From a bacterium (lineage in GTDB: Bacteria > Patescibacteriota > Microgenomatia > Levybacterales > UBA12049), in contig JAJYDJ010000004.1 in NCBI GenBank assembly GCA_021777565.1, forward strand, positions 34,077 through 98,076: a stretch of 64,000 bases of DNA. The letters run 5' to 3'. This document shows, piece after piece, positions 1 to 64,000 of this stretch. How positions within the stretch are numbered: position 1 is the stretch's first letter; every line of letters begins with the position of its first letter. Made by a program: the position numbers and the translations under genes. Below the pieces are notes generated by a model. It saw only the letters and a program-made list of their open reading frames with translations, searched no databases and was not told the origin of the DNA.

Positions 1-7
1 TTGGAGA

Positions 8-1537
8 CTAAATTTCAATTGGCTCTGGAGTGTGTTCACCTGGAGCGAAATCTCGTTTGGACTCTTTAACTAAGAGTGCTGCCAGTGCTCCAATGATCAT
101 AAATAGAACAGCACTTTTAAACACAGCGCTATAGGAGAGTACATTTGCCTTGAGAATCATTAATTGCACAATGGTGCTAAGCTCAGTCGGATTACTTGTA
201 TTCACCGTTGAGTGATTTTGTATCTGTATCAAATTAGAAGTGACACTGTTAGATAAAATAGTTGCAAAGATAGCAGTACCAAACGCTCCTGCGATGTTAC
301 GAGCAAGGGCAAGTACCGATGATGCCACACCGACCTCATGGACTGGTACGGTCCCGGTAGCTGCTTGTGTGAGTGGCCCAAGTCCAAGTCCCAGTCCTAC
401 TGCCATGAGAAAAAGTCTCCAAATAACATCCCAGGCAGTCCATTTGATATCGATGCCAGCAAATAAGTACATCGCAAATGCGGCAAATAACATACTACTC
501 GAAACTAAAATACGCGGGGGAATTTTATTGGCAAGTCTGGCGCCAATTTGCGCTGACATACCGATACCAAGTGCCATCGGGATAAATAGATATCCCGTCT
601 TTGTCACGTTATATCCAAGATACGTCTGCACAAAAAGTGGGATAAGAAAAATACCACCAATCATTCCCATGAATGATAAAAATGATGTGATAAGTGATGC
701 CGTGAAGACAGGATTTTTGAAAAATTTCAAATCGACAACTGGTTCTTGTTGGTGTTTTTCAACCAGTATAAATGCCAACAAACTGATAGCAGTAATGGCA
801 TAACTTATGATACTTTGCATGCTGTCCCATCCCCATGACTGCCCTTGATCAAGTACCAGAACAAGCGTTCCAAGACTGATACCCAACAGCAGTGATCCCC
901 AGATATCAAAATTTTTCAGACCCTTAATCTCTTTCACTGGCTCAGTGATATATTTCATGGCCATAAAAGTCCCGAGTGCGCCAAGAGGAAGATTGATATA
1001 AAAGACAGAACGCCAGGAGAAATTATCGATAAGTGGTCCACCAAGAAGTGGGCCAAACACTGCTGCCATGGCAAACACCGCAGACCACATACCCATCGCT
1101 TGTGCACGGCGTTGTTTATCCTCAAAGGTATGGGCAATGATAGAAAGTGCGATCGGGTAATCAATGGAGACGGTTATTGCCTGCAACACACGGAAAAACA
1201 CCATGGAGGGGAGGTTAAATGAAAGTCCTGCCAGCATTGAGGTGAGCGTAAAGCCGACAATGCCAAAAATATAGAGTGATTTACGGCCAATCAAATCACC
1301 GAGTTTTCCAAACACCGGGACAAAAATAGCATTAGCAATGATGTATGCGGTTGAGATCCAACTGGCCTGGCTCACCGTAATGCCGAATTCTTCAATGATT
1401 TTAGGGAGTGCAAGACCCACAATAGTACCGTCAAGGCGACCTAAAAATGAGGCGATCATAAGGGTCACCAAAATCATCCATTCATGACTTTGAAAACCTT
1501 TTGAAGGAGCAGGCACTGGTGTATTCTTTTTTGGCAT
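8..1537 (-). CDS. MFS drug:H+ antiporter, DHA2 (EmrB/QacA) family, ~14 TMS
   Basis: 509 aa. N-terminal MFS signature region GRLDGTIVGLALP...GKLGDLIGRK and many hydrophobic helices. Last gene of the MarR / HlyD-like / HlyD-like / MFS operon on the minus strand. Confidence 0.85.
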   Translation of the reverse strand: MPKKNTPVPAPSKGFQSHEWMILVTLMIASFLGRLDGTIVGLALPKIIEEFGITVSQASWISTAYIIANAIFVPVFGKLGDLIGRKSLYIFGIVGFTLTSMLAGLSFNLPSMVFFRVLQAITVSIDYPIALSIIAHTFEDKQRRAQAMGMWSAVFAMAAVFGPLLGGPLIDNFSWRSVFYINLPLGALGTFMAMKYITEPVKEIKGLKNFDIWGSLLLGISLGTLVLVLDQGQSWGWDSMQSIISYAITAISLLAFILVEKHQQEPVVDLKFFKNPVFTASLITSFLSFMGMIGGIFLIPLFVQTYLGYNVTKTGYLFIPMALGIGMSAQIGARLANKIPPRILVSSSMLFAAFAMYLFAGIDIKWTAWDVIWRLFLMAVGLGLGLGPLTQAATGTVPVHEVGVASSVLALARNIAGAFGTAIFATILSNSVTSNLIQIQNHSTVNTSNPTELSTIVQLMILKANVLSYSAVFKSAVLFMIIGALAALLVKESKRDFAPGEHTPEPIEI

Positions 1538-1542
1538 GGCAG

Positions 1543-2184
1543 TTACTGAACCGTTTGGGTATATACGGTCATCTTTGCAGACATGCCCTGCTTGATCTGT
1601 GGATAGGCAGATTCATTGTAACGAGCATAAATGACAAACTGTTGAGTTGGTCTCTCACTTGAGATAGAGAACGTAAGTTGAGTTTGTTTGGCAGCAGGAC
1701 TCACTTCATCAACATAGCCCCAGAATGTTTGTCCAGGGAGTGCATCGATAGTAAATGAAACAACTTGCCCTGGCTTAATATCCTGTAACCCTTTATTCTC
1801 ATCCAGTGTCCCAGCGATACGCATATCATGTGTTCTCACAATCTGTGCAACAGGAGTTTGGGTACTGATCTGACTACCCAGCTGATTGTTTACCATACTG
1901 ATAGTGCCAGTCGTATCTGCATAGACCATTTGTCCTCCAACAAGTGCAATTGGATCACCACGCTGCACGGATTCTCCTTCATAGACCAGGACATCCGTGA
2001 GTTTTCCATTGTTTGCAGGAGTCACACTGGTTACTGGTGCTTGCACCAGTGAATCATCAATAAAAACTCTGCCAGTACGCATCTGGTAGAAGAAATATCC
2101 TGCTAACACGATCAGTGTTGTGACAACAGGGATCATGAGATTGAGCACTTTTGGTTGTTTTATTTTTTGTATAAGTGATTTCAT
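1543..2184 (-). CDS. HlyD-family membrane fusion protein (EmrA-like), short form
   Basis: 213 aa. N-terminal TM anchor followed by a beta-rich segment (VYEGESVQRGDPIALV, a biotinyl/lipoyl-like hairpin typical of MFPs). Sits directly upstream of the MFS gene. Confidence 0.55.
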   Translation of the reverse strand: MKSLIQKIKQPKVLNLMIPVVTTLIVLAGYFFYQMRTGRVFIDDSLVQAPVTSVTPANNGKLTDVLVYEGESVQRGDPIALVGGQMVYADTTGTISMVNNQLGSQISTQTPVAQIVRTHDMRIAGTLDENKGLQDIKPGQVVSFTIDALPGQTFWGYVDEVSPAAKQTQLTFSISSERPTQQFVIYARYNESAYPQIKQGMSAKMTVYTQTVQ

Positions 2185-3272
2185 AAGATACTATAATGAC
2201 CAGCTGCAACTGATCCAGGATTTACAATAATTTGATCCCCTGGCTGAAGACCTGAAAGTACTTCAGTACTGGTGTTATAGGTATTGCCAAGAGTAACAGT
2301 GCGCAGTACTGGTTGGTTATGTGAGAGTACCCAGAGAGACTGATGATTAAGAATCGTCCATGTCGGAACCAAAACCGCGTGTGTATTGACACTACTGGTG
2401 ATTGTTGCGGTACCATTTTTGCCGAGATTAAGTGCACCCGTGACATCATCAAGCGTAATATCAACTTGATACACATCTTGACCTGAGGCAAGCGTTACTT
2501 TCTGTGGGTAGATGTGGGAAATAATCCCACTGTGTGTTGCACTATCACCAGCAATTCGCACAATAGCTTGTGCACCTAGGTCAATTTTGTCGCTATCAGT
2601 TGCGAGAACATTTGCTCGAAACACGAGCTGTGTTGGGTCGGCAACTGAAAAGCTTGTTGCAGTAGTGATATTTTGCCCTACTGTGGTTACATCGGCATGC
2701 GTCAAGATACCTGAAATCGGCGAGGTCAGTGATGCCAGTTGCAGCGCATAATTTGATAGATCAACATTGGCGACCGTTGTGTCCAGAAGTGCCTGGTTTT
2801 CATCAGTAATGCGCTTAATAATGTCATACATTTGTGGATCAATAGTACTGCCACTTACGCCTTGCTGTGTCAAAAGTGTTTTCTGTTGTGTCTGAGCGAT
2901 ATTGGTCTGGGTATTTGATTGGAGCTGATCAAAACTATCACGAGTGGATCGATAACTATCTAGGGCTATGGTGAGTTGTCTTTGGAGTGCATAGGTATCA
3001 AGTTGTGCGATAGTCTGGCCCTGATAGACACTATCTCCTTCTTGTAGATTCATGACAGCAAGTCTTCCACCAGTCTGGAAATGAAGCGTAACTTCTTGTG
3101 TTGAATGGATAGTACCATCGGCAGTAATGGTATTTGAGACACTCCCAGATGTTATTGGCAGCGTTTGGTAGTGTGTCACTTGTTTGGTATGCCAGGCAAA
3201 AAATCCTGCAACACCGGCAGTGATAAGAACTGCACACATAAGACTAATAATGATTCGTTGTTTATTTTTCAT
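2181..3272 (-). CDS. efflux periplasmic adaptor (HlyD/RND-MFP family)
   Basis: 363 aa. N-terminal TM anchor, a Q/L-rich coiled-coil segment, lipoyl-like motif LQEGDSVYQGQTIAQLD. Its 4-bp overlap with the downstream MFP gene suggests translational coupling. Confidence 0.6.
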   Translation of the reverse strand: MKNKQRIIISLMCAVLITAGVAGFFAWHTKQVTHYQTLPITSGSVSNTITADGTIHSTQEVTLHFQTGGRLAVMNLQEGDSVYQGQTIAQLDTYALQRQLTIALDSYRSTRDSFDQLQSNTQTNIAQTQQKTLLTQQGVSGSTIDPQMYDIIKRITDENQALLDTTVANVDLSNYALQLASLTSPISGILTHADVTTVGQNITTATSFSVADPTQLVFRANVLATDSDKIDLGAQAIVRIAGDSATHSGIISHIYPQKVTLASGQDVYQVDITLDDVTGALNLGKNGTATITSSVNTHAVLVPTWTILNHQSLWVLSHNQPVLRTVTLGNTYNTSTEVLSGLQPGDQIIVNPGSVAAGHYSIL

Positions 3273-3708
3273 AGGACTGATTCATCACCGTAATAAGTTT
3301 TTGCAAAATGCCAGAGACTGCTTTTTTTTCATCGTCTGAAAGATGTGAGAGGATGGATGCATAGTGACGGATACGCTCGTTCATGGCATCTTTGAGCAAC
3401 GATTCACCCTTTGTGGTTAGTGAAATGCGAACCATACGGCGATCATGTGCATCACTTTCACGCGTAACCAAATCTTGTTTGATAAGCCTATTTACTTGAC
3501 TGGTGACTGAGGGAAGTTCAATATGAAACTCTTTGGCAAGAGATGTCATAGGAGAGTGGGGATTGTGCTTAAGAAAAACGAGGGTTCGGATTTGGGCAAC
3601 CGTAAGTTCCCCAAAGGTGCTATGAACAGCCATACCTTCTTTCACGCAATGTGAAAATGCGACCATGAGCTCGACCAACGATTCAGTAGTGACTGATTTA
3701 GTTACCAT
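3262..3708 (-). CDS. MarR-family transcriptional regulator
   Basis: 148 aa. Winged-HTH region TVAQIRTLVFL...LAKEFHIELPSVTSQVNRLIKQDLVTRESDAHDRRMVRISLTTKG is a classic MarR pattern. First gene of the efflux operon. Confidence 0.8.
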   Translation of the reverse strand: MVTKSVTTESLVELMVAFSHCVKEGMAVHSTFGELTVAQIRTLVFLKHNPHSPMTSLAKEFHIELPSVTSQVNRLIKQDLVTRESDAHDRRMVRISLTTKGESLLKDAMNERIRHYASILSHLSDDEKKAVSGILQKLITVMNQSYEK

Positions 3709-3768
3709 AGCTAATACTTAGGGATTCTAACAAATTAGTGTGGGTTTGTCAACTGTTAAGAGGATTGC

Positions 3769-5286
3769 TTAGACAAAGCCAGGGAAGAAGTCTTTTTTAA
3801 TGTGGCTACTTGGGACATGCAGCATGTGCAAGAGCTCTTCATAGTAGGTGACCATACCATGAGGCCCTGAAAGGTAATACCACCTATCCAGATAGTCTGG
3901 GACATATTTCTTGATCATTTCACCACTGATACGCCCCTTTTCTCCCTTCCATGAGGTAGGAATGCTTGCTTCATCAGTCAGTGTGTATACCGTGCGTAGT
4001 CCATAGGCCTTTTGTGCCTCATCAAAAACATCAGTATAGGCAATCTCTTCTTCTGTTTTATTGGCATAGAAAAGCACAATATCACGTTTCTGATTGGCAT
4101 CAGTAAGATACTTGATCATAGCTCGATATGGGGTAATGCCAATACCACCTGCCAAAAAGACAAGTTTTTTCTTTGGATCATCTGGAAGCACAAAATCTCC
4201 ACCCAATGATCCAACGAGTACTGGTGTGGTGGCGGTGATGGACTTCAGGGCTTTTTTGAAACTACTTCCATCAGGATAAAATCTTACTCCTAGATGCATC
4301 TGCGATTCGGTAGGAGAAGATGCTATGGTAAAGTAGCGTCTGTTCCCTCGACTATCAGTATGATCATGGGGGATAGTCCACTCTAAATATTGCCCTGGGG
4401 TAAACGATATTTTTTGAGGCAATGAGAATATGTAATCTACCGTGTCTTCTCCATAGGCAATGCTTTTTTGCATGAATAACTTCAATCGAATTTTAGGACT
4501 GACCACAAATGCAAAGATGTTACCAATGCACAAGGCAATTTCAGGGGTCATGACCAGTGGACCAAGCGCAATATTTGGTGAAAACAGAAGGCCAACGATT
4601 GCCCCGTAGATAGCTTGTAGTCTTTTCGTTGGTGGCGTAGTCAATGGTTCAGTAAGCATGACAAACCCCAGGAAAAGCAGAGAAGAATGTAAGGTGAGTG
4701 CGGTGAGTGTGGTGAGAATGGATGACTGGTGCATGAGAGAGAAAAAGAAGGTGACTGCCAGTGCACTCAATAAAAACGTAAATACCAGATCTTCACGCTG
4801 AATTTTTCTTACCAGCAGTAGTCCTCCTACCAACACAAATGGCATGAGATAGGTTGTCCCAACCCACCAACTTGCTGATTGTCCAAAAAAGAGTGACGTG
4901 ACAACGACCGCAATGGCAGCAGGGTTAAAGATATGTTTATTCTTATACGTGAGTAGGAATTTACTGGCGATGGCAAGTCCAGTAGCTGCGACCAGGAATG
5001 GATAGCCAACATAGTGTTCACTTGGTGTGATGATAAGTGTCAAAATGAGTGTAGTGATAAGAAACGATTCTGTGTTGGTTGGAACAGCAAGAAAGTAACC
5101 AATTGCCCGGTTTGTAATATATCCGGTGGCAACAATAAGTGCGGTTGAGACAATAAGTGCCATGGGGGAGAATCCAACAAGCTGAAAAAATGAGAGAAAT
5201 AGGGCCACACAGAGAAGCATGATCAAATAATAGACGGTGAGTCGATACATGGTGATCTGATTGAGAAGATTATCTATAAATTTCAT
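3769..5286 (-). CDS. membrane oxidoreductase: polytopic N-terminal domain (RnfD/NqrB-like, HIFNPAA motif) fused to an FAD/NAD(P)-binding ferredoxin-reductase-type domain
   Basis: 505 aa. About 8 predicted TM helices in the first 260 aa. The C-terminal part has RRYFTIASSP (an RxY[ST] FAD motif) and LAGGIGITPYRAM (a GGxGxxP NAD(P) motif). Confidence 0.55.
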   Translation of the reverse strand: MKFIDNLLNQITMYRLTVYYLIMLLCVALFLSFFQLVGFSPMALIVSTALIVATGYITNRAIGYFLAVPTNTESFLITTLILTLIITPSEHYVGYPFLVAATGLAIASKFLLTYKNKHIFNPAAIAVVVTSLFFGQSASWWVGTTYLMPFVLVGGLLLVRKIQREDLVFTFLLSALAVTFFFSLMHQSSILTTLTALTLHSSLLFLGFVMLTEPLTTPPTKRLQAIYGAIVGLLFSPNIALGPLVMTPEIALCIGNIFAFVVSPKIRLKLFMQKSIAYGEDTVDYIFSLPQKISFTPGQYLEWTIPHDHTDSRGNRRYFTIASSPTESQMHLGVRFYPDGSSFKKALKSITATTPVLVGSLGGDFVLPDDPKKKLVFLAGGIGITPYRAMIKYLTDANQKRDIVLFYANKTEEEIAYTDVFDEAQKAYGLRTVYTLTDEASIPTSWKGEKGRISGEMIKKYVPDYLDRWYYLSGPHGMVTYYEELLHMLHVPSSHIKKDFFPGFV

Positions 5287-6038
5287 ACTGTTTCCTCCAA
5301 AACATATTTCTTAAATCCATCGGAATAGGTTGCTACCCCATCACTATCTATCATATACCCTTCAAGCCCTTCTTTGTCCTGAATAAATTCTATTCCTTTT
5401 CTCCCCATAGCAAACGCTGGTGTGGCAAACCGGTCCGCCTCAAAAACATTTTGCGCCAAGACCGTAAGACTGACGATTTCTGTAATCGTGTCGTCTGGGT
5501 GATAGGGGTTATAGATATGTTGCCCCCTGATATAGGTGCCTGATGTGGCAATTCCCATATCGGTCAGAAGAAGTACCTTAATAATCTCATCTTGTTTAAA
5601 CGGATTTTTGATGCCAATATGCCAGTCCTCATTTTTCTCATTATGTCCAGAAAGAGCTATATCTCCTCCTGCATCGACGCTGTGATTTGGTAGTCCCATC
5701 TCTTTTAGTTTGTCACTGGCGCGTTGTATCGCCCATCCTTTGACTACCCCTGATGGGTCAAAGACGTTATTGTGCCAAGGGTTAAAAAATCCAAATGTTT
5801 CTTCCTGTGTTTTTCTGCACCAGTGAATAACTTCTTGCATCTCAGGTGAGTAGGATGACGGGACGATATCGTGACGATTTATCTTACTTACTTCACTCGT
5901 CTCTTTATACGGACTAAATTGTTCATCTATGTGCTGAAAGTAATCAAAGATTGTTGTTAAATCGTCCGTTGTTGCATGGACATCAGAAAGAGTGATCGTG
6001 ATGGGCATCCCCATGATAAGTTGTGTATCTTGCACCAT
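5283..6038 (-). CDS. apbE: FAD:protein FMN transferase (ApbE family)
   Basis: ApbE-like sequence (MGMPITITLSD..., GFFNPWHNNVFDPSGVVKGWA, AGGDIALSGH). The ORF-track start at 6149 overlaps the upstream gene, so I moved the start to the internal Met at 6038. Confidence 0.7.
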   Translation of the reverse strand: MVQDTQLIMGMPITITLSDVHATTDDLTTIFDYFQHIDEQFSPYKETSEVSKINRHDIVPSSYSPEMQEVIHWCRKTQEETFGFFNPWHNNVFDPSGVVKGWAIQRASDKLKEMGLPNHSVDAGGDIALSGHNEKNEDWHIGIKNPFKQDEIIKVLLLTDMGIATSGTYIRGQHIYNPYHPDDTITEIVSLTVLAQNVFEADRFATPAFAMGRKGIEFIQDKEGLEGYMIDSDGVATYSDGFKKYVLEETV

Positions 6039-6045
6039 GTAGAAA

Positions 6046-6510
6046 TTATGATTTTGCCTGTTGGAGTGCTTGCTGGAGTGACTGCTGGAATGCACCTGTT
6101 GTATTCGTTGCACCAGAAATGCTGTCAACAGCGGCACTCTGTTTGGCAATGACTTCCTGAGTAAGTACCGGCATAACCTGACTACTTACTTCATCAGTAT
6201 GTCCACCACCAGTTGGATATTGGAGCCATTTCACATCCGTGATCTTGCCACCACTGATGACAACCTGTACTTGGACATTGCCATAAAAGGCATCGGTTAC
6301 CGGACCTGTGTAGGTGCCATCTTTATATCCTGATGCTGATCCAGTAGTTGGCGTAACGGTGGATGATGGCTGTCCTTGACCACCAGATGTACTCGTTGGG
6401 ATAGCGGTTGGAAGGACAAGTGGTCCATTCTCTTCCTGTTGATGTTTTTGGAAGATGGCATACACTCCGATGAGTCCAATGACGCCGATTGCTAACAGAA
6501 ATTTTTTCAT
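6046..6510 (-). CDS. secreted or membrane-anchored FMN-binding domain protein (flavinylation target)
   Basis: 154 aa. N-terminal hydrophobic anchor. FMN_bind-like region with DSISGAT, which matches the Dxx(s/t)gA(T/S) flavinylation motif used by ApbE. Confidence 0.65.
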   Translation of the reverse strand: MKKFLLAIGVIGLIGVYAIFQKHQQEENGPLVLPTAIPTSTSGGQGQPSSTVTPTTGSASGYKDGTYTGPVTDAFYGNVQVQVVISGGKITDVKWLQYPTGGGHTDEVSSQVMPVLTQEVIAKQSAAVDSISGATNTTGAFQQSLQQALQQAKS

Positions 6511-6634
6511 ATTGTGATATAGATAACTATATTGGTCTAGGCTTAACTTCTACTGAAAAAAAGTAGGTTATTTCTAGTAAAAATATGTGTACGTACTGAG
6601 TATGTCATGAGTAATCTGTCAGATCAAGTGTCTC

Positions 6635-9157
6635 TTACAGACTGTATTTTTTCAGGAAGAGTTTTTTCATAATTTCCACCAAGACTAGGTAGGTACCGAC
6701 CAACAAAATTAAGATCATGAAGTAGAATGGTGGTGGCGTGACAAATCCAAGACTTTCTTTCAGTGGTGAGAATGGAATCATGAGTGACAATCCAACGATG
6801 CCAAGACACGTCCCTGCAAGCCATTTCCCAGGGCGGCTTAAGAAGAATGGCGTACGAGACGTACGAATGACAAAAACAACTAAAATTTCAGTCGCCATGG
6901 ATTCAATAAACCATCCTGTTTGGAAAAGGGCAGGATGTGCCTTAAAGATAAATAACATGACACCAAAGGTTAGGAAGTCATAGAGTGAACTGATAGGGCC
7001 AAAGAAAATCATATAGTTCCTGATAAATCCAATATTCCAATGTCTAGGCCTCTGCATGGACTCAGGGTCGACATTGTCCGTTGGGATGGTGAGTTGTGAC
7101 AGATCGTAGAGTCCGTTGGTGAGTAAAATTTGTACTGGCGTCATTGGTAAAAATGGTAAGAAAAAGGAGGCGCCAGCAGCGGAGAACATATTGCCAAAGT
7201 TTGAGCTTGTCCCCATGAGAATATATTTAATAGTGTTACTGAAGGTGCGTCGTCCCTCCATAATGCCTTCAGCGATGACATCAAGACTTTTGTGCAGAAG
7301 AACCACGGTGGCAGCGTCTTTGGCGACATCTACTGCGGTATTGACAGAAATTCCTACATCTGCAGCCCTGAGGGAAGGAATATCATTAATACCATCTCCC
7401 AGATATCCGACATCATGTCCTTCTTTTTGTAGTGTCTGGACGATCTTAAGCTTCATCTCTGGAGTAACACGGGCAAAGACGTTGTGTGCTAAGACTATTT
7501 TTTTAAACTCTTCATCACTGAGTTTTTCAAGCTCTGTACTGACTGATAATCCGGTAATTTTCATACCGACTTCGCTACACACTTTCTGAGTAACTATCTC
7601 GTTATCTCCGGTGATAATTTTGACATCAACACCAAGGGTATGGAGTTTGGCAATAGCCTCTTTTGCAGTAAGCTTTGGCACGTCCAAAAAGGTCAGGTAC
7701 CCTAAGAAATCCAATCCCTTTGCATCATCCCAATCATAGGTTTTTTTCTTGGCTACTTTTTTACAGGCAAGGACGATCACGCGAAGTCCATCAGCATTGA
7801 GTGCATGAAACTTTTTCTGCAGTGCCGCCTTATTGATACGATGATCGCAGAGTGGAAGGATAGAATCAGGAGCACCTTTGACGATCAGATCCGGTTTGTC
7901 TGTGTTAAGCACACAAAACATCATGCGTTTATCAAAATCAAATGGTTCATCATGTAACTTCTCAACGGGGTGTTCCAGATGAATGTTATGTTTCATGCTA
8001 TAGCGCCAGATTGCAGCATCCACGACATCACCAATAATATGTCGGTGCACGATCGCATCATTGCACTGCATGGCCGCACGCAAAACAATATCATTTGTTT
8101 TGCCCTTGATATCAAAATAATCAACCACATCAAGATGTCCCTCGGTGAGTGTTCCGGTCTTGTCGGTACAAAGAATATCCATATTGCCAAGATTTTCAAT
8201 AGCGATAAGTTGTTTGGCAACGACTTTTTTCTTGGCAAGTTTACCCGCGCCATGAGAGAGACTGACCGTTACAATAACAGGAAGAAGTTCTGGGGTAAGT
8301 CCTACCGCGATAGCAAGTGAGAAAAGAAGTGAGTCAAGAAGTGGGTGACCAAGGATTGCATTTACAACAAATATAACTATGGTAAGAATAAAAATAACTT
8401 TTACCAAAAGCTGGCCAAACCCTGTTAATCCTTTTTCAAAATCGGTTTGTGGTTTTACATACAGTGTGCTTTTGGCAATCTTACCAAATTCAGTGTCTTT
8501 GCCAATACGTACAACTACTCCCTTACCAAATCCATTTTCTACAATAGTTCCCATGAAGGCCATGGTCTGCGTTGGGGCTTTCTCGGAATACTCCAATGCT
8601 TTCATGACAGCCTCAGACTCACCAGTGAGTGCTGATTCATTGATAAGAAGGTGAGCGCTATCAACGAGTCTCAGATCTGCAGGGATGATAGTTCCTTGTT
8701 GCACGAGGACGATATCACCAATAGTAAGTTCGCTGACGGGGATTTCGACTCTCTCATCATTTCGAAGTACGAGTGCAGTAAGTGAAATTTTCTTAAGAAG
8801 TTTATCAATAGCCCTTTCTGCCCCAAACTCGTTCCAAAATCCTAATCCTACACTAAGTAAAATCATGGCAAAGATGTAGTAGGCACTGACGTGTTGACCC
8901 AAAAAGTAAGAAATGAGGGTTGCAAGAGACAGAATAAGAATAAGAGGGTTACCAGTAATTTGCCTCAGAAAGATCGTCACAAGTGTTGTGTGTCTTTTTT
9001 GAATAGTATTTGGCCCGTACTGAGTTTGTCTGACATGTACCTCTTCTGGAGTCAGTCCAGTGAGGCGTGAGCTGACCTTTGCGAGTACGTCTTCATACGT
9101 GTCTGATGCGAACACGTCTTGAGATAAGGCTTTGGATGCCATAGATGCTTTTAGCAT
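6635..9157 (-). CDS. cation-transporting P-type ATPase (MgtA / Ca2+-ATPase-like)
   Basis: 840 aa. Motifs DKTGTLT (phosphorylation site), TGES, TGDN and GDGINDIPSLRAADVGISV. About 10 TM segments. Confidence 0.9.
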   Translation of the reverse strand: MLKASMASKALSQDVFASDTYEDVLAKVSSRLTGLTPEEVHVRQTQYGPNTIQKRHTTLVTIFLRQITGNPLILILSLATLISYFLGQHVSAYYIFAMILLSVGLGFWNEFGAERAIDKLLKKISLTALVLRNDERVEIPVSELTIGDIVLVQQGTIIPADLRLVDSAHLLINESALTGESEAVMKALEYSEKAPTQTMAFMGTIVENGFGKGVVVRIGKDTEFGKIAKSTLYVKPQTDFEKGLTGFGQLLVKVIFILTIVIFVVNAILGHPLLDSLLFSLAIAVGLTPELLPVIVTVSLSHGAGKLAKKKVVAKQLIAIENLGNMDILCTDKTGTLTEGHLDVVDYFDIKGKTNDIVLRAAMQCNDAIVHRHIIGDVVDAAIWRYSMKHNIHLEHPVEKLHDEPFDFDKRMMFCVLNTDKPDLIVKGAPDSILPLCDHRINKAALQKKFHALNADGLRVIVLACKKVAKKKTYDWDDAKGLDFLGYLTFLDVPKLTAKEAIAKLHTLGVDVKIITGDNEIVTQKVCSEVGMKITGLSVSTELEKLSDEEFKKIVLAHNVFARVTPEMKLKIVQTLQKEGHDVGYLGDGINDIPSLRAADVGISVNTAVDVAKDAATVVLLHKSLDVIAEGIMEGRRTFSNTIKYILMGTSSNFGNMFSAAGASFFLPFLPMTPVQILLTNGLYDLSQLTIPTDNVDPESMQRPRHWNIGFIRNYMIFFGPISSLYDFLTFGVMLFIFKAHPALFQTGWFIESMATEILVVFVIRTSRTPFFLSRPGKWLAGTCLGIVGLSLMIPFSPLKESLGFVTPPPFYFMILILLVGTYLVLVEIMKKLFLKKYSL

Positions 9158-9209
9158 ACCCCGCGGGCACGTTCTTTTGCAATGACAATAAATACGCTAC
9201 AATAGCTCT

Positions 9210-10511
9210 ATGCATCACGAAGTACTCTCAAATGGCGTTCATGTTTTTCTCTATCCACTGCACGAGATAAAGTCAGTGCACATGCATGTATTTGCCAAGG
9301 GAGGCAGTCTCATGGAAAATCCAGAGAAAAATGGTCTGGCACACTTCATGGAACACATGCTTTTGCAGGGGACACCTCATTTTAAGAACGCTCATGAGAT
9401 TTCCCACTATATTGAGACGCTTGCAGGATCATTCAATGCCTATACCAATGATCGTGAGATCTCTTTTCACGTGAGTCTTCCCTATACCTACACAAAAGAA
9501 GCCATAGATCTGGCCTATGATATCTGGTTCTCCTCAACATTCCCAGAAGATGCTTTCGTGAAAGAAAAACGAGCGGTGTTATCTGAGGCAGCACAGAGGC
9601 TGGATGGGTTAGGCTATAAGCTTGGCAAATTTGGTAAAGATATGCGTTTTAAAGAAGGCACCAAACTCCGCCAGTTTACCATCGGTCTTCCAGAAGTGAT
9701 TCAAAAAATTCAACTGGAGGATACCGTAAATTACTGGAAACAGTTTTTCACCACAGATAATACCTATGTGTTGGTTATCGGCAATATGGATATAGAAGAG
9801 GTCAAAAAGCAAATTCAGGCTACCTTTGGGTCCGTTGAAAAAACAAGCGCGCCTACACTTTTCACAAGTATATCTGGTTCTGACTTTGCCCCAAGTGGCG
9901 TGTATATCAATCACGACGAGAAGTTACAAAGTAATTATGTAGACATCTCTATCCCATCCTTGCCTCTTGAGACAGAAAGAAGAAAATTAATGACTGCTGG
10001 CCTTGCGACGACTATCTTTGGAGGATTGACCTCAAGCAGACTCCAGAAAGTCCTGCGCTGGGAGAAAGGTTTGGTATACGGTGCATCAATAGACTCCTAT
10101 GCGATCCCACACCTGGGCGAGACGTCCTGCTCGACTGAAATGCGCAGTGAACAGTACTACGAAGCCATGGAGTTAATGACAGATCTTCTGGTCGAGTTCA
10201 TGCACAAAGGACCAACTGATGATGAGATGGCACATGCCAAACAATACATTCACGACAGGCGCCTGATGGTTTTTGATGAACCCTCCCGCATCGTCGGCTG
10301 GTTCAAACATGAATTCCTGTGGCGAGATAAGATCATGATGCCAGAGGAGACACTCGAGATTCTCAAAACCATTACCAAAGAAGAAGTAAATGCGGTTCTT
10401 TCAGAACTTAACGTGAGTGGTGCACAGATCATCCAACAAGGGCCACAGGCTGATGATGCCAAACTTCGTGGTTTTCTTGAGACACAGCTCACAAAAATTC
10501 AAGCAAAATAG
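9210..10511 (+). CDS. M16-family zinc peptidase (pitrilysin/insulinase-like)
   Basis: 433 aa. Inverted zinc motif HFMEH (HxxEH) near the N-terminus, followed by ...E. Two-domain M16 architecture. Confidence 0.8.
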   Translation: MHHEVLSNGVHVFLYPLHEIKSVHMHVFAKGGSLMENPEKNGLAHFMEHMLLQGTPHFKNAHEISHYIETLAGSFNAYTNDREISFHVSLPYTYTKEAIDLAYDIWFSSTFPEDAFVKEKRAVLSEAAQRLDGLGYKLGKFGKDMRFKEGTKLRQFTIGLPEVIQKIQLEDTVNYWKQFFTTDNTYVLVIGNMDIEEVKKQIQATFGSVEKTSAPTLFTSISGSDFAPSGVYINHDEKLQSNYVDISIPSLPLETERRKLMTAGLATTIFGGLTSSRLQKVLRWEKGLVYGASIDSYAIPHLGETSCSTEMRSEQYYEAMELMTDLLVEFMHKGPTDDEMAHAKQYIHDRRLMVFDEPSRIVGWFKHEFLWRDKIMMPEETLEILKTITKEEVNAVLSELNVSGAQIIQQGPQADDAKLRGFLETQLTKIQAK

Positions 10512-10551
10512 GTTGTCTTGAAGCCATAATCGTGCTATACTCCCAGATGTT

Positions 10552-10600
10552 GATGAGGATCCACTTCCCCCCACTTCCTTGCCGGATCCTCCTCAATTTT
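10552..10600 (+). terminator. candidate intrinsic terminator downstream of the M16 peptidase gene
   Basis: Inverted repeat GAGGATCC...GGATCCTC with a ~21-nt loop that holds a CACTTCC x2 direct repeat, followed by AATTTTTTT. Confidence 0.4.
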
Positions 10601-10855
10601 TTTCAACGCACATTTACACATCGTACCCTTCATCTGTATGAAGAGATCACTCTTCAGGCACATGAATGTAATGGAATACCCCTGCACAAGCGCAGAGACT
10701 ATTTCTGGCATTTACTTTGAGGTATGGTGTGTAAATAAGGCGTATGACTTCCCCTAGAGCCTACTTCGTAGTAAAATACATATATCCTTTATTCCTGTCG
10801 GATCGCCCGCCTGGGATCGATGACAGTATGAGGGAGGTTTGATATATCTCAATAA

Positions 10856-10926
10856 TGCCGGATCGTCTAATGGTAGGACAACGGACTCTGAATCCGTTTA
10901 TCTTGGTTCGAATCCAGGTCCGGCAG
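10856..10926 (+). tRNA. tRNA-Gln (anticodon CTG)
   Basis: Folded by hand. Acceptor TGCCGGA/TCCGGCA (7 bp), D-stem GTCT/GGAC with loop AATGGTA, anticodon stem ACGGA/TCCGT with loop CTCTGAA (U33, CTG, A37), variable TTAT, T-stem CTTGG/CCAGG with loop TTCGAAT, discriminator G. CCA is not encoded. Confidence 0.8.
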
Positions 10927-12642
10927 CAAGCTTGAAATAGCCTCATCAGAACCACACTTTTGGGTTACTAAATCAATGGAATCGCCAGGTTCGATTGTCT
11001 CCAGAACTTTAATATAGTTTTTCTTCATATTAGATAACACAATCCACGGTTCGTATTGATGTATCGATAAAATCTTATCAGTCAGTGTTAGGTTCGATCC
11101 GAGGGCGTGGAGTATAGCTCGCTTCTGTTCAGTTGTTCCTTTTTTAAACCAAATGTGCGCGTAGGTAGCAAAATTAAATGTCTGCTCACATAGTTCTAAC
11201 CACTCATCAGCGCGTTTATCTGTCTGAGCAACATTGGTGCGCACTTGCTTCTGCTCTTCTAGAAGGTTTGTCTTTTTATGCGTATATTCTTCATCAGTAA
11301 TGAAGCCTTTCAGTCGCATACTCAAGAGCTCATCAAGTTGCTTTTGTACGTCAGTATCTACAGATTGCAAGTTTTTCTTAATCGTAGTTCTTTCATGTAC
11401 TTCGTTCTTATGCAACTCCTGTAACCACTTAATTGCCCACTTACTAAATCCCTCAGGAATAGCAAACTGATCAATCAAGGCATTTACTTGTTCTTCAAAT
11501 TGAGTGACCACAAGGGAAGTTTGTTTGCATTTCTCTCCATCAGCTAACATTTTCTTTGTACAATGAAGCCACGTGTAGTGAAGAATGGTAGGATTTCTCA
11601 TTTCAGCAATCTTTTTTCCACACTGAATGCACTCATCTCTGTCCTGTGCTTTATGGAATTTCGTTTTACATATAGGGCAGATAATCTGCCATTTCTCTTC
11701 CATGGTAATATCACCACCACATTTGCCACACGTCATTTCTCCTGTGTATGCCCATTGTTTAGGTGTCAACCGTCTGTTTGCTTTCTTCCCAAGAAGGACC
11801 TGGATGGTGTCAAATTCTTCCTTTTTCATGAGAGGTTGGAAGTTGGCTGCAAACTCGCCTTCAGCTCGTACGATATGACCATAGTACTTTGGATCAGATA
11901 GTAACTTGTACCATGTACTCTTTGCCAGTGGGTTTCCACCCATTCTTTTTGTTTTTCTTGTGCGATATCCCCACTCATTGTTTAAAATATTTAGTGCTTC
12001 TATTGGTGTATGTGTCTTATTCAGAATAAGGGTAACTGCGTTATGTAGGAGTTGAAAACGATCCTTATCAACTCCCTGTATGTATTCATCGCGGTCATTC
12101 TTTATGTGGACATACCCTTGCGAGAGAGAACCACTCGGAATATACCCTGCTTTGAGTTTTGTTCTATTGCCACGCTTAACAACCTCACTTTTGTCATCAC
12201 TGTCTCTGGTTGCTCTAGTAAATTCATTCATCAAATATTCCTTATCTCGTGGAGAATTTTCAAAAACACCATGGGGAGTAACGACAATCTTTAGCTTTCC
12301 ATCAGACATGAGTTGCGTAAATCTGCCACCATCGGCGTAATTTCTCGCAATACGATTTGGGTGCCAAACCATAACGGCATCGACCTGTCCTTGTTCAATA
12401 AGGTCAATAAGTGCTTGAAATTGTGATCGTCCCATTTTGAAAGCTGATTGTTTTTCTTCAAAAACATGAATCATTGCAAGGGGAAGTTGAAATTTATTCA
12501 CAATATCACTTATTAAATCTTCTTTTTGTCCTTCAATGGAGCGAAGTTGTTTATCTTCATTGTCCTCGGTGGATTTACGAAGATACATACCAAATCTGTA
12601 TGTCTTTAGTTTTTGTTGGAGTGTGTAATCAAAAAATGCCAT
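10867..12642 (-). CDS. large serine recombinase (integrase) of the integrated element
   Basis: 591 aa. N-terminal resolvase-type catalytic domain with YLRKSTEDNE (catalytic Ser), a long recombinase domain and a Cys-rich zinc ribbon (CGKCGG...CPICK...CIQCGK). The last ~20 codons overlap the tRNA-Gln gene in antisense. Confidence 0.85.
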   Translation of the reverse strand: MAFFDYTLQQKLKTYRFGMYLRKSTEDNEDKQLRSIEGQKEDLISDIVNKFQLPLAMIHVFEEKQSAFKMGRSQFQALIDLIEQGQVDAVMVWHPNRIARNYADGGRFTQLMSDGKLKIVVTPHGVFENSPRDKEYLMNEFTRATRDSDDKSEVVKRGNRTKLKAGYIPSGSLSQGYVHIKNDRDEYIQGVDKDRFQLLHNAVTLILNKTHTPIEALNILNNEWGYRTRKTKRMGGNPLAKSTWYKLLSDPKYYGHIVRAEGEFAANFQPLMKKEEFDTIQVLLGKKANRRLTPKQWAYTGEMTCGKCGGDITMEEKWQIICPICKTKFHKAQDRDECIQCGKKIAEMRNPTILHYTWLHCTKKMLADGEKCKQTSLVVTQFEEQVNALIDQFAIPEGFSKWAIKWLQELHKNEVHERTTIKKNLQSVDTDVQKQLDELLSMRLKGFITDEEYTHKKTNLLEEQKQVRTNVAQTDKRADEWLELCEQTFNFATYAHIWFKKGTTEQKRAILHALGSNLTLTDKILSIHQYEPWIVLSNMKKNYIKVLETIEPGDSIDLVTQKCGSDEAISSLLPDLDSNQDKRIQSPLSYH

Positions 12643-12659
12643 AGGTAATAAAAAATAGC

Positions 12660-14096
12660 TTACGGATAATAGCCGCTTTCTCTGGCTGTTTTCTCCACTA
12701 TCGTATCATACATCTCATTGCATTTCTCTTCGTCGGGAACCATGTCTTGATGAAACAGAAATGACGAAAATTCCTCAAGTTCTCCCGTGGAAAACAACTC
12801 TTTGAATAACTCGTGAAGCGCATGCATAGCCGTATTGTGATGTATCAACACCTCTTTGGCTTCCTTCTGTGCATGAGCTATGGTCTTCTCTCCTAAAATT
12901 TCCATGTCATCAAAAAAGTCATGTTCAATGCGGGAGATGACGTGCGAATACGTTTGTATGAGTTGGTACACCACCATCATGTTGGCTAAGAGGTGTTGTA
13001 TTGTTGTTAGTGTTTCCTTATTTTTGAATGTGTAGGTTGTTGCTCTGTCATTTATCTTATGCGGCTTCAAGAGTGTCATACTTTCCAGAAGATCTGAGAT
13101 ATGGGAAAGTTCTATATCATATAATGATTCTTCTCCAGAATCTCGTATATAAAAGCTATCAACCGAGGCAGCATAGCGACGAAATTCTCCATGCGAATCA
13201 TATTCACCAATCTCATATGTTCCAATATCATCAACGTACCGTTGCAGCCACGTATCTGAAAACAGATGCATGTTGTTATAGATACTTTTGATCAGAATAC
13301 CTTCTTTGTCATCTTCTTGTCCTTTTTGTAAAACTCCCTGGGCTGTAAGGCTTTGTATGCGATCACATTGCTCTTTGTATACTTGCTCGTAGGCTCTCTG
13401 TACTTCTGGTGTTACCATTTGTGAAAAATGGACTGTCTTCTCAATATATTCACTTATTTCATCATCAGTAATCTCTTCAGACTTATTTTTCGTTTCTTTC
13501 GCAAGGGTAAATCGTATCCAGTCCGCATGTTGCGTAACATACTCCTCAAGAAGCTCATCCTGTGTTTTATGCATGTTTTCCAGTGCATCCTCAAGAGATT
13601 CTGTATATGGATAGTCTTGTTTGTTTATTACGCCTTGTTTTAGGAGGGTATAGTATGTCTCAGATATGGCAATCCTCTCAATTTCAATAGTTTCATTGAG
13701 CCTTCTTTGTTTTTCTTCATCTAGCTTTTGCTGATACATATCAGGAGAGATAAATATGGGGAATATTCTTTGCGTTTTGTGAATGTTTCTCGCCAGATGA
13801 TCTACAAGCATCATATAGTGGAGTTTATCCAGCAGTGCACTTTGTCGCTCGAGCTCAATCATACTAGTGCCTAAATCCACTTGGACAAATGATACTCGCT
13901 TATACAGCGTAGTATAGAAATTATATGCTCGTGCTTGTGCTATTGATAATGCATTGATAAGTGTTTTTCGCTCATTCTCATAGCTTTTACTAGCTTCATC
14001 CTCTTTGAGGATATATCCAATAACAAGCTGTGCCGTTTCTTTGGCTGTTAATGCTTGTCCGAGTTGGTTTAGCTTTTTTAAGTCAAAATGAGTCAT
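12660..14096 (-). CDS. hypothetical protein (island; helical, E/K-rich)
   Basis: 478-aa ORF immediately downstream of the recombinase on the same strand. I recognise no motif. Confidence 0.45.
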   Translation of the reverse strand: MTHFDLKKLNQLGQALTAKETAQLVIGYILKEDEASKSYENERKTLINALSIAQARAYNFYTTLYKRVSFVQVDLGTSMIELERQSALLDKLHYMMLVDHLARNIHKTQRIFPIFISPDMYQQKLDEEKQRRLNETIEIERIAISETYYTLLKQGVINKQDYPYTESLEDALENMHKTQDELLEEYVTQHADWIRFTLAKETKNKSEEITDDEISEYIEKTVHFSQMVTPEVQRAYEQVYKEQCDRIQSLTAQGVLQKGQEDDKEGILIKSIYNNMHLFSDTWLQRYVDDIGTYEIGEYDSHGEFRRYAASVDSFYIRDSGEESLYDIELSHISDLLESMTLLKPHKINDRATTYTFKNKETLTTIQHLLANMMVVYQLIQTYSHVISRIEHDFFDDMEILGEKTIAHAQKEAKEVLIHHNTAMHALHELFKELFSTGELEEFSSFLFHQDMVPDEEKCNEMYDTIVEKTARESGYYP

Positions 14097-14099
14097 AGA

Positions 14100-14480
14100 T
14101 TATCTTTTGGTTTTCCTTTCAAGAATAAGTCGATCAACCACTTCCATCTTTTCCTCCAGTTCTGCCACTTCAAATGCCTTAAGTGCAATGCCAAGCAAAT
14201 AACCTAGTGTCGTAGCAATTTTGGGTGGCAGTATGCCACTTCTCACTTCATTCATAACTTGAACAGTTGCCGTGGTTACATCACTAGCTTTGTGTATGGT
14301 AAGAGGTGACAAATCAAGATTGAGTTTTTGATACCCCTCAGATGCGCCACCTTTCTGTACAGCAATTTCTTTTACTTCCTTCATTGCTGGCTCATGGTTG
14401 ATACAGAAAAAGGAGTTATCTACAGCATAACTACCACACTGTTTGCCATTTGTTTTCATATAGTGACACTGTTTATTCAT
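14100..14480 (-). CDS. hypothetical protein with N-terminal Cys/His cluster (zinc-finger-like)
   Basis: 126 aa. N-terminus has CHYMKTNGKQCGSY...FFCINH. Overlaps the flanking genes by 4 bp, which suggests an operon. Confidence 0.4.
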   Translation of the reverse strand: MNKQCHYMKTNGKQCGSYAVDNSFFCINHEPAMKEVKEIAVQKGGASEGYQKLNLDLSPLTIHKASDVTTATVQVMNEVRSGILPPKIATTLGYLLGIALKAFEVAELEEKMEVVDRLILERKTKR

Positions 14481-15922
14481 ATAGTCTTAGGTGAGCTACT
14501 TACGGGGAGGGGGATATCCTCCTCATTATCAAATAGCTTCTGTATAGACGGTTCTGACACTTCTGACGGATTTTCTTCACACATAACTTCGCAAGTATCC
14601 TTTTCGTCCGTAGACTCATTATCTGCTTCAGGATATGTTTTTTCACTGTCAGAACTGTCAGATGTGCCAAGAAGACCATAACTCATGGCAAGTTTTGTCA
14701 GAAGCTCTTCATCATAGAGAATTCCCCGTTGCCCTTGTGTCCCTCGCTTTTTAAGAAATCCAAGCCCTTTAAGTATTCTTCCGATGGTTTCGTGAGTAAG
14801 CGTAAACCGTGTGTCACGTGTGGCATTGATCTTGTTTGCCACCAGATCTGTTGGCAAGAATGCATCACATACATCGTATTTGAGTGCAATCAGTGCTTCT
14901 AAGACATGTGCTTCTATACTATCAATGGCATCTTCTTTTTTCTGGGTATCAATAAGGGCAATGAGGCGCAAAAATGTTTCTTTTTTCTCGGGGAAGAAGG
15001 TGAGTACCAATTGATAAAGTGGAGACATAATATCACCAAATCTGCCTTGTGCTGGCTTTTCTGCAGCCACAAGAGGAGTAGCAATATGGGCAATACGAAA
15101 CGCTGTGAGCCTATCTTTGAGTGGTTGTGCATATTCTGGGAGCACTTTGTTGCTAAATGACTTGTTTGATGGCTTCATGTCTACAGCAATGCTTCGTGAT
15201 TCCAAAATGTCATCTACTGGTCTATTGGTTGCAATAATGGTTGGCCCAAACAGGTGATAGACCTTGGTATCCTTAAAGGCTCCTTTTTCAGGCCAAAGTG
15301 TGCGAGAAGACACTGATCCTTTTTCAAACCGAGCAAGAAACAAATCATCACAATTTGCTCGCTCTACTTTTTTAGGGAAGTCTTTAATATCAAAACCAAG
15401 AGATGCTTTATGGTCATTACCCCAACGGATAATATCTGCTTCACGAATACATTCTGTGTATACACCGCGTCTGGCAACATAAAGAGCCCCCTTCATGGTT
15501 CTGCTTTTCCCTCGCTCTTTTACTGCATAAAAATACAAGATAGGTGAAAAATGCAATTTGTCCAGTATATACGTATGAAAGTCCCATAGGACAAGCAGAT
15601 GATAATACAATTCGTGAGGGAGATCAGAAATATGTTTGTGATAGGCAAGCAAGTCCTCGTAGAGCCTTATGTCTTCTGTACATTCCTGTTCTGCATGATG
15701 ACTCAATGCTTGAGATAACCCTTCTTTGTCTGCAAAGGTATAAGGACATGCCTCAAGAGGTGGTGGGGCACAAATCATATCATCCAGTTCAATCTGATCA
15801 GTCAGTTTATTGTCTGTCATCAGGTAACGAAGCTTCCCCTGATCATTGATCACATCAATAACTCCTGGGATATCCAGTGCGTATATGATTTTCTTTGGTT
15901 TTTCTGTGTTAGCTTTTTCCAT
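14477..15922 (-). CDS. hypothetical protein (island; possible replication/primase-associated, acidic C-terminal tail)
   Basis: 481 aa. Only a degenerate P-loop-like KERGKSRT. I cannot assign a family. Confidence 0.35.
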   Translation of the reverse strand: MEKANTEKPKKIIYALDIPGVIDVINDQGKLRYLMTDNKLTDQIELDDMICAPPPLEACPYTFADKEGLSQALSHHAEQECTEDIRLYEDLLAYHKHISDLPHELYYHLLVLWDFHTYILDKLHFSPILYFYAVKERGKSRTMKGALYVARRGVYTECIREADIIRWGNDHKASLGFDIKDFPKKVERANCDDLFLARFEKGSVSSRTLWPEKGAFKDTKVYHLFGPTIIATNRPVDDILESRSIAVDMKPSNKSFSNKVLPEYAQPLKDRLTAFRIAHIATPLVAAEKPAQGRFGDIMSPLYQLVLTFFPEKKETFLRLIALIDTQKKEDAIDSIEAHVLEALIALKYDVCDAFLPTDLVANKINATRDTRFTLTHETIGRILKGLGFLKKRGTQGQRGILYDEELLTKLAMSYGLLGTSDSSDSEKTYPEADNESTDEKDTCEVMCEENPSEVSEPSIQKLFDNEEDIPLPVSSSPKTI

Positions 15923-16100
15923 ATGCTTTTATGTACTCGTCAAAGGCGAGTGATTTATATTGATAAATCAGGTACTTTATTTGTTGTTTTTCTACATTTT
16001 TCTCTTTGATATATGCAATATGTGCATCAACTGCCTCATCCAAAAGCACATCAAGAACAGCAAGGAATGTTTGGACATTGTGAGTAAATGACAAATTCAT
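15909..16100 (-). CDS. small hypothetical protein (island)
   Basis: 63-aa ORF overlapping its neighbours, within the minus-strand island operon. Confidence 0.3.
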   Translation of the reverse strand: MNLSFTHNVQTFLAVLDVLLDEAVDAHIAYIKEKNVEKQQIKYLIYQYKSLAFDEYIKAYGKS

Positions 16101-16336
16101 ATTGATTCCTTCCCCTTTTTTGTGATCTTTATGCGTTGTTTCTCATTGATCCAAGCTTTTTGGATAGGACGGTAGATGGCATGAAATAGTCCCAGGAGCT
16201 TTTCTCCCTGCGTAAGAGCCTCTTCATAGGAGATGGCCTTGCCATACTGCTTTTGATACAGCACTTGGTACTCAAGAATAGCTTCACGAGGGAGTGTAAC
16301 GTTATTCACTATATATTCTCCTCTCTGCAAAAACAC
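16097..16336 (-). CDS. small hypothetical protein (island)
   Basis: 79-aa ORF with a 4-bp overlap with the downstream ORF. Confidence 0.3.
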   Translation of the reverse strand: MFLQRGEYIVNNVTLPREAILEYQVLYQKQYGKAISYEEALTQGEKLLGLFHAIYRPIQKAWINEKQRIKITKKGKESI

Positions 16337-16577
16337 GTGCTTTGAGTTCTTTCAAAATATAGAAATATTTTTTAGGAGAAACGGTCAGGGTATCTGCCCA
16401 GAAAGCTTGTATGAGGATATCCAAGTCTCCATTGCCATTTCGTTTAAATACAAAAAGTAAACGATTAGACTCTGTGGGATCCAGATGATCAAGCGAAAAT
16501 CCATAGCAGATGAGTGTTGCTGCCAACGATATTTCACTGGTTTTTAGATAGTATTTTTCTTCTTTATTCATACTCAT
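16302..16577 (-). CDS. small hypothetical protein (island)
   Basis: 91-aa ORF and first gene after the repeat-containing intergenic region. A possible Xis-like or regulator role is pure inference. Confidence 0.3.
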   Translation of the reverse strand: MSMNKEEKYYLKTSEISLAATLICYGFSLDHLDPTESNRLLFVFKRNGNGDLDILIQAFWADTLTVSPKKYFYILKELKARVFAERRIYSE

Positions 16578-16637
16578 ATGGTGGCTCGCAGTCGCCTTTG
16601 AGCATGATCAGTATGAATTATGTCTAAATGGAGGTAA

Positions 16638-16684
16638 ACGGAAAAAAAGCGGGAAAATTGTGGAAAAATTCTCGGGAAATTGTA
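16638..16684. repeat. iteron-like phased A-tract direct repeats (~11-bp period)
   Basis: ACGGAAAAAAAGC / GGGAAAATTGT / GGAAAAATTCT / CGGGAAATTGT are tandem imperfect ~11-bp units, one helical turn apart. They lie upstream of the 16302..16577 operon. Confidence 0.45.
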
Positions 16685-16686
16685 CC

Positions 16687-18015
16687 TTATTTCTGAGGTA
16701 AAGCAACTAATTTATATCCAATGTTTGGTATATTAAAGAACATTATGTTAATTTCATCATTAGTCATCTTCGCATTTCTGAGAATTGGTTTTAAGTCATC
16801 CATAATATATTGAGTTGCTCTGTTAGAATCTTCTGACTGGAACGAATTAGATGGAATTTTTGCTTTTACGTCATCATATGTAGTAACGGCTTCTTTATTT
16901 ATTAAGAGTAATCTAAGTAATTTTATTCCTCTGGTACTCGGCCGAATATTTATCTGTGGGTTATCTCTAAATTTGAGTGTCGCTTTTGTTATATTGAGTT
17001 CGAGGCATCCAAAGGAATATATCTCTTCAGAAGGTATAGGCGATTGAGATACATCGCTAGATTTTTTGTTTTGGCTTTCTTGTACTTGGAGGGGTTTCTT
17101 CTCCACAGTATTAGGATTTATATTCCTAGTGTGTGATTTCATTGCCTTTTGAGTATTAAAGCCATCTACATAAACAAAGGCTCTAGGTGGAAGAGTGATG
17201 GTAACCTCGCAATGTCGGGGGGGATAGTATTCTTGAAGGTCACCACCAAAAATTATACTTTTTTGACTTTTGGATGTAACAGTTGGTTTAGAAGCGAAAT
17301 CAATTTTTACATTGTTTATAGTGAAATATCTTTCTCTTTCTAAAAGACGCAAAACATGCATAAACTTATATTTTATATCTGGTCTGTTCTTATCTGGCCG
17401 TAGTAACGAAATTCCTGCAGGATCATCTGTTGGGTTTTGCTTCTCATAAGAGCCTAGTATGGCTTCTGAAATTGTTAAGATACCACTACCATCATCAAAG
17501 TCAGCTTTTTTATCTTCATCCAAAATCTCTTTTATACATTGAAGCACTGTCTTTTTTTGTAACTCCTCGCTATATACATTACCTACTCCCTCAATCTCAT
17601 CATGAAGTGATTCAGCAAATGAGAGTAGTTGCTTATAGCTTACATCCGCTTTATATACCCCCGATTTAATCACTTTAAAGTTTTTGATAACTTTTTCTTT
17701 CTGTAGTGTATCGATGGCATCAAGAGTATCAAATCCTACTCGCCACTGGTCATTGTCTGCAAGTTCTGATGGAGAGAGAAGATCTATACTAAAAAAATCT
17801 GATTTTGGCTCCTTTAACTTCTTTCCAACCTCTGTGAGGTCGGTGACTATTTGCATCAATTCTTCAGAAATACGCTCAGCCTTTTCAAGACCAGTATTTC
17901 TGCCCAGGGGATTGAGTGACAAATCTACAGGAACAGCAAGTTGACCTTCTTGGTCAGAAAGAATCTCTTCTGTAGATTTTTTACCTAAGAATTTATTCAA
18001 TATTTTAATACTCAT
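16687..18015 (-). CDS. hypothetical DNA-binding protein with C-terminal OmpR/PhoB-type winged-helix domain
   Basis: 442 aa. The C-terminal ~80 aa (IKLLRLLLINKEAVTTYDDVKAKIP...IPNIGYKLV) fit the Trans_reg_C pattern: ...LLxxL...V...L....W......V...rLR.kL...GYrL. Confidence 0.4.
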   Translation of the reverse strand: MSIKILNKFLGKKSTEEILSDQEGQLAVPVDLSLNPLGRNTGLEKAERISEELMQIVTDLTEVGKKLKEPKSDFFSIDLLSPSELADNDQWRVGFDTLDAIDTLQKEKVIKNFKVIKSGVYKADVSYKQLLSFAESLHDEIEGVGNVYSEELQKKTVLQCIKEILDEDKKADFDDGSGILTISEAILGSYEKQNPTDDPAGISLLRPDKNRPDIKYKFMHVLRLLERERYFTINNVKIDFASKPTVTSKSQKSIIFGGDLQEYYPPRHCEVTITLPPRAFVYVDGFNTQKAMKSHTRNINPNTVEKKPLQVQESQNKKSSDVSQSPIPSEEIYSFGCLELNITKATLKFRDNPQINIRPSTRGIKLLRLLLINKEAVTTYDDVKAKIPSNSFQSEDSNRATQYIMDDLKPILRNAKMTNDEINIMFFNIPNIGYKLVALPQK

Positions 18016-18122
18016 GAATCTGGCTTGATGATATCAGATCAAAAGTTATGTTACAAATATGGTTACTATCTACAAAGAATGATGAGAATATTAAAACTAT
18101 TATTAGTTTATATAGGAATTTA

Positions 18123-19097
18123 TTAAGGGTGCAATTTCCCAGGATTTCTTGGAAACAAAATCGAATCTTCAACTGAATTAAGTTTAAGTAATTTACATAT
18201 AAAACGATCAATCCCCAAACAAAATCCTGCGTGATCTGGTGCACCAAGTCTAAATATGTCTAAAAAATCATCATAATCATGAACATTAAGTTTTTTTTCT
18301 ATAATTCTTCGAGTTAAAATATCTATATTTGTTTCCCGTTGTGCTCCTGATGCAATTTCCCAACCATCGAAAATAAGATCAAATGTTGCCGTATATTTAT
18401 CGTCTTTTTTCAATTTAGTATAGAATTTTTTTACAACAGATGGATATTGAGTAACAAAGAAGATGTTTACACCTTGTGAACTCATAATCTCACCCAATTT
18501 CTTTTCCCTTTCATAGCCTGGATCTTCACCCCATGTTATGTCAATATTGTGTTCTTGTAAAATTCTTATGGCTTCATCATATGTTAAACGTAATAGAGGG
18601 TAAGTGATATTTAAGGGTTTTATTATCTTATGATATTTTTCTACTGTTGCTGTTAACACATAATTTATAATATCTTCGAGAATAACCATTATTTCATTTT
18701 CATCTTGAATATATGCTATTTCTACATCTAATCCCCAAGATTCCACAGAATGACGAGGAGTAACAATCTCATTGTCTCTCCAAAACTGTGCAAGACTATA
18801 AATTTTAGAAAAACCCGCTGCCATTAGCATCTGTTTATGTAATTGTACTGATTGAATTAGATATGAATCCTGACCATAGTAATTTAATTTAAATAGTTCT
18901 TTAGTAGGATCTTTTACTGGATCTGTTGGGACAGAAACTATACTAGGCAAGTGAACTTCTAGAAAGTCTCTCTGATATAAAAATTGTCGTACTTTTTGGA
19001 AAACATATGATCTTATCTCAAAGGTTGTCCTTTGCTTAGGCAAAGACAAATATCGAAGTCTTTCAATAGTTGTTGAATTATAAGTTTTATTTGTCAT
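18123..19097 (-). CDS. standalone class IIb aaRS catalytic-core paralog, AspRS lineage, no anticodon-binding domain
   Basis: 324 aa. Motif 1 FLEVHLPSIV, AspRS-type QSVQLHKQMLMAAGF...FWRDNE, motif 3 GAPDHAGFCLGIDRF. Lacks the N-terminal OB fold. Clearly paralogous to the C-terminal half of the 23597..25597 product (KKFYTK...FDLIFDGWEIASGAQRETN vs KKFYTK...FDVIICGWEFVSGAVRETN). Confidence 0.7.
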   Translation of the reverse strand: MTNKTYNSTTIERLRYLSLPKQRTTFEIRSYVFQKVRQFLYQRDFLEVHLPSIVSVPTDPVKDPTKELFKLNYYGQDSYLIQSVQLHKQMLMAAGFSKIYSLAQFWRDNEIVTPRHSVESWGLDVEIAYIQDENEIMVILEDIINYVLTATVEKYHKIIKPLNITYPLLRLTYDEAIRILQEHNIDITWGEDPGYEREKKLGEIMSSQGVNIFFVTQYPSVVKKFYTKLKKDDKYTATFDLIFDGWEIASGAQRETNIDILTRRIIEKKLNVHDYDDFLDIFRLGAPDHAGFCLGIDRFICKLLKLNSVEDSILFPRNPGKLHP

Positions 19098-19147
19098 ATT
19101 GAATGAGGTCTTGTTCGGTAACTATTGGTTTATATGTTATATGCACT

Positions 19148-19190
19148 ATACCATAGTTATGGTAATATACCATTTGTACTTTTGTAGTAC
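19148..19190. promoter_or_regulatory. overlapping palindromes in a divergent promoter region (candidate operator)
   Basis: ACCATAGTTATGGT, ATGGTAATATACCAT and GTACTTTTGTAGTAC inverted repeats. They lie between the divergently transcribed 18123..19097 (-) and 19229..20263 (+) genes. Confidence 0.35.
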
Positions 19191-19228
19191 AAATGCTGAC
19201 GATAAATAATCCAGTAATATCATAAGTC

Positions 19229-20263
19229 ATGGAGACACATGTACCCAAAAAGAAAAACGAGATGTATATCTTTGTTATCGTTCCCGCCCTTAATGAAGAA
19301 ACGGAATTGCCAAAATTCTTCGATTCATTACGAGAACAAAAAACAGATTTTTCTTTCTCAGTTGTTATTATAGATAATAATAGTACAGATAATACTGCTG
19401 CTGTTGCTCGTTCTTACAGCGCTACTGTTATTTCCTGTAAAGAACAAGGTATCGGTCCTGCACGGGCTACAGGAGTGAATTATGTACTTGAAAAGTTTCA
19501 AGAAGATTGTGCTAACTTGCTCATTGTTCAACTCGATGCTGATGAAGTTCTTGATCCAGGATATATACAAGCAGTAGGGGAAGCATTTATTGCAAATCCA
19601 CATCTCATGGTATCTGTCGGCCCAACTATTTATACATTTATGTCAGATACCGAGAAAAAAATTATCTCTACAGGGAAAGAATTTCGCAATACATTCCAAA
19701 TCGAAGAAATGAAAGATCTTTTTTCTAGGCATAGCAGAGATATCGCAGATTATATTATCACACCAAGGTGTAGACATCTTATTGGTGGCAATACTGCATA
19801 TCGTGCAAGTGTCTTTTCTCTTCCTCATGTTGGATATTCGCAAGGAAACGGATGGGAATCGGTAGTTATCTCTGTCCGCCTTCACCAAGTGATTAGTGAC
19901 GACGGATTTGGCTTTGTTCCAGAACAAAAAGTTTATACGTCCGCACGCGCATACAGCGATGAGGAAGGGATTATAACAAAAGAAAAGATTGAACATATTA
20001 AAAAGCTCGGATACATTCCTCCATTTAAGCTTCACCAAGCGATTTCCCCTGCTGAAACAGCAAAGAATCTTATTCATGAGATTGAAAAGGAATTATACCA
20101 ACTTGCAGAAGATGAATATGTCTCAGAAATTATTTACTACACAGAAGGGACTCATCCTCCTGATGAGGTTACGGAAAAGCGTCTATTGCCTGCTCTTCAT
20201 GCAGCGACAAAGCAAGAAATTTCAAATAAATTTGTGGTTATTGGAAAGAGAAAATTCTCCTAA
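19229..20263 (+). CDS. family 2 glycosyltransferase (GT-A fold) with C-terminal extension
   Basis: 344 aa. N-terminal IFVIVPALNEE...SVVIIDNNSTDNTAAVA and DAD (a DxD motif). Confidence 0.7.
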   Translation: METHVPKKKNEMYIFVIVPALNEETELPKFFDSLREQKTDFSFSVVIIDNNSTDNTAAVARSYSATVISCKEQGIGPARATGVNYVLEKFQEDCANLLIVQLDADEVLDPGYIQAVGEAFIANPHLMVSVGPTIYTFMSDTEKKIISTGKEFRNTFQIEEMKDLFSRHSRDIADYIITPRCRHLIGGNTAYRASVFSLPHVGYSQGNGWESVVISVRLHQVISDDGFGFVPEQKVYTSARAYSDEEGIITKEKIEHIKKLGYIPPFKLHQAISPAETAKNLIHEIEKELYQLAEDEYVSEIIYYTEGTHPPDEVTEKRLLPALHAATKQEISNKFVVIGKRKFS

Positions 20264-21105
20264 AGAGATAAACCTTCGTACTGAGCAAACTCTTCTTCAG
20301 CAAGCTTTCTTGCTTCCTTAGGATCAGATAGAGAAGTGGAGGTAAAATATTCTGTCAAAATGGTGAGGCATCTCCCCTTGTTAAAAAACGGTGTTTCAAT
20401 TAAACGTGAAATATCTGAAATATCATGAGTCCTTATTGTTTCTCCTTTCTTTCTGTACGTTGGTACTAGTCGTATTTTAGCAGCAGCAATTTCTTCAGGA
20501 ATTGGTACTTCAAGAGTAATTTTCTCTCCATTTGCATTGTGTATATATCCTTGAGTAATTTCCATAGTAAATACTTTTCCATTTTTCCCAATAAGCTCTA
20601 CTTTATTTTTATATCTCTGTGGATTTGGGCTTCTATATACATGAATGTTTAATTGCCTTGGTAAGTCTGGAAAATCAGGATCGTTTGCACGGAGCCAGAA
20701 CCAATGAGGAGATGTGGGAAGACTGTACCAGCTGAAAGATGTTTGTGCATTGAGATAGGTCAATATTTTTTCTAAAACTTCATTCTCTTCCTCGTACATT
20801 GGAATAACTAAAGCAATGTCTATATCATGATGAAATCGTGTTATTTTATGTGAAATAAGTGAGTCTACTGCATAGCCAAATTCAAGAAGTGTTCTTAGTG
20901 AAAACTTTGGGCAAAAACTTTTTAGAATCAAAGAAATTTTTATATCTTCATCTATTCTCAGGTTTTCTTTATAAATTTTTGAATTCAAGTTCATAGCGCA
21001 CTTGATATAGTTTAATATATTGATATTCAAAAACAAAGTATATAATATATGAAATATGTCTAGCCAAGAAGCTCCACAAAATAATACAGTCCCAAGCGCA
21101 GACAC
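20260..21105 (-). CDS. hypothetical protein, possible nucleotidyltransferase fold
   Basis: 281 aa. GYAVDSLISHKITRFHHDIDIAL loosely fits the hG[GS]x9-13DhDh pattern of minimal NTases. The true start may be the internal Met at ~20994, since the annotated N-terminus overlaps ORF 21056..21334. Confidence 0.35.
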   Translation of the reverse strand: MSALGTVLFCGASWLDIFHILYTLFLNINILNYIKCAMNLNSKIYKENLRIDEDIKISLILKSFCPKFSLRTLLEFGYAVDSLISHKITRFHHDIDIALVIPMYEEENEVLEKILTYLNAQTSFSWYSLPTSPHWFWLRANDPDFPDLPRQLNIHVYRSPNPQRYKNKVELIGKNGKVFTMEITQGYIHNANGEKITLEVPIPEEIAAAKIRLVPTYRKKGETIRTHDISDISRLIETPFFNKGRCLTILTEYFTSTSLSDPKEARKLAEEEFAQYEGLSL

Positions 21106-21334
21106 CCCTTCTTATGCAAGGCCTTTAGAAGGTGATGATCAATGGGTTATTGGGAGTTCTCATAGAAGATATAGCGAACTTTCTGATAATGAACGAGAGG
21201 CGTTAGCAAATCATACCCCAACATATTCTCCCCCCGCTGACGGAGAGGTTGTTTTAGGTAGTTCTCATACTGGAGTTCAACATGTAGATAGTACTTCTAC
21301 TAATAGTGCTGATAATACTAATACATCTAATTAG
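21056..21334 (+). CDS. small S/T/N-rich ORF with an internal duplicated motif (DDQWVIGSSH / DGEVVLGSSH)
   Basis: 92-aa low-complexity ORF. A TATAAT-like box lies just upstream. No signal peptide. Coding status is uncertain. Confidence 0.2.
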   Translation: MSSQEAPQNNTVPSADTPSYARPLEGDDQWVIGSSHRRYSELSDNEREALANHTPTYSPPADGEVVLGSSHTGVQHVDSTSTNSADNTNTSN

Positions 21335-21451
21335 TCGATTTACTATATTTTACTACTTTTTCTTTTACTGTTAGATTATTGTTTATATTATATAATTTTT
21401 TCTGAATACAAGCTAATTGCATTATGTAAGGAAAAAGCCTAGAATATCTTT

Positions 21452-22846
21452 ATGCTTGAGAGAGTATATATTAGTGATTTAAAGAATTATATTGGTCAAG
21501 ATGTTATTGTTGATGGTTGGGTTGATGTAAGGCGTGACCATGGTAAACTCATCTTCATAGATCTACGTGATAAATCAGAAAAAGTACAAATAGTATTTCT
21601 ACCTACTCACCAGGAAGCGCATGAAACTGCAAAGTCTATCCGTTCAGAATGGGTACTGAGAATAAAAGGAAAAGTGAATGCAAGATCGGAGAAACTTGTA
21701 AATAACAATGAATTTAATGGCACATTAGAAATTGAAGCATTGAGTGTTGAAGTATTGAATAAATCAGAAGCGCTTCCCATAGATATAAGCACAGATGGTC
21801 TTGAAATCAACGAAGAGAATCGACTTCGGTATAGATACCTTGACCTAAGAAGAAAACGTATGCAAAGAAATCTTCGCATACGCCATAAGATCATAAAGAA
21901 AATGAGAGATTATCTTGATGAACGTGATTTTATTGAAGTAGAGACTCCAATTTTGACAAAATCGACTCCCGAAGGTGCAAGGGACTATATTGTCCCTTCG
22001 AGACAATCTAAAGGAAAATTCTACGCACTACCACAATCACCACAACAATATAAACAACTATTGATGGTTGCTGGGATTGAAAAGTATTTTCAGATTGCGC
22101 GATGTTTTAGAGATGAAGATACCAGGTCAGATAGACAGCCAGAGTTCACACAAATGGATCTTGAAATGAGTTTCGTAACACAAGAAGAATTAATCAACTT
22201 GAATGAAGAGATGTTGATTCATATTGTGCAAACGCTTATACCAGAAAAAAAGATCCAACAAATTCCATTTCCTCGCATTACATATAAAGAGGCTATGGAG
22301 AAATATCATACGGATAGACCAGATATTAGAGAAAATAAAGATGATCCGAACCTTCTTGCGTTTTGCTGGGTTGTTGATTTTCCATTCTTCGAAAAAGCCG
22401 ATAATGGCAGTTGGACATTTACGCATAATCCTTTTTCTGCCCCTAAACCAGAATATATGAATGATTTGCTTATGAAAACAAATGTAGAGAATATTATAAC
22501 AACTCAGTATGATATTGTTTTGAATGGGTACGAAATCGGTGGTGGAAGTATTAGGAATCACAACCCAGAGGCATTAAAAGCTGTGTTTGAAATAATGGGA
22601 TACCCAGAAGATCAAATCTCAAAGAATTTTGGCCACATGTTGCAAGCGTTGTCATACGGTGCTCCACCACATGGAGGAATTGCTTGGGGATTAGATCGTT
22701 TCGTTACCCTCCTCTTAGGAGAAGACTCTATTAGAGAGGTTATTCCTTTTGCTAAAACAGGTGAAGGAAAAGATCTTATGATGAGTTCTCCCTCGGAAGT
22801 CTCTACTGCCCAGCTACAGGAGTTGAATATAAAAACTTTAAAATAA
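21452..22846 (+). CDS. aspS: aspartyl-tRNA synthetase, archaeal/eukaryal type (no GAD insertion), island copy
   Basis: 464 aa. N-terminal OB anticodon-binding domain (VIVDGWVDVRRDHGKLIFIDLRD), motif 1 FIEVETPILTKSTPEGARDYIVP, QSPQQYKQLLMVAG, motif 2 FRDEDTRSDRQPEFTQMD, motif 3 GAPPHGGIAWGLDRF. Confidence 0.85.
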   Translation: MLERVYISDLKNYIGQDVIVDGWVDVRRDHGKLIFIDLRDKSEKVQIVFLPTHQEAHETAKSIRSEWVLRIKGKVNARSEKLVNNNEFNGTLEIEALSVEVLNKSEALPIDISTDGLEINEENRLRYRYLDLRRKRMQRNLRIRHKIIKKMRDYLDERDFIEVETPILTKSTPEGARDYIVPSRQSKGKFYALPQSPQQYKQLLMVAGIEKYFQIARCFRDEDTRSDRQPEFTQMDLEMSFVTQEELINLNEEMLIHIVQTLIPEKKIQQIPFPRITYKEAMEKYHTDRPDIRENKDDPNLLAFCWVVDFPFFEKADNGSWTFTHNPFSAPKPEYMNDLLMKTNVENIITTQYDIVLNGYEIGGGSIRNHNPEALKAVFEIMGYPEDQISKNFGHMLQALSYGAPPHGGIAWGLDRFVTLLLGEDSIREVIPFAKTGEGKDLMMSSPSEVSTAQLQELNIKTLK

Positions 22847-22848
22847 AT

Positions 22849-23595
22849 ATGAAGACTGTACTTATTACTGGTGCGAGCAGTGGAATTGGAAAAGCATGTA
22901 GCGAAAAGTTTGCTTCTTCAGGATACCAGGTAGTAATGTGTGCGCGAAGAATAGATAAGTTACAAAGTATATGTCAGGAGTTCCCCGATAAACAGACCTG
23001 CATCTATCAAGTAGATGTTTGTAATAAAGAAAACGTTGAGTCTATGTTTGAAGATCTTAAGAAGAAAAAGATCACAATAGACATTGTTGTTAATTCTGCT
23101 GGATTAGCATTAGGATTAGATGATATACGGGATGCAAATACTTCAGACTGGGATAGTATGATTGATACGAATATCAAGGGTCTGTTATATACTACGCAAG
23201 AATTCTTGAAGCAAACGAACAAAGGACATGTGGTTAACGTAGGATCAATTGCTGGTATTTATGCGTACGCTAAAGGGACAGTATATGCTGCAACAAAATC
23301 GGCTGTGAAATTTATTAGCGATGGGTTACGTAAAGAATTGGTCAGCAATGACATTAAGATTACTAATATACAACCAGGTTTAGTAGAAACAAACTTTAGT
23401 AATGTGCGCTTCAATGGTGATAAGAAGCGAGCAAAAGATGTTTACAAAGGTATCCAGGCACTCACTGGAGATGATATTGCAAACATAGTATTTTATGTTG
23501 TGAATACACCAGAACATGTTCAAATTACTGAACTGACTGTTATGCCCCTACATCAAGCTTCTGTAGATACAGTATATCGTTCTCAAGATCAATAA
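22849..23595 (+). CDS. SDR-family NAD(P)-dependent oxidoreductase (YdfG / serine-dehydrogenase-like)
   Basis: 248 aa. TGASSGIGKA (TGxxxGIG), NSAG, catalytic YAATKSAV (YxxxK). It starts 3 nt after the AspRS stop and ends 2 nt before the next gene. Confidence 0.85.
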   Translation: MKTVLITGASSGIGKACSEKFASSGYQVVMCARRIDKLQSICQEFPDKQTCIYQVDVCNKENVESMFEDLKKKKITIDIVVNSAGLALGLDDIRDANTSDWDSMIDTNIKGLLYTTQEFLKQTNKGHVVNVGSIAGIYAYAKGTVYAATKSAVKFISDGLRKELVSNDIKITNIQPGLVETNFSNVRFNGDKKRAKDVYKGIQALTGDDIANIVFYVVNTPEHVQITELTVMPLHQASVDTVYRSQDQ

Positions 23596-23596
23596 T

Positions 23597-25597
23597 ATGT
23601 TGATTAAAGTTACATGCGCATCAATAAACCTTCAAAAGCTTAATGAAGATGCAATGGAGATGCTCTCAAATGCATCTTTAGCGAATGATGCAAGTACCAT
23701 AGCGAAAATAAAGGATGAACTTGGCTTTCCTGTCGAGCAACTTGCAGTTATTGAGAAGTGCAATGCTGTAATGATTGTTATTGCATATTATGGTGAATAT
23801 TTGGAGAACTACATTCATAGTAGACTATTGGACACATGGGATAAATTATCTCATGGCGGTGTTATAAACTCAGTGAGGCATATAAAGTTTTTTGACAATA
23901 GGGATGCAATCCACTACTTAGGAGAATGTGTGCTTGGATTGCACAGTGTAACTCTAGGAGATTCTCAGGTACTTGCTCAGGTAACCAGCGCTTTACAAGT
24001 GGCAGCACAAATTCAACCCAGTAATCCTACATTTTCATTTATGGCAAACTGGTTTAAAGATTTATCGAGTGAAGTAAAGTTACGTACATCACTTTTTGAT
24101 GGAAATATTTCGCTCGAAAGGATAGCAACTGATTTTATCGCTGAGCATATACAAAAGGACGGAAAAGTCACTATTGTTGGGTACGGTAGGTCAGGCAAGC
24201 TTGTCTCAAAAATTCTATCGGAGGAATTACACTACAATATACAAATTGCTAATCGGACACCGAACATACTTAAACACCTATCACCTAAGAGCGGCGTTAT
24301 TCCCGTTAGTTTCCAAGATTACAATAAAATTCTTGATGTAGATTGTGTAGTTATTGCGCTTTCTTCAAATGGAGAAACACAAAAATACTGTTCAGAGATG
24401 CTTTTAATTTGCGATGAATTAAAAAAGAAACCAAAACTATTTATTGATCTCGCAACTCCTCCATTAATGAGTAAAAATACTGTTCCTTATCTTATCAATA
24501 TCGAAGACTTATCTACAGTTGCACATAAAAATCTTGATAAACGCATTTCTGAAGTTGCGAAGGCAAGAGATATTGTTAATAAGTCAAGTAACACGTTTAT
24601 CGAAACGCTTAATAAAGAGATAAGTGCATTATTGCTTGATGAACAGAGAGAAAAAGTAAATTGCAAAATAGATCCTGTCAAGCTTGAATTGTTTAAATTT
24701 AGAAATGATGTGTATAAGTTCATCAGAGATTATCTTGATAAACTAGATTTTGTTGAGGTGAATACACCTTGTATTGTAGGTGTATCGACGGACCCACCAA
24801 AGGTTGATAAAGGAGGAACTCTTGATGTCTCTTGGCCTGGTGGGAATAATGCATTCCTCCGTCAATCAAACCAGCTCTATAAGCAGATGATTGTTGCTTC
24901 GGGTTTACCAAAAATTTATGAAATTGGACCATTCTGGCGCGCAGAGACAACTCCGTCTTATCGTCATTTACAAGAATCAATCGGCCTTGATGTAGAATAC
25001 AGCAATCCTAAAAATTTGGAAGAAGTTTATAGGCTTGCTTATGAAATAATTCTTGAAGTAAAAAATCACATTTTCAAACATCATGATATTAAGCGAAAAA
25101 ATCTACTCCTTCCTCGCTTTGATTCATTACCTATCTTCACGTATGAGGAGGCTGTAAAACTGTTGAATTCAAAGGGATACGCATTGGCGTTTGGAGAGGA
25201 TATTGGATTAATGGGTGAGGCGAAATTAGGACAGATTGTTCGACGAGAATACAATAGTGATGCACTTATTATCAAAGATTACCCTGACACAATCAAGAAG
25301 TTTTATACCAAGAAAAGCAAAGGTGGGCTAACTGAAACTTTTGATGTTATTATCTGTGGATGGGAATTTGTGAGTGGGGCAGTAAGAGAAACTAATAGAG
25401 ATCTTATTGAAAAATCAATGAAGTTATCGGGGATCAATATTCGCAACTACAATTTCTATCTTTCTATCGTAGATGGTGCAGTCCCGCACGGAGGATTCTG
25501 TCTTGGATTGGATCGACTTGTGGCAAAACTCCTTGACCATGAGATGATTACTGATGCCGTAGTCTTCCCACGATCATTTAAGACACTTATTCCGTAA
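23597..25597 (+). CDS. fusion protein: N-terminal glutamyl-tRNA reductase (HemA)-like catalytic + NADPH-binding domains, C-terminal AspRS-lineage class II catalytic core
   Basis: 666 aa. N-terminal blocks line up with GluTR: EKCNAVMIV (cf. TCNRxE, the catalytic Cys), HYLGECVLGLHSVTLGDSQVLAQV (cf. HLxRVASGLDSxVLGExQILGQV), VTIVGYGRSGKLV...IQIANRT (cf. VLVIGAGEMG...IANRT), LFIDLATPP (cf. LVDIAVPRD). The C-terminal ~300 aa has aaRS motif 1 FVEVNTPCIV, QSNQLYKQMIVASGL, FWRAETT and motif 3 GAVPHGGFCLGLDRL. No OB anticodon-binding domain. Confidence 0.7.
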   Translation: MLIKVTCASINLQKLNEDAMEMLSNASLANDASTIAKIKDELGFPVEQLAVIEKCNAVMIVIAYYGEYLENYIHSRLLDTWDKLSHGGVINSVRHIKFFDNRDAIHYLGECVLGLHSVTLGDSQVLAQVTSALQVAAQIQPSNPTFSFMANWFKDLSSEVKLRTSLFDGNISLERIATDFIAEHIQKDGKVTIVGYGRSGKLVSKILSEELHYNIQIANRTPNILKHLSPKSGVIPVSFQDYNKILDVDCVVIALSSNGETQKYCSEMLLICDELKKKPKLFIDLATPPLMSKNTVPYLINIEDLSTVAHKNLDKRISEVAKARDIVNKSSNTFIETLNKEISALLLDEQREKVNCKIDPVKLELFKFRNDVYKFIRDYLDKLDFVEVNTPCIVGVSTDPPKVDKGGTLDVSWPGGNNAFLRQSNQLYKQMIVASGLPKIYEIGPFWRAETTPSYRHLQESIGLDVEYSNPKNLEEVYRLAYEIILEVKNHIFKHHDIKRKNLLLPRFDSLPIFTYEEAVKLLNSKGYALAFGEDIGLMGEAKLGQIVRREYNSDALIIKDYPDTIKKFYTKKSKGGLTETFDVIICGWEFVSGAVRETNRDLIEKSMKLSGINIRNYNFYLSIVDGAVPHGGFCLGLDRLVAKLLDHEMITDAVVFPRSFKTLIP

Positions 25598-25606
25598 TCA
25601 TATACT

Positions 25607-26596
25607 ATGCAACAAATAATTATTGATGCACATACTCATGCTGCGGGTGTCGACTTTTACAATCTTTTTATCCCCCGCAAGCCACTTGTACAAAGTACCA
25701 GAGACTTAATTTTAAAGATGGACTTATATGGCATAGACTACTCAATAGTTATGCCTATGCCATTTGCAATGTATTATGATCCTAGGAAAGTTAGTCAGGG
25801 AGAGTGGGCTCTCAGTGGTCTAGAAGAATTTCCTTATCAAGTATTGAATACCACATTACTTTATGAGTCTCAGGAATATTCCGATCGGCTATTTCCCTTT
25901 ATGGCAATAGATCCTCGTACAAAAGTCGAGGAGCAAATACAATTTCTTACACAACAAGTCGAGAGAAAAAAGATCTATGGTCTTAAGTTACATACATTAG
26001 CAACTAATTCTTCTGCAACTGTGTTGAGTGATAGTTTATTTGCTAAATTCATGAAAAAATATAACTTACCGATTATTATACATGCGGGAAGAGATACAAC
26101 AACATCGCCTATTCATGTCTTGAACTTTGCAAAACAAAACCCAGAAATTCGAGTATGTATCGCACATCTTGCAGGTTTTGACAATTCTGTACTTAAGCAG
26201 TCACTTGAGATTAAAAATGTTTTCTTTGATACTTCACCTTTTTTATCTCATTGTAAATTTGCTGTAGATGATATATCGTCCTATGTCTCATCGGATCGAT
26301 TTAATACGAACTATGATGATCCTGTAAATGCACTTCTAGAACTTTCTACCTATCTTAAATCGAAACTTCTATGGGGATCAGATGAGCCATGGACAAGTGT
26401 AAGCAATCCAAAAGGGGCAGCATTATCTTCATTTTCATATAAAGATGAATGTAGTATTCTAAATCAACTAAACTCTATGAACCATGAAAACACAGTGAAT
26501 GAAATTGCATATACTAATTCACTTAGATTTCTTTATGGTGATGCTTCCCTTAGGCTTACTAAAAAAGCTAATAAGCATCATAAGAATGATCACTGA
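25607..26596 (+). CDS. metal-dependent TIM-barrel hydrolase (amidohydrolase-2-like)
   Basis: 329 aa. N-terminal IIIDAHTHAAGVD (HxH metal ligands), later His/Asp residues (IIIHAGRD, IAHLAG, WGSDEPW). Confidence 0.55.
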   Translation: MQQIIIDAHTHAAGVDFYNLFIPRKPLVQSTRDLILKMDLYGIDYSIVMPMPFAMYYDPRKVSQGEWALSGLEEFPYQVLNTTLLYESQEYSDRLFPFMAIDPRTKVEEQIQFLTQQVERKKIYGLKLHTLATNSSATVLSDSLFAKFMKKYNLPIIIHAGRDTTTSPIHVLNFAKQNPEIRVCIAHLAGFDNSVLKQSLEIKNVFFDTSPFLSHCKFAVDDISSYVSSDRFNTNYDDPVNALLELSTYLKSKLLWGSDEPWTSVSNPKGAALSSFSYKDECSILNQLNSMNHENTVNEIAYTNSLRFLYGDASLRLTKKANKHHKNDH

Positions 26597-26681
26597 ATCT
26601 CCCTCAAACTTTGCTGCACTCAATTCTGGGGCATCTGTACTAAAAAGATTCTTTCTGTCATAGAAATGGTATACTCACTGT

Positions 26682-27218
26682 ATGCAAACACTTCAGAGAT
26701 ATCGGATACAGATCACTGGTCCTTCAGGAAGTGGGAAGTCATATTTTGCTAAACAGCTAGAAAAAATGGGGTATCCTGCTATTGATGCAGATAATGTTAA
26801 CAAATTGGGGATGTGGGTAAACAGTCAAGGCGAAATAGTAGAATACAATCACGATGGTGACCTACAGTGGTTGCAAGAACATAAGTGGGTGTGGGATATA
26901 AAATTTCTTCTTGAATATCTACATACAAAACAAAAAGTTATTTTATTTGGCGGTGCATCAAATGAACATGAAACAGCAAATGAGTTTGATTATGTCTTCT
27001 ATTTAAAACTGCTAAAGGATGAAATTTTACAAAACCTCTTGAGAGAAGAAAGAACAAATCCATATGGTAAGACTGATATACAGCAAATATATGCTTCTTC
27101 AAAAATTGATCTATTTTATCAGAACATTCCTCACGAATGGACTCGACTTGTGTCGCGTAATCCAAAAGATTTGATTTCTGAGATAGAAGAGTATTTACAA
27201 GCAAAAATTTTATTATGA
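26682..27218 (+). CDS. P-loop NTPase, small-molecule/nucleoside kinase-like
   Basis: 178 aa. Walker A ITGPSGSGKSYFAKQL at the N-terminus. Size and layout resemble small kinases. Confidence 0.5.
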   Translation: MQTLQRYRIQITGPSGSGKSYFAKQLEKMGYPAIDADNVNKLGMWVNSQGEIVEYNHDGDLQWLQEHKWVWDIKFLLEYLHTKQKVILFGGASNEHETANEFDYVFYLKLLKDEILQNLLREERTNPYGKTDIQQIYASSKIDLFYQNIPHEWTRLVSRNPKDLISEIEEYLQAKILL

Positions 27219-27247
27219 TCTTGTAAGGATCAGTTGTTTATTTTTAT

Positions 27248-27724
27248 ATGGATACAACATCAAACAAACCATATCGTCTTGGTGTAAACGCAATCGTTAT
27301 TGACCAGGATAATAACTTTCTTTTGGTGCAAAAGAATGGGTATAAGGATAATGAGTGGAACTTCTTAGGTGGTGGCCGAGAGGAAGGAGAGACATTGGAG
27401 CAGAACTTGTTTAGAGAGTTGAATGAAGAAATTGCTATAGAGGAATCAGATTTCGAAATGGTTGGCGTAAGCTCGCATAAAATTGAATATGATTTTCCAG
27501 CAGATACTGTTTTAAAAATTCATGGTGGAAAATATCGTGGGCAATCGTATGACCAGGTTATTCTCAGGTTTATTGGAGACAAGGCCAAGCTTGTTTTCTC
27601 TACAGGAGAATTTAGGACCCATAAATGGGTCAAGGCAGATGAATTAGAGAAGTGCTTGATCTTTCCAAACCAGTACAGCAATCACAAGAAGGCAATTGAT
27701 GAACTTATGCCAGGAATCTTGTAA
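27248..27724 (+). CDS. NUDIX hydrolase
   Basis: 158 aa. Nudix box GGGREEGETLEQNLFRELNEEIAIEE (GX5EX7REUXEEXGU). Confidence 0.75.
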   Translation: MDTTSNKPYRLGVNAIVIDQDNNFLLVQKNGYKDNEWNFLGGGREEGETLEQNLFRELNEEIAIEESDFEMVGVSSHKIEYDFPADTVLKIHGGKYRGQSYDQVILRFIGDKAKLVFSTGEFRTHKWVKADELEKCLIFPNQYSNHKKAIDELMPGIL

Positions 27725-27762
27725 AGATTTACTCATGAGTGGTATAGTCATAAATGAAATAA

Positions 27763-28491
27763 ATGAATGATCAAAGTTCAAGAATAGACAAACCGTACTG
27801 GATCAAAACATTACAGCAAGAACTAGTAGAGTTTAGCAGAATAAGAACTATTCTTCTCCACAAAAACCCTACTTACCCATTTTTATATCCTGCTATTGAG
27901 AATGCTGAATATGCAATGGCAAACATTCTTGCATATCTCGAAGGAGTGAATCCTCATCTTGTTCAGTTTGCAGATGATTACTTTGGTAACAGGAATATAT
28001 CTATGCACAGAGAATTTCTCCGTGAGCTTCACACCAATATAGAAGATGGACTCAGTCAAATTGTAGAGCAAAAGCAATTTCCTTTGCTTATTACCAAAGA
28101 GGAACAGGCAAAGAGTATTGTCGAAAGTATTAAGCAAAAGCTTGGAGATACCACAATAATTAGAACAGAGCTGAAGAAGATTCTTAGGCTTGGTGGAATG
28201 TTTCCCACATTTAATGATTATCTCAATACTGTTATAGAAAATATTCCGCTTCCAGAAACATATAGGCATGAATGCAGAATGTATTTTGATGCGTTCAGTA
28301 TCGTAAGAAACAAAATGTCTCATTCCGACATGACACTTTCAGAATCAGAAAAGGAAAAGCTCATTACTGCAAAGTTTGGGAAGATCATCGCTCCAGATGG
28401 AAAAGGCATGCAAATGACTTTTGAAGGGTACAAGCTACTTATTGGTGATGCTATACGCTTTTTTGACCAATTGAATTCACATATGATCTAG
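27763..28491 (+). CDS. hypothetical protein
   Basis: 242-aa ORF with no recognised motif. Last + strand gene before the recombinase remnant. Confidence 0.4.
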   Translation: MNDQSSRIDKPYWIKTLQQELVEFSRIRTILLHKNPTYPFLYPAIENAEYAMANILAYLEGVNPHLVQFADDYFGNRNISMHREFLRELHTNIEDGLSQIVEQKQFPLLITKEEQAKSIVESIKQKLGDTTIIRTELKKILRLGGMFPTFNDYLNTVIENIPLPETYRHECRMYFDAFSIVRNKMSHSDMTLSESEKEKLITAKFGKIIAPDGKGMQMTFEGYKLLIGDAIRFFDQLNSHMI

Positions 28492-28542
28492 ATAATCTTA
28501 CAATATTGAGCTTTTAATGCTCTGAAAATAAATACATATAAG

Positions 28543-29034
28543 TTAGCTTGCGAAAACGAAATTAGAAGGCATACAGTATGTAGGGACATGGAAATGTTTA
28601 TCGTTCGAGCCACAAAAAGTTCGAATACTGTCTATGTCCGGCAGCATTCGTGGACTTTGTTCGTACAAAGACTCCAATTGGACTGTCCTATCAATCCCAT
28701 CCACAGGTTCTAACTTATCGTTAATTGCATTTGCCTCTTGGGCAGCGTCTTTTAGTGCTAAAAGTACTTCATCAAGGCGAATTGTTAAAATTTTGTCTTT
28801 TAAAATGAGGTTCGAACCAAGTTTTGCCAGAATATATCGCTTGTCTTCTACCTCTCCCTCGTTAAATCTCTTTAGAGCATCTCTTGCAAAGTCAAATGTC
28901 TCATCGGCTTTAGCCAGCCATTTATTTACTCGTTCTCCTGTGTCATTAAGTAACTCCTCAAGTCTTTGCAAAGGTAAAGATTCCTGTTCCTTCTTTAGAG
29001 GAACAAGCAGAAATCGTAAAAGAAATTGATGCAA
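28543..29034 (-). pseudogene. C-terminal remnant of a second large serine recombinase gene
   Basis: The 163-aa ORF aligns with the C-terminus of the intact recombinase (10867..12642): RVNKWLAKADETFDFA...KRYILAKLGSNLILKDKILTI vs RADEWLELCEQTFNFA...KRAILHALGSNLTLTDKILSI. The catalytic and recombinase domains are absent. Confidence 0.6.
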
Positions 29035-29129
29035 GAATCAAAAAGGCAGAACAACTTCAAAAAGTGGCCATAGAGGGGATAGAGCAAGCAAACAGACAAG
29101 TCGAGTCTATACTCTTAGCTACTAACTGA
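28950..29129 (+). pseudogene. fragment resembling the conserved C-terminal region of a type I R-M specificity subunit (HsdS)
   Basis: 59-codon stop-to-stop ORF, KVKIPVPSLEEQAEIVKEIDARIKKAEQLQK..., which resembles the HsdS repeat motif (i)PlPpLeEQk.Iv..ld. No start codon and no target-recognition domain. Confidence 0.3.
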
Positions 29130-29233
29130 ATATTCTTAAATTCTTAAAAGAAATGAGACCAATTTTCTTGCAGATGATATTCATCATAATGTTAGGATCG
29201 ATCGATTTAAACGGCTTTATAGAGGCTCATAGC

Positions 29234-29647
29234 CTATTCCTGTTGTTGGGCTAGATACTGATCTATCAACTCAATATCTCTTTTATCTTTCTCTCTATTC
29301 AGTTTTTCTTTGTAGTAACGTACTTCCTCTATTCGCACAAATGGGATACCTTCTCTTATTTCTGCTTCTTTAATCATCGTTGGTATATCCTTTCTTGTTA
29401 CTGCAAACCACCAGTTAGATATTTTTACTCCACTAAATCGTATGAATCCTTCTTCATTTGGCGTATATTCCTGAATGAGCTTTCCCCAGAGTTTATTTGT
29501 AACGATAAGGTCGATATTAGGTACTTCACGCAGGCCATACAACCCAAGAAGAGCACTGCCAAACACAGCGTACTCGCTGATTGGGAAGCTTTGTTCTTTA
29601 ACAGAAGCAATCAGGGTTTGAATGGACATAAAACTGATTATAAGCAA
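29234..29647 (-). CDS. hypothetical protein (possible minimal nucleotidyltransferase-like)
   Basis: 137 aa. FGSALLGLYGLREVPNIDLIV partially fits a GS...D NTase motif. Weak. Confidence 0.3.
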   Translation of the reverse strand: MLIISFMSIQTLIASVKEQSFPISEYAVFGSALLGLYGLREVPNIDLIVTNKLWGKLIQEYTPNEEGFIRFSGVKISNWWFAVTRKDIPTMIKEAEIREGIPFVRIEEVRYYKEKLNREKDKRDIELIDQYLAQQQE

Positions 29648-29688
29648 CTCTCTCTAGAGTTTCTACTAAGAGTTGCTATAATACACTC

Positions 29689-30909
29689 GTGACGAGAGTA
29701 CAACTTACCAATAAGACATACATATCAACAGCGACAGATGACGTTAAATTATTCTACCCAAGATCTCAAATGCAATCAGGTGAGCTCATATCAGGTTTTC
29801 AAGTAAATCGAAAACTAATTGATGGTCTCACAAAAGCTGAAGTTGTGTTTTTTTCAATGTTTTGGAAGCCAATCGGCGATTCTTTTCTATTTTTGTCTGT
29901 CTTAACCGCTTGTCTGGAATATTTGCAACTTACTCGACTAAATAATATGCCCAAAATTATCATTGATGACACGTTTTCTAACCTCATAAGACATCTGAAC
30001 ATACTCACAGAATATGAATTTATTTCACATGCAGTTGATTGGTTTAAGCAAAGCGTGCGCGAGAATAAAAATGTTGTTTTAATAACTGACGATGATCCAT
30101 TTACAATGGGAGAAAGTCCTGCAGTATTTAACACAGAAGAATATGTTTATCCGAAGTTTCACGAGAAACTAGTTGATGGCGATATTATCGATTATCCCTC
30201 ACGGCCAGCGAGATATTTTCTAACCTTTGAGAGAGAGGTAGGTATTAGATTAAAATCTGATCCTAATCTATCGCTTCCTGACTTTATCATGAATGATGAT
30301 ATTACTCTCACACAAAAATGTATAAATGATTTTGGGATTGATCTTGATACTCCTGGCCTTACATTCCTGGGAGTTATTAACCAAACCAGCATGGTGGAAA
30401 AAAAATTTGGAGGTCTAAGGTATCTTGAGGTAATAGATAAGCTATATGAGCTTAATAAAAATATTGCTGTTCTTTTCCTAGCTAACACAAAAGAAGAGTC
30501 GCCAAGTGAATGGCTAGCAGTTCTTGAAAAGATTAAAAAAAGTCCATATAAGGTCTATTTGATCGACTCTCGGGATTTTGAATTGCTTGCCTACATGTTC
30601 GCTCGATGCAAGTTGGTGTTGGGGAATGATACAGGCTTTTCTCATTTAGCCGCAATGTGTAAAAGATCCTTGTTAGCACCAAATGTGCCTTGCGTGATCA
30701 CTTACTCCAGACATGATTATGGGAAATGGAGTACAGGAAAAGAAAATGTCTATCCTGTCGTCACAGAGTTAAGTCAATACCTCAAGGATAGTAACTCCTC
30801 AATTAGTCGAGACAAAATTGATGTTACCAACTGGGGTTTAAAAGAGTGGGCATATTCTATATCTGAAGACGCTGTTTTTAACAGAATCAAAAAAATATGG
30901 GAAAAGTAG
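29689..30909 (+). CDS. GT9-family glycosyltransferase (heptosyltransferase-like)
   Basis: 406 aa. C-terminal LVLGNDTGFSHLAAMC resembles the GNDSGPMHLAAA signature of ADP-heptose:LPS heptosyltransferases. Confidence 0.6.
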   Translation: MTRVQLTNKTYISTATDDVKLFYPRSQMQSGELISGFQVNRKLIDGLTKAEVVFFSMFWKPIGDSFLFLSVLTACLEYLQLTRLNNMPKIIIDDTFSNLIRHLNILTEYEFISHAVDWFKQSVRENKNVVLITDDDPFTMGESPAVFNTEEYVYPKFHEKLVDGDIIDYPSRPARYFLTFEREVGIRLKSDPNLSLPDFIMNDDITLTQKCINDFGIDLDTPGLTFLGVINQTSMVEKKFGGLRYLEVIDKLYELNKNIAVLFLANTKEESPSEWLAVLEKIKKSPYKVYLIDSRDFELLAYMFARCKLVLGNDTGFSHLAAMCKRSLLAPNVPCVITYSRHDYGKWSTGKENVYPVVTELSQYLKDSNSSISRDKIDVTNWGLKEWAYSISEDAVFNRIKKIWEK

Positions 30910-31841
30910 ATTTAACTATTCTTGTACCTGCTTGGAATGAAGAAAGAAATATAACAAGCTTTCTTAGTGATATTGCAGATCAATTAAATTATAGTTCATT
31001 TAAAACAGATGTCATCATCCTTGCTAATGGATGTGTCGACAATACTATCCCACTGGCAAAGTCTCATATACAAAAACAGTCCTTACCAAATGTTTCATGG
31101 CTAATACAAGTGTTTGATGATCCATTTAAGAATAAAGTTCTTAATGCAGGCATCGAGTTGGCAAAATCCGATATTATACTCAACCTTGATGCCGATTCTC
31201 GTTTAGAAAAAAATTGTATTTCTCGCCTTTATAGCTTTTTACTAGATAATCCAAAGGTTAATTTAGTTGGAGGGCTGGATATACCTATTTACGACAAGCT
31301 CAATAAGGAAACACTACTTTATCAATTTCAGAGAACTCAACAGATCTGGAGAGAAGAAAGAGGTCGTGTTATGGCAATCGGTGCTGTTATGATGTATCGT
31401 AAATCGTCATTTAACGGGTTCCCCTTGGATGCAATCTCTGAAGACACCTGGCTCTCTTTATACATTGCTTCTAAGTTTGGCTGGGAATCTGTAAAAGTAC
31501 TCATGGATGCCAATATTCACATCTTCGCTCCGACAAGTTGGAGTGATTACTTAAAACAACAAACTCGTTGGGACACAGGATATGTCCAACTTATGAAAAA
31601 CCACCCAGAGCTTCAATCAACGTATGATAATCGTAGAAGCTTGTTTAAAAGAAGAAGTAATGAAGAGATATTCGAGAGTGTATACAACAGGCTTGATGAA
31701 GAAAAGATAGCTCGATCGCGCTTAGTTGAGCTTCGTGATATAATCAATATCATTATTGAAGAAAATAGTGATATTGAGTACGACTCAATACTGAGAAATG
31801 TAGGGACATGGGACCCTATTATTTCCACAAAGGGAGCATAA
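30897..31841 (+). CDS. family 2 glycosyltransferase
   Basis: 314 aa. LTILVPAWNEERNI, ILANGCVDNT, DADSRL (DxD). Overlaps the upstream GT9 gene by 13 nt. Confidence 0.7.
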   Translation: MGKVDLTILVPAWNEERNITSFLSDIADQLNYSSFKTDVIILANGCVDNTIPLAKSHIQKQSLPNVSWLIQVFDDPFKNKVLNAGIELAKSDIILNLDADSRLEKNCISRLYSFLLDNPKVNLVGGLDIPIYDKLNKETLLYQFQRTQQIWREERGRVMAIGAVMMYRKSSFNGFPLDAISEDTWLSLYIASKFGWESVKVLMDANIHIFAPTSWSDYLKQQTRWDTGYVQLMKNHPELQSTYDNRRSLFKRRSNEEIFESVYNRLDEEKIARSRLVELRDIINIIIEENSDIEYDSILRNVGTWDPIISTKGA

Positions 31842-31842
31842 T

Positions 31843-32499
31843 ATGAAAACTTATACGAGAGATGAAATTTATGAGCTTCACAAAAAATATACTCAAGGCG
31901 CTCATCCTGAGCGTTTTCTAGATAGTGTCTGGACACATTCTCAAATTGTTGCTGAAATTGCAGATCGTATTTGTGACTTTCTCAAAAAGACGTATGAGGT
32001 CACTCCTAATCGCGAGTTAGTTCAGACTGGGGCACTTCTTCATGACATTGGAGTATATAAATGTCATGATGACGAGTTAAACCCCGTCCAGGAGCCTGGA
32101 TATATTTCCCATGGTATAGAAGGCTATAAAATACTCAAAAAAGAAAGTTATCCAGAGTACTTGGCTCGCTTCCCGTTGTCACATACAGGAACAGGTATTA
32201 CAACAGAAGATATTGAAAGAGAAAACTTCAACTTAGAACTTAAAAATTATATTCCTGTCACTCTTGAAGAAGAGATTGTTTGCTATGCTGACAAGTTTCA
32301 TACAAAGTATCCAGCTTTTGACACGTTTGATAAAGCAAAGTCTAGACTTGAGAAATTTGACCCAAGTAAAGGGATACTTATGAATCGATTTAAAAAGAAG
32401 TTTGGTATTCCTGATGTAAGCGATCTAGAGGCCAAATACAAAGATTGGCAAGAAGAGTTAGATCACTACCTCACCTCCCTGTCCGAAGCTAAAAAATGA
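31843..32499 (+). CDS. HD-domain metal-dependent phosphohydrolase
   Basis: 218 aa. H...GALLHDIGVYKCHDD (the HD motif) plus downstream His/Asp residues. Confidence 0.65.
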   Translation: MKTYTRDEIYELHKKYTQGAHPERFLDSVWTHSQIVAEIADRICDFLKKTYEVTPNRELVQTGALLHDIGVYKCHDDELNPVQEPGYISHGIEGYKILKKESYPEYLARFPLSHTGTGITTEDIERENFNLELKNYIPVTLEEEIVCYADKFHTKYPAFDTFDKAKSRLEKFDPSKGILMNRFKKKFGIPDVSDLEAKYKDWQEELDHYLTSLSEAKK

Positions 32500-33602
32500 T
32501 CTCTAAAGAATTAGTTGTCATAGAACGATATGTCCCTAGAAATCCTGTCCATGAACCAAATAGAGATGGTTTTCGTGCAGACAGTTTATTAGTAATCGAC
32601 AATGCCGATTTAGGTCCAATTGGTGTAGTAAGAAAAAAGACGCATTACGTTAACAGTCCAGCAGATGTGATGATAATGCCCTTAGAGGGAGCAATCTCAC
32701 AAATTACTGAACTATCCGAAGCAGAAGCAGCCTCATTCTTGTTAACTTGTGCGAGAGTAGTTGATGCAATGAGAGAAATTTCGCCTGATGGCTCTCCAGT
32801 TATTGCAATAAATCAGCAACCTGATTGTATAATGCTTCCTACTAAATTTGCTCCAGATGGCACTGAGCTTAAAGTACAGACAATAGATGCAATACATGCA
32901 CATGTATTTTTAGAAGATGGGCGAGGACTACCGCGTGGGACAATTTCTTCAATGGATAAAGTTGCATCAACTGACTTCTTTGATCCACTCGGACATGCAG
33001 TAAGTCAATTATTTATTAGTGAGGTTAATAGACAGTTGGATGAAGCTGGGCTTGCTACTCAATCAACATACAACACAGATCACTTCCCACTTGGTATCAA
33101 TGTACCTTTCGACGGAGATATTGTTGCAGTACTTACAGATCCTCGTATTGCACGATTTATACAAGCTACGCAGAGGAGTTACGTACAGACATATAGAATG
33201 ATTGAGCAGATTTGGCAAAATTACTCAGGTGAAGCAAGGCGAGATCAGATTACACAATTTTTCTCAGGGTTATCTGGAGAAAACATACAAGTAAGAGAAT
33301 TTGTAGAAAGAGTGATTCTTTCTCTTAGAGAAGATGTATCTGGTGTTGAAAGACACCATAGATTAGTACAAGGCCCTGCTCTGACCTGGGTTATTTATGA
33401 AAGAGATGGAAGGTGTTATATTCACTTAACTCCTCGCTTTTTTTCTCGCGGAAACGCAATGGAAGATTTAGGGGTTTGGGTAGAACCAGTAGAGGAAGTT
33501 ACACCAGATCTATCTGAAGCAAATGACTTCTATAGGTTACTTATGGTAAAATTGGGATCAACCCTTCTTGTTTCTGAAGGTGCATCCTTATATGAAAATT
33601 AA
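32496..33602 (+). CDS. hypothetical protein with HIT-superfamily-like N-terminal region
   Basis: 368 aa. LLVIDNADLGPIGVVRKKTHYVNSPADVMIMPLEG...IDAIHAHVF resembles the HIT fold, but the third His of the HxHxHxx nucleotide-binding motif is replaced by Phe. Tentative. Confidence 0.3.
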   Translation: MISKELVVIERYVPRNPVHEPNRDGFRADSLLVIDNADLGPIGVVRKKTHYVNSPADVMIMPLEGAISQITELSEAEAASFLLTCARVVDAMREISPDGSPVIAINQQPDCIMLPTKFAPDGTELKVQTIDAIHAHVFLEDGRGLPRGTISSMDKVASTDFFDPLGHAVSQLFISEVNRQLDEAGLATQSTYNTDHFPLGINVPFDGDIVAVLTDPRIARFIQATQRSYVQTYRMIEQIWQNYSGEARRDQITQFFSGLSGENIQVREFVERVILSLREDVSGVERHHRLVQGPALTWVIYERDGRCYIHLTPRFFSRGNAMEDLGVWVEPVEEVTPDLSEANDFYRLLMVKLGSTLLVSEGASLYEN

Positions 33603-35274
33603 AAAAGCAAATAAAGTGCCTTTCATAACCTCACTTGAGGACGATTTCCTATCAGGAAAGAATAAAAAACAGAAAAAGTTATTCAATGAGGTAATTGATG
33701 CTGGATTTGATTTTTATTCAGGCAAACAACGTGATCAAAAATTTCTTGTCTATAGAACTCCAGACGAGCTTAAAGAAGTCTTTGCAGAAGCAATGCCAGA
33801 AGATAGTACTGACCTACCGTCAATCATCAACTATCTCAGACTAATCGGACACTATTCAATTTCCCAATCAGATTTGAGCTACTTAGCGTTTCCTGACTCT
33901 GGGAACTCTATAGCTGCACTACTTGGAGACATCTATGGTAAATTTTTGAATCAAAACCTGATTGCATTTGATCGAAGTGCACCAGCAGCAACCATTATAG
34001 AAATTCAGCTTATTGAATGGTTACGAGCGTTAATCGGGTATGAAAGTAAAGAGTTAAAGCAAATTGAAAACCTAGCAGAAGTATCAGGTATGTGCACGAC
34101 AGGCGGGCATATGTCAAATCACGTAGCCACTCTCTCTGCACTTAATTGCAAATACCCTCAAATAAAAAAAGATGGGCTTTCAAGTCTAGATCATTCCCCG
34201 AAAATAGTTTTAGCTGGCAAGATAGGTCACTACTCATATGGAGCTGCTATGCACCATTTAGGACTTGGGAACGCAAATATTATTAACACTGATTCTAACG
34301 ATGACTTCACGACTAACATAGATGCACTTGAGAATGTGTTAGAACAGCACAAGGACAAAAATGATATTTTTATGGTTGTAGCAGTAGCGGGAAACTGTAG
34401 AACAACGGGAATAGATAACATTGCCTCAATTGCGAAAATATGCAAGAAATATGGAATATGGCTCCATGTTGATGCATGTCATGGAGGCAGTTTATTATTC
34501 TCTGATAAATTAAAAAAACGCTATCTCATGGGTATCGAAGAGGCAGATTCTGTCGCACTAGATCCCCATAAAGGGCTTTTTGTGGCATACCCTTGCAGCT
34601 TTGTTCTCTTTAAGAAGAGAGATACGCTTGTAACATTCACTCGATATGAAAAAGAGGCAAGAAATGGTGAATCATGGGATTTAGGTTACATAACACCTTT
34701 CTTAGGATCAAGAGGATTTGAGTCCCTCAAGCTTATGTTACTCATAAAGCACTTAGGCAAAAAAAGGCTGAGCGAGATAACTGAAAAAAGGCAGGGAGAT
34801 GCCTTATATGTAGAGTCACTCATAGCAAAGTCAGGATATTTTGTTTTGTTTAATGATATGACATTTTATCGAATGGCTTTTGTTTATTATCCAAACAAAA
34901 TTAGAAAGCAAGTCTCAAAGTTCACTCTCTCAGATGAGACTAATCAAAAAATTATCAATTGTATTGATCATTATACACATACAATCAACAGTGAGTTATA
35001 TAAGGAAGGTGATATTTGTCTTGATGAGTTTAAATTACATGACATAGGGAACCAGACAGCAACTAATGCTAAGGAGACACGATTTTATGTAATGAGTATT
35101 ACGACAGGTAACCCACTACTTACCAATGAGAACTTAAAGAGATCCTTAAGCTTTCTCTTTAAAAAGGCAAAGCGTTACGAGTCTGCTATGGGAAAAGACA
35201 TAGTATCTATAATAAAAAGTGACACATATGCCCCGAAGGTAACAAAAACATATGGACCAGCAGGATGGAATTAA
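33568..35274 (+). CDS. PLP-dependent group II amino-acid decarboxylase
   Basis: 568 aa. The Lys-containing S-x-H-K site is in DSVALDPHKGLFVAYPCSFV, with an upstream GGHMSNHVAT-type region. The start may be the Met at 33592. Confidence 0.7.
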   Translation: MFLKVHPYMKIKKANKVPFITSLEDDFLSGKNKKQKKLFNEVIDAGFDFYSGKQRDQKFLVYRTPDELKEVFAEAMPEDSTDLPSIINYLRLIGHYSISQSDLSYLAFPDSGNSIAALLGDIYGKFLNQNLIAFDRSAPAATIIEIQLIEWLRALIGYESKELKQIENLAEVSGMCTTGGHMSNHVATLSALNCKYPQIKKDGLSSLDHSPKIVLAGKIGHYSYGAAMHHLGLGNANIINTDSNDDFTTNIDALENVLEQHKDKNDIFMVVAVAGNCRTTGIDNIASIAKICKKYGIWLHVDACHGGSLLFSDKLKKRYLMGIEEADSVALDPHKGLFVAYPCSFVLFKKRDTLVTFTRYEKEARNGESWDLGYITPFLGSRGFESLKLMLLIKHLGKKRLSEITEKRQGDALYVESLIAKSGYFVLFNDMTFYRMAFVYYPNKIRKQVSKFTLSDETNQKIINCIDHYTHTINSELYKEGDICLDEFKLHDIGNQTATNAKETRFYVMSITTGNPLLTNENLKRSLSFLFKKAKRYESAMGKDIVSIIKSDTYAPKVTKTYGPAGWN

Positions 35275-36622
35275 AATAAGAACTATATTAGAGTCAAATA
35301 GATTCTTATCGCCAACATACTCAAAGTGGTATGCGAATATTTTTGTGGATTTGTTTCACAGTAGTAGTCTCAGCCCTAGTGACTGTTTAAACCAGCTCGA
35401 AGCTGGTTATCATCCTCATAGAGTTTTATATAAATTTTTAGGTGGAAGCACATTTACGCAAGATAAACTTAACTATCATCCGATTGATTACAGTAAACAT
35501 ATTTCATTCTGCACGAAAGATGAACAAATGCATTGTAATGACCATGATCTAATTGACTACCTTAATTCTCAATATATTGGTAATTTTTCTGGATTTATCG
35601 AAAGCCTTTCTCCAATAACTACGGGAAGAATGTACTTAGATACTGGCACTGCACCGAAGCTACTGTTTCTCCCAAATAACAGAACATTTGTAGTTATTTG
35701 TATAAAGTCACAAAAGGAATATCTTGCAAATTACTATGTACTGAGTAGGCTGTTTAATGAAAGTAACTGTTGTAATGATCTTACTATTAAGACTATTGAT
35801 TCAATTGGTGTAGTGCGCAGCAACGGATTACAGTACTTCGTATCAGAATTTAAAGGTTTAGATTATGAAGCACTGATACTTGAATATGATAAAACAGAGA
35901 AAAAAGATACCTTATTAAGGGTATCACGAGAGCTAGAAGAACTATTTCTGGAAAACAATCTTTTTATTAGAAATCTTGCTCCTAGAAATATTTTATTTAA
36001 TGGCAATCATACGAGCTATCTTATTGATTTTGACAATGTCTATAACATCGAGGACAAGCACGATGTAAAACTCGCATCTAAGGAATTAAACAGAGACATA
36101 TGGTATGGGGATGTACTCTCTCGAAGAGATATAAAAACAATATTCAAAAAAAGAATCTTTTCATTTCCAGATGAGGCACAATTAACAGACATCTTTGAAA
36201 CGACTTTCTTTGAACGAGACAAAGTTAGATCAAGGGACTTAAAATACCTTTACTCTTTAGTAAGAGCCTTCGAGCAGTATGATCATTATTTAGACATAGA
36301 TATCTATGGTCACCAATTGGGTAGGTATATCTCAGATTATTGGGATTTATCAAGTGAAGTTAAACTGTATAAGTTTATTGCCCAAAATAAAACAAAGATT
36401 AAATACCTTAGAGCAATTCTTTATTTATTGTCTAGGCTCGATCAGGAGTTACTTCTAAGAAAAAAATACCACTTAGATAAAGATCTGGAATTGTTATCTG
36501 AACTAGCATTTCATAAAATTGCAGAAAATAGAGCTAACCCAGGTGTGAAGGCTCTTAAAGTTACACTTGATCCAGATTTAAGTTTCACAGAAAGGTACTT
36601 GGCGGTAAGGAGTGCAATATGA
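35252..36622 (+). CDS. hypothetical protein with protein-kinase-like / APH-like catalytic loop
   Basis: 456 aa. IRNLAPRNILFNGNHTSYLIDFDNV resembles an H/xRDxxxxN catalytic loop plus a DFD (DFG-like) motif. Confidence 0.35.
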   Translation: MDQQDGIKIRTILESNRFLSPTYSKWYANIFVDLFHSSSLSPSDCLNQLEAGYHPHRVLYKFLGGSTFTQDKLNYHPIDYSKHISFCTKDEQMHCNDHDLIDYLNSQYIGNFSGFIESLSPITTGRMYLDTGTAPKLLFLPNNRTFVVICIKSQKEYLANYYVLSRLFNESNCCNDLTIKTIDSIGVVRSNGLQYFVSEFKGLDYEALILEYDKTEKKDTLLRVSRELEELFLENNLFIRNLAPRNILFNGNHTSYLIDFDNVYNIEDKHDVKLASKELNRDIWYGDVLSRRDIKTIFKKRIFSFPDEAQLTDIFETTFFERDKVRSRDLKYLYSLVRAFEQYDHYLDIDIYGHQLGRYISDYWDLSSEVKLYKFIAQNKTKIKYLRAILYLLSRLDQELLLRKKYHLDKDLELLSELAFHKIAENRANPGVKALKVTLDPDLSFTERYLAVRSAI

Positions 36623-37161
36623 AGAAAAAAATATCATGGAAAGAACTAACAACAAGAAATGGCTATCCAGCTGACGAAGTAATATCTGCACTCCAAAAAG
36701 AGATCCGTCGCAATAATCAGGATAAAGCAGTTTACTGGGCATATGAGTTATGCATCTCTGGGAAAGTATTTGAGACAAAGTTCTGGGAAAGAATAATAAC
36801 TATCTCAGTGGAAGACATTGGTTTCGGTAACCCTTTGGCCGTTGTAATAGTCAATTCTCTTAAGAACTCATATTACTCTGAATTTGAGCACCAAGACGAC
36901 TCGTTAATTCAGGCTCTATTTGCTGCAGCATATTTAGCCTCATGCACGAAAGACAGATACATTGATGAATATAAAAACTATCTAAAAGAGAGTAAAATCA
37001 AGTTAGAGGTTCCTGATTATGCACTAGATAAGCACACAAAGAGGGGAAAGACATTGGGGAGAGATGACAAACACTTCTGGACCGTCGCAGCTAAACTTTC
37101 TCCTGAGTTAGCAAAAAGGAACAAGAAGTATTTAAAACTTGTCTTAAAATCACTCAAATAA
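36619..37161 (+). CDS. hypothetical protein
   Basis: 180-aa ORF with a 4-bp overlap with the upstream gene. No motif recognised. Confidence 0.35.
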   Translation: MKKKISWKELTTRNGYPADEVISALQKEIRRNNQDKAVYWAYELCISGKVFETKFWERIITISVEDIGFGNPLAVVIVNSLKNSYYSEFEHQDDSLIQALFAAAYLASCTKDRYIDEYKNYLKESKIKLEVPDYALDKHTKRGKTLGRDDKHFWTVAAKLSPELAKRNKKYLKLVLKSLK

Positions 37162-37162
37162 A

Positions 37163-38350
37163 ATGGCAGAGGCAGAACCACTTCGAATTGGTATTGATGT
37201 CAGTAGAGCTAGTCGTGAAAATCATGGCATTCCCATTTATACACGTAGCGTCTTGGCTGAGCTTGGCAAGTTAGATACGACTGACCAGTTTGTCTTATTA
37301 AGTTATCCAGATAGTCCAGTTGCTCATGGATTTGGCCTTCAAGATCCTGAGTTAGCGGCAATTCCATATTCTGGGAGATATATCCCTTGGGTGAGAGTAT
37401 TTCAGGAACAAGTGCTTTATCCAGCAGCACAACAAAGGCTCAATTTAGATGTCATGTGGCACCCTCAAAATCATGGCCAGTTTTGGACTCCAGTTGGTTA
37501 CGTTTGTACCCTACATGATGTTTTGCCATACTCCAGACCAGATCTTGCGCAGGACTTAGACACAAGAAGAGAGCAAGCTCTTTACTGGAGTCGAGTACAA
37601 AGTGCTGCTCACGCAGACATGATAATCACAGTCTCAGAATTTAGTAGAAAAGAAATCATTAGGCTACTTGGCGTTGATCCATCGCGCGTTGTTGCAGTAC
37701 AGAATGGTATAGACCACACAACATTTAGAGTTCTACGGTCAGAGGTAGATAGAGCAAGACTACAAACACAATATGGTTTACCAGAAAGATATGTTCTTAC
37801 AGTTGGTAGTTATGGACCACATAAGGACCTAGCAACAATGATAAGGGCATTCAAAACCAGCGACCTCATGCGACTTGGATATAACCTCGTTATGGTAGGG
37901 CCTAAGGATGAAATTGTATACACGTCTGACCATGAAGGATTGGAAGAGATGGTGAGGGACGAAGGGCTAGAAGGAAGAGTCTTAATGCTTCCACCAGTGC
38001 CAGTTACAGATTTAGTAGGGATGTATAACGGTGCCAGTATGTTTTGCATTACATCTCAATTTGAGGGGTTTGGGCTTACGCCTCTCGAAGCAATGGCTTG
38101 CGGGGTACCTGTTATTTCATCTGACTCAAGCTCGTTGCCTGAAGTTTGTGGGAACGCGGCGCTATATGCTCATGTCGGAGACTATCTAGGGTTTGCCGAG
38201 CGGATGAACTTATTAGCAACGGATATTGAATTAGCTCGCAGAATGACTAGCTTAGGCCTTATGCAAGCTGCCAAATACGATTGGGCAACTACCGCTCAGA
38301 AAACACTTGATATATTACAACGGGTCGGAAGAACGAACAGAAGGTCTTAG
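37163..38350 (+). CDS. GT4 (group 1) glycosyltransferase
   Basis: 395 aa. C-terminal [28 protein letters not shown] is the classic GT4 motif. Noticeably higher GC than its neighbours. Confidence 0.8.
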
Positions 38351-38442
38351 CAATGGAGGAGAAATAATTGTAAGCTCTAGTGAATCGCATAATTTACACT
38401 TTGCGATATTAAGTAGGTTCTAATGTGATCCATTACCCGCAG

Positions 38443-38480
38443 CCCATAAAAGACCTGGCTTATGCCAGTTTTTTTATGGG
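38443..38480 (+). terminator. rho-independent terminator after the GT4 gene
   Basis: CCCATAAAAGACCTGGC-TTAT-GCCAGTTTTTTTATGGG. The inner stem is CTGGC/GCCAG with a TTAT loop, followed by a T7 run. Confidence 0.5.
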
Positions 38481-38505
38481 TTGGCGTGTGACATGAGTTC
38501 ATGCT

Positions 38506-38856
38506 TTAGCTAGAATCCGACACTTCGAAGAAGTTAGTGCCCTTGTGGTACACGTCCGGCAGCACGTTTGTACGCATGTCTGGCTTAAGAAGCACAACAT
38601 ATGGCTTTTTGAAGCTAAAAGTAAGCATTTTGTCTTTCAAAAATTTATAGCGCCATCCGTGCCAAAAGTCGCTGTCAACAAAAATAAGAAGCGAGCCGTT
38701 TACTATGCAGTCAGGCTTACCGTAGAGCTTGGGGTGCTTCTCATAGTTTATTTTATAGCTGTCTAATAAACCCAAAAACTTTTGCTCTAGCTGCGTATTA
38801 GTACTTCTAATACTAGACATGTTATATGTGCGTTGAGCTTTAGTGAGGTTGTCCAT
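38506..38856 (-). CDS. vsr: very-short-patch repair endonuclease (Vsr)
   Basis: 116 aa. TKAQRTYNMSSIRSTNTQLE...GKPDCIV...FVDSDFWHGW matches the Vsr N-terminal and catalytic motifs (RSxNMSxIRsKNT...PD...FxHGCFWH). Confidence 0.7.
   Translation of the reverse strand: MDNLTKAQRTYNMSSIRSTNTQLEQKFLGLLDSYKINYEKHPKLYGKPDCIVNGSLLIFVDSDFWHGWRYKFLKDKMLTFSFKKPYVVLLKPDMRTNVLPDVYHKGTNFFEVSDSS
38545..38564. repeat. att-core-like copy of the tRNA-Gln 3' end (GTCCGGCAGCA)
   Basis: GTGGTACACGTCCGGCAGCA. The 11-nt core is identical to tRNA-Gln 10918..10928 and 17/20 identical to the 41404..41423 copy. Lies inside the Vsr 3' coding end. Confidence 0.5.
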
Positions 38857-38881
38857 ACAGTTTTCTGCATAGCAAAATCTA

Positions 38882-39901
38882 TTAAAATTCCATGTAATAT
38901 TTGTCGCCGTCCATTTTGTAAAAATTGATGCTGTTTCTGCCGTATGCGTCTAATGTATCTTGAGTAACAGGAGTAAGAGGTAACAAAGCACCGCTCTTTT
39001 GCAGTTTGCCTTTTATCCATTGGCCTAATATAGATAAATTACCCCTTGAGCGGATATTTTTGAAATAGTCTCCACTTGTTTTCATTGGAATAATAAACCC
39101 ATCATCTGTGTAGGCAGTAAAGTCGCCCTTGGGGTAAAGAGGGTTAGAGGTAATGTCTCTATTTGCAATCAACTCTACTTCATACCATGGCCTCGCGAGC
39201 ACCTTTCCTGTTGTCCTGCTCCACCTGCCTTTACCAAAATATACATTAAGATTTGATTTTTCTTTATCAGCAACTCTTGTAAGAGGGTAGTCTAACTCTG
39301 GCAGCAAAGACTTATCTACAGTAGCGGGGTCATATTTGGGTAAGTCATCAAGCGTCTTGAGAGAAATCTTATTACTGTAGTCAGAAGTACCAGGTACAAC
39401 AATATCGGCTTTAACTATAGAAACAGCATTATCCGGCTGGAAAAGATAGTCAAGAAAGTTATCTAAGCCATTTACTGTTTCGTCATCACCTATTGAAGCC
39501 GTACATTCAATGTTTTCTGTTAAACCGCTGCGGGAGAAATTTGATGAGCCCAAGTAGTACTTCTTTTGCTGTGCATTTTCAAAGAGGTATACTTTCCCGT
39601 GATATTTGCCATTATAACTAACATAAACTCCGCTGCCATTGCCTAAACTTTCAAGGCTGTTACTCAAACTGGTTAAACGGGTTAGTTTATTTGCCGTCAG
39701 ACCCTCATAAAAAGCCATACCAACAAGAAGTCTTGCTTTCCCGCCTTTTTCTGCTATTCTCTCAAAGTCACCATAAAATTTATTGATTATATCCAGAGAA
39801 ACGTAGCCAGATGCTATCGTAACGCTTTCAGCATCTCTAAATTCATTTTCAACTTTTTGCAGAAAATTTCCGCCTGAGCCATCTGTATTAGTCCACAACA
39901 T
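38882..39901 (-). CDS. PLD-family (Nuc/BfiI-like) restriction endonuclease candidate
   Basis: 339 aa. YHGKVYLFENAQQKKYYLGSSNFS fits the HxK(x)4[DE](x)6-9GSxN phospholipase-D nuclease motif. Sits between a C5-MTase and Vsr. Confidence 0.45.
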   Translation of the reverse strand: MLWTNTDGSGGNFLQKVENEFRDAESVTIASGYVSLDIINKFYGDFERIAEKGGKARLLVGMAFYEGLTANKLTRLTSLSNSLESLGNGSGVYVSYNGKYHGKVYLFENAQQKKYYLGSSNFSRSGLTENIECTASIGDDETVNGLDNFLDYLFQPDNAVSIVKADIVVPGTSDYSNKISLKTLDDLPKYDPATVDKSLLPELDYPLTRVADKEKSNLNVYFGKGRWSRTTGKVLARPWYEVELIANRDITSNPLYPKGDFTAYTDDGFIIPMKTSGDYFKNIRSRGNLSILGQWIKGKLQKSGALLPLTPVTQDTLDAYGRNSINFYKMDGDKYYMEF

Positions 39902-39907
39902 ATTTAG

Positions 39908-41017
39908 TTAGCCAACTAGTGGCAGTTGATTATAATTTTTACTTTCAACTTGAATATATTTCAAGGCATCGCCTGAGAGTTGTCTAAGTTGTTTTTCTTC
40001 TGTCTTAGTATAATTACCTGCAAATACTTTCATAAGCTCTTTTGCTACTGCTCTAACACCTGCTGGGGGGACTGAATTGCCTATTTGCTTTCTAACCTCA
40101 GTTATTGTGCCTTCAAAAATAAAGTCATCTGGGTAGCCAAAAAGCCTTGCACGCTCTCTATTGGTCAAAGGCCTTGGCTCACTATAGTGATAACCCCAAG
40201 TGCCTCCCCCTCCGCCTGCAATAATAGTTGTAGATGGTTTATTCCTATTAAGCCTGCGGTAAACATGGCTAATCATACCTTTAACATAGTATGGGCTGTC
40301 TTTGGGAATATCTGTAAAATTTCCTCCCTCTGGAATTAGGCTTATTATTTTTGCAGTCCTTTCTTTAATATTTATTAGCTCATTGTTATAAAGTGCTTTT
40401 TCAACGCCTTTTAGAGCTTCACCGGTAGTCACATAATTAGTTGCATTATGAGTCGGCTCAGGCTTCACAAATTCAAAGGGAATATCGTTTCTAATACCTA
40501 TTATGAGTACTCTTTCTCTTAATTGAGGCACGCCATATTCTGCAAAGTTAAATAAATTTACATAAATTCTATAACCAGCCCCATCAATATGAGAGAAATC
40601 TTTTACTATTTGCTTTATAGCCATTCCTTTATTTGCCGTTAGTATTCCCTTGACATTTTCTGCTACAAATACTTTTGGTAATTTAGTTTCAACTGCTCTG
40701 ACGAAGTGTTTATATAAGTTACCTCTATCTGTTTCAATACCGCCTCTTTTCCATATCATTGAAAAGTCCTGGCATGGAAACCCGCCGGTAATTATGTCGC
40801 AGTTGGGGACTTTGTTAAAATCAACATCATTTATGTCGCCCTCAAATATGTGGTCTCCAAAATTTCTTTTATAAGTTTCGCAAGCAGCATGGAAGTTGTC
40901 ATTTGCCCAAACTACCTCAAAACCCTCTTTCGCAAAGCCTAAGTCAAGACCGCCACAACCGGAAAATAAAGATAATATTTTGGGTTTATTCGTTTTGCGA
41001 GCTTTACCATTTTGCAT
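39908..41017 (-). CDS. DNA (cytosine-5)-methyltransferase
   Basis: 369 aa. Motif I LSLFSGCGGLDLGF, motif IV GGFPCQDFS, motif VI ENVKG, C-terminal motifs QIGNSVPP. Confidence 0.85.
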   Translation of the reverse strand: MQNGKARKTNKPKILSLFSGCGGLDLGFAKEGFEVVWANDNFHAACETYKRNFGDHIFEGDINDVDFNKVPNCDIITGGFPCQDFSMIWKRGGIETDRGNLYKHFVRAVETKLPKVFVAENVKGILTANKGMAIKQIVKDFSHIDGAGYRIYVNLFNFAEYGVPQLRERVLIIGIRNDIPFEFVKPEPTHNATNYVTTGEALKGVEKALYNNELINIKERTAKIISLIPEGGNFTDIPKDSPYYVKGMISHVYRRLNRNKPSTTIIAGGGGGTWGYHYSEPRPLTNRERARLFGYPDDFIFEGTITEVRKQIGNSVPPAGVRAVAKELMKVFAGNYTKTEEKQLRQLSGDALKYIQVESKNYNQLPLVG

Positions 41018-41101
41018 ACTTTAATCAGTATACTTAATTTATTTTCAATGCGCCATATATCAATCTGTATCATTCACTACTAAAATTACCTACTGCCTTT
41101 A

Positions 41102-41380
41102 GAATATACTCATAACTAGAGCGGTGGCATCGTTGAAGACGGTACGTGAGGTATTGCACAAGCGACAGTAAAATTCATTTGCAGATGGGTTACGGTAAAG
41201 TGTACCTGCTCTTAGTTTACAGGACGGACAGACAAACCACACTCTTTTGCCACCATAGTTACATTTGGTTGTTGTAAGTCTGATTTGTTGATACCCAAGC
41301 TCAAAGAAATTCCCGCATGTGAGGGCATTTTTTTTGAGACTGTTGTAGAGATGTATTCGTGCGTAAGCAAAGATCCGCCG
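41102..41380 (-). pseudogene. start-less ORF fragment encoding a 4-Cys zinc ribbon (possible transposase/integrase-associated relic)
   Basis: Hand translation of the minus strand gives ...KCNYGGKRVWFVCPSCKLRAGTLYRNPSANEFYCRLCNTSR... There is no ATG start in 93 codons. It is not in the ORF track. Confidence 0.2.
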
Positions 41381-41403
41381 CTACGAAGTAGCTAGTACTT
41401 TTA

Positions 41404-41423
41404 GTGTACAGGTCCGGCAGCAA
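41404..41423. repeat. second att-core-like copy of the tRNA-Gln 3' end
   Basis: CAGGTCCGGCAGCAA (41409..41423) is identical to tRNA-Gln 10915..10929 (15/15). The copy at 38545 shares a GTGTACA-GTCCGGCAGCA context. Confidence 0.5.
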
Positions 41424-41515
41424 ATACTCATTTTTAGCCATTCATTTCCTTCTTGTTTTTGTTTGGCATAGACATATAGTTTCAAGAACTATTCTGAACG
41501 CATAGTTTGTTATAA

Positions 41516-42430
41516 TTGTTTTTAGGCTTAAGATACATGATGAAAAGATACCTATTCCAATTAAATAACACATATAATAACGAAAAACCTTTCTACGAGA
41601 TAGATTCACTACCTAACTCAGACGTAGTTAAAGTTTATATATTCGGAGGCAGAAGTGACTTTGCACCAAATGGAATGGGTAGTATCTATATCTATTTAGA
41701 ATTGCGTGATGAACTTACCCCAAGAAATGTCTTTTATAACCTTCAGAGAATACTTAACCTGATTTATTTAGAAACTGGAAGTTCAACGTACTACAGAGAA
41801 ATTCCATTAAATGGGTTAAGTAATTTTGATGAAATTTATACTACTTTTGGTGCTTCTAAATATTTTGACGGCGCTACAAGTTACCATGGGATTACTCCAG
41901 AACCGAATCATATTTTAAGAGTTCAGCAACTAATAACACTGATTAACAAGGTAAATGAAAATGAGTTTATGAAATTTGATAATTCTTTAAATACATACGT
42001 GTGGGCTTTAGAATTAAGAGAGCTTCCTAATCCTCATCTGAAATTTACTTTATATATGACTCTTCTTCTTTCGTCTATTGAGCAACTGTCTAGTAGTCCT
42101 AGCAACTGTGACTTTCATGATCCTTGTCCTAAATGCCAAAGAGAGCTTTCCCATCATGTAAAAGGGCAGGGACAAAGGCAAGCTTTAGAAAACCTGATTA
42201 GGCACTTATTGACAGGAGCTGGTGTGGAAGATGGGGTTAAGCGAGTGAGTCTATTATATGGAAAGCTTCGGTCATCCTTTCTACATTCAGGGAATTTATA
42301 TGGAGGAGAAAAAGATGGAGGATTTTTAGAGGGGGTAGAGAACGACACTGAATTGTTAGAAGATGAGCTAAATATAATACTTCTTGTTAGAAAGTTATTA
42401 GAGCAGTTCCTAGTTAAAGGCTCTCAATAG
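41516..42430 (+). CDS. hypothetical protein
   Basis: 304-aa ORF in a low-GC stretch. No motif recognised. Confidence 0.35.
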   Translation: MFLGLRYMMKRYLFQLNNTYNNEKPFYEIDSLPNSDVVKVYIFGGRSDFAPNGMGSIYIYLELRDELTPRNVFYNLQRILNLIYLETGSSTYYREIPLNGLSNFDEIYTTFGASKYFDGATSYHGITPEPNHILRVQQLITLINKVNENEFMKFDNSLNTYVWALELRELPNPHLKFTLYMTLLLSSIEQLSSSPSNCDFHDPCPKCQRELSHHVKGQGQRQALENLIRHLLTGAGVEDGVKRVSLLYGKLRSSFLHSGNLYGGEKDGGFLEGVENDTELLEDELNIILLVRKLLEQFLVKGSQ

Positions 42431-42733
42431 TTGGAATACAAACATAAAAGTATGACCTCACGAAAAGAACACTCAGTAGTAACTTTTACCGTCTATATAC
42501 TTCGTACATCATCTAACACAATCTACATTGGTCAGACGAATAATCTAGACAAACGTTTAAAGGAGCACAAAAGTAAAACGACGAGGTCGGCGAAGTACAT
42601 GAAGTATTTTGACTCTTTTGAACTGGTGTATACAGAAGTCTACGGGACCAGAACCGAAGCACTGCAGAGAGAGTGGCAGCTGAAACAACTGACGAGAAAG
42701 CAAAAGGACGCTCTGATAAATAAGCATTATTAG
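42431..42733 (+). CDS. GIY-YIG nuclease-domain protein (UPF0213/YhbQ-like)
   Basis: 100 aa. VYILRTSSNTIYIGQTNNLDKRLKEH is the GIY...YIG motif plus the conserved R and E. Confidence 0.65.
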   Translation: MEYKHKSMTSRKEHSVVTFTVYILRTSSNTIYIGQTNNLDKRLKEHKSKTTRSAKYMKYFDSFELVYTEVYGTRTEALQREWQLKQLTRKQKDALINKHY

Positions 42734-42774
42734 AACTCTGTGAGAGTAGATACCCTCAAGTGAGGTATTAACCT

Positions 42775-43647
42775 TCACGTCTTTATAAAAAGAAGGACTA
42801 GTCCAGCAGTAACACCAACCACACCGATAAACTTTCTCTTTGTCAATTCATCTTTAAAGAAGAATGAAGAGAGAAGAGTGATCAGCGTAATGGATGCAGC
42901 ACTAGCTGCATTAATATATCCAGGATTAGGTGAGCTTGTATAGCCAAGCTGCGTATACAGATTGTAGAGGAGTGACATGCTGCCGATTATGAGAAGAATA
43001 AATGCTTTTGAGATACCAAGTGTTATTTTTCTCTTGTTTATGATTGCTTCACTGACTAAACAAATAGTTACAAAAAGAAACAAGTAAAAAAGATAGACAT
43101 ACACAGGTACTCCAACATGAATAATATAAACAGACACCAGAGTCAGAAATGAAAAACAAAAAAATGCGCCAATTGCCATGATCGCCCATTTATTATTTTT
43201 ATTTGACGGTTTTTTCGTTGACTGAGGAGAAATGGTAATAAGAGCAGAAAATACTAAAATAAGGCATATTGCTACTGTGCTCGTAAATGTGAGAGATGAA
43301 TGAAAGAAAAATACTGCAAAAAGAGTTGTGAAGACTACATAAGATTTTGTAATGGTAAGGCTGTATCCAGGGTTTGATGCCTGAAGAATACTTGTTTGGG
43401 ATAGGATGTTACCAATATAACTGAGAAACACAGCAGCAAGAAATATAATTGCAAGGTTAGGCCATGAAATCGCAATTGACCCATGGGCATTATATATTAA
43501 CCAGGTGTAACCAATGAGTGGGATAGCAAACATTGCCAGAAGATACTCAGTAACAGAAATATTATGCACTTGCCCTTTTCGTATGAACAGGTACATGACA
43601 ACTGATGCCAAAAAAAGTGCAATACTATCAAATACCCAAATTGGCAT
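42775..43647 (-). CDS. EamA/DMT-family membrane transporter
   Basis: 290 aa. About 10 hydrophobic helices arranged as two 5-TM repeats. Very AT-rich. Confidence 0.55.
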   Translation of the reverse strand: MPIWVFDSIALFLASVVMYLFIRKGQVHNISVTEYLLAMFAIPLIGYTWLIYNAHGSIAISWPNLAIIFLAAVFLSYIGNILSQTSILQASNPGYSLTITKSYVVFTTLFAVFFFHSSLTFTSTVAICLILVFSALITISPQSTKKPSNKNNKWAIMAIGAFFCFSFLTLVSVYIIHVGVPVYVYLFYLFLFVTICLVSEAIINKRKITLGISKAFILLIIGSMSLLYNLYTQLGYTSSPNPGYINAASAASITLITLLSSFFFKDELTKRKFIGVVGVTAGLVLLFIKT

Positions 43648-43703
43648 AGAAAAATTATAGCAGAACTATTTTAAAAATATTCTTGACGAGGGGAAACATT
43701 TCT

Positions 43704-43997
43704 TTATCCTTTTGTAGGGTTGAACTTGCCAGACACTTTGATAATCTTGTCACCTTCTGCAAAACTCTCCCAGGTTTTCTTACTCAAGGATACGGTCTTC
43801 TCTTGACCATCATCGGTTTTTACTACCAGATGATAGGTAGTGTACGTGTTGTCATCAGCTCCATCGTGATCTCGAGAATATTTTCTTGCAACCACACCAG
43901 TATATGCTTGCTTCTTGGTGTTCACGATCACGAACCAGACAATAACGCCACACAGGACCAACGTACCAGCAATAGTTAAAAATGAGACCATAGTCAC
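43704..43997 (-). CDS. small membrane-anchored hypothetical protein
   Basis: 97 aa. N-terminal TM helix followed by a charged soluble domain. I prefer this over the overlapping + strand ORF 43683..43979. Confidence 0.35.
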   Translation of the reverse strand: MTMVSFLTIAGTLVLCGVIVWFVIVNTKKQAYTGVVARKYSRDHDGADDNTYTTYHLVVKTDDGQEKTVSLSKKTWESFAEGDKIIKVSGKFNPTKG

Positions 43998-44051
43998 ATT
44001 TTATACAATGACAGGCATGATCGCAAGAGATAAATCTGATATACTGTACTT

Positions 44052-44435
44052 ATGGACACCAATAAGCTAACGATTGTCATTAACAAACCACTTACTGAGG
44101 TGTTTGCTGCCTGTGTCACTCCACCCATGGCCAAACTTTGGGTGCCAAATATCATCAACGAAACTACCAGTGAATGGCCAGTAAAGCCGGGGACTATCTA
44201 TACTGAATATAAAAATGATAATACTTCCTTTAATATCATCGTGACTGAGTACGAAGAGAATGCCTATATTGAATGGCAGACAGAAGATGGCAATTACCAC
44301 GTGCGTTATACCTTTACCCCCATTGACCAGAGCACGACTCAACTAGAATACGTCGAGACAGGGGATGTTAGCGAACCATTTACTCAAGAAATTTTAGAAA
44401 AACTCAAAGAAGTGATCGAAAATACTCCTCGTTAA
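44052..44435 (+). CDS. SRPBCC (START/AHSA1/polyketide-cyclase-like) family protein
   Basis: 127 aa. Beta-rich pattern beginning LTIVINKPLTEVFAACVTP...W. Confidence 0.45.
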   Translation: MDTNKLTIVINKPLTEVFAACVTPPMAKLWVPNIINETTSEWPVKPGTIYTEYKNDNTSFNIIVTEYEENAYIEWQTEDGNYHVRYTFTPIDQSTTQLEYVETGDVSEPFTQEILEKLKEVIENTPR

Positions 44436-44497
44436 CCCCAACCTCTGACTGCCTCGGTTTGACATACATCACACAAAGGTAAATACTAAAAATAGGG

Positions 44498-44719
44498 ATG
44501 GAGGTGAGGTATATGTTATCTAAAGAAATGTTTTTTCAAATCGTAGGCGTCATTTTCACACTGGTAGGGTTATTACATCTTATTCGTTTGCTTACCGGGT
44601 TTCAGGTATTGTTTGGTACCTGGGAATTTCCTCTTTGGCTCAGTATCGTTGGAGTAATTCTCCCTTGGTATCTAGCCTATAACGCATTTAGCTTGGCAAA
44701 AAAGAAATCAAAAAAGTGA
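44498..44719 (+). CDS. small membrane protein
   Basis: 73 aa with two predicted TM helices. Confidence 0.3.
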   Translation: MEVRYMLSKEMFFQIVGVIFTLVGLLHLIRLLTGFQVLFGTWEFPLWLSIVGVILPWYLAYNAFSLAKKKSKK

Positions 44720-44731
44720 GGGGGTGATAGT

Positions 44732-44980
44732 ATGAAATATTCAACGAAAAGATTTGCACTCGCGGGTGGGATCGTGTGGGGGTTATGTTTGTTTGCGACT
44801 ACATTAGTTAGTGTCTATACAAATGGCTTTGCAAAAGCATTTCTTGATGGGGTAGGAAGCATTTACCCAGGGTACTCGATTTCAGTGGTTGGAAGTGTAG
44901 TCGGCCTTATATACGGTTTTTTTGACGTGTTCATTGGGGTATATCTCTTTACTTGGGTGTATAAAGCACTAGGCAAGTAA
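44732..44980 (+). CDS. small membrane protein
   Basis: 82 aa with two or three TM helices. Confidence 0.3.
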   Translation: MKYSTKRFALAGGIVWGLCLFATTLVSVYTNGFAKAFLDGVGSIYPGYSISVVGSVVGLIYGFFDVFIGVYLFTWVYKALGK

Positions 44981-45003
44981 CAAATTACTGATATACTCAA
45001 AAC

Positions 45004-45534
45004 ATGAATAAAACTGCTGTCGTGTACTTTCCACCATGTGAAGAGACGCAGATTCAGGAATTTCGGACACGCTACGATACAAGTTGGCAGGTCATCCCGC
45101 CACATATTACTATTGTGTCGCCATTGTCAGAGATCAGTGATGATCAGCTTATTTCACTCGTTGAAGAAGTAGCTCTCAAAACGCAGGTATTTCCGATCCG
45201 AATAAATAAACTTATCAAGAGTTTTGATGATTATCTGCTTTTACGAGTAACCGATGGCGAAGAAAAGATTAATGCACTGCATGACACGATGTATGCAGAT
45301 GCGCTCGCACCATATCTCCCTACAGAATATCCGTTTGAGCCACACATTACGCTTGGGTATTTTAGAGATGAACAAGACGTCTTTGATCAAGAGAAATTTG
45401 ACAGTGCGTTTGCAGAAGCTGAGGCTATGCAGTTCGATCTACAGTGCATGTTTGATGCGCTCACCGTTATCAAAGGGGATGGCATAAGCCCGAGTAAAAT
45501 GCTCAAAACTATTCCGCTCTTACGTCCTTCATAA
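45004..45534 (+). CDS. 2H phosphoesterase superfamily protein (LigT / 2'-5' RNA ligase-like)
   Basis: 176 aa. Two H-x-T-x motifs (PPHITIVSP and EPHITLGYF) at the expected spacing. Confidence 0.65.
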   Translation: MNKTAVVYFPPCEETQIQEFRTRYDTSWQVIPPHITIVSPLSEISDDQLISLVEEVALKTQVFPIRINKLIKSFDDYLLLRVTDGEEKINALHDTMYADALAPYLPTEYPFEPHITLGYFRDEQDVFDQEKFDSAFAEAEAMQFDLQCMFDALTVIKGDGISPSKMLKTIPLLRPS

Positions 45535-46051
45535 GTTCCAGAAGTTTTTCACAAGTTGCTAGATTTCGTATCGTGATCTCCTGATACCATTTTGTGCCAG
45601 AACCTTTACTAAAGCCACTGTCAGTCAGGCCATCTGCACGTGTCGCCATATACAAGACCCCTTTGCCCTCAGTCAGGGTATCGGTAGCAGTGAGTTTCAT
45701 CTCTTTTGCTATCTCTTCAGGAAGTGATGGGGGACGTACGAATGAAATGTAGCACCTTAGGTCCTCTGAGTGCCAAAGGGATGGCATGTCACTGATGACC
45801 TGTTCTAGCTCATCTCTGCTCACGAGTACGATCTTGCCATGATAGGAAAATGCACTGGCAAGCATCTGTTCGATCTTCTCAGTGAGTTGTGCCTGATCGG
45901 TCTCGGGTGAAGTAAAGATCACATTGCCACTTTGGATATAGGTCTGAACATGCTGATAGCCCTCCTCTTCAAAAAGCTTTTTCAGATCAGCCATCTTGAT
46001 GACATTTTTACCCCCAACATTGATCCCGCGAAGAAGCGCCAGATACGTCAT
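45509..46051 (-). CDS. DUF1697-family protein
   Basis: 180 aa. N-terminal MTYLALLRGINVGGKNVIKMADLKKLFEEEGY is typical of DUF1697. Confidence 0.5.
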   Translation of the reverse strand: MTYLALLRGINVGGKNVIKMADLKKLFEEEGYQHVQTYIQSGNVIFTSPETDQAQLTEKIEQMLASAFSYHGKIVLVSRDELEQVISDMPSLWHSEDLRCYISFVRPPSLPEEIAKEMKLTATDTLTEGKGVLYMATRADGLTDSGFSKGSGTKWYQEITIRNLATCEKLLELMKDVRAE

Positions 46052-46617
46052 AGATATTCTTCCTTTATCAGCGGCTTGTAGTCTTGTAAGAGCTTATGCA
46101 GCTTTGGGTCGATAACAAACATACAGTAGTCAGGACGTTTGCCACTCTCGTAGAAATTTCTCTGATAGTCCTCAGCCGGATAAAAGGTCGTAAAAGGCAC
46201 GATCTCAGTCACAATCGGGTCAGGATAGACATGATCTGCCTCAAGCTTGGCTTTTGACTCCTGCGCCGTCTTTTGCTGCTCAGGAGAATGGTAAAAAATA
46301 GCACTTCGATACTCAGGCCCCACATCGTTGCCTTGTCTATTGAGTGTCGTTGGATTATGGGTATGCCAAAAGACTTCAAGTAAGACGCTGTAGGGAATAA
46401 CTGTTGGATCAAATTCAATTTGCAGCGACTCCGCATGCCCAGTCTCACCGGTACAGACTTGTTCATAGGTCGGATTAGCAACCGTGCCGCCTGCATAGCC
46501 TGACATCACTGAAATGACTCCACGAAGTCGTTTAAATACTGCCTCAGTGCACCAGAAACAGCCATTGGCAAAGGTTGCAATCTCAGTCATATCATCAGTA
46601 TACTGCTTTCCAGCCAC
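46048..46617 (-). CDS. msrA: peptide methionine sulfoxide reductase MsrA
   Basis: 189 aa. GCFWCTEAVF active-site motif. Confidence 0.9.
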   Translation of the reverse strand: MAGKQYTDDMTEIATFANGCFWCTEAVFKRLRGVISVMSGYAGGTVANPTYEQVCTGETGHAESLQIEFDPTVIPYSVLLEVFWHTHNPTTLNRQGNDVGPEYRSAIFYHSPEQQKTAQESKAKLEADHVYPDPIVTEIVPFTTFYPAEDYQRNFYESGKRPDYCMFVIDPKLHKLLQDYKPLIKEEYL

Positions 46618-47263
46618 TCCTTGTAATGATCAAGTGATCCAGAAGTGTGATCCCTAATATCTCTGCTGCTTTTTCAACTCTTTTGGTAAAGAGAATGTCT
46701 TCGCGTGATGGGTCTAACTCGCCTGACGGATGGTTGTGTACGAGAATAATACTGGCAACCGGCATATCCCGGATCACATGAAAAATCTCAACAGGCAAGA
46801 CGCGTACGGTATTGAGATTGCCAACGGCGATCGTTTCACGATTGAGTATTTCCCCTCGTGCATTAAGATAAAAACAGACAAGGGTTTCTTTTTGATCTGA
46901 GAGAATGTCTTGTGATTGTAGGTAGATATGATCACCCGAGTGTGCAACCGATCTTTTGGGCTCTTTATATCTGATGATCAATTCAAAGAGTGAGAGAATT
47001 TGTGCTGTTTTGGCAGGGCCAAATGAAAGCTTTTCAATCACCTGCTTGTCAGGGATTTTCCCTGAAAGATAGATTTTCTCTAAAACTGTTGCCAGCTGAG
47101 TAACACTTTTGCTTTTACTTCCTGTGATAAACAGCGTCACCAAGAGCTCTTTAAGACTGAGTGAGGTAGGGCCACGGGCGAGAAGCTTTTCTCGAGGTCG
47201 AAGCGGCGTAGGAATTGAGTTGATCTTCCTTCTCACCTTTTTAGTATAGCGCGTTATGGACAC
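46595..47263 (-). CDS. radC: RadC-family JAB/MPN domain protein
   Basis: 222 aa. HNHPSGELDPSREDILFTKRV JAMM motif. N-terminal HhH region. Confidence 0.85.
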   Translation of the reverse strand: MSITRYTKKVRRKINSIPTPLRPREKLLARGPTSLSLKELLVTLFITGSKSKSVTQLATVLEKIYLSGKIPDKQVIEKLSFGPAKTAQILSLFELIIRYKEPKRSVAHSGDHIYLQSQDILSDQKETLVCFYLNARGEILNRETIAVGNLNTVRVLPVEIFHVIRDMPVASIILVHNHPSGELDPSREDILFTKRVEKAAEILGITLLDHLIITRSGWKAVY

Positions 47264-47619
47264 ACTTGTGCCTTAATAAGGCCCTGAATAGTCATCTCAT
47301 CAATGTCTTCTATACCAAGAATGGTATCCTCAGGAAGCACCATGTCATGGTACAGATCAGGGGTATCGGTTACCAAAATACATCTGGTCTTTTGAAGCGT
47401 CTGCTGTCTTTTTCTCAGCCTCAACAGCGCGGCGATATCTATCTCTCTGGCATCAGTCGTATAGATAACCATGCTAAGAAAAGAATTAATACTCAGGAAA
47501 AGAAGTGCGGTGGTGGCATCAGAGGCAGGAATAATTTCGCATTTTGGGGTAGAGAGCACTTCGTGATATAATTGGCGTACCTTGTCACAGTGAGAGAAGA
47601 ATAGTATATGGTCTAACAT
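47254..47619 (-). CDS. standalone CheY-like receiver-domain protein (atypical)
   Basis: 121 aa. Receiver-like alternation of beta strands and helices, with a conserved Thr and Lys (VTDTPD...K). The acidic pocket is degenerate. Confidence 0.3.
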   Translation of the reverse strand: MLDHILFFSHCDKVRQLYHEVLSTPKCEIIPASDATTALLFLSINSFLSMVIYTTDAREIDIAALLRLRKRQQTLQKTRCILVTDTPDLYHDMVLPEDTILGIEDIDEMTIQGLIKAQVCP

Positions 47620-47676
47620 AGATATACTTTATTCTATTCACAAAAGAGAGGTGTTGTCAAGATATTTTTTAGGAAT

Positions 47677-47958
47677 ATGTTAAACATTGGTGAAAAAATC
47701 AAACAAGCACGAAAGACAAAGCGGTTTACTCAGGATGAGTTGGCTCGTGCAATAGGAGTGAGCGACAAATCAGTTTCTGCGTATGAGTCAAGTCGTATCA
47801 ATCCACCACTGCCTGTGCTTGAAAAAATTGCTGAGAGTACCAACCATTCGATGAGCTATTTTCTTGAAGATACACTTGAGGCAGATATTATGGCAAAGCT
47901 CAAAGAAATTGAAGTACAGTTTAGTGAGATCAAAGAACTCCTGAAAAGACGTAAGTAA
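47677..47958 (+). CDS. XRE-family HTH transcriptional regulator
   Basis: 93 aa. KQARKTKRFTQDELARAIGVSDKSVSAYES is a Cro/C1-type HTH. Confidence 0.75.
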   Translation: MLNIGEKIKQARKTKRFTQDELARAIGVSDKSVSAYESSRINPPLPVLEKIAESTNHSMSYFLEDTLEADIMAKLKEIEVQFSEIKELLKRRK

Positions 47959-48663
47959 CTATCTCCAGTCAATTTCTGTCATCCCATGCTTCTTGAGATA
48001 CGTATTACACTGGCTAAAATGATGATGCCCAAAAAATAGATTGGCAGAGTAAGGTGAGGGATGCCCACTTTCCAGAACCAAATTATTTTCTCTATCAATC
48101 ACTGCTCCTTTGGCCTGTGCATATTTTCCCCAGAGCATGTACACCACATGCTGTCTATCTGTATTAAGTGCATGAATCATGGCATCAGTAAACTGTTCCC
48201 ATCCGATATTGGCATGCGAGGCAGGTTTATGCGCAAGCACCGTGAGTACACTGTTAAGCATCAAGACGCCTTGGCTTGCCCAACGAGTCAAATCACCTGA
48301 AGTAAGTGTCTGGATATCTAGGTCACTCTCAATCTCTTTGTAGATATTTTTAAGAGATGGGGGAAGAAGCACGCCATCATTGACTGAAAATGATAAACCA
48401 TTGGCCTGACGTTCTCCATGATAGGGATCTTGGCCAACGATAACGACCTTTACCTTATCAAATGGGCACAAATCCAATGCTTTAAAAATAGATGCTGCTG
48501 GTGGAAATACCGTAGTACTCTGATAATCTTTTCTCACTTTTTCAGTCAAGGTTTTCCAGTATGGAAGATCAAACTGGTCTTCCAGTTCTTTTTTCCAGGA
48601 TGGGTCGAGTCTAACCTCTGCCATAGGTTCATTATACACGCTATTCGTATCTAAGTGCGTCAA
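47959..48663 (-). CDS. ung: uracil-DNA glycosylase, family 1
   Basis: 234 aa. VVIVGQDPYHG (the GQDPYH motif) and HPSPYSANLFFG (the HPSPLS motif). Confidence 0.9.
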   Translation of the reverse strand: MTHLDTNSVYNEPMAEVRLDPSWKKELEDQFDLPYWKTLTEKVRKDYQSTTVFPPAASIFKALDLCPFDKVKVVIVGQDPYHGERQANGLSFSVNDGVLLPPSLKNIYKEIESDLDIQTLTSGDLTRWASQGVLMLNSVLTVLAHKPASHANIGWEQFTDAMIHALNTDRQHVVYMLWGKYAQAKGAVIDRENNLVLESGHPSPYSANLFFGHHHFSQCNTYLKKHGMTEIDWR

Positions 48664-49855
48664 TAGGTGACAGGAGTGACGCGCGACGAGCAGGATAGAG
48701 GCCGAAAATAACGCCGACCAGCATAGATACTCCTACCGCAATAAGAACAGAAGGGATACTAACCACAAATGGTATTTTTACAAATATTGAAATCAAGAAT
48801 GCAAGCCCTACTCCAAGCAGTATCCCGATAAGTCCACCAATACTCGTCATCACAATAGCCTCAATAAGAAACTGCAGGAGAATATCCTTATCCTTTGCGC
48901 CAATTGATTTTAAGAGTCCAATTTCTCGAGTCCTTTCAGTTACTGATACCAGCATAATATTCATGACGCCTACCCCACCCACGACCAGTGATATCGCAGA
49001 TATCGTCGTAATCAGCAGTGTTAACAGTTGGGTGATGGTCTGTACGGTCGTAATAGCATCGGTTGCACTGGTTATGATGAAATCATTTTCATCTGTGCTT
49101 TTGAGATTATGCCGTTCACGAAGAAGTTGCGTCACATATTCAATGTTGTCATTAATAAGATCAGGATTTTTGACACTCACGTCAAATTCATTGATCTCGA
49201 CATTGCCCTCTATCTCATGCAGCGCCACATTTAAGGGTATAAAAAGGGCACTATCCATAAATCCACCAACCATTGCGCTGGCCGATCTGGCTACACCGAC
49301 GATGCGAAACGTTTTATTATCTATCTTAATTTTTTCACCAACCGGATTGGCGCATTTGCCAAAGAATACTTCTGATGCTTTTTCACCAAGGACAACCACT
49401 CGTTCACTATCTTGATCATCAGACTGCGTGAAGAAATCGCCGTGAACCATGGTGGGTTTGAGCATGTCTACAATATCAGCAGTTGATCCATAGGTTAGAT
49501 AGGTTTTCGTTACGTCGTTTGCTGACGCTTCGGCAGTGACAAGAGCAAAAACCGCAACACTTTTGAGATTGGTGAACGAGGTATCATTACGAATGGCATC
49601 TGCATCCTCAAGCGTGAGTGATTTAGACCCACCAGCAAAACTTGAGAGGGCACTACTTCCAGGATTTATTTGAAAGTAGTTGGTGCCAAATGCAGACAAT
49701 TCATTAGTCACAAATGCAACCGATCCTTGCCCAAGTGACACAATGAGAATGACAGACGTAATACCAATGACAATGCCAAGCATCGTCAAAAGAGTACGCA
49801 TCAAATTGGTACGAAGTGCTGTAATTGCATTAAGAACAATTTCTTCAAATTCCAT
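48641..49855 (-). CDS. ABC transporter permease, MacB/FtsX family
   Basis: 404 aa. N-terminal TM segment, a large periplasmic MacB-PCD-like domain and three C-terminal FtsX TM helices. Confidence 0.8.
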   Translation of the reverse strand: MEFEEIVLNAITALRTNLMRTLLTMLGIVIGITSVILIVSLGQGSVAFVTNELSAFGTNYFQINPGSSALSSFAGGSKSLTLEDADAIRNDTSFTNLKSVAVFALVTAEASANDVTKTYLTYGSTADIVDMLKPTMVHGDFFTQSDDQDSERVVVLGEKASEVFFGKCANPVGEKIKIDNKTFRIVGVARSASAMVGGFMDSALFIPLNVALHEIEGNVEINEFDVSVKNPDLINDNIEYVTQLLRERHNLKSTDENDFIITSATDAITTVQTITQLLTLLITTISAISLVVGGVGVMNIMLVSVTERTREIGLLKSIGAKDKDILLQFLIEAIVMTSIGGLIGILLGVGLAFLISIFVKIPFVVSIPSVLIAVGVSMLVGVIFGLYPARRASLLSPIDALRYE

Positions 49856-50551
49856 TTATTTCCCTTTCCCTTTATCACTGACAATCTTTCCATCAACAAT
49901 ACGTATCTGCCTGTGAGCCATATTGGCAATGTCTTCATCATGCGTAATAACAACGATTGTGTGACCTTCTTCATGCAGACTATGCAGTAACATCATGATT
50001 TCTTTTGAAGTCGTGCTGTCTAAATTCCCTGTTGGTTCGTCTGCCAAAATAAGAGCAGGCTCCATAATCAGTGCCCGAGCAATCGCTACTCGCTGGATTT
50101 GCCCACCGGATATTTTATTGGACAAGCTTTGTACTTTATCCGTGAGCTTTACTAGTTCAAGTGCTTTCATGACACGCTTTTCACGTTCATTCTTAGGAAT
50201 ACGCGCATACAGCATCGGACGCTCTACATTTTTGAACACACTCGTACGGGGAAGCAGATTAAATGTCTGGAAAACAAATCCTATTTCTTTATTTCGAATC
50301 TCTGCTAGCTCATCTGAAGAAAACGAACTAATATCCTTGCCTCTAAAAAGATATTGACCAGTGGTCGGAGTATCCAGTGCTCCCAGAATATGCATGGTAG
50401 TTGATTTGCCACTGCCTGATGGCCCCATGATCGCGACAAAGTCTCCTTGCTGGACAGTGAGGCTTATCCCATTGAGCGCCTGATAGGATGTCCCATCATC
50501 CAAGGGATAACTTTTGGTGACATTGATAAGCTGGATGACTGGTGTTGTCAT
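49856..50551 (-). CDS. ABC transporter ATP-binding protein (MacB/LolD-type)
   Basis: 231 aa. Walker A GPSGSGKST, signature LSGGQIQRVAIARAL, Walker B ILADEPTGNLD. Confidence 0.9.
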   Translation of the reverse strand: MTTPVIQLINVTKSYPLDDGTSYQALNGISLTVQQGDFVAIMGPSGSGKSTTMHILGALDTPTTGQYLFRGKDISSFSSDELAEIRNKEIGFVFQTFNLLPRTSVFKNVERPMLYARIPKNEREKRVMKALELVKLTDKVQSLSNKISGGQIQRVAIARALIMEPALILADEPTGNLDSTTSKEIMMLLHSLHEEGHTIVVITHDEDIANMAHRQIRIVDGKIVSDKGKGK

Positions 50552-51771
50552 ATACCAAGTAAACTGGGGCGTTGTATCAGTTCATTGGTTAAAGAGACAA
50601 TAATTTCTTGATTCTCTTTTAGTCCTGAAAGTATTTGAGTGCGGCTTTGTCCTTTGACGCCAACTTCTACCGGCACATAGATCATCTGCTTTTGTGCATT
50701 TAATACCCGCACTGACTTCTTACCTTGATAGAGAACAATGGCCGCGTTGGGAACTGTCAGGACATCGGTTAGTTTTTTCGTCGTGATCTGGGCATCCATA
50801 CTCATGCCGGATCGTAAATTGACATCGGCTACCGTAATGCCTACATATACTGTGTACTTCACAACACCCTGCACTGATCTCCCCATAGTATCAACTCTTT
50901 CAACAACACCCGAGTATGTTTTATCTTTATATGCATCAGGCAGAATAACTACTTCTTGTCCTGGTTGAATTTTTGCAATATCACTCTGTCCGAAATCAAC
51001 CACTCCGATAATTTTCGGATTGGTTACCAGGGTGAGAGCGGGACGGGGGATACTGGTGGGAGAATATGCCTGCACCTTACTCCCTTGTGCTATGGATAGG
51101 TTGCTGACCGTACCATAGGTGGTAGCCTTTACTGTCGCATTTTGGGTAGCCTGATAGGCAAGCCAGGCAGTGTTCATTTTTGCCTGTGCAGCACTCGTGA
51201 GCACTTCATGATTTTTATAACTCTTTTCAGAGGCGAGCCAGTTGTCCTGTGTTGATTGAAAAGCTGCAGATTCCAATCTTTCTTTTTGTTTTGGCGTGTC
51301 ATTACTATTCTCATAGTCAGAGCTCGTAGCCATATCCATAAATGCTTTCCAGGCAACATACATAGCCGAGCGAAGCGTATTGGCCGTGGCATCTGCTTGA
51401 TTGTATTCAGATTGGGCAGCCAGATAGGCTGTGTACGCTGCTTGTTGCTCCTGTTCCGTTGCTGTACTTTTCACGATGAAAAGTGTCTGACCAGCCGAGA
51501 CTGAGGCACCATTTTCAACCATTACTGACTGCACGACACCAGTTGTTGGTGAATAAATATCTGTCTGGCTATCAGCAAGCAGGGTGCCAGATTCGGTAAC
51601 AACTTCTGTCAGTGGTGTCTTTTCAACCTTGCCCATGACATAGCCACTTTGTTTTGGCAGAAGATAATTGAGAGCGATCACAAGTATGATCACGGCAAGG
51701 AAAGCAATGCCAATTTTCTTCTTCCACGAAGTATGCAGATACCACACAAACGGACCGAGTAGACGGTGCAT
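50548..51771 (-). CDS. efflux periplasmic adaptor (HlyD/MacA family)
   Basis: 407 aa. N-terminal TM anchor, coiled coil, lipoyl and beta-barrel regions. First gene of the adaptor-ABC-permease operon. Confidence 0.7.
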   Translation of the reverse strand: MHRLLGPFVWYLHTSWKKKIGIAFLAVIILVIALNYLLPKQSGYVMGKVEKTPLTEVVTESGTLLADSQTDIYSPTTGVVQSVMVENGASVSAGQTLFIVKSTATEQEQQAAYTAYLAAQSEYNQADATANTLRSAMYVAWKAFMDMATSSDYENSNDTPKQKERLESAAFQSTQDNWLASEKSYKNHEVLTSAAQAKMNTAWLAYQATQNATVKATTYGTVSNLSIAQGSKVQAYSPTSIPRPALTLVTNPKIIGVVDFGQSDIAKIQPGQEVVILPDAYKDKTYSGVVERVDTMGRSVQGVVKYTVYVGITVADVNLRSGMSMDAQITTKKLTDVLTVPNAAIVLYQGKKSVRVLNAQKQMIYVPVEVGVKGQSRTQILSGLKENQEIIVSLTNELIQRPSLLGI

Positions 51772-51821
51772 ACATTCAGCGTATGAGTATAGGCAGAAGA
51801 AGTCAGTGATCTATGTTACAA

Positions 51822-52220
51822 CTATTTATCCAGCGGTAGAGGAAGTTCCTGCCCTTCTGGGATGAACTTGATTGATAGCGAATTGACGCAATGCCTCGTA
51901 TCAGTCGCAGTAAAATGTTCACCTGTGAACACATGTCCTAAATGAGCACCACAGTGGGCACACTCAATCTCTTCCCATTCACCAAACATCCACATGTTCA
52001 TGGGTACTCGTTTGACTGCCCCTGGAAAGTTTTGATCAAATGATGGCCAGCCACACCCAGCATCAAATTTAGCTTTTGACGAGAAAAGAGGCGTATTACA
52101 TCTGCGACAAATAAAAGTCCCAGGAACATAAAAATTATCATATTCACCAATAAAGGGACGCTCAGTTCCTTTATCCTCGATAACGTGTTTTTCCTCTTCT
52201 GTCAGCATATTGTATGCCAT
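51822..52220 (-). CDS. msrB: peptide methionine sulfoxide reductase MsrB
   Basis: CxxC...CxxC zinc site plus the RxCxxCxxHLGHVF motif (ECAHCGAHLGHVF). The start was trimmed to the internal Met (MAYNMLTEEE) to remove the overlap with greA. Confidence 0.85.
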   Translation of the reverse strand: MAYNMLTEEEKHVIEDKGTERPFIGEYDNFYVPGTFICRRCNTPLFSSKAKFDAGCGWPSFDQNFPGAVKRVPMNMWMFGEWEEIECAHCGAHLGHVFTGEHFTATDTRHCVNSLSIKFIPEGQELPLPLDK

Positions 52221-52251
52221 ATCCTCAGTATAGCATGGTATACTACACAAG

Positions 52252-52725
52252 ATGAAACGACCGGTCGAGAAAAAAGCAGAAATTCTTTTTACCAAAGAGG
52301 GCTTAGAAGAAGTTCAGGCAGAGCTCAAAAGTCTGCAGCAGCTTCGCCCCAGCGTGGTAGTCGAGCTGTCACGTGGACGAGAGATGGGAGACTTGAGTGA
52401 AAATGGTCTGTATCGTGGTGCCAAAATGAAACTTGGACAAGTAGATGGCCGTATCAGGCATCTGACCAGGCTACTCAAAGCAGCAAAGGTTATAGAATCA
52501 AAACAATCAGAAATCATTCAATTTGGATCAGTCGTAACCATAATTACGAATGATAAAGAGTATACGTATCAAATTGTTGGTGGCTATGAATCCAACCCCG
52601 CCAAAGGGACTATCTCACATCATTCACCTCTGGGACAGGCACTGATGGGTAAGAAAAAGGGTGACTCGGCCGTCGTCACTACCCCAACAGGCGAGATTCA
52701 CTACACGATTCACACGATCAAATAA
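52252..52725 (+). CDS. greA: transcription elongation factor GreA
   Basis: 157 aa. N-terminal coiled coil and a C-terminal FKBP-like domain (GxISxxSPLGxALxGKKxGD). Confidence 0.85.
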   Translation: MKRPVEKKAEILFTKEGLEEVQAELKSLQQLRPSVVVELSRGREMGDLSENGLYRGAKMKLGQVDGRIRHLTRLLKAAKVIESKQSEIIQFGSVVTIITNDKEYTYQIVGGYESNPAKGTISHHSPLGQALMGKKKGDSAVVTTPTGEIHYTIHTIK

Positions 52726-53526
52726 TTATTTCTTGGAGATAAGAGAGAGTACGAAGAAAACCAGTGCCAGTACCACGATGGCTCCACCTGCTGGCAGATC
52801 AAAATAATAGGAAACGATAATTCCAGCGATCACCGAAAAAAGTGAAAAACACTCAGCATAGACAATCGTTCTTAAAAACCCCTCTTTAAATTGCAGTGCC
52901 GTCACCACCGGGATCACAATGAGTGCTGAGATGAGCAAAATGCCAACAATAGGGATCGCCAGTGCGACCGTCAGTGCTGCAAGTGCAATAACAAGTGTAT
53001 TAATAAATCTGGTCGGGATGCCGCCAACCTGTGCTGCTTCTTCATCAAAAGTGATATAGGTAAGTTCTTTATAAATCAGTAATACCACCGCAAAGACAAT
53101 GACCCCAATACCCAAAATTGCATACACATCACTTTGTTTGACTGTGACAATACTGCCAAAGAGATAATTAAACAAATCGACACTAAATCCATGCGCCAAA
53201 CTGATAAGGATAATGGCGACCGCAAGACTTCCTGAGAGGAAAATAGACAGCGCCGACTCGCCATACACTCTTTTGGAAAGCCTGAGCCTCTCGATCACTA
53301 CTGAGGAACAGACTGCTGCCCCGATAGCAGTGAAAAGGGGATTGACGCCAAAAAGTAACCCGATGGCTACCCCGGCAAGTGAAATGTGAGAAAGCGTATC
53401 GGCAATAAGTGAATAGCGCCTCAGAACGAGAAACATGCCAATTAGAGGGGAAATAAGCGCGATAATCGTCCCAACTTCAAGCGCTCTGACCATAAACGCG
53501 TACTGCAGAAAATCAAACATGGACAT
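52726..53526 (-). CDS. metal (Zn/Mn) ABC transporter permease, ABC-3 family
   Basis: About 8 TM helices with a ZnuB/MntB-like pattern. The start was adjusted to the internal Met to avoid overlap with the upstream ATPase gene. Confidence 0.8.
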   Translation of the reverse strand: MSMFDFLQYAFMVRALEVGTIIALISPLIGMFLVLRRYSLIADTLSHISLAGVAIGLLFGVNPLFTAIGAAVCSSVVIERLRLSKRVYGESALSIFLSGSLAVAIILISLAHGFSVDLFNYLFGSIVTVKQSDVYAILGIGVIVFAVVLLIYKELTYITFDEEAAQVGGIPTRFINTLVIALAALTVALAIPIVGILLISALIVIPVVTALQFKEGFLRTIVYAECFSLFSVIAGIIVSYYFDLPAGGAIVVLALVFFVLSLISKK

Positions 53527-54265
53527 CCTCCTTTCCAGAAAGCCGTGCAAAGTACTCAGTATGAACAAAATTCTTTGGAACACCATGATACACGAGCGTC
53601 TTATTGATATAGGCAATCTCTGTTGCCTCATGATCAACAACGTCCAGTTCATGAGTAACTAAAATAAGTGTCAAATTCATGGTGGTATTTAACTTTTGCA
53701 AGAGTGCATAGAACTGTTTTTGTGTCTTTACGTCAACCCCAACCGTTGGCTCATCAAGAATAATCACTTCAGGTTCACCAGCCAAACATCTGGCGATAAA
53801 AACTCGTTGTTTTTGACCACCTGAGAGATCACCAATGCGACGATCCCTATACTCCCACATCCCAACTTCTTTCAATGCATTCTCGACGGCTTCATGATCT
53901 TTCTTGCCAGGGAGTTGTAAGAGACCAAGACGAGGGAATCTTCCCATCAACACGACTTCTTGTACGGTCATAGGGAAATTTACATCAATATGAGTTGCTA
54001 GCTGGCTGACATACCCAATTTTCTTCCACCCTTTAAACTTTTTAATATCCTGGCCAAAAAGTGAGACACTCCCAGATCGTGGTGTCTCGAGTCCCAAAAG
54101 CACCCGAAGTAAGGTAGACTTACCACCACCGTTGGGCCCAACAATGGCGAGATAGTCTCCTCGGTGCACTGGAATCGTGACATGCTCAAGTACCATCTCA
54201 TCGCCATAGGCAAATGAAACGTCGCTCAGCTGGATAATCGTGTGGCTGTGATCGGTTACTGACAT
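53513..54265 (-). CDS. metal ABC transporter ATP-binding protein (ZnuC-like)
   Basis: 250 aa. Walker A GPNGGGKSTLL, signature LSGGQKQRVFIARCL, Walker B ILDEPT. Confidence 0.85.
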   Translation of the reverse strand: MSVTDHSHTIIQLSDVSFAYGDEMVLEHVTIPVHRGDYLAIVGPNGGGKSTLLRVLLGLETPRSGSVSLFGQDIKKFKGWKKIGYVSQLATHIDVNFPMTVQEVVLMGRFPRLGLLQLPGKKDHEAVENALKEVGMWEYRDRRIGDLSGGQKQRVFIARCLAGEPEVIILDEPTVGVDVKTQKQFYALLQKLNTTMNLTLILVTHELDVVDHEATEIAYINKTLVYHGVPKNFVHTEYFARLSGKEDVHV

Positions 54266-55173
54266 ATGAGTGCCTTTCTTAAGTTTACTAAATTTTGCTC
54301 CTGAATCGTGAAGTAGTTCGCACCACTGACTTGTTTTTCTTGAGGGATACCCTCCAGTGGATCAAGCACCAATGTCTGTGCCCCAGTCTCTGCGGCAATG
54401 GTATCTGATAATTTGGGTGATACTAAGGACTCAAAAAAGATATAGGGGATATGTTGAGATTTTACCAGCTGCGCAATCTCTGCTATTTTTTGGGTAGATG
54501 GTTCTTCATCTGGTGAAATCCCACTTATAGCAATTTGGGTGAGGTTATACTGTGTGGCAAGATATCCAAAAGCTGCGTGGGAAGTAACAAAACTTTTGAG
54601 TGTGCAGGAAGTAAAGGCTGCTTTGTATGCACGGTCCAGGGCATCAAGCTCTGTCTCAAGCGTCTTAAGATTTCTCAGGTAATCACCCTGATGTGCTGGG
54701 TCTATAGCAACAAGGTGTTTTTCTATAGCTTCTGCTTCTTTTTTGGCAAGCAGTGGATCAAGCCAGATATGTGGATCAATGATCTTTTGACCATTCTCTT
54801 GTAAGTTTTGATTAAACAATCCATCCCCAGCAACTAGGACTTGGGTAGAAGTTCCTTTTAGCTGATCCTTGATCTTATCTCCCCATGGTTCAACATTACC
54901 ACCATTTAGAATTAACAGCCTACTTTTGGAAATAGTAATGATATCCTGCGTGGTTGGTTCATAATCATGAGGCTCAGCACCTGCTGGTGTGATCGTTGTG
55001 ACAAAGACATGATCGCCTCCGATACTGGAGGCAAAATAGGCGAGTGGGTAAAAGGATGCGGTTATGGTAATCTTTGAAGTTTGCTCTGAGGAGGTAAAAA
55101 GACGCAGCTTAAGTATAATTGCTAGGATCAACACGGTCGTTACCACAAAAAAAAGTAGAAGAAATCTCCTCAT
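54256..55173 (-). CDS. metal ABC transporter substrate-binding protein (TroA/ZnuA family)
   Basis: 305 aa. N-terminal signal/anchor, His/Asp/Glu metal-ligand regions (EPHDYEP, HIWLDP). Confidence 0.8.
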   Translation of the reverse strand: MRRFLLLFFVVTTVLILAIILKLRLFTSSEQTSKITITASFYPLAYFASSIGGDHVFVTTITPAGAEPHDYEPTTQDIITISKSRLLILNGGNVEPWGDKIKDQLKGTSTQVLVAGDGLFNQNLQENGQKIIDPHIWLDPLLAKKEAEAIEKHLVAIDPAHQGDYLRNLKTLETELDALDRAYKAAFTSCTLKSFVTSHAAFGYLATQYNLTQIAISGISPDEEPSTQKIAEIAQLVKSQHIPYIFFESLVSPKLSDTIAAETGAQTLVLDPLEGIPQEKQVSGANYFTIQEQNLVNLRKALICQ

Positions 55174-55249
55174 ATTCTTAGTATATGCAACAGAGTTGCA
55201 TTCGTCAAGGCTTTCGCCTTATATTCTGCTATACTAATTCTACACAAAT

Positions 55250-55741
55250 ATGGCTGACGCTACCTTTACATGGATCCCAACGCGAGAAGTACCAACAGAT
55301 TACCAAGTTACACAATCATCTGGTATTATTTTTGACACAAATGGCAATTTGCTTATTGGATCAATGCACAGCAACAATGAATGGAATCTTTTTGGTGGGT
55401 CACCAGAAGAAGGTGAGTCTGCCCTAGATGCACTTCTTAGAGAATGTATTGAAGAGGGAGATGTGAAAATTAAAAATATCCATCTACTAGGAGTCTTTCA
55501 TGTTCATTTCCTTCAGAACCCTAATCCCAAAGAAGGAGAGGATTTCTACCAGGCACGATACATTGCAGATATTGATGAGCTTTTACCACAGACTCCAGAT
55601 CCAGATGAAAAAGAAATCACGATTTGGCAAAGAATACTCGTACCTGCAGAGACAATCACAAATTATATTGATTGGGGAGAAAACGGAAAACGTATGTTTC
55701 AGGAAGCAATTAAACTTCACAGTTCACTTAGCCAAAAGTGA
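55250..55741 (+). CDS. NUDIX hydrolase
   Basis: 163 aa. Nudix box GGSPEEGESALDALLRECIEEGDV. Confidence 0.75.
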   Translation: MADATFTWIPTREVPTDYQVTQSSGIIFDTNGNLLIGSMHSNNEWNLFGGSPEEGESALDALLRECIEEGDVKIKNIHLLGVFHVHFLQNPNPKEGEDFYQARYIADIDELLPQTPDPDEKEITIWQRILVPAETITNYIDWGENGKRMFQEAIKLHSSLSQK

Positions 55742-57458
55742 AGGCAAAGAGTTGCACTCCTGAGGTTGGGAACTCGAGTCTGAGGGTGTGTACTCCTGGG
55801 GTATTTTTCAAGTTAACCAGATCATACAGTCTGTCTTGATCAACTGTCACCATGCCATTTATTACGTCTGCACCAGAAACAGACGGGTCGATTGTCTTTC
55901 CATCCAAAAGCACTTTGACTTGTTGAGAGGTACCAGGAGTGCTGGGCTTCATGACCAGATACACATGAGTCGCATAAAACTGGTAATTAAGTGCACCACC
56001 AGCCTCTGCACTGGCATGATCATCAAAAACATCCCATTTCCCTTCAAAAGTAAATGAGTTCAGTTGAGGGCTGGAGGCTGGGAATGTTTTAGAGACAGTG
56101 CCAGTATTACCATCAGGATATTCATACTGCATACGGGCAGAACCTAAATAGGTTTCAGGAGAGAGCTGTGTCTGAGGAGTCGTATCAGCGACATTGGTTG
56201 TTGGCATGCTTATGGTCTTACCAGCTGCCTGTAGTAAGGTTCTAATTGCTTGTTCCATGGTGTCATAGGACCCTTCACCAAATTCTGTTCGTCTGATAGT
56301 GCCATTAGCATCAATAAGATATTCTGCCGGCCAATATTGATTGTTAAATGCATTCCAGGTTCCGTAGTTATTATCTTGTGCCACGGGGTAGTGAATACCA
56401 AATTGTTTGATTGCCTGAGCGACATTATTGGTGTCATGTTCAAATGCAAATTCCGGTGTATGCACCCCAATCACGACAAATCCTTGATCCTTGTACGTGT
56501 CGTACCATTTCGTCACGTGGGGGAGAGTACGAATGCAGTTAATACAGGTGTACGTCCAGAAATCGACCAGAACGACTTTCCCTTTCAACCTAGCGATCGT
56601 CAATGGTGTTGGGGTATTAAGCCAGTTGGTAATTCCCGTAATTTCGGGGGAAGGCATATTGGCATTAAAGACACCTGAGGTGTCAAGGAGTGTCTGTTGA
56701 GAGAGATTGCCACGAAGGCTATTGAGTTGTTTGGTCAGTGCATCATTTTGCTCAAACTGGTTGAGCGATGTTTGTACTCCTGGGAATGCGTTAAGAAGTT
56801 GTGCCTCAAGATACGTATCAGTATTGGTATAGATCGCTGCCGCAGTCAGAAGCATCAGGATGCCGAAAAATTGCTGGAGTTGGGTCGTATAGGCAGAGAA
56901 AAAACGTGTTTTCTGCACAACGATACGCCCACCATAGGCAAAGATAAGAAGTGGTATCCCCATGCCAAGGACATACATAGCAGTAATTAAAACAACCTCA
57001 CCCGTCACTTTTCCCGTCGCAGCAAGGGTTGCTACTGCCGCCAAGATTGGCCCTGCACACGGTGTCCACACAGCACCTAAAACCAGTCCGGAAAGAAATC
57101 CACCAATAAATCCTGAATCGCCGGTTGGATGAGGAGCGATACTACTGAGTCTACTCACCCACGCTTCCATGCGAGAAGATAACGCCGGAAAGACAAGTGT
57201 CATGCCAAGAAGTCCAATGACAATAACCGCAACAATGCGTAAGACATTGGGATCAAACATAAATACGTGTACTAGTGTTGAAAGACTAAGCGTCAGTACG
57301 CCAAAAGAGAGCAGTACGCCTAGCGTGACTCCCAGGGGTTTGTGATTGCCTTTCCCAAGAGCAGAAGTTGAGAACAGAATTGGTAAAATTGGCCAGATAC
57401 AGGGAGTCAGTGGAGTAACAAGTCCTGCCAAAAATGAGAATCCCAAAAGAAGTAACAT
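55728..57458 (-). CDS. DipZ-like protein: CcdA/DsbD transmembrane domain + TlpA-like thioredoxin domain + C-terminal beta domain
   Basis: 576 aa. N-terminal 6-8 TM region with a conserved Cys (TPLTPC), a periplasmic thioredoxin fold with FWTYTCINCIRTLP (CxxC), then a ~180-aa C-terminal domain. Confidence 0.7.
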   Translation of the reverse strand: MLLLLGFSFLAGLVTPLTPCIWPILPILFSTSALGKGNHKPLGVTLGVLLSFGVLTLSLSTLVHVFMFDPNVLRIVAVIVIGLLGMTLVFPALSSRMEAWVSRLSSIAPHPTGDSGFIGGFLSGLVLGAVWTPCAGPILAAVATLAATGKVTGEVVLITAMYVLGMGIPLLIFAYGGRIVVQKTRFFSAYTTQLQQFFGILMLLTAAAIYTNTDTYLEAQLLNAFPGVQTSLNQFEQNDALTKQLNSLRGNLSQQTLLDTSGVFNANMPSPEITGITNWLNTPTPLTIARLKGKVVLVDFWTYTCINCIRTLPHVTKWYDTYKDQGFVVIGVHTPEFAFEHDTNNVAQAIKQFGIHYPVAQDNNYGTWNAFNNQYWPAEYLIDANGTIRRTEFGEGSYDTMEQAIRTLLQAAGKTISMPTTNVADTTPQTQLSPETYLGSARMQYEYPDGNTGTVSKTFPASSPQLNSFTFEGKWDVFDDHASAEAGGALNYQFYATHVYLVMKPSTPGTSQQVKVLLDGKTIDPSVSGADVINGMVTVDQDRLYDLVNLKNTPGVHTLRLEFPTSGVQLFAFTFG

Positions 57459-57496
57459 ACTTTAGGTATACATGCTCAGGAGACTTGTGACAAGTG

Positions 57497-57874
57497 TCAC
57501 AGATAAATGCCCCAGAGACGAAATACGTACGGGGTGAAAATAATGATGCCAACCACCACTGATCCAGCTGCGACGACCAACACCATACCGGCGGCAACGT
57601 CCTTGGCAATTTTTGCTTCTTCTCGATGCTCTTTGGTGATAAGATCAACCATCTCTTCAATTGCGCTATTGATCATCTCAGCCGCAACGACCAACAAAAT
57701 CATTACACCCAAAATTCCCATTTCAAAATGCGACACACCCAACAGGACACTGGCAATAGCTACGATAAGTGCGACGAGGAAGTGAACACGAAGGTTTTGA
57801 TTTTCTCTCAAAGAATACACTACCCCATCCCAGGCGTATCGAAATGATTGAATAAGTTTGCGATGGTGAATCAT
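57497..57874 (-). CDS. dgkA: diacylglycerol/undecaprenol kinase DgkA family
   Basis: AEMINSAIEEMVDLI is the DgkA signature. Three TM helices. The start was trimmed to the internal Met so it does not overlap the upstream gene. Confidence 0.75.
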   Translation of the reverse strand: MIHHRKLIQSFRYAWDGVVYSLRENQNLRVHFLVALIVAIASVLLGVSHFEMGILGVMILLVVAAEMINSAIEEMVDLITKEHREEAKIAKDVAAGMVLVVAAGSVVVGIIIFTPYVFRLWGIYL

Positions 57875-58461
57875 AGTAACGCTTTCCCAAGTACAAATGT
57901 CCCTATGGTTATTATACACCCTAGAAAAACACCACTGATATATTCAACTGGCGTATGTTTTTTCAGTGAGATGCGTGACCAGGCCATAAGGATAGGTAAA
58001 GGGAGTGTCGCCAACAACCCGAAATACCCATAAAAGATAGTCATGGTGACCATATAGGCGGCGACGACTCCACCATGGACACTCGCCTTCACTCGAGTAT
58101 TCACGAGATCAAATAACCCAATCCCAACGATAATGCCAAGTGCCACAATGGATAATGGATAAAAAATTCCACGTAAAATAAAGGCAGCCAGAAAATAAAG
58201 TGATGAGAAAACAATCATGATGCCGTAAAACACCGGTCTTTTTTCTCTTTTGGAAACATCAAAATCATGCAACACCTCATCAGGTCGTACGACCAAAAAG
58301 GTAAATCCGGTCATGATAATAAAAGCCACAGAAAAGATCATCCAGCGTGTTGCTGAGAAAAAATCACCAGTCTGGTGGTAAATCAGAAGAAAAGGGAAGA
58401 GGACTGCAAAAACGATGGGATGAAAAATGGTTGAGATGAGATGGGCAGTTTCTTTCTTCAT
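57871..58461 (-). CDS. PAP2-superfamily membrane phosphatase (tentative)
   Basis: 196 aa. Six TM helices. KASVHGG (PSGH-like) and SRISLKKHTPVE (SRx5Hx3[DE]) motifs. Confidence 0.45.
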   Translation of the reverse strand: MKKETAHLISTIFHPIVFAVLFPFLLIYHQTGDFFSATRWMIFSVAFIIMTGFTFLVVRPDEVLHDFDVSKREKRPVFYGIMIVFSSLYFLAAFILRGIFYPLSIVALGIIVGIGLFDLVNTRVKASVHGGVVAAYMVTMTIFYGYFGLLATLPLPILMAWSRISLKKHTPVEYISGVFLGCIITIGTFVLGKALL

Positions 58462-59900
58462 TGCGTGATACTGTGTAACCTCTCCAGTGCGTCTTCTTTT
58501 TTCAACAGTGCCAACACCTCAGGCAGTGGCAGCCCTTGCTCTCGCCCTGTCATGAGTTTATAGACAACTGCACCTTTGATCTTTTGCTCTGAGATCAGCT
58601 CCCTAATAGCAGAGAGGATAGACTCTTTTGACCAGTCAGACAGTGCTTCAAACTTGTCAGACAATGCCTTGGCGAGTCCTTTTTCAGCTTCAGTGAAGGT
58701 AGCCTCGGCTGGGGTCACCAGATCCTTAAAATCTTTCAATGTCTTCATTCTGGTCTGTGCCAGGGCAATAATTTCAAAAAGAATGGCTTCATACTCCTTG
58801 AAGAATTTTTGCATGTCGGCATCATTTACGTAAAATGCCTGCAACTTCTCAAGCAGCTGCTCACCCGTGAGCATTCGGATGTACTCACCATTCATCCAGG
58901 TAAGCTTATCCAAGTCAAAACGTACACCATTTGATTTGATGTCAAATTTTAATGGATCAAGTTTGAGCGCGTGAGCAAAATCCATAACAGGGAAAATCTC
59001 AATTCCCTGTGGATGATTCCAGACAATATTTGCAAGATAATTCACCACTGCCTCTGGCAAAAATCCATTTTCTTTGTAGAACATGACTGATGTATGAGCA
59101 TGGCGTTTAGACAGTTTTCCTTTCCCATCACTATTAAGAAGAATAGGAATGTGCGCATATACTGGCATATCCCATCCGAAATATTTATACAAAAGGACAT
59201 GTTTCGGGGCTGAAGGAAGCCATTCGGTACCTCGCACTGCATGGGTAATTTGCATTTCATGATCATCAACAACCACAGCCAAATGATAGGTTGGGTACCC
59301 ATCAGATTTCAAAAGTACTTGATCATCAAGTTCGTCACTTTGAAATGTCACAGCACCCACAATTGGGTCATGAACCACGACCGCTTCATGATCTGGCATC
59401 TTCATACGGATAGTGTATGAGAGACCGTCAGCAAGATTTTTTTTAACTTCATCATCCGAAAGGGCACGACAGAGACGATCATAGCGAGGAGCTTGGTGAT
59501 TTTTCTCCTGTTCTTGTCGCATAGTCTCAAGTCTCTCTTTGGTACAAAAACAGCGATAAGCATGCCCCCCATCAATTAACTGTTGTGCATATTTTTGATA
59601 GAGTGGTAATCTTTCTGATTGGCGATACGGTGCGACTGGTCCACCCTCTCGTGGCCCTTCATCTGGCATCATGCCAACCCAGGCAAGCGTGTCATAAATG
59701 ACATTTTCTGCTCCCTCAACAAAACGTGTTCTGTCAGTGTCTTCAATACGAAGAAGAAATTTCCCACCGTGGGCTCGAGACAAAACAGTATCAAACAAAG
59801 CCTGATACACCAGACCCAAATGAGGGAATCCAGTTGGAGATGGAGCAACGCGTGTTCTAACCATATATTGATTATAGTCTATTTGTGTGCGTATACTCAA
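58458..59900 (-). CDS. gltX: glutamyl-tRNA synthetase
   Basis: 480 aa. Class I aaRS with the HIGH region in VAPSPTGFPHLG and KLSKR (KMSKS). Confidence 0.9.
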   Translation of the reverse strand: MSIRTQIDYNQYMVRTRVAPSPTGFPHLGLVYQALFDTVLSRAHGGKFLLRIEDTDRTRFVEGAENVIYDTLAWVGMMPDEGPREGGPVAPYRQSERLPLYQKYAQQLIDGGHAYRCFCTKERLETMRQEQEKNHQAPRYDRLCRALSDDEVKKNLADGLSYTIRMKMPDHEAVVVHDPIVGAVTFQSDELDDQVLLKSDGYPTYHLAVVVDDHEMQITHAVRGTEWLPSAPKHVLLYKYFGWDMPVYAHIPILLNSDGKGKLSKRHAHTSVMFYKENGFLPEAVVNYLANIVWNHPQGIEIFPVMDFAHALKLDPLKFDIKSNGVRFDLDKLTWMNGEYIRMLTGEQLLEKLQAFYVNDADMQKFFKEYEAILFEIIALAQTRMKTLKDFKDLVTPAEATFTEAEKGLAKALSDKFEALSDWSKESILSAIRELISEQKIKGAVVYKLMTGREQGLPLPEVLALLKKEDALERLHSITQ

Positions 59901-59903
59901 TAT

Positions 59904-60977
59904 ATGACTACTCTCAGTCGAGTCGCGGCATTTACGCGAAAAGGCATCTTTATCGGAGGAGGGATTTTTGGTGGATTACTTGTCATCGCGCTTCTGATCA
60001 TGATCGGTACCGCTATCAAAAATAAATTCTTCCCAACCCCTCCAGCACCACCAACCGTTGCGTATGGGCAATTGCCACCAATCCCATTCCCAAGTAGTGC
60101 ACCAACACAAAACGTTTCTTTTTATATTGATACTATTTCAGGATTTCTCCCATCATTCACTGATAGACAAGTGGTATATAAGATTAATCAGCCCCAGACC
60201 AATTTGCTTTCGTATCAAAAGGCAAAGGATTTGGCCAGCGCGCTTGGTTTTACTGATACGCCCACCCAGAAGTCTGATACCGTCTTTTCCTTCGCAAGTA
60301 CCAATCCGTTTCCTGCCACATTCACGGTAGCTATTGATTCTTTCAATTTCACCCTTGACTCGACCTATCTCACAACAGTAAATACTGCCTCTCTTGCCGC
60401 AATTCCTGTGGGGCAGGCACCAACCGTAGCCCAAACATTTTTTGACACGGCAAATGCGCTGGGGGACAGTGTGGACCTGACCAAGACCCAGACAACCAAT
60501 CGGATGTATGACCCAACTGGCACTCTTATTCCGGCAGACAAGCCCGATGACACTCAGGTAGCCATTGTCGATTTTGTGCATCCTGACATGAATAATCTGC
60601 CAGCAGTGTATGCGCATCCACCACGTACCAATCTCACCGCAGTCGTCGTCAGTGTGAATGGGAAGCCAACGGTTATCCAGGCCAATAAATTTACCTATGA
60701 TTTGGTCAGTGACGCAACGGCCACGTATCCATTGAAATCTGCTCAACAAGCTTTTGATGAATTGCAAAAAGGCAAAGCGTACATCGCGCAGTATGATGGT
60801 AAAAGTACTTCAGTCCCGATCAAGAATGTAAAACTTGCCTATTATTTCCCTGATACCAGTTATGGGTACGTCGTGCCAGTTGTTGTTTTTTCCAGTGATA
60901 CGTTTGTGGCATATGTGAATGCCGTTGCAGATAATTGGGTTAGTTCAAGTAGTGCTTCTCTAAGTAGTCCACAATAG
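59904..60977 (+). CDS. membrane-anchored extracytoplasmic hypothetical protein
   Basis: The start was set to the internal Met (MTTLSRVAAF...) because the ORF-track N-terminus overlaps gltX. A TM anchor (IFIGGGIFGGLLVIALLIMIG) is followed by a Pro-rich linker and a ~300-aa domain. Confidence 0.45.
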   Translation: MTTLSRVAAFTRKGIFIGGGIFGGLLVIALLIMIGTAIKNKFFPTPPAPPTVAYGQLPPIPFPSSAPTQNVSFYIDTISGFLPSFTDRQVVYKINQPQTNLLSYQKAKDLASALGFTDTPTQKSDTVFSFASTNPFPATFTVAIDSFNFTLDSTYLTTVNTASLAAIPVGQAPTVAQTFFDTANALGDSVDLTKTQTTNRMYDPTGTLIPADKPDDTQVAIVDFVHPDMNNLPAVYAHPPRTNLTAVVVSVNGKPTVIQANKFTYDLVSDATATYPLKSAQQAFDELQKGKAYIAQYDGKSTSVPIKNVKLAYYFPDTSYGYVVPVVVFSSDTFVAYVNAVADNWVSSSSASLSSPQ

Positions 60978-61818
60978 TTTTGGTGTCCGCAAATCGATCA
61001 TCACTTTTCATTACCGTAATAATAATGGTATGACCTCTCAAGGGCAGTGAGGTAACAAGTACTTCTTTGGCGCCCTCCGTTGTTCCTGTCTTGAGGCCAT
61101 TGATCCCTTTATAGCCAAGCAGCAGATTGGTATTAACAAGTTTTACCATGCCAATTCCATCAACAGGAATCGTGGCAGATTGGATACTCGCGATATGGGC
61201 AATTGCTTTATTCTCAACAAAAACTGAGGCAATATGGGTTAATTCTTGTGCCGTGGTATAGCCGCTATCATCTTCCAGTCCTGCTGGGTCAGCAAAGGTT
61301 GTACGTTCCAGATGCAGCTCTCGTGCTTTATCATTCATGGCCTGAATAAAGGCAGGCTTGCCTCCGGGGTAATTATCAGCAACAGCCTGTGCGACATCAT
61401 TGGCAGAGGGCAGCAGCATGGCATAGAGCGCATGTTCAAAAGTTAATCTGTCACCTGGTTTGAGCCCAATCATGACCCCTTCAGTCCCGGCATGACTTGC
61501 CACGATCGTATCCGTGAATTTGAAATACGAACTGGCGACAAGAATACTCATGAGTTTGGTTGTGGAGGCGGCAGAGAATCGATACTGTGCATTTTTTGCT
61601 CCCAGAATTCTTCCATTGGTCGTATCCAGAACATAGATTGCTTGTCCTGAGAGAGTATCAAGAGGGAGAGCAAGTGAGGGGGTTGGGGAAGGGGACATGA
61701 CTGAAACTTTTTTGGTTATTTTGGACGGCGCATGGGCAATCGAGGTAAAGACGAGTGCACACGTGACACCGCCAAGAAGGACTAATCCACTGACACGAAC
61801 AATTGCCGAGATAGTCAT
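60940..61818 (-). CDS. D-alanyl-D-alanine carboxypeptidase (S11, PBP5/6-like)
   Basis: 292 aa. N-terminal anchor, SxxK active site in AASTTKLMS, SxN (SAND) and KTG (KTGTT) motifs. Confidence 0.8.
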   Translation of the reverse strand: MTISAIVRVSGLVLLGGVTCALVFTSIAHAPSKITKKVSVMSPSPTPSLALPLDTLSGQAIYVLDTTNGRILGAKNAQYRFSAASTTKLMSILVASSYFKFTDTIVASHAGTEGVMIGLKPGDRLTFEHALYAMLLPSANDVAQAVADNYPGGKPAFIQAMNDKARELHLERTTFADPAGLEDDSGYTTAQELTHIASVFVENKAIAHIASIQSATIPVDGIGMVKLVNTNLLLGYKGINGLKTGTTEGAKEVLVTSLPLRGHTIIITVMKSDDRFADTKTIVDYLEKHYLN

Positions 61819-61822
61819 GAAG

Positions 61823-63187
61823 TTATTGTTTCACTTCGTTGAGACGAATATCAATGCGTTCCATATCGCGAGGGAACATAGAAGCCTCACGAATATTTTT
61901 CAATTGGAGTATCTGCATGGTGATGCGCTCGGCCCCAAATGCAAATCCGCCTTCTGGTGGCACACCATAGGAAAATGCTTCCAAAAACATTGAGATTTTT
62001 GCAGGGTCCATCTTCCACTCCTTCACCTGCTCGAGCAGTTGATCATAGTCATTCACTCTTCTGCCACCTGATAACCATTCAATTCCACGACAGAGAAGAT
62101 CCATGCCTTCGTTGTATTCGGGATCTTCAGGATTTGGATAGACATAGAATGGCTTTTTCTTGGTTGGATAGCCATAGACAAAAACAAAATCTGATCCTGT
62201 CTCTTCTTTGACGATGGCACACAGTTCTCGTTCATCCTCAGGATTAAGATCTTTTTCGTCTCTGACATCTCGTCCAGAGTGATCAAAAATCTTTTGCTGT
62301 GCTTCACGAAGACTCATGGTTGGGGTCTCATCTAACATGACCGGAAGAGTAGTCTGAAACAATTCTAGCTCTTTGGCGCACTTTTCACCAACTTGCTTGA
62401 GAATATATCTGACCGTTGCGGCTGCCATATCACGCACTTCTGTCCATGACTCAATAAAACCCATTTCAGCATCCAGTGAGACAACTTCGGTCAAGTGACG
62501 AGTCGTCACACTTGGCTCAGCGCGAAAGATTTTGTTTACAGAAAAGACTCTCTCAAACGCACTCATCACAATCTGCTTATACAGCTGTGGACTCTGCGTC
62601 AAGTATGCTTTGTGGTCAAAATATTCGATCTGAAATACTTCAGAACCACCTTCTGCGACTGCTGGAGTAATGCATGGAGCCTGAAATTCAAAGAACTCTT
62701 GAGATTTTAAGAATTCTCTAAACGCATCGATAACCACTGCCTGCACTTTGAAAATAGCTTGGACTCGTGGATGTCTGAGGGTGAGACCACGATGATCAAG
62801 CATGGTTGGAAGTTCAAGATTAAGCTCACTATCTCCCATGTCAAAAGGCAGGGGAGCCGCTTTGGCAAGAATAGTAATGCCATGTGCCTCTAGTTCTACC
62901 GTGCCGGTAACAAGTTTAGGATTGATAAGTTTTTCTGGGCGAGCATTTACTTTCCCTGAGATCTCAACCACGTATTCACTTTTGACTTCACTGGCTACGT
63001 TGTACGCTTCTTCTGAGACTTGGGGAAGTACCACGACCTGCATCACTCCAGAGCGATCACGAACATCAAGAAAAATAATTTTCCCATGGTCACGACGAAC
63101 GTGCACCCATCCTTTGATAGTAACTTCTTCGCCAACTTTTTCAACAGTTTGTGCGATCAATGTACGCATGATGATATTGTACCGCAA
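61823..63187 (-). CDS. aspS: aspartyl-tRNA synthetase, archaeal/eukaryal type, core-genome copy
   Basis: 454 aa. OB domain VTIKGWVHVRRDHGKIIFLDVRD, QSPQLYKQIVMSAF, motif 2 FRAEPSVTTRHLTEVVSLD, motif 3 GVPPEGGFAFGAERI. Confidence 0.85.
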   Translation of the reverse strand: MRYNIIMRTLIAQTVEKVGEEVTIKGWVHVRRDHGKIIFLDVRDRSGVMQVVVLPQVSEEAYNVASEVKSEYVVEISGKVNARPEKLINPKLVTGTVELEAHGITILAKAAPLPFDMGDSELNLELPTMLDHRGLTLRHPRVQAIFKVQAVVIDAFREFLKSQEFFEFQAPCITPAVAEGGSEVFQIEYFDHKAYLTQSPQLYKQIVMSAFERVFSVNKIFRAEPSVTTRHLTEVVSLDAEMGFIESWTEVRDMAAATVRYILKQVGEKCAKELELFQTTLPVMLDETPTMSLREAQQKIFDHSGRDVRDEKDLNPEDERELCAIVKEETGSDFVFVYGYPTKKKPFYVYPNPEDPEYNEGMDLLCRGIEWLSGGRRVNDYDQLLEQVKEWKMDPAKISMFLEAFSYGVPPEGGFAFGAERITMQILQLKNIREASMFPRDMERIDIRLNEVKQ

Positions 63188-63201
63188 GGGGAGCCTGATT
63201 G

Positions 63202-64000
63202 CTATATCTGAATGTCTTTAAGAAGAAGCTGAAGATTTTTTCGTCCATTCCATACATTTTCTTGCACACTATACACGATTTGGCATGCATCACCACTATG
63301 AAGTGTTTTACATTTCTCCGCCATGCCAAATCCAACACTATCAATAGTACTGCCATCTTTTCTCAATGTTATTTTGATATGTGTTTTATCTTTCCCAATG
63401 GTGCGTAGATCATCAACAATAACATCACTCACAAAAAGTGGTTCAGGATTAGCAAGACCAAATGGGGCAAGCGTCTGCACATTGTCATACAACGTCTGAG
63501 AGACCAGAGCAAAAGGGAGTGCACAATCAATGATGAGTTCTTTTTCATACGTTACTTGTATCCCTTCTTTTGCAATAAGTGCCTCCATGAGCTTTTTTAC
63601 TTCTTCTACTTTTTCAGGCAACAGAGAAAACCCTGCTGCCATGGGGTGACCACCGGCATTGAGCAAATGTTCTTCCTGTGTTCTGATAAAGGAAATAATG
63701 TCAAACCCATCCACACTTCTAGCGGAAGCCTTGGCTACCAATTCTTTTTTGGTGATAACGATAGCAGGCTTATGAAACGCTTCCACCAGTCGTCCTGCAA
63801 CGAGTCCAATAATGCCTTCCTCGTATTCACCGACATGAATAATGATCTGTTTTTCGCTCCCTGACCGTTTCACTTCCTCTACTGCCTGCATGGCCGCTGC
63901 CTGCATGAGAAGTTGTCTACCACGGTTAGTCTCTCCCAGAAGGTGTGCTAGGTCGCGTGCTTTCCCAGGATTTTTAGTACACAGCAGACGCAGACTATCC
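63202..64000 (-). CDS. RecJ-like DHH/DHHA1 phosphoesterase (partial; N-terminus lies beyond the window)
   Basis: The C-terminal DHHA1 motif GGHPMAAGFSL is visible. The reading frame stays open upstream to the window edge. Confidence 0.6.
   Translation of the reverse strand, partial: DSLRLLCTKNPGKARDLAHLLGETNRGRQLLMQAAAMQAVEEVKRSGSEKQIIIHVGEYEEGIIGLVAGRLVEAFHKPAIVITKKELVAKASARSVDGFDIISFIRTQEEHLLNAGGHPMAAGFSLLPEKVEEVKKLMEALIAKEGIQVTYEKELIIDCALPFALVSQTLYDNVQTLAPFGLANPEPLFVSDVIVDDLRTIGKDKTHIKITLRKDGSTIDSVGFGMAEKCKTLHSGDACQIVYSVQENVWNGRKNLQLLLKDIQI

Follow-up and report, generated by a model that had tools for sequence, protein, structure and literature searches.

An 11-mer, GTCCGGCAGCA, that recurs in the 64,000-nucleotide stretch of DNA analysed here (the window) sits at the junctions of integrative elements, at least four in number, that a family of large serine recombinases (LSRs) has stacked at a tRNA-Gln gene. 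The explanation that best covers the whole, and which we consider probable, is a tandem array of Patescibacteria-type LSR elements at tRNA-Gln(CTG), in which a restriction-modification (R-M) islet at 38.56–41.42 kb is a decayed member; the islet is most likely the worn-down remnant of a stacked integrative element, the ordinary fate of such islands. The preliminary description had proposed tandem accretion at one tRNA, and its repeats are indeed junctions of serine-recombinase elements, but the element boundaries differ from those it drew. The tRNA-proximal part of the array comprises the following features.

10856–10927, + strand: tRNA-Gln(CTG), the B arm of junction S1 (attL); ARAGORN, Rfam tRNA 63 bits
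10918–10928, + strand: 11-mer GTCCGGCAGCA, containing the S1 exchange block GCAGC (10923–10927)
10867–12642, − strand: LSR1, intact, 591 aa, recombinase of element E1; Pfam Resolvase, CcrA/CcrB/XisF-like, 212 homologues, C-terminal tails
10928–28640: element E1, with LSR1, a conserved module of 478-, 126- and 481-aa, DUF5659 and 442-aa genes, and cargo of three class-II aminoacyl-tRNA synthetase (aaRS) paralogues, GT2, SDR, amidohydrolase, kinase and NUDIX; from conserved module genes beside LSRs elsewhere, Pfam and low GC
28543–29034, − strand: LSR2 remnant, only the C-terminal ~120–140 residues (about the C-terminal fifth)
28619–28646, + strand: junction S2, with P arm GTTCGAATACTGTCTATGTCCG, GCAGC (28641–28645), then the start of P'2
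28646–38438: element E2, bounded by S2 and S5, with cargo of a nucleotidyltransferase-like protein, GT9, GT2, HD, PLP decarboxylase, GT4 and others; from ORFs and Pfam
38417–38443, + strand: junction S5, the attR-type right end of E2, with P arm GTTCTAATGTGATCCATTACCC and GCAGC (38439–38443)

A search of the window finds four exact copies of the 11-mer (10918–10928, 28636–28646, 38554–38564 and 41412–41422). Three of these positions had been given correctly in the preliminary description and the copy at 28636–28646 overlooked; the fifth junction, S5, in which the GCAGC block alone is conserved, is invisible to an 11-mer search. The reported 15-mer match between the tRNA and the last copy also stands, CAGGTCCGGCAGCAA being exact at 10915 and 41409, with two mismatches at 38551. 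The 11-mer is the antisense of the final codons (LLPD) of a Patescibacteria-type LSR, and it encodes L-P-D in several minus-strand ORFs. That observation, together with chance-level matches of a 16-mer version to viral contigs, is what would favour reading the recurrences as chance, or as some dispersed repeat or peptide motif of a generic kind that has nothing to do with site-specific recombination. This reading is very improbable and effectively refuted: as had been argued earlier, chance recurrence is not expected, since not one copy of the 11-mer appeared in any of 100 dinucleotide-preserving shuffles. Furthermore, all four copies lie on the + strand, with S5 oriented likewise, all are confined to the low-GC island, and three of the four adjoin recombinase coding sequence in register.

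LSR1 carries an N-terminal resolvase-type catalytic domain (PF00239, E 5.6e-14, residues 19–135). Across 40 of its homologues S24 is nearly invariant, and R22, R72, R97 and R100 are invariant, as are Cys 305, 308, 322, 325, 338, 341 and 372. The match of LSR1 to Pfam Recombinase (E 0.002, 18.7 bits) falls under the 21.1 cut-off, and PF07508 and PF13408 are present in several homologues. The final ~20 codons of LSR1 (LLPDLDSNQDKRIQSPLSYH) are read from the tRNA antisense strand, and this arrangement extends to the family: in 58 of 77 metagenomic homologue loci (designated L plus a number below) the LSR gene extends at its 3' end through its own attachment site and overlaps the 3' end of an antisense tRNA (40 Gln, 10 Ser, 3 Asn, 3 Met, 1 Pro and 1 Ala). 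Read in antisense, the tRNA discriminator and acceptor strand supply the final conserved codons of the gene, S/N-L/W-L-P/R-D/G. This entire serine-recombinase clade prefers tRNA 3' ends as targets, a role usually credited to tyrosine integrases. LSR elements were not found among IMG/VR viral contigs.

Comparison of attL with attR in L213, L216 and the window limits strand exchange to 4–5 bp, GCTG(C), which is (G)CAGC on the + strand. A T-loop-like motif, ATT(C/A)GAAC, starts 17 nt past GCTGC in P arms and 12 nt past it in tRNA (B) arms; the +17 spacing is seen at S2, S5, L085, L204, L205, L221, L213R and L216R. The P arm motif lies at the attP-type ends of L085, L204, L205, L221 and L247, and at attR of the integrated elements in L213, L216 and L217, with attL 7.5–10 kb away. 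Within the window, a motif scan finds the P-spaced motif at S2 and S5 only, and the B spacing at the tRNA. By the published rule, the zinc-ribbon-domain (ZD) motif is shifted 5 bp between attP and attB and lies nearer the centre in attB (PMC3783163). The sites described here possess the 5-bp offset of the distal (ZD) motif that characterises serine integrase sites, and the outward position of the T-loop-like motif is the signature of a serine-integrase attP as against attB. With exchange confined to GCTG(C), the tRNA body remains host-derived, and the P arms copy the inner tRNA arm while carrying the T-loop-like motif 5 bp farther from the centre than the real T-loop. The rest of the 11-mer is identical because the element arms mimic the inner tRNA arm; the idea that the 11-mer is a duplicated crossover or displaced tRNA fragment was rejected because exchange is restricted to the 4–5 bp block. 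Also rejected was a classical tRNA island, with a tyrosine integrase and displaced tRNA 3' repeats: the recombinase is of the serine type, the sequences upstream of the repeats show no relation to the tRNA body, and exchange takes place 3' of the acceptor stem.

The system has in common with the serine integrases A118/LI, Bxb1 and phiC31 an N-terminal resolvase domain followed by a long C-terminal region in which Cys pairs are conserved, short att sites whose exchange block is small, hybrid attL/attR products, and an inner (RD) arm segment with an outer motif 5 bp farther out in attP than in attB. Unlike those systems, which target protein-coding genes or intergenic sites, the present one targets the tRNA 3' end immediately beyond the acceptor stem. 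Its recombinase ORF also crosses attP, so that the last ~25 residues would be replaced on integration, and the elements carry primase/replication-like modules.

What had been described as a single island between the tRNA and the 38554 copy is in fact two elements, E1 and E2, split by the copy at 28636, which lies on a truncated second recombinase gene. Module genes of E1 also adjoin LSRs in L085, L236, L263 and L213–217. E1 and E2 meet at S2, a hybrid junction of attP-like type; counted by hand, 24 of 27 positions agree between its arm and the attR P arm of L213. The LSR2 remnant is 39% identical to residues 474–578 of LSR1 (E 7e-19), in register through the core, and 37% identical to P0002, including the tail; an HMM search recovers it with E 4e-31, and it ends in MLPDIDSIRTF..., an attP-type tail. 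No intact recombinase is present among the ORFs of E2 (28646–38438). The true right end of E2 is not the 38554 copy but the degenerate junction at 38439–38443, ~115 bp further left; its P arm shares 27 of 30 nt with the one next to the closest LSR homologue, in L085 (E 1e-4), and its minus strand encodes LRVMDHIRTY. To the right of S5 the following features were delineated.

38442–38481: bidirectional terminator-like hairpin starting at the S5 exchange block; fold, terminator scan of both strands
38470–38564, + strand: arm z and the 11-mer (junction S3), GCAGC at 38559–38563
38565–38645, − strand: putative LSR3 3' remnant (…LKDKMLTFSFKKPYVVLLKPDMRTNV-LPD), continuing the frame of the core codons and joined to vsr; HMM of LSR C-termini
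38646–38856, − strand: vsr, N-terminal ~70 codons; Pfam Vsr 1–68 (E 2.8e-13), TIGR00632 positions 2–76 of 119, PDB 1cw0 residues 5–71
38882–39901, − strand: restriction endonuclease, NgoFVII-type PLD with C-terminal B3-like DNA-binding domain, intact ORF; PF09565 (E 2e-20), PF20731 (E 2e-25)
39908–41017, − strand: C5 cytosine DNA methyltransferase, intact ORF; PF00145 (E 5e-79), TIGR00675
41099–41300, − strand: frameshifted small zinc-ribbon ORF (…CNYGGKRVWFVCPSCKLRAGTLY…), probably a pseudogene; three-frame translations, weak Pfam/PHROG matches, 53% match over 28 aa in L290
41300–41422, + strand: junction S4, the right end of element E3, with hairpin' 41300–41340, arm z' 41328–41411, the 11-mer and GCAGC (41417–41421)
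41423–45000: low-GC region right of the islet, with a 304-aa protein, GIY-YIG, EamA and small membrane proteins

The islet (E3) had been described as holding a C5 methyltransferase, a PLD-type endonuclease and Vsr, and no recombinase of its own. Pfam bears out all three genes, Vsr being reduced to its N-terminal ~70 residues, and the left edge does retain recombinase sequence, a putative LSR remnant of ~20–30 codons fused to vsr. The C-terminal half of vsr is deleted, and the remainder of that ORF resembles an LSR C-terminus (HMM of LSR C-termini, conditional E 0.013). The right flank of S3 scores 6.0 against this HMM, a value reached by none of 500 shuffles, and does so only in the frame continuous with LPD; the HMM detects no LSR remnant at the right flanks of S4 and S5 or in the other frames of S3. 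The S3 remnant is short, and its E of 6.8 in a whole-window search is not significant alone. The PLD nuclease with B3-like domain and the C5 methyltransferase, with PF09565, PF20731 and PF00145 all over their cut-offs, make up a predicted NgoFVII-type R-M system in which the accessory vsr gene is incomplete. Like NgoFVII, NgoAVII and CglI, it has an R protein with an N-terminal PLD and a C-terminal B3-like domain, an adjacent C5 methyltransferase, and vsr beside the methyltransferase gene; it differs in the truncated Vsr and in having no adjacent ATPase (N) gene, no such ORF being found between 38.5 and 41.4 kb. CglI and NgoAVII need the ATPase (N) subunit. Upstream of the LSR genes of L277, L252, L232 and L251 there are homologues of the C5 methyltransferase, accompanied by Vsr in L232.

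Between S5 and S3 lies a relic of ~115 bp composed of the hairpin (unit fold −45 kcal/mol, z −3.7) and arm z. The two distal 11-mer copies had been noted to share a GTGTACA context, and the shared context is in fact far longer: 38470–38564 and 41328–41422 are 70% identical over 96 nt (alignment score 25, versus 4.5 ± 2 in shuffles), with similarity ending exactly at the end of the 11-mer, and both z and z' are adjoined by a terminator-like hairpin. Neither arm shows significant similarity to canonical P arms or tails, and z-type arms were found in none of 84 LSR loci. We infer that z and z' began as P arms of an LSR subtype since lost. The left end of the relic falls exactly at the S5 exchange block, which is without a simple explanation in the accretion model. 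Another reading, in our view unlikely, is that hairpin, z and 11-mer are native DNA or a small repeat mimicking the tRNA 3' end, and that homologous recombination or secondary-site integration placed the R-M cassette between two copies. Speaking for it are the absence of z among the LSR loci, a z/z' homology of ~96 nt plus hairpin that greatly exceeds the length of an LSR site, and the start of the first unit directly past the tRNA-side exchange point of E2, where the native tRNA terminator is expected. It does not, however, account for an in-frame LSR C-terminal remnant exactly at the S3 core, for a core orientation and register as in the other three junctions, or for the gene homologues right of S4 that adjoin LSRs elsewhere and the GC content that is still low there.

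The preliminary description had left a choice between an older degraded element and mobilisation in trans. The latter would make the islet a recombinase-less satellite, a CIME-like cis-mobilisable element that LSR1 still excises and moves in trans by acting on S3 and S4, and it predicts a circle junction (…GTGTACAGGTCCGGCAGCACGTTTGTACGC…) and a deletion junction (…GTGGTACACGTCCGGCAGCAAATACTCATT…). In its favour, the inner arm and exchange block of S3 and S4 are identical to those of LSR1's own attL, the R and M ORFs are intact, and in L085 a 1.3-kb recombinase-less three-gene module lies between a tRNA and the attP-like junction of an LSR element. The stop of assembly contig L210 at 41416, within the S4 core, also points this way, but a recombination break is expected after the shared GCAGC, not before it. 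The islet's own recombinase is not intact, but its flanking sites are not ones that the resident recombinase would use, as those of a CIME are: the T-loop-like ZD motif, present in every other P or B arm, is absent from both z and z' at either spacing in the motif scan. With an arm, a core and a P' remnant at S3 and an arm, a core and an unrelated flank at S4, the two junctions are not an attL × attR pair, and serine integrases leave other pairings unrecombined (PMC3783163). The broken vsr and zinc-ribbon ORF and the LSR remnant are further signs of decay. There is no alternative junction in any assembly and no circular attP junction of E1 or E1+E2 in IMG/VR; no polymorphism or empty site was found, the five assemblies of the same strain being identical where they overlap and the nearest relatives in the collections too distant. 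Mobilisation in trans is thus improbable, and the degraded element is favoured because both islet junctions lack the ZD motif of functional arms. S3 and S4 appear to be inactive, and the islet is therefore most likely stranded and decayed, neither autonomous nor currently mobilisable.

In the proposed mechanism every new element would insert at the tRNA, shifting the older ones outward and leaving behind hybrid junctions made of P arm, core and recombinase 3' end. The order from the tRNA would then be E1 (10.9–28.6 kb, intact LSR), E2 (28.6–38.4 kb, C-terminal fifth of an LSR), the 115-bp relic (terminator and arm z), E3 and further cargo, with E3 reduced to ~25 LSR codons that run into a vsr lacking one half, intact R and M, the frameshifted zinc-ribbon ORF, a terminator and arm z'. 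We infer the order of the integration events from this layout. As judged by the LSR genes and remnants, decay grows with distance from the tRNA, a gradient that has been reported in other elements that target tRNAs (10.1101/2020.12.28.424599). L265, L238/L239 and L085 likewise contain LSR elements in tandem, with hybrid junctions of the attP type. To the right of the islet, the region 41423–45000 has a GC content of 0.35–0.40, versus 0.42–0.46 in the flanks, and in L289 and L224 homologues of its 304-aa and EamA genes are located 3–6 kb upstream of LSRs. The motif scan of the window found no further core or P arm as a right-hand junction beyond 41422. This region probably represents one or more further decayed elements, with the array continuing right of 41422.

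Accretion of this kind is known from the tycheposons of Prochlorococcus and from streptococcal ICE/CIME elements, in which successive integrations at one tRNA likewise push older elements outward and recombinase-less modules lie between att sites. Tycheposon islands also have integrase fragments and extra att copies strewn along them, as here (10.1101/2020.12.28.424599). The present array differs in its serine rather than tyrosine recombinases (serine enzymes account for 27 of 937 in tycheposons), in a repeat that consists of arm mimicry plus a 4–5 bp exchange block rather than a displaced partial tRNA, and in its host, a Patescibacteria-type genome of ~1 Mb. A 34-kb low-GC region of this genome can be read as a stack of serine-recombinase elements of differing ages, and genome-reduced bacteria appear to pick up accessory modules (R-M, aaRS paralogues, glycosyltransferases) and lose them again at a single tRNA-Gln hotspot. 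The junction grammar, namely the GCAGC block, inner-arm mimicry and a T-loop-like motif at +12 or +17, can be used to delimit islands in other genomes.

The stacked structure is of a known kind, and the family-wide swap of the recombinase tail is more novel. With attP inside the recombinase ORF, integration would exchange the C-terminal ~25 residues. The tail of the free (attP) form, D-x-I-R-T-[YF]-[YW]..[ST]…F-[YF]-I-P-N-Y, shows conservation that extends well past the DNA-binding site and persists even at attR of integrated elements, and the tail of the integrated form is a peptide from the tRNA antisense strand (…DSNQDKRIQSPLSYH). It is conceivable, though doubtful, that the swap serves as a built-in sensor of integration state that tunes LSR stability or directionality, and that recombinase-less modules such as the R-M islet and the 1.3-kb module of L085 are cargo cassettes shuffled by the arrays. 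If functional, the swap would be a new coupling of recombinase properties to integration state. It would resemble the integration-dependent immunity switch of mycobacteriophages, acting on the serine integrase itself.

Four copies of the 11-mer GTCCGGCAGCA lie on the + strand of the window, at positions 10918, 28636, 38554 and 41412, and not one of 100 dinucleotide-preserving shuffles held even a single copy. The repeat noted in the preliminary description is real and non-random, but the count of three copies given there was incomplete, the copy at 28636 and one degenerate junction having been overlooked. The 15-mer CAGGTCCGGCAGCAA is exact at 41409 and at the sole tRNA of the window, tRNA-Gln(CTG) (10856–10927), and has two mismatches at 38551. 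The two distal copies do have a common context, but it is far longer than the short one first claimed: the segments 38470–38564 and 41328–41422 are 70% identical over 96 nt, with an alignment score of 25 versus 4.5 ± 2 in shuffles, and their likeness stops exactly at the end of the 11-mer. The GC content is 0.30–0.40 across ~11–45 kb versus 0.42–0.46 in both flanks. A search of viral contigs with the 16-mer TACASGTCCGGCAGCA returned 117 matches, which is about chance level, and their flanks were dissimilar.

Directly adjoining the tRNA-Gln is the gene of a large serine recombinase (LSR1; 591 aa, minus strand), which is CcrA/CcrB/XisF-like and matches Pfam Resolvase with an E-value of 5.6e-14. 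Its ORF runs into the tRNA, and its last codons (…SSLLPDLDSNQDKRIQSPLSYH) are the tRNA antisense strand, the 11-mer encoding LLPD. The same tRNA-antisense C-terminal peptide (…DSN[QPH]…LSY[HR]) is present in most of the 120 LSR1 homologues listed, whose source names are WWE3, Levybacteria, Woesebacteria and Pacebacteria. Scanning metagenomes for LSR homologues returned 80 loci, 77 of them with a scorable C-terminus, and in 58 of these 77 an antisense tRNA called by ARAGORN overlaps the 3' end of the recombinase gene (40 Gln, 10 Ser, 3 Asn, 3 Met, 1 Pro and 1 Ala). In several LSR homologue loci (L261, L262, L275–L277 and L288) no tRNA is called by ARAGORN, but the recombinase gene still enters T-arm-like sequence at its 3' end, and a conserved GGTATATAGTCTCTACACATTT block comes next; these sites may be Patescibacteria tRNA genes that contain introns or are atypical in another way. 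No member of the family was found in the 2.9 million viral contigs searched in IMG/VR. Its elements carry primase/Prim-Pol/DUF5659 modules, which suggests non-viral integrative elements and not prophages. Weak tblastn matches (best E 0.05) of 48 of the 120 LSR queries to 33066–33140 (minus strand) come from the zinc-ribbon segment (EEKWQIIC) and fall on the antisense strand of a 368-aa ORF in the second element of the array, E2; they are probably a chance likeness to a short motif.

A minority of the LSR homologues (P0002, P0029, P0040, P0043, L221 and others) end in a tail D-x-I-R-T-[YF]…, the DNA of which reads GCTG[CG]-N7-8-GGAC-N3-ATT[CA]GAAC in the recombinase sense. This DNA copies the inner arm and T-loop of the tRNA with 5 bp added between the two; a distal motif that sits 5 bp farther out in attP than its attB counterpart has been published as characteristic of serine-integrase sites (PMC3783163). 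The same arm is found at the far end of the integrated elements L213, L216 and L217, 7.5–10 kb from the tRNA junction, and is therefore the element (P) arm. When attL is compared with attR in L213, L216 and the window, exchange is limited to the 4–5 bp of GCTG(C), a block that directly follows the acceptor stem on its 3' side. The tRNA is therefore never disrupted, and most of the 11-mer identity reflects P arms that mimic the inner arm of the tRNA (B arm), with no duplicated crossover segment. For one locus, L086, no attR was found within the 10-kb flank.

In its mechanism the island shows canonical attP × attB recombination by a serine integrase together with tandem accretion, both of them known; the novel reading is a tail swap on integration. 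Compared with known serine integrases, three features are unusual: this recombinase clade mainly targets tRNA 3' ends, exchange takes place immediately beyond the acceptor stem, and attP is inside the recombinase ORF. Integration therefore replaces the last ~25 residues of the enzyme. In integrated copies the C-terminus is the tRNA-antisense peptide (10867–10930, minus strand, in the window), and attP and attR copies (L085, L204, L205, L221, L213 at ~1511 and L216 at ~2214) encode the conserved tail D.IRT[YF][YW]..[ST]…F[YF]IPNY, which reaches beyond the DNA-binding site. In the alignment, the part [YF][YW]..[ST]…F[YF]IPNY is kept as protein even at attR of integrated elements. The sequences hint that the free-form tail has a function, and the swap may be an integration-state switch. 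A full-text search covering part of the literature returned no description of such a swap.

By this site grammar the window holds five junctions (S1–S5), all in one orientation.

Attachment-site junctions (+ strand coordinates) and associated ORFs of the window
S1, GCAGC 10923–10927: left, tRNA (B arm); right, LSR1 3' end
S2, GCAGC 28641–28645: left, canonical P arm GTTCGAATACTGTCTATGTCCG; right, 3' end of the truncated second recombinase
S5, GCAGC 38439–38443: left, canonical P arm; right, terminator hairpin
S3, GCAGC 38559–38563: left, arm z; right, putative LSR3 remnant
S4, GCAGC 41417–41421: left, arm z'; right, unrelated sequence
28543–29034, minus strand: truncated second recombinase (LSR2), 39% identity to LSR1 residues 474–578, E 7e-19
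41099–41300, minus strand: small zinc-ribbon ORF with a frameshift (…TKCNYGGKRVWFVCPSCKLRAGTLYRNPSANEFYCRLC…), flanked by the MTase and the S4 unit

The P arm at S2 matches that of L213 at 24 of 27 positions (hand count), and the LSR2 remnant stays in register with LSR1 through the core (HMM E 4e-31) and has the attP-type tail MLPDIDSIRTF. The P arm at S5 is identical at 27/30 positions (E 1e-4) to the arm beside the closest LSR homologue in L085 and encodes LRVMDHIRTY on the minus strand; the hairpin that follows is terminator-like on both strands. In the right flank of S3 the peptide …LKDKMLTFSFKKPYVVLLKPDMRTNV-LPD, whose frame is continuous with LPD, matches the LSR C-terminal profile (consensus LkdkkLlidgekpFfliek) with a conditional E-value of 0.013 and a score of 6.0 that was reached by 0 of 500 shuffles. 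The other frames at S3 and the flanks of S4 and S5 gave no signal with this profile, and a scan of the window to the right of S4 found no LSR signal and no further core or P arm. A likeness seen by eye between the right flank of S4 and the tRNA-side flank of L085 was not significant.

The tandem accretion proposed in the preliminary description holds, with the island boundaries and the nature of the repeat corrected. In the simplest model, elements would have integrated successively at the tRNA with the newest nearest to it, and the array would read tRNA, E1, E2, a 115-bp relic (hairpin and z), E3 (the R-M islet) and further low-GC cargo.

Elements of the proposed array
E1: intact LSR1, conserved module, 10 kb cargo
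E2: LSR cut to ~140 residues, plus cargo
E3: LSR remnant fused to partial vsr, R, M, frameshifted zinc-ribbon ORF, second hairpin and z'

Decay grows with distance from the tRNA, as expected under successive integration, and the same pattern of accretion with fragmented integrases has been described for tycheposons (10.1101/2020.12.28.424599). The LSR family commonly forms tandem arrays that contain attP-type hybrid junctions. In L265 (918–17417) there are four LSR genes in one orientation, of which one ends in an attP-type tail, 4.5 kb away from the LSR copy at tRNA-Ser, and another is located at a second tRNA-Ser; L238 and L239 (61–11761) have two LSR genes; and in L085 (7100–8500) the tRNA is followed by a 1.3-kb recombinase-less three-gene module, an attP-like junction and an LSR element. 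Also consistent with the model, L277, L252, L232 and L251 carry MTase genes a short way upstream of LSR genes, with Vsr too in L232, and L289 and L224 carry homologues of the genes to the right of S4 (304-aa, EamA) at 3–6 kb upstream of the LSR. No right border of the island as a whole was detected in the window.

The islet had been described as having no recombinase of its own and as either mobilised in trans or an older degraded element. It does contain recombinase sequence, the putative LSR3 remnant at its left edge. The ORF annotated Vsr at this position (38506–38856, minus strand) is a chimera: Vsr makes up residues 1–~70 (the first ~70 codons; Pfam 1–68, TIGR00632 positions 2–76 of 119), residues ~75–106 resemble the C-terminal end of an LSR, and the frame then continues across the att core into arm z. 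With this remnant, a half-deleted vsr and the frameshifted zinc-ribbon ORF, for which all Pfam and PHROG matches were sub-threshold and one 28-aa match was found in L290, we take the islet for a stranded remnant, probably a decayed element. The same three features count against a satellite mobilised in trans, which is quite improbable even though the inner arm and exchange block are perfectly kept, the R and M genes are intact and L085 offers a precedent for a recombinase-less module. Decay is also favoured by the lack of a ZD-type motif (ZD, zinc-ribbon domain) in both z arms and by the fact that S3 and S4 form no attL/attR pair, since serine integrases leave other pairings unrecombined (PMC3783163). 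Mobilisation could also draw on the independent assembly contig of L210 (k141_1400503, sample ERZ27233572), which ends at 41416, inside the S4 core. That contig stops between GTCCG and GCAGC, however, before the shared GCAGC and not after it, which is a poor fit to a recombination variant. Such an end may have arisen by chance, the sample being of low coverage, or may point to heterogeneity at S4, and no alternative junction was present in any assembly covering the region.

The 115-bp relic to the left of the islet starts exactly at the S5 exchange block. To account for this, a site-specific deletion would be required, or else the hairpin and z would have to be native, which we consider unlikely. 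In line with successive integration, the order of features in the z units (core, short tail ORF, stop and terminator) resembles the distal side of an attP inside a recombinase gene. Arms z and z', of the type CGGACSTGTAC…, share homology with one another and with nothing else found: as degenerate tRNA or canonical P arms they gave global alignments no better than shuffles, and against the P tails both local DNA alignment and a tail-peptide HMM were non-significant, for which reason a YTK.T..YF likeness to the P0029 tail is not claimed. Rfam found no structured-RNA family in the z units, the tRNA being the only family detected, and it is the terminator hairpins that account for their folding z-scores. 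Inspection by eye shows a 5-bp hairpin around a GAA loop in z (38495–38515, +; ACTTC-GAA-GAAGT) and z' (41375–41395, +; GCTAC-GAA-GTAGC), the two sequences compared differing by two compensatory pair changes.

The comparative check proposed earlier, polymorphism at the junctions, revealed none, and no empty site was seen: overlapping assemblies all have the same arrangement, and relatives are too distant. A scan of genome contigs for the flanking M16 peptidase gave only relatives of ≤30% identity, a homologue search gave nothing closer than 55%, on contigs that end before the tRNA, and exact-protein look-ups (M16, MTase and the 304-aa protein) returned the same arrangement only. The circular junctions predicted for E1 and E1+E2 were not found in the viral contigs of IMG/VR. 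The junctions predicted for the various products are as follows.

Predicted junction sequences
Empty attB: …GGTTCGAATCCAGGTCCGGCAGCCCATAAAAGACCTGG…
E1 circle: …GTTCGAATACTGTCTATGTCCGGCAGCAAGCTTGAAATAGCC…
E1+E2 circle: …CCATTACCCGCAGCAAGCTTGAAA…
Islet circle: …GTGTACAGGTCCGGCAGCACGTTTGTACGC…
Islet deletion: …GTGGTACACGTCCGGCAGCAAATACTCATT…

The cargo of E1 includes three class-II aaRS (tRNA-synt_2) paralogues, at 18123–19097 (minus strand), 21452–22846 (+) and 23597–25597 (+). Their types are an AsnA/AspRS-core-only protein, a full AspRS-like protein with OB fold, and a protein in which glutamyl-tRNA-reductase N-terminal and shikimate-DH-like domains are fused to the aaRS core. The AspRS-like copy of the island is ~60% identical at the nucleotide level over ~250 nt to the chromosomal copy at 61823–63187 (minus strand). 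GT2, SDR, amidohydrolase, kinase and NUDIX genes adjoin the paralogues, and the cluster could be an aminoacyl-tRNA-dependent biosynthetic or cell-envelope module.

Follow-up and report, generated by a model that had tools for sequence, protein, structure and literature searches.

Does a second aspartyl-tRNA synthetase (AspRS) gene always serve translation or resistance? Duplicate AspRS genes are usually read either as a pair of discriminating and non-discriminating enzymes or as a matter of antibiotic resistance. The question is raised here by a member of the Patescibacteria, belonging to the Saccharimonadia/Microgenomatia branch, which carries two intact full-length AspRS genes within one window (the whole stretch of 64,000 nucleotides that was analysed; Table 1). 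One of them, called here the core copy, is the host's own, vertically inherited AspRS. The other, the island copy, is an acquired gene, which entered the genome as the first gene of an operon on a mobile element. In the most likely of the readings considered below, held with about even confidence, this aspS travels with an as yet undescribed aspartate-reducing enzyme as its functional partner.

Table 1. Positions in the window of the two synthetase genes, the mobile elements and the genes they carry.
Feature	Coordinates	Strand	Remarks
tRNA-Gln(CTG)	10856..10927	+	integration target; 3' end carries the att core GTCCGGCAGCA (10918..10928)
Large serine recombinase/integrase	10867..12642	-	element 1; Resolvase 5.6e-14; phrog_95 integrase 135 bits
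Stand-alone 324-aa core	18123..19097	-	member of the fusion-core family; PF00152 1e-64; no OB domain, no reductase half
GT2 glycosyltransferase	19229..20263	+	linked to the 324-aa core, as in L028
281-aa gene of unknown kind	20260..21105	-	linked to the 324-aa core, as in L028
Island aspS	21452..22846	+	464 aa; bacterial-type AspRS without GAD insertion; operon gene 1
SDR, YdfG-like (3-hydroxy-acid dehydrogenase type)	22849..23595	+	operon gene 2; PF00106 1.5e-47
Fusion of GluTR-like half and AspRS core	23597..25597	+	operon gene 3; 666 aa; Pfam GlutR_N, Shikimate_DH, tRNA-synt_2
Amidohydro_2	25607..26596	+	cargo downstream of the operon
P-loop kinase-like	26682..27218	+	cargo downstream of the operon
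NUDIX	27248..27724	+	cargo downstream of the operon
Integrase remnant	28543..29034	-	39% identical to integrase residues 474-578
att core copy 2	28636..28646	+	right end of element 1; within the integrase remnant
att core copy 3	38554..38564	+	end of element 2 (GT9, GT2, HD, PLP decarboxylase, GT4)
att core copy 4	41412..41422	+	end of element 3 (NgoFVII-like restriction enzyme and C5 methyltransferase)
Core aspS	61823..63187	-	454-aa ORF; archaeal-type, non-discriminating-type AspRS

Two synthetases of different type

The core copy exceeds the cutoffs of both models for archaeal-type AspRS (NF003483, 477.8 bits vs. 353; TIGR00458, 381.8 bits vs. 368.4), and the solved structures nearest to it are those of T. 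kodakarensis AspRS (3nel) and T. thermophilus AspRS2 (1n9w). Judging from the representative of its 90% cluster and from the alignment with T. thermophilus AspRS2, the ATG at 63169 is the probable start of translation, giving a protein of 448 aa. Homologues with 72-82% identity, from Saccharimonadales, Cerribacteria and Levybacteria, are annotated as aspartate--tRNA(Asn) ligase. The gene order around core aspS (CCA enzyme, RecJ, aspS, S11, a 357-aa gene and GluRS) is also present in two related genomes (L113 and L114), in which the 20 kb read around the archaeal-type copy contain no other AspRS.

A previous sequence-only reading of this DNA had described both copies as archaeal-type, which proved wrong for the island copy. 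With the bacterial aspS model NF001750 this protein scores 644.8 bits, in two stretches (equivalog cutoff 443), and with TIGR00459 588.1 bits (cutoff 373.85), whereas it stays below the cutoffs of the archaeal-type models (NF003483, 247.9 vs. 353; TIGR00458, 217.0 vs. 368.4). Its alignment to T. thermophilus AspRS1 consists of two blocks, residues 11-295 matching 13-297 and residues 303-461 matching 420-577. Island residues 295-303 span Thermus residues 297-420, so that about 120 aa are missing, and we therefore regard the island copy as a bacterial-type enzyme minus the GAD insertion. The gap is evident against the structures 6hhv, 1efw and 4wj3, and a Pfam search gave no match to PF02938 (GAD) in the island copy.

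The other sequence features claimed for the pair were borne out. According to Pfam, the GAD domain is absent from both copies, and both contain the OB domain PF01336 (1.7e-15 in the island copy) and, as class II core, PF00152; the E-values of the latter (1e-76 in the core copy, 6.3e-119 in the island copy) speak against chance matches. Both translations show QSPQ, motif 2 and motif 3, and the segments FRDED...DRQPEFTQ, GGGSIR and GIAWGLDR of the island copy align with the AspRSs of T. thermophilus and P. aeruginosa. A recent duplication as the source of the two genes was rejected, as their identity is only about 31%.

The 120 best homologues listed for the island copy are about 457-510 aa long and all likewise without GAD; the named ones come from Paceibacterota, Taylorbacteria, Vogelbacteria and similar lineages, and homologues from the Paceibacteria branch are 70-75% identical. 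In this branch the GAD-less bacterial-type form normally serves as the housekeeping AspRS. Sequence comparison divides the lineages of the Patescibacteria into those whose AspRS is bacterial-type and GAD-less and those in which it is archaeal-type, the island type being that of the Paceibacteria branch and the core type that of the Saccharimonadia/Microgenomatia branch.

An integrative element at tRNA-Gln

The low GC content noted before for the surroundings of the second copy was confirmed (GC 0.33-0.39 vs. 0.42-0.46; GC3 0.28 vs. 0.40, with 0.284 for island aspS itself), and the island is foreign in composition and codon preference. An element of 17.7 kb (10918-28636) carries the operon; it comes first in a stack of three at tRNA-Gln. 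The 3' end of its integrase gene overlaps the tRNA gene, and the 11-bp att core occurs four times in the window, always on the + strand, against 0.005 copies expected per strand. As expected for a serine-integrase element, there is a large serine recombinase, the target is a tRNA gene, and copies of the att core stand as direct repeats at the borders. Genes cross between the two groups of Patescibacteria lineages on elements of this kind.

The att core (11-15 nt) was detected by blastn with short words; no att repeats had come up in a search for repeats of at least 18 nt or in one with 22-mers of the tRNA that allowed up to three mismatches. When the JGI metagenome contigs were scanned with the M16 peptidase of the left flank for relatives lacking the island, only proteins of about 25% identity were obtained. 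Pfam, NCBIfam and PHROGs assign the island genes to glycosyltransferases, an SDR, an amidohydrolase, a kinase-like protein, a NUDIX protein, a PLP decarboxylase and restriction-modification; four large ORFs of element 1 gave no Pfam or PHROG match.

A GluTR-like half fused to an AspRS core

The third gene of the operon joins two enzymes of the aminoacyl-tRNA world in one protein: GluTR-like catalytic and NAD(P)-binding domains (residues ~1-355; GlutR_N, 36.7 bits vs. cutoff 27; Shikimate_DH, 43.5 vs. 24.3) and the catalytic core of an archaeal-type AspRS (residues ~360-666). An OB domain was not found in it. The family has 259 database matches, those listed being mostly about 640-690 aa long and most of them having the same domain architecture. 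Homologues occur in more than 100 Patescibacteria assemblies. A phage origin was considered and rejected, as none was found on the viral contigs of IMG/VR.

In 27 diverse homologues, the invariant residues of the reductase half are K54/C55/N56, the GluTR motif GLxSxxxGDxQV and GxGxxG, and those of the synthetase half are QS(N)QxYKQ, R448/E450 (motif 2), D465, R597 and R640 (motif 3). An AlphaFold2 model of the protein (pLDDT 87) has T. kodakarensis AspRS as its best structural match, which covers the core half with an rmsd of 1.8 Å over 312 aligned columns. As AspRS and AsnRS matches predominate in the Foldseek search with the whole model, we confirmed the GluTR half by aligning its sequence to 4n7r and 1gpj. 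C55 lies opposite the Cys of STCNR in 4n7r, and GxGxxG and NR(T/S) are retained in this alignment and invariant in the 27 homologues. Where GluTR has the Arg that binds the side-chain carboxylate of glutamate, the fusion has Ala57, for which reason we infer its substrate from the synthetase half alone.

Glutamyl-tRNA reductase (HemA), the enzyme of the C5 pathway, works together with GluRS. The fusion resembles it in the GluTR catalytic and NADPH-binding domains of its N-terminal half, in the nucleophilic Cys and in the genomic coupling to the cognate synthetase; it differs in that an AspRS core replaces the dimerisation domain. A role as HemA in heme synthesis was rejected: the glutamate-binding Arg is lost, the score with the hemA model TIGR01035 (91.6 bits) is below the cutoff of 209.55, and no hemL, hemB or other heme-pathway genes were found near the fusion.

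Similarly, a class II core without anticodon-binding domain is known from AsnA and AS-AR, asparagine synthetases derived from AspRS/AsnRS that consist of the core only and activate aspartate (PMC9437257). Unlike these, the cores of the fusion and of the 324-aa protein keep the canonical AspRS residues for activation of the alpha-carboxyl and are fused or linked to a reductase. An AsnA-type role of the core-only genes was rejected on account of scores far under the cutoffs, with the AsnA models NF005052 (cutoff 368 bits) giving 130.4 for the 324-aa core and 107.5 for the fusion core, and NF005054 (cutoff 309) giving 124.8 and 75.2, respectively.

With every Asp- and ATP-binding residue retained, the fused class II core is predicted to bind L-Asp and to activate its alpha-carboxyl. 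The GluTR-like half, in which Cys55 and the NAD(P) site are kept, would take over the aspartyl group as a thioester and reduce it to the amino-aldehyde 3-amino-4-oxobutanoate, and the SDR would reduce this further to the alcohol. The acyl donor could be Asp-tRNA(Asp), which the neighbouring bacterial-type AspRS would provide and/or the fused core itself would load, the tRNA acting as a swinging arm; alternatively, Asp-AMP might be used directly. We slightly favour the tRNA-linked version because of the linkage to aspS. The sequence of adenylation, thioester formation and NAD(P)H-dependent reduction to an aldehyde would be that of the carboxylic acid reductases and of alpha-aminoadipate reductase (A-T-R). 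Unlike in these, the adenylating and reducing folds of the fusion are unrelated to theirs and there is no carrier protein, so that any carrier would be the tRNA.

Tentatively, the fusion may stand for an unrecognised enzyme class, an aspartate alpha-carboxyl reductase made from parts of the translation machinery which uses Asp-tRNA(Asp) and depends on a bacterial-type AspRS; we consider this possible, if on the doubtful side. Such dependence would explain the presence of a bacterial-type aspS beside the fusion in genomes that have an archaeal-type AspRS, as in the window and at locus L005. The GluTR fold is, to our knowledge, the only known aminoacyl-tRNA reductase fold, and it is joined here to a class II core that activates aspartate. 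A literature search retrieved no description of a GluTR-aaRS fusion, of an Asp-tRNA reductase or of a GAD-less AspRS in the Patescibacteria, nor does a 2022 review covering aaRS paralogues list the fusion. Should the predicted chemistry hold, it would be the second example of the reduction of an aminoacyl-tRNA or aminoacyl-AMP in biology, and organisms thought to be almost without biosynthesis would have a metabolic capability not described so far.

Why the second aspS travels

In the window the three genes of the operon are tightly packed. The best NCBIfam match of the middle one is YdfG, with a score (232.8 bits) under the cutoff of 411, and at eleven loci an orthologue of this SDR, with 52-64% identity, separates aspS from the fusion. 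Of 22 informative loci from Patescibacteria, 15 have a bacterial-type aspS at most one gene from the fusion; the order is aspS-SDR-fusion at 12 of these, the second order being fusion-aspS, and the intergenic gaps range from -29 to +70 nt. This adjacency is seen across fusion clades sharing only 32-34% identity. At least two donor genomes have the same operon in a housekeeping neighbourhood. Conservation of the operon and its presence on an integrase-bearing element at tRNA-Gln favour a functional link of aspS with the neighbouring enzymes. According to this proposal, aspS, SDR and fusion would be kept together because the three work together, and on entering a host whose AspRS is archaeal-type, an element would bring along a compatible aspS of its own. 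A regulatory RNA upstream of island aspS was looked for and rejected: Rfam matched the tRNA alone, with no T-box or riboswitch. Matches to promoters and terminators were no commoner than in shuffled sequence.

An argument against a partnership is that the fusion may not need any AspRS, since it can probably make Asp-AMP itself. The main rival explanation is passive hitch-hiking: the SDR and the fusion would simply sit downstream of the donor's housekeeping aspS, and the mobile element would have captured the whole block. The fusion would then be tRNA-free, with Asp-AMP passed directly to Cys55, and the extra AspRS would be redundant or mildly useful. We rate this as rather unlikely. Several observations agree with it. 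The adenylation site of the fusion is complete, and class II cores that hand an activated amino acid to acceptors other than tRNA are known from AS-A/AS-AR and from the amino acid:carrier-protein ligases, in which the aminoacyl group can be passed to a thiol (PMC9437257). At seven of the 22 informative loci no aspS adjoins the fusion. Moreover, island aspS is 74-75% identical to, and thus closest to, ordinary aspS genes in housekeeping contexts with no fusion nearby, and its identity to the aspS beside the closest fusion homologue is lower (64%); it groups with the housekeeping copies, so that the aspS of the operon does not form a specialised clade.

On the other hand, an adjacency that occurs in two gene orders and across such distant fusion clades, with genes that overlap or nearly touch, speaks against mere hitch-hiking. 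At L005 a bacterial-type aspS, there with the GAD domain, is kept directly upstream of SDR and fusion despite an archaeal-type AspRS 5 kb away. Furthermore, the island gene is fully intact, and at 645 bits its product is well over the equivalog cutoff.

A partnership of aspS with its neighbours would not be without parallels. VlmL, the SerRS of the valanimycin cluster, is an example of an aaRS dedicated to a non-translational pathway. ErdS, an AspRS-DUF2156 fusion, is likewise a non-translational aaRS (PMC7334510). As in these systems, a complete AspRS is physically coupled to the expected consumer of activated aspartate. Unlike in them, the coupling is by operon and not by fusion, the consumer is a reductase and not a transferase, and the partner AspRS stands in an ordinary housekeeping neighbourhood in the donor genomes mentioned above. 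This would add a third reason for duplicate AspRS genes, namely that the synthetase belongs to a conserved mobile operon which also encodes an enzyme derived from it.

A second rival explanation is a division of labour, in which the archaeal-type, non-discriminating enzyme would feed GatCAB for the synthesis of Asn-tRNA(Asn), and the bacterial-type enzyme would charge tRNA(Asp) only. T. thermophilus and Deinococcus radiodurans possess a bacterial, discriminating AspRS1 and an archaeal-type, non-discriminating AspRS2. The two copies in the window resemble such a pair (PDB 1efw and 1n9w for the Thermus enzymes), again with one bacterial-type and one archaeal-type AspRS in a single bacterial genome. 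Unlike in Thermus and Deinococcus, however, the archaeal-type copy is native and syntenic here, and it is the bacterial-type copy that is acquired, lacks GAD and lies in an operon on an integrative element. We examined residues at positions which we take to separate non-discriminating from discriminating enzymes. The core copy has a His at the position of T. kodakarensis W26 (presumably non-discriminating-like), and the island copy has a Lys at the position of G83 of the P. aeruginosa non-discriminating AspRS (presumably discriminating-like), in line with a division of labour. Against it, the His of the island sequence RRDHG, at the position of P. aeruginosa H31, would be non-discriminating-like, as in most of the family, so that the prediction from the two island residues is mixed; both of them are typical of its family. 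An archaeal-type non-discriminating AspRS normally serves both tRNAs, and L113 and L114 have only this type in the region read. In addition, the island copy is located on a recently acquired mobile element, and its conserved operon position already accounts for its presence. We consider a division of labour improbable. The 64-kb window, which is part of a 953-kb contig, contains no gatCAB, asnS or asparagine synthetase genes.

That the island copy is not plain housekeeping redundancy, as the sequence-only reading had argued, holds in view of the foreign island, the two AspRS-derived neighbours (the 324-aa core and the fusion) and the conserved operon. Of the two roles suggested there, resistance or dedicated supply, the latter agrees with the order aspS-SDR-fusion, whereas the former is without support: the enzyme is an ordinary member of the Paceibacteria family of housekeeping AspRSs, and a search of the island revealed no recognisable genes of inhibitor biosynthesis. 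A second aaRS in the gene cluster of a producer is an established resistance strategy, and a known synthetic AspRS inhibitor contains aspartol, the predicted alcohol, as its amino-acid part. Self-resistance, with the island making an aspartol- or aspartyl-adenylate analogue by means of the P-loop and NUDIX genes and carrying an insensitive AspRS, could draw on the nucleotide-handling genes downstream of the operon, but it is very improbable given a family-typical AspRS with unchanged catalytic motifs, the housekeeping neighbourhood of the operon in donor genomes, downstream genes that are not conserved with it and the absence of ThiF/MccB-like or other known inhibitor-pathway enzymes among the island genes (Pfam, NCBIfam, PHROGs). 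A darker variant of the partner reading would nevertheless have the reduced product feed an adenylate analogue directed at AspRS, with the aspS of the element as the insensitive copy.

Beside the operon, the amidohydrolase, kinase-like and NUDIX genes were not found conserved elsewhere. The 324-aa core, on the other side, keeps 59 of the 75 core positions that are invariant in the fusion family, as compared to 42 and 38 in the canonical AspRSs. At locus L028, a full fusion takes the place of the 324-aa core and adjoins homologues of the same GT2 and 281-aa genes.

Two aspartyl-tRNA synthetases of different type

Two full-length AspRSs are encoded in the window, a core copy of 454 aa and an island copy of 464 aa, both consisting of an OB anticodon-binding domain and a class II D/K/N core (E-values of 1e-76 and 1e-119, respectively). 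A GAD domain was found by domain search in neither copy, and both translations show QSPQ, motif 2 and motif 3, as the sequence-only reading had it. The same reading had taken both enzymes to be archaeal-type, which is wrong for the island copy: it clears the cutoff of the bacterial aspS models (644.8 bits against 443) and falls short of that of the archaeal-type models (247.9 bits). The core copy scores above cutoff with the curated equivalog models for archaeal-type aspartate--tRNA(Asn) ligase (477.8 bits, cutoff 353), and among solved structures it is closest to T. kodakarensis AspRS and T. thermophilus AspRS2. Since the island copy aligns to T. thermophilus AspRS1 in two blocks (residues 11-295 to 13-297 and 303-461 to 420-577), it represents a bacterial-type enzyme without the ~120-residue GAD insertion. 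The second AspRS is thus real but had been mis-typed. A recent duplication was rejected because the two copies are ~31% identical. The core aspS ORF as listed opens at TTG; likelier is the ATG six codons downstream (63169; 448 aa), which is the start in core-aspS homologues and in the alignment to T. thermophilus AspRS2.

The best 120 homologues of the island copy (66-75% identity, ~457-510 aa) have no GAD domain either, and those that bear a name are listed as aspartate--tRNA ligases from Paceibacterota, Taylorbacteria, Vogelbacteria and comparable groups. The three closest homologues with examined context (74-75% identity) lie in ordinary chromosomal neighbourhoods, one of them among TrpRS, ScpAB, S11 peptidase, MraY, FtsW and MurG genes. 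Homologues of the core copy at 72-82% identity are aspartate--tRNA(Asn) ligases of Saccharimonadales, Cerribacteria and Levybacteria, and the core gene order (CCA-adding enzyme, RecJ, aspS, S11 peptidase, 357-aa protein, GluRS) is identical in two genomes with an aspS 78-80% identical to ours. The homologue distribution, together with the preserved core neighbourhood, shows that the host's own AspRS gene is the archaeal-type one; the distribution likewise places the origin of the bacterial-type gene in the other main branch of the Patescibacteria. Residue 79 of the island AspRS, in an anticodon-domain loop, is Ser ('RSEK'), where 118 of the 120 family members have Pro. Some Patescibacteria have archaeal-type AspRSs with an extra YbaK/ProX-type editing domain (PF04073) besides the usual two domains (P0335, P0337 and P0355; 602-616 aa, 74-75% identical to the core copy).

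Stacked elements at a tRNA-Gln gene

The island copy lies within a long low-GC stretch (~11-44.5 kb; GC 0.33-0.39 versus 0.42-0.46 in the flanks) and is flanked by two more genes for AspRS-derived enzymes; a place in a low-GC island beside such enzymes had been described from the sequence before. The proposed composition check gave a GC3 of 0.284 for island aspS versus 0.396 for core aspS and 0.385 for gltX, and island and flank genes of the window can be told apart by synonymous-codon preference.

The tRNA-Gln gene is overlapped by the 3' end of a serine recombinase gene, whose product of 591 aa matches the phage-type integrase family phrog_95 (135 bits). The last 11 bases of the tRNA-Gln acceptor arm, GTCCGGCAGCA, form the att core, which is present four times in the window, on the + strand only (10918, 28636, 38554 and 41412), compared with ~0.005 copies per strand expected by composition. 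These copies delimit three elements, E1 to E3, stacked head-to-tail at the single tRNA-Gln. The copy at 28636 lies inside a related integrase remnant, 39% identical to the C-terminal 105 residues of the integrase, and at the same relative position as within the intact gene.

Features of the window discussed in the text
Feature	Position	Strand	Content
tRNA-Gln(CTG)	10856..10927		abuts large serine recombinase
E1-E3	10918..41422		head-to-tail stack
E1	10918-28636		borders are att cores; integrase, four unknown ORFs, 324-aa core, GT2, 281-aa unknown, aspS-SDR-fusion, amidohydrolase, P-loop protein, NUDIX protein
324-aa core gene	18123..19097	-	
Island aspS	21452..22846	+	
SDR	22849..23595	+	
Fusion	23597..25597	+	
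E2	28636-38554		glycosyltransferases, HD protein, PLP-dependent decarboxylase
E2 integrase	28543..29034		only C-terminal remnant left
E2 cargo cluster	29689..38350		separate cluster; GT9, GT2, HD-domain proteins, 368-aa and 456-aa unknowns
E3	38554-41412		restriction-modification pair
E3 genes	38882..41017		only NgoFVII-like (PLD-type) restriction endonuclease and C5 cytosine methyltransferase
Low-GC stretch after last att core	41516..44435		304-aa unknown, EamA-type transporter, SRPBCC-fold protein
Core aspS	61823..63187	-	

The PLP-dependent decarboxylase of E2 best matches aspartate 1-decarboxylase PanP and 2,4-diaminobutyrate decarboxylase, with neither score reaching its cutoff; E2 also encodes a protein corresponding to the C-terminal domain of MgsA only and a GT4 with a host-like overall GC of 0.444. 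Low GC continues for ~3 kb past the last att core, in what may be an older element remnant or native sequence.

The aspS-SDR-fusion operon

Island aspS is separated from the SDR gene by +2 nt, and the latter from the fusion gene by +1 nt. The SDR (248 aa) has YdfG, a 3-hydroxy-acid dehydrogenase, as its best named match (233 bits, below cutoff). The fusion (666 aa) has two halves: up to residue ~355 it matches glutamyl-tRNA reductase (GluTR) in its catalytic and NADPH-binding domains, and the last ~300 residues are an archaeal-type AspRS catalytic core without OB domain. The fusion is a real protein family: a search gave 259 matches, those listed being 27-64% identical, mostly ~640-690 aa long and in most cases equipped with all three Pfam domains; the named ones among them come from Patescibacteria such as Falkowbacteria and Kaiserbacteria.

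Adjacency could be judged from the flanking sequence at 22 loci, and at 15 of these a bacterial-type aspS was at most one gene away from the fusion, with intergenic gaps of -29 to +70 nt. The order is aspS-SDR-fusion in 12 loci (window, L005, L008-L012, L019, L022, L024, L025, L111), aspS-GNAT-fusion in one (L006, with a GNAT acetyltransferase at 9447..9983 in place of the SDR), and fusion directly followed by aspS in two (L027 and L029, whose fusion clade shares just 32-34% identity with the window protein). The operon aspS of L005 includes the GAD domain, and 5 kb downstream lies another AspRS gene, of archaeal type, so the pattern of two AspRSs plus fusion recurs independently. In a fusion subclade 45-48% identical to the window protein (L007/L021, L014-L018, L023), neither aspS nor SDR is adjacent, and a gene for a metallo-beta-lactamase-fold protein of 267-268 aa always lies directly downstream on the opposite strand, in convergent orientation.

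The second AspRS came in with this operon, which is conserved but undescribed and was carried by a serine-integrase element. Passive hitch-hiking is the strongest rival reading: the element may just have captured a block where SDR and fusion lie downstream of a housekeeping aspS. In a neighbour-joining tree, island aspS clusters with housekeeping copies without a fusion nearby, and the aspS that accompanies the nearest fusion homologue falls outside this group, so the operon-borne aspS genes do not form a specialised clade. The two AspRSs may also be split into discriminating and non-discriminating enzymes as in Thermus/Deinococcus; the two-residue predictor is mixed for the island copy (ND-like His, D-like Lys), both residues being the norm in its family. 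That island aspS may be an antibiotic-resistance copy is countered by its being a typical family member, by the lack of a recognisable inhibitor pathway in the island and by at least two donor genomes with the same operon in a housekeeping neighbourhood (ScpAB-S11-MraY-FtsW-MurG-GluRS in L006 and L010).

Searches of a paper library for a fusion of GluTR with an aaRS, or for a reductase of Asp-tRNA, found nothing, and a 2022 review of aaRS duplications names no AspRS-derived proteins besides AS-A/AS-AR and ErdS (PMC9437257). Whereas an AspRS duplicate is a known sort of thing, the imported operon is an undescribed assembly of known parts, and it is the operon rather than the duplicate that deserves further study.

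Predicted chemistry of the fusion and its stand-alone forms

In an alignment of 27 diverse fusion members, invariant or nearly invariant residues of the reductase half are K54-C55-N56, G114..S117..G121-D122-x-Q124-V125, the dinucleotide-binding GxGxxG (195-200) and N219-R220. Alignment with A. thaliana GluTR (4n7r; 'viekCNAvm' to 'vlstCNRme') shows that the nucleophilic Cys is kept, and that the Arg holding the glutamate side chain is Ala in the fusion. All canonical AspRS residues of the synthetase half are invariant, including those that in AspRS structures bind aspartate (QS(N)QxYKQ with K429, D465, and R597 in GWExxSGAxRE) and ATP (R448/E450 of motif 2, R640 of motif 3). With a pLDDT of 87 the AlphaFold2 model is confident, and its core half superimposes on T. 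kodakarensis AspRS with an rmsd of 1.8 Å over 312 aligned columns. Invariant residues and model together suggest a three-step route, with the fusion probably acting as a reducer of activated aspartate: the alpha-carboxyl of aspartate would be activated, Cys55 would capture the aspartyl group, whose reduction with NAD(P)H would yield the amino-aldehyde, and the SDR would convert the aldehyde to the alcohol. The acyl donor, judged from sequence, may be Asp-tRNA(Asp) or Asp-AMP. The conserved association with a complete aspS speaks for a donor linked to tRNA. An independent mode of action is favoured by the intact adenylation site and by the seven loci where no aspS adjoins the fusion.

The 324-aa gene retains 59 of 75 family-invariant fusion-core positions (42 and 38 in the canonical AspRSs), and it lies beside the GT2 and 281-aa genes in an arrangement also seen around a full-length fusion in L028. 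These features place it in the fusion-core family as a stand-alone member. Asparagine synthetase was rejected as an identity, since its scores on the AsnA models are far below cutoff. With the reductase half alone as query, stand-alone forms of ~340-380 aa were found in a representative library of 1.84 billion proteins; the fusion thus also occurs in split versions. Such split forms are P0364, P0368 and P0375-P0377, as well as L025/L026, where a reductase half of 383 aa is followed by a core half of 274 aa.
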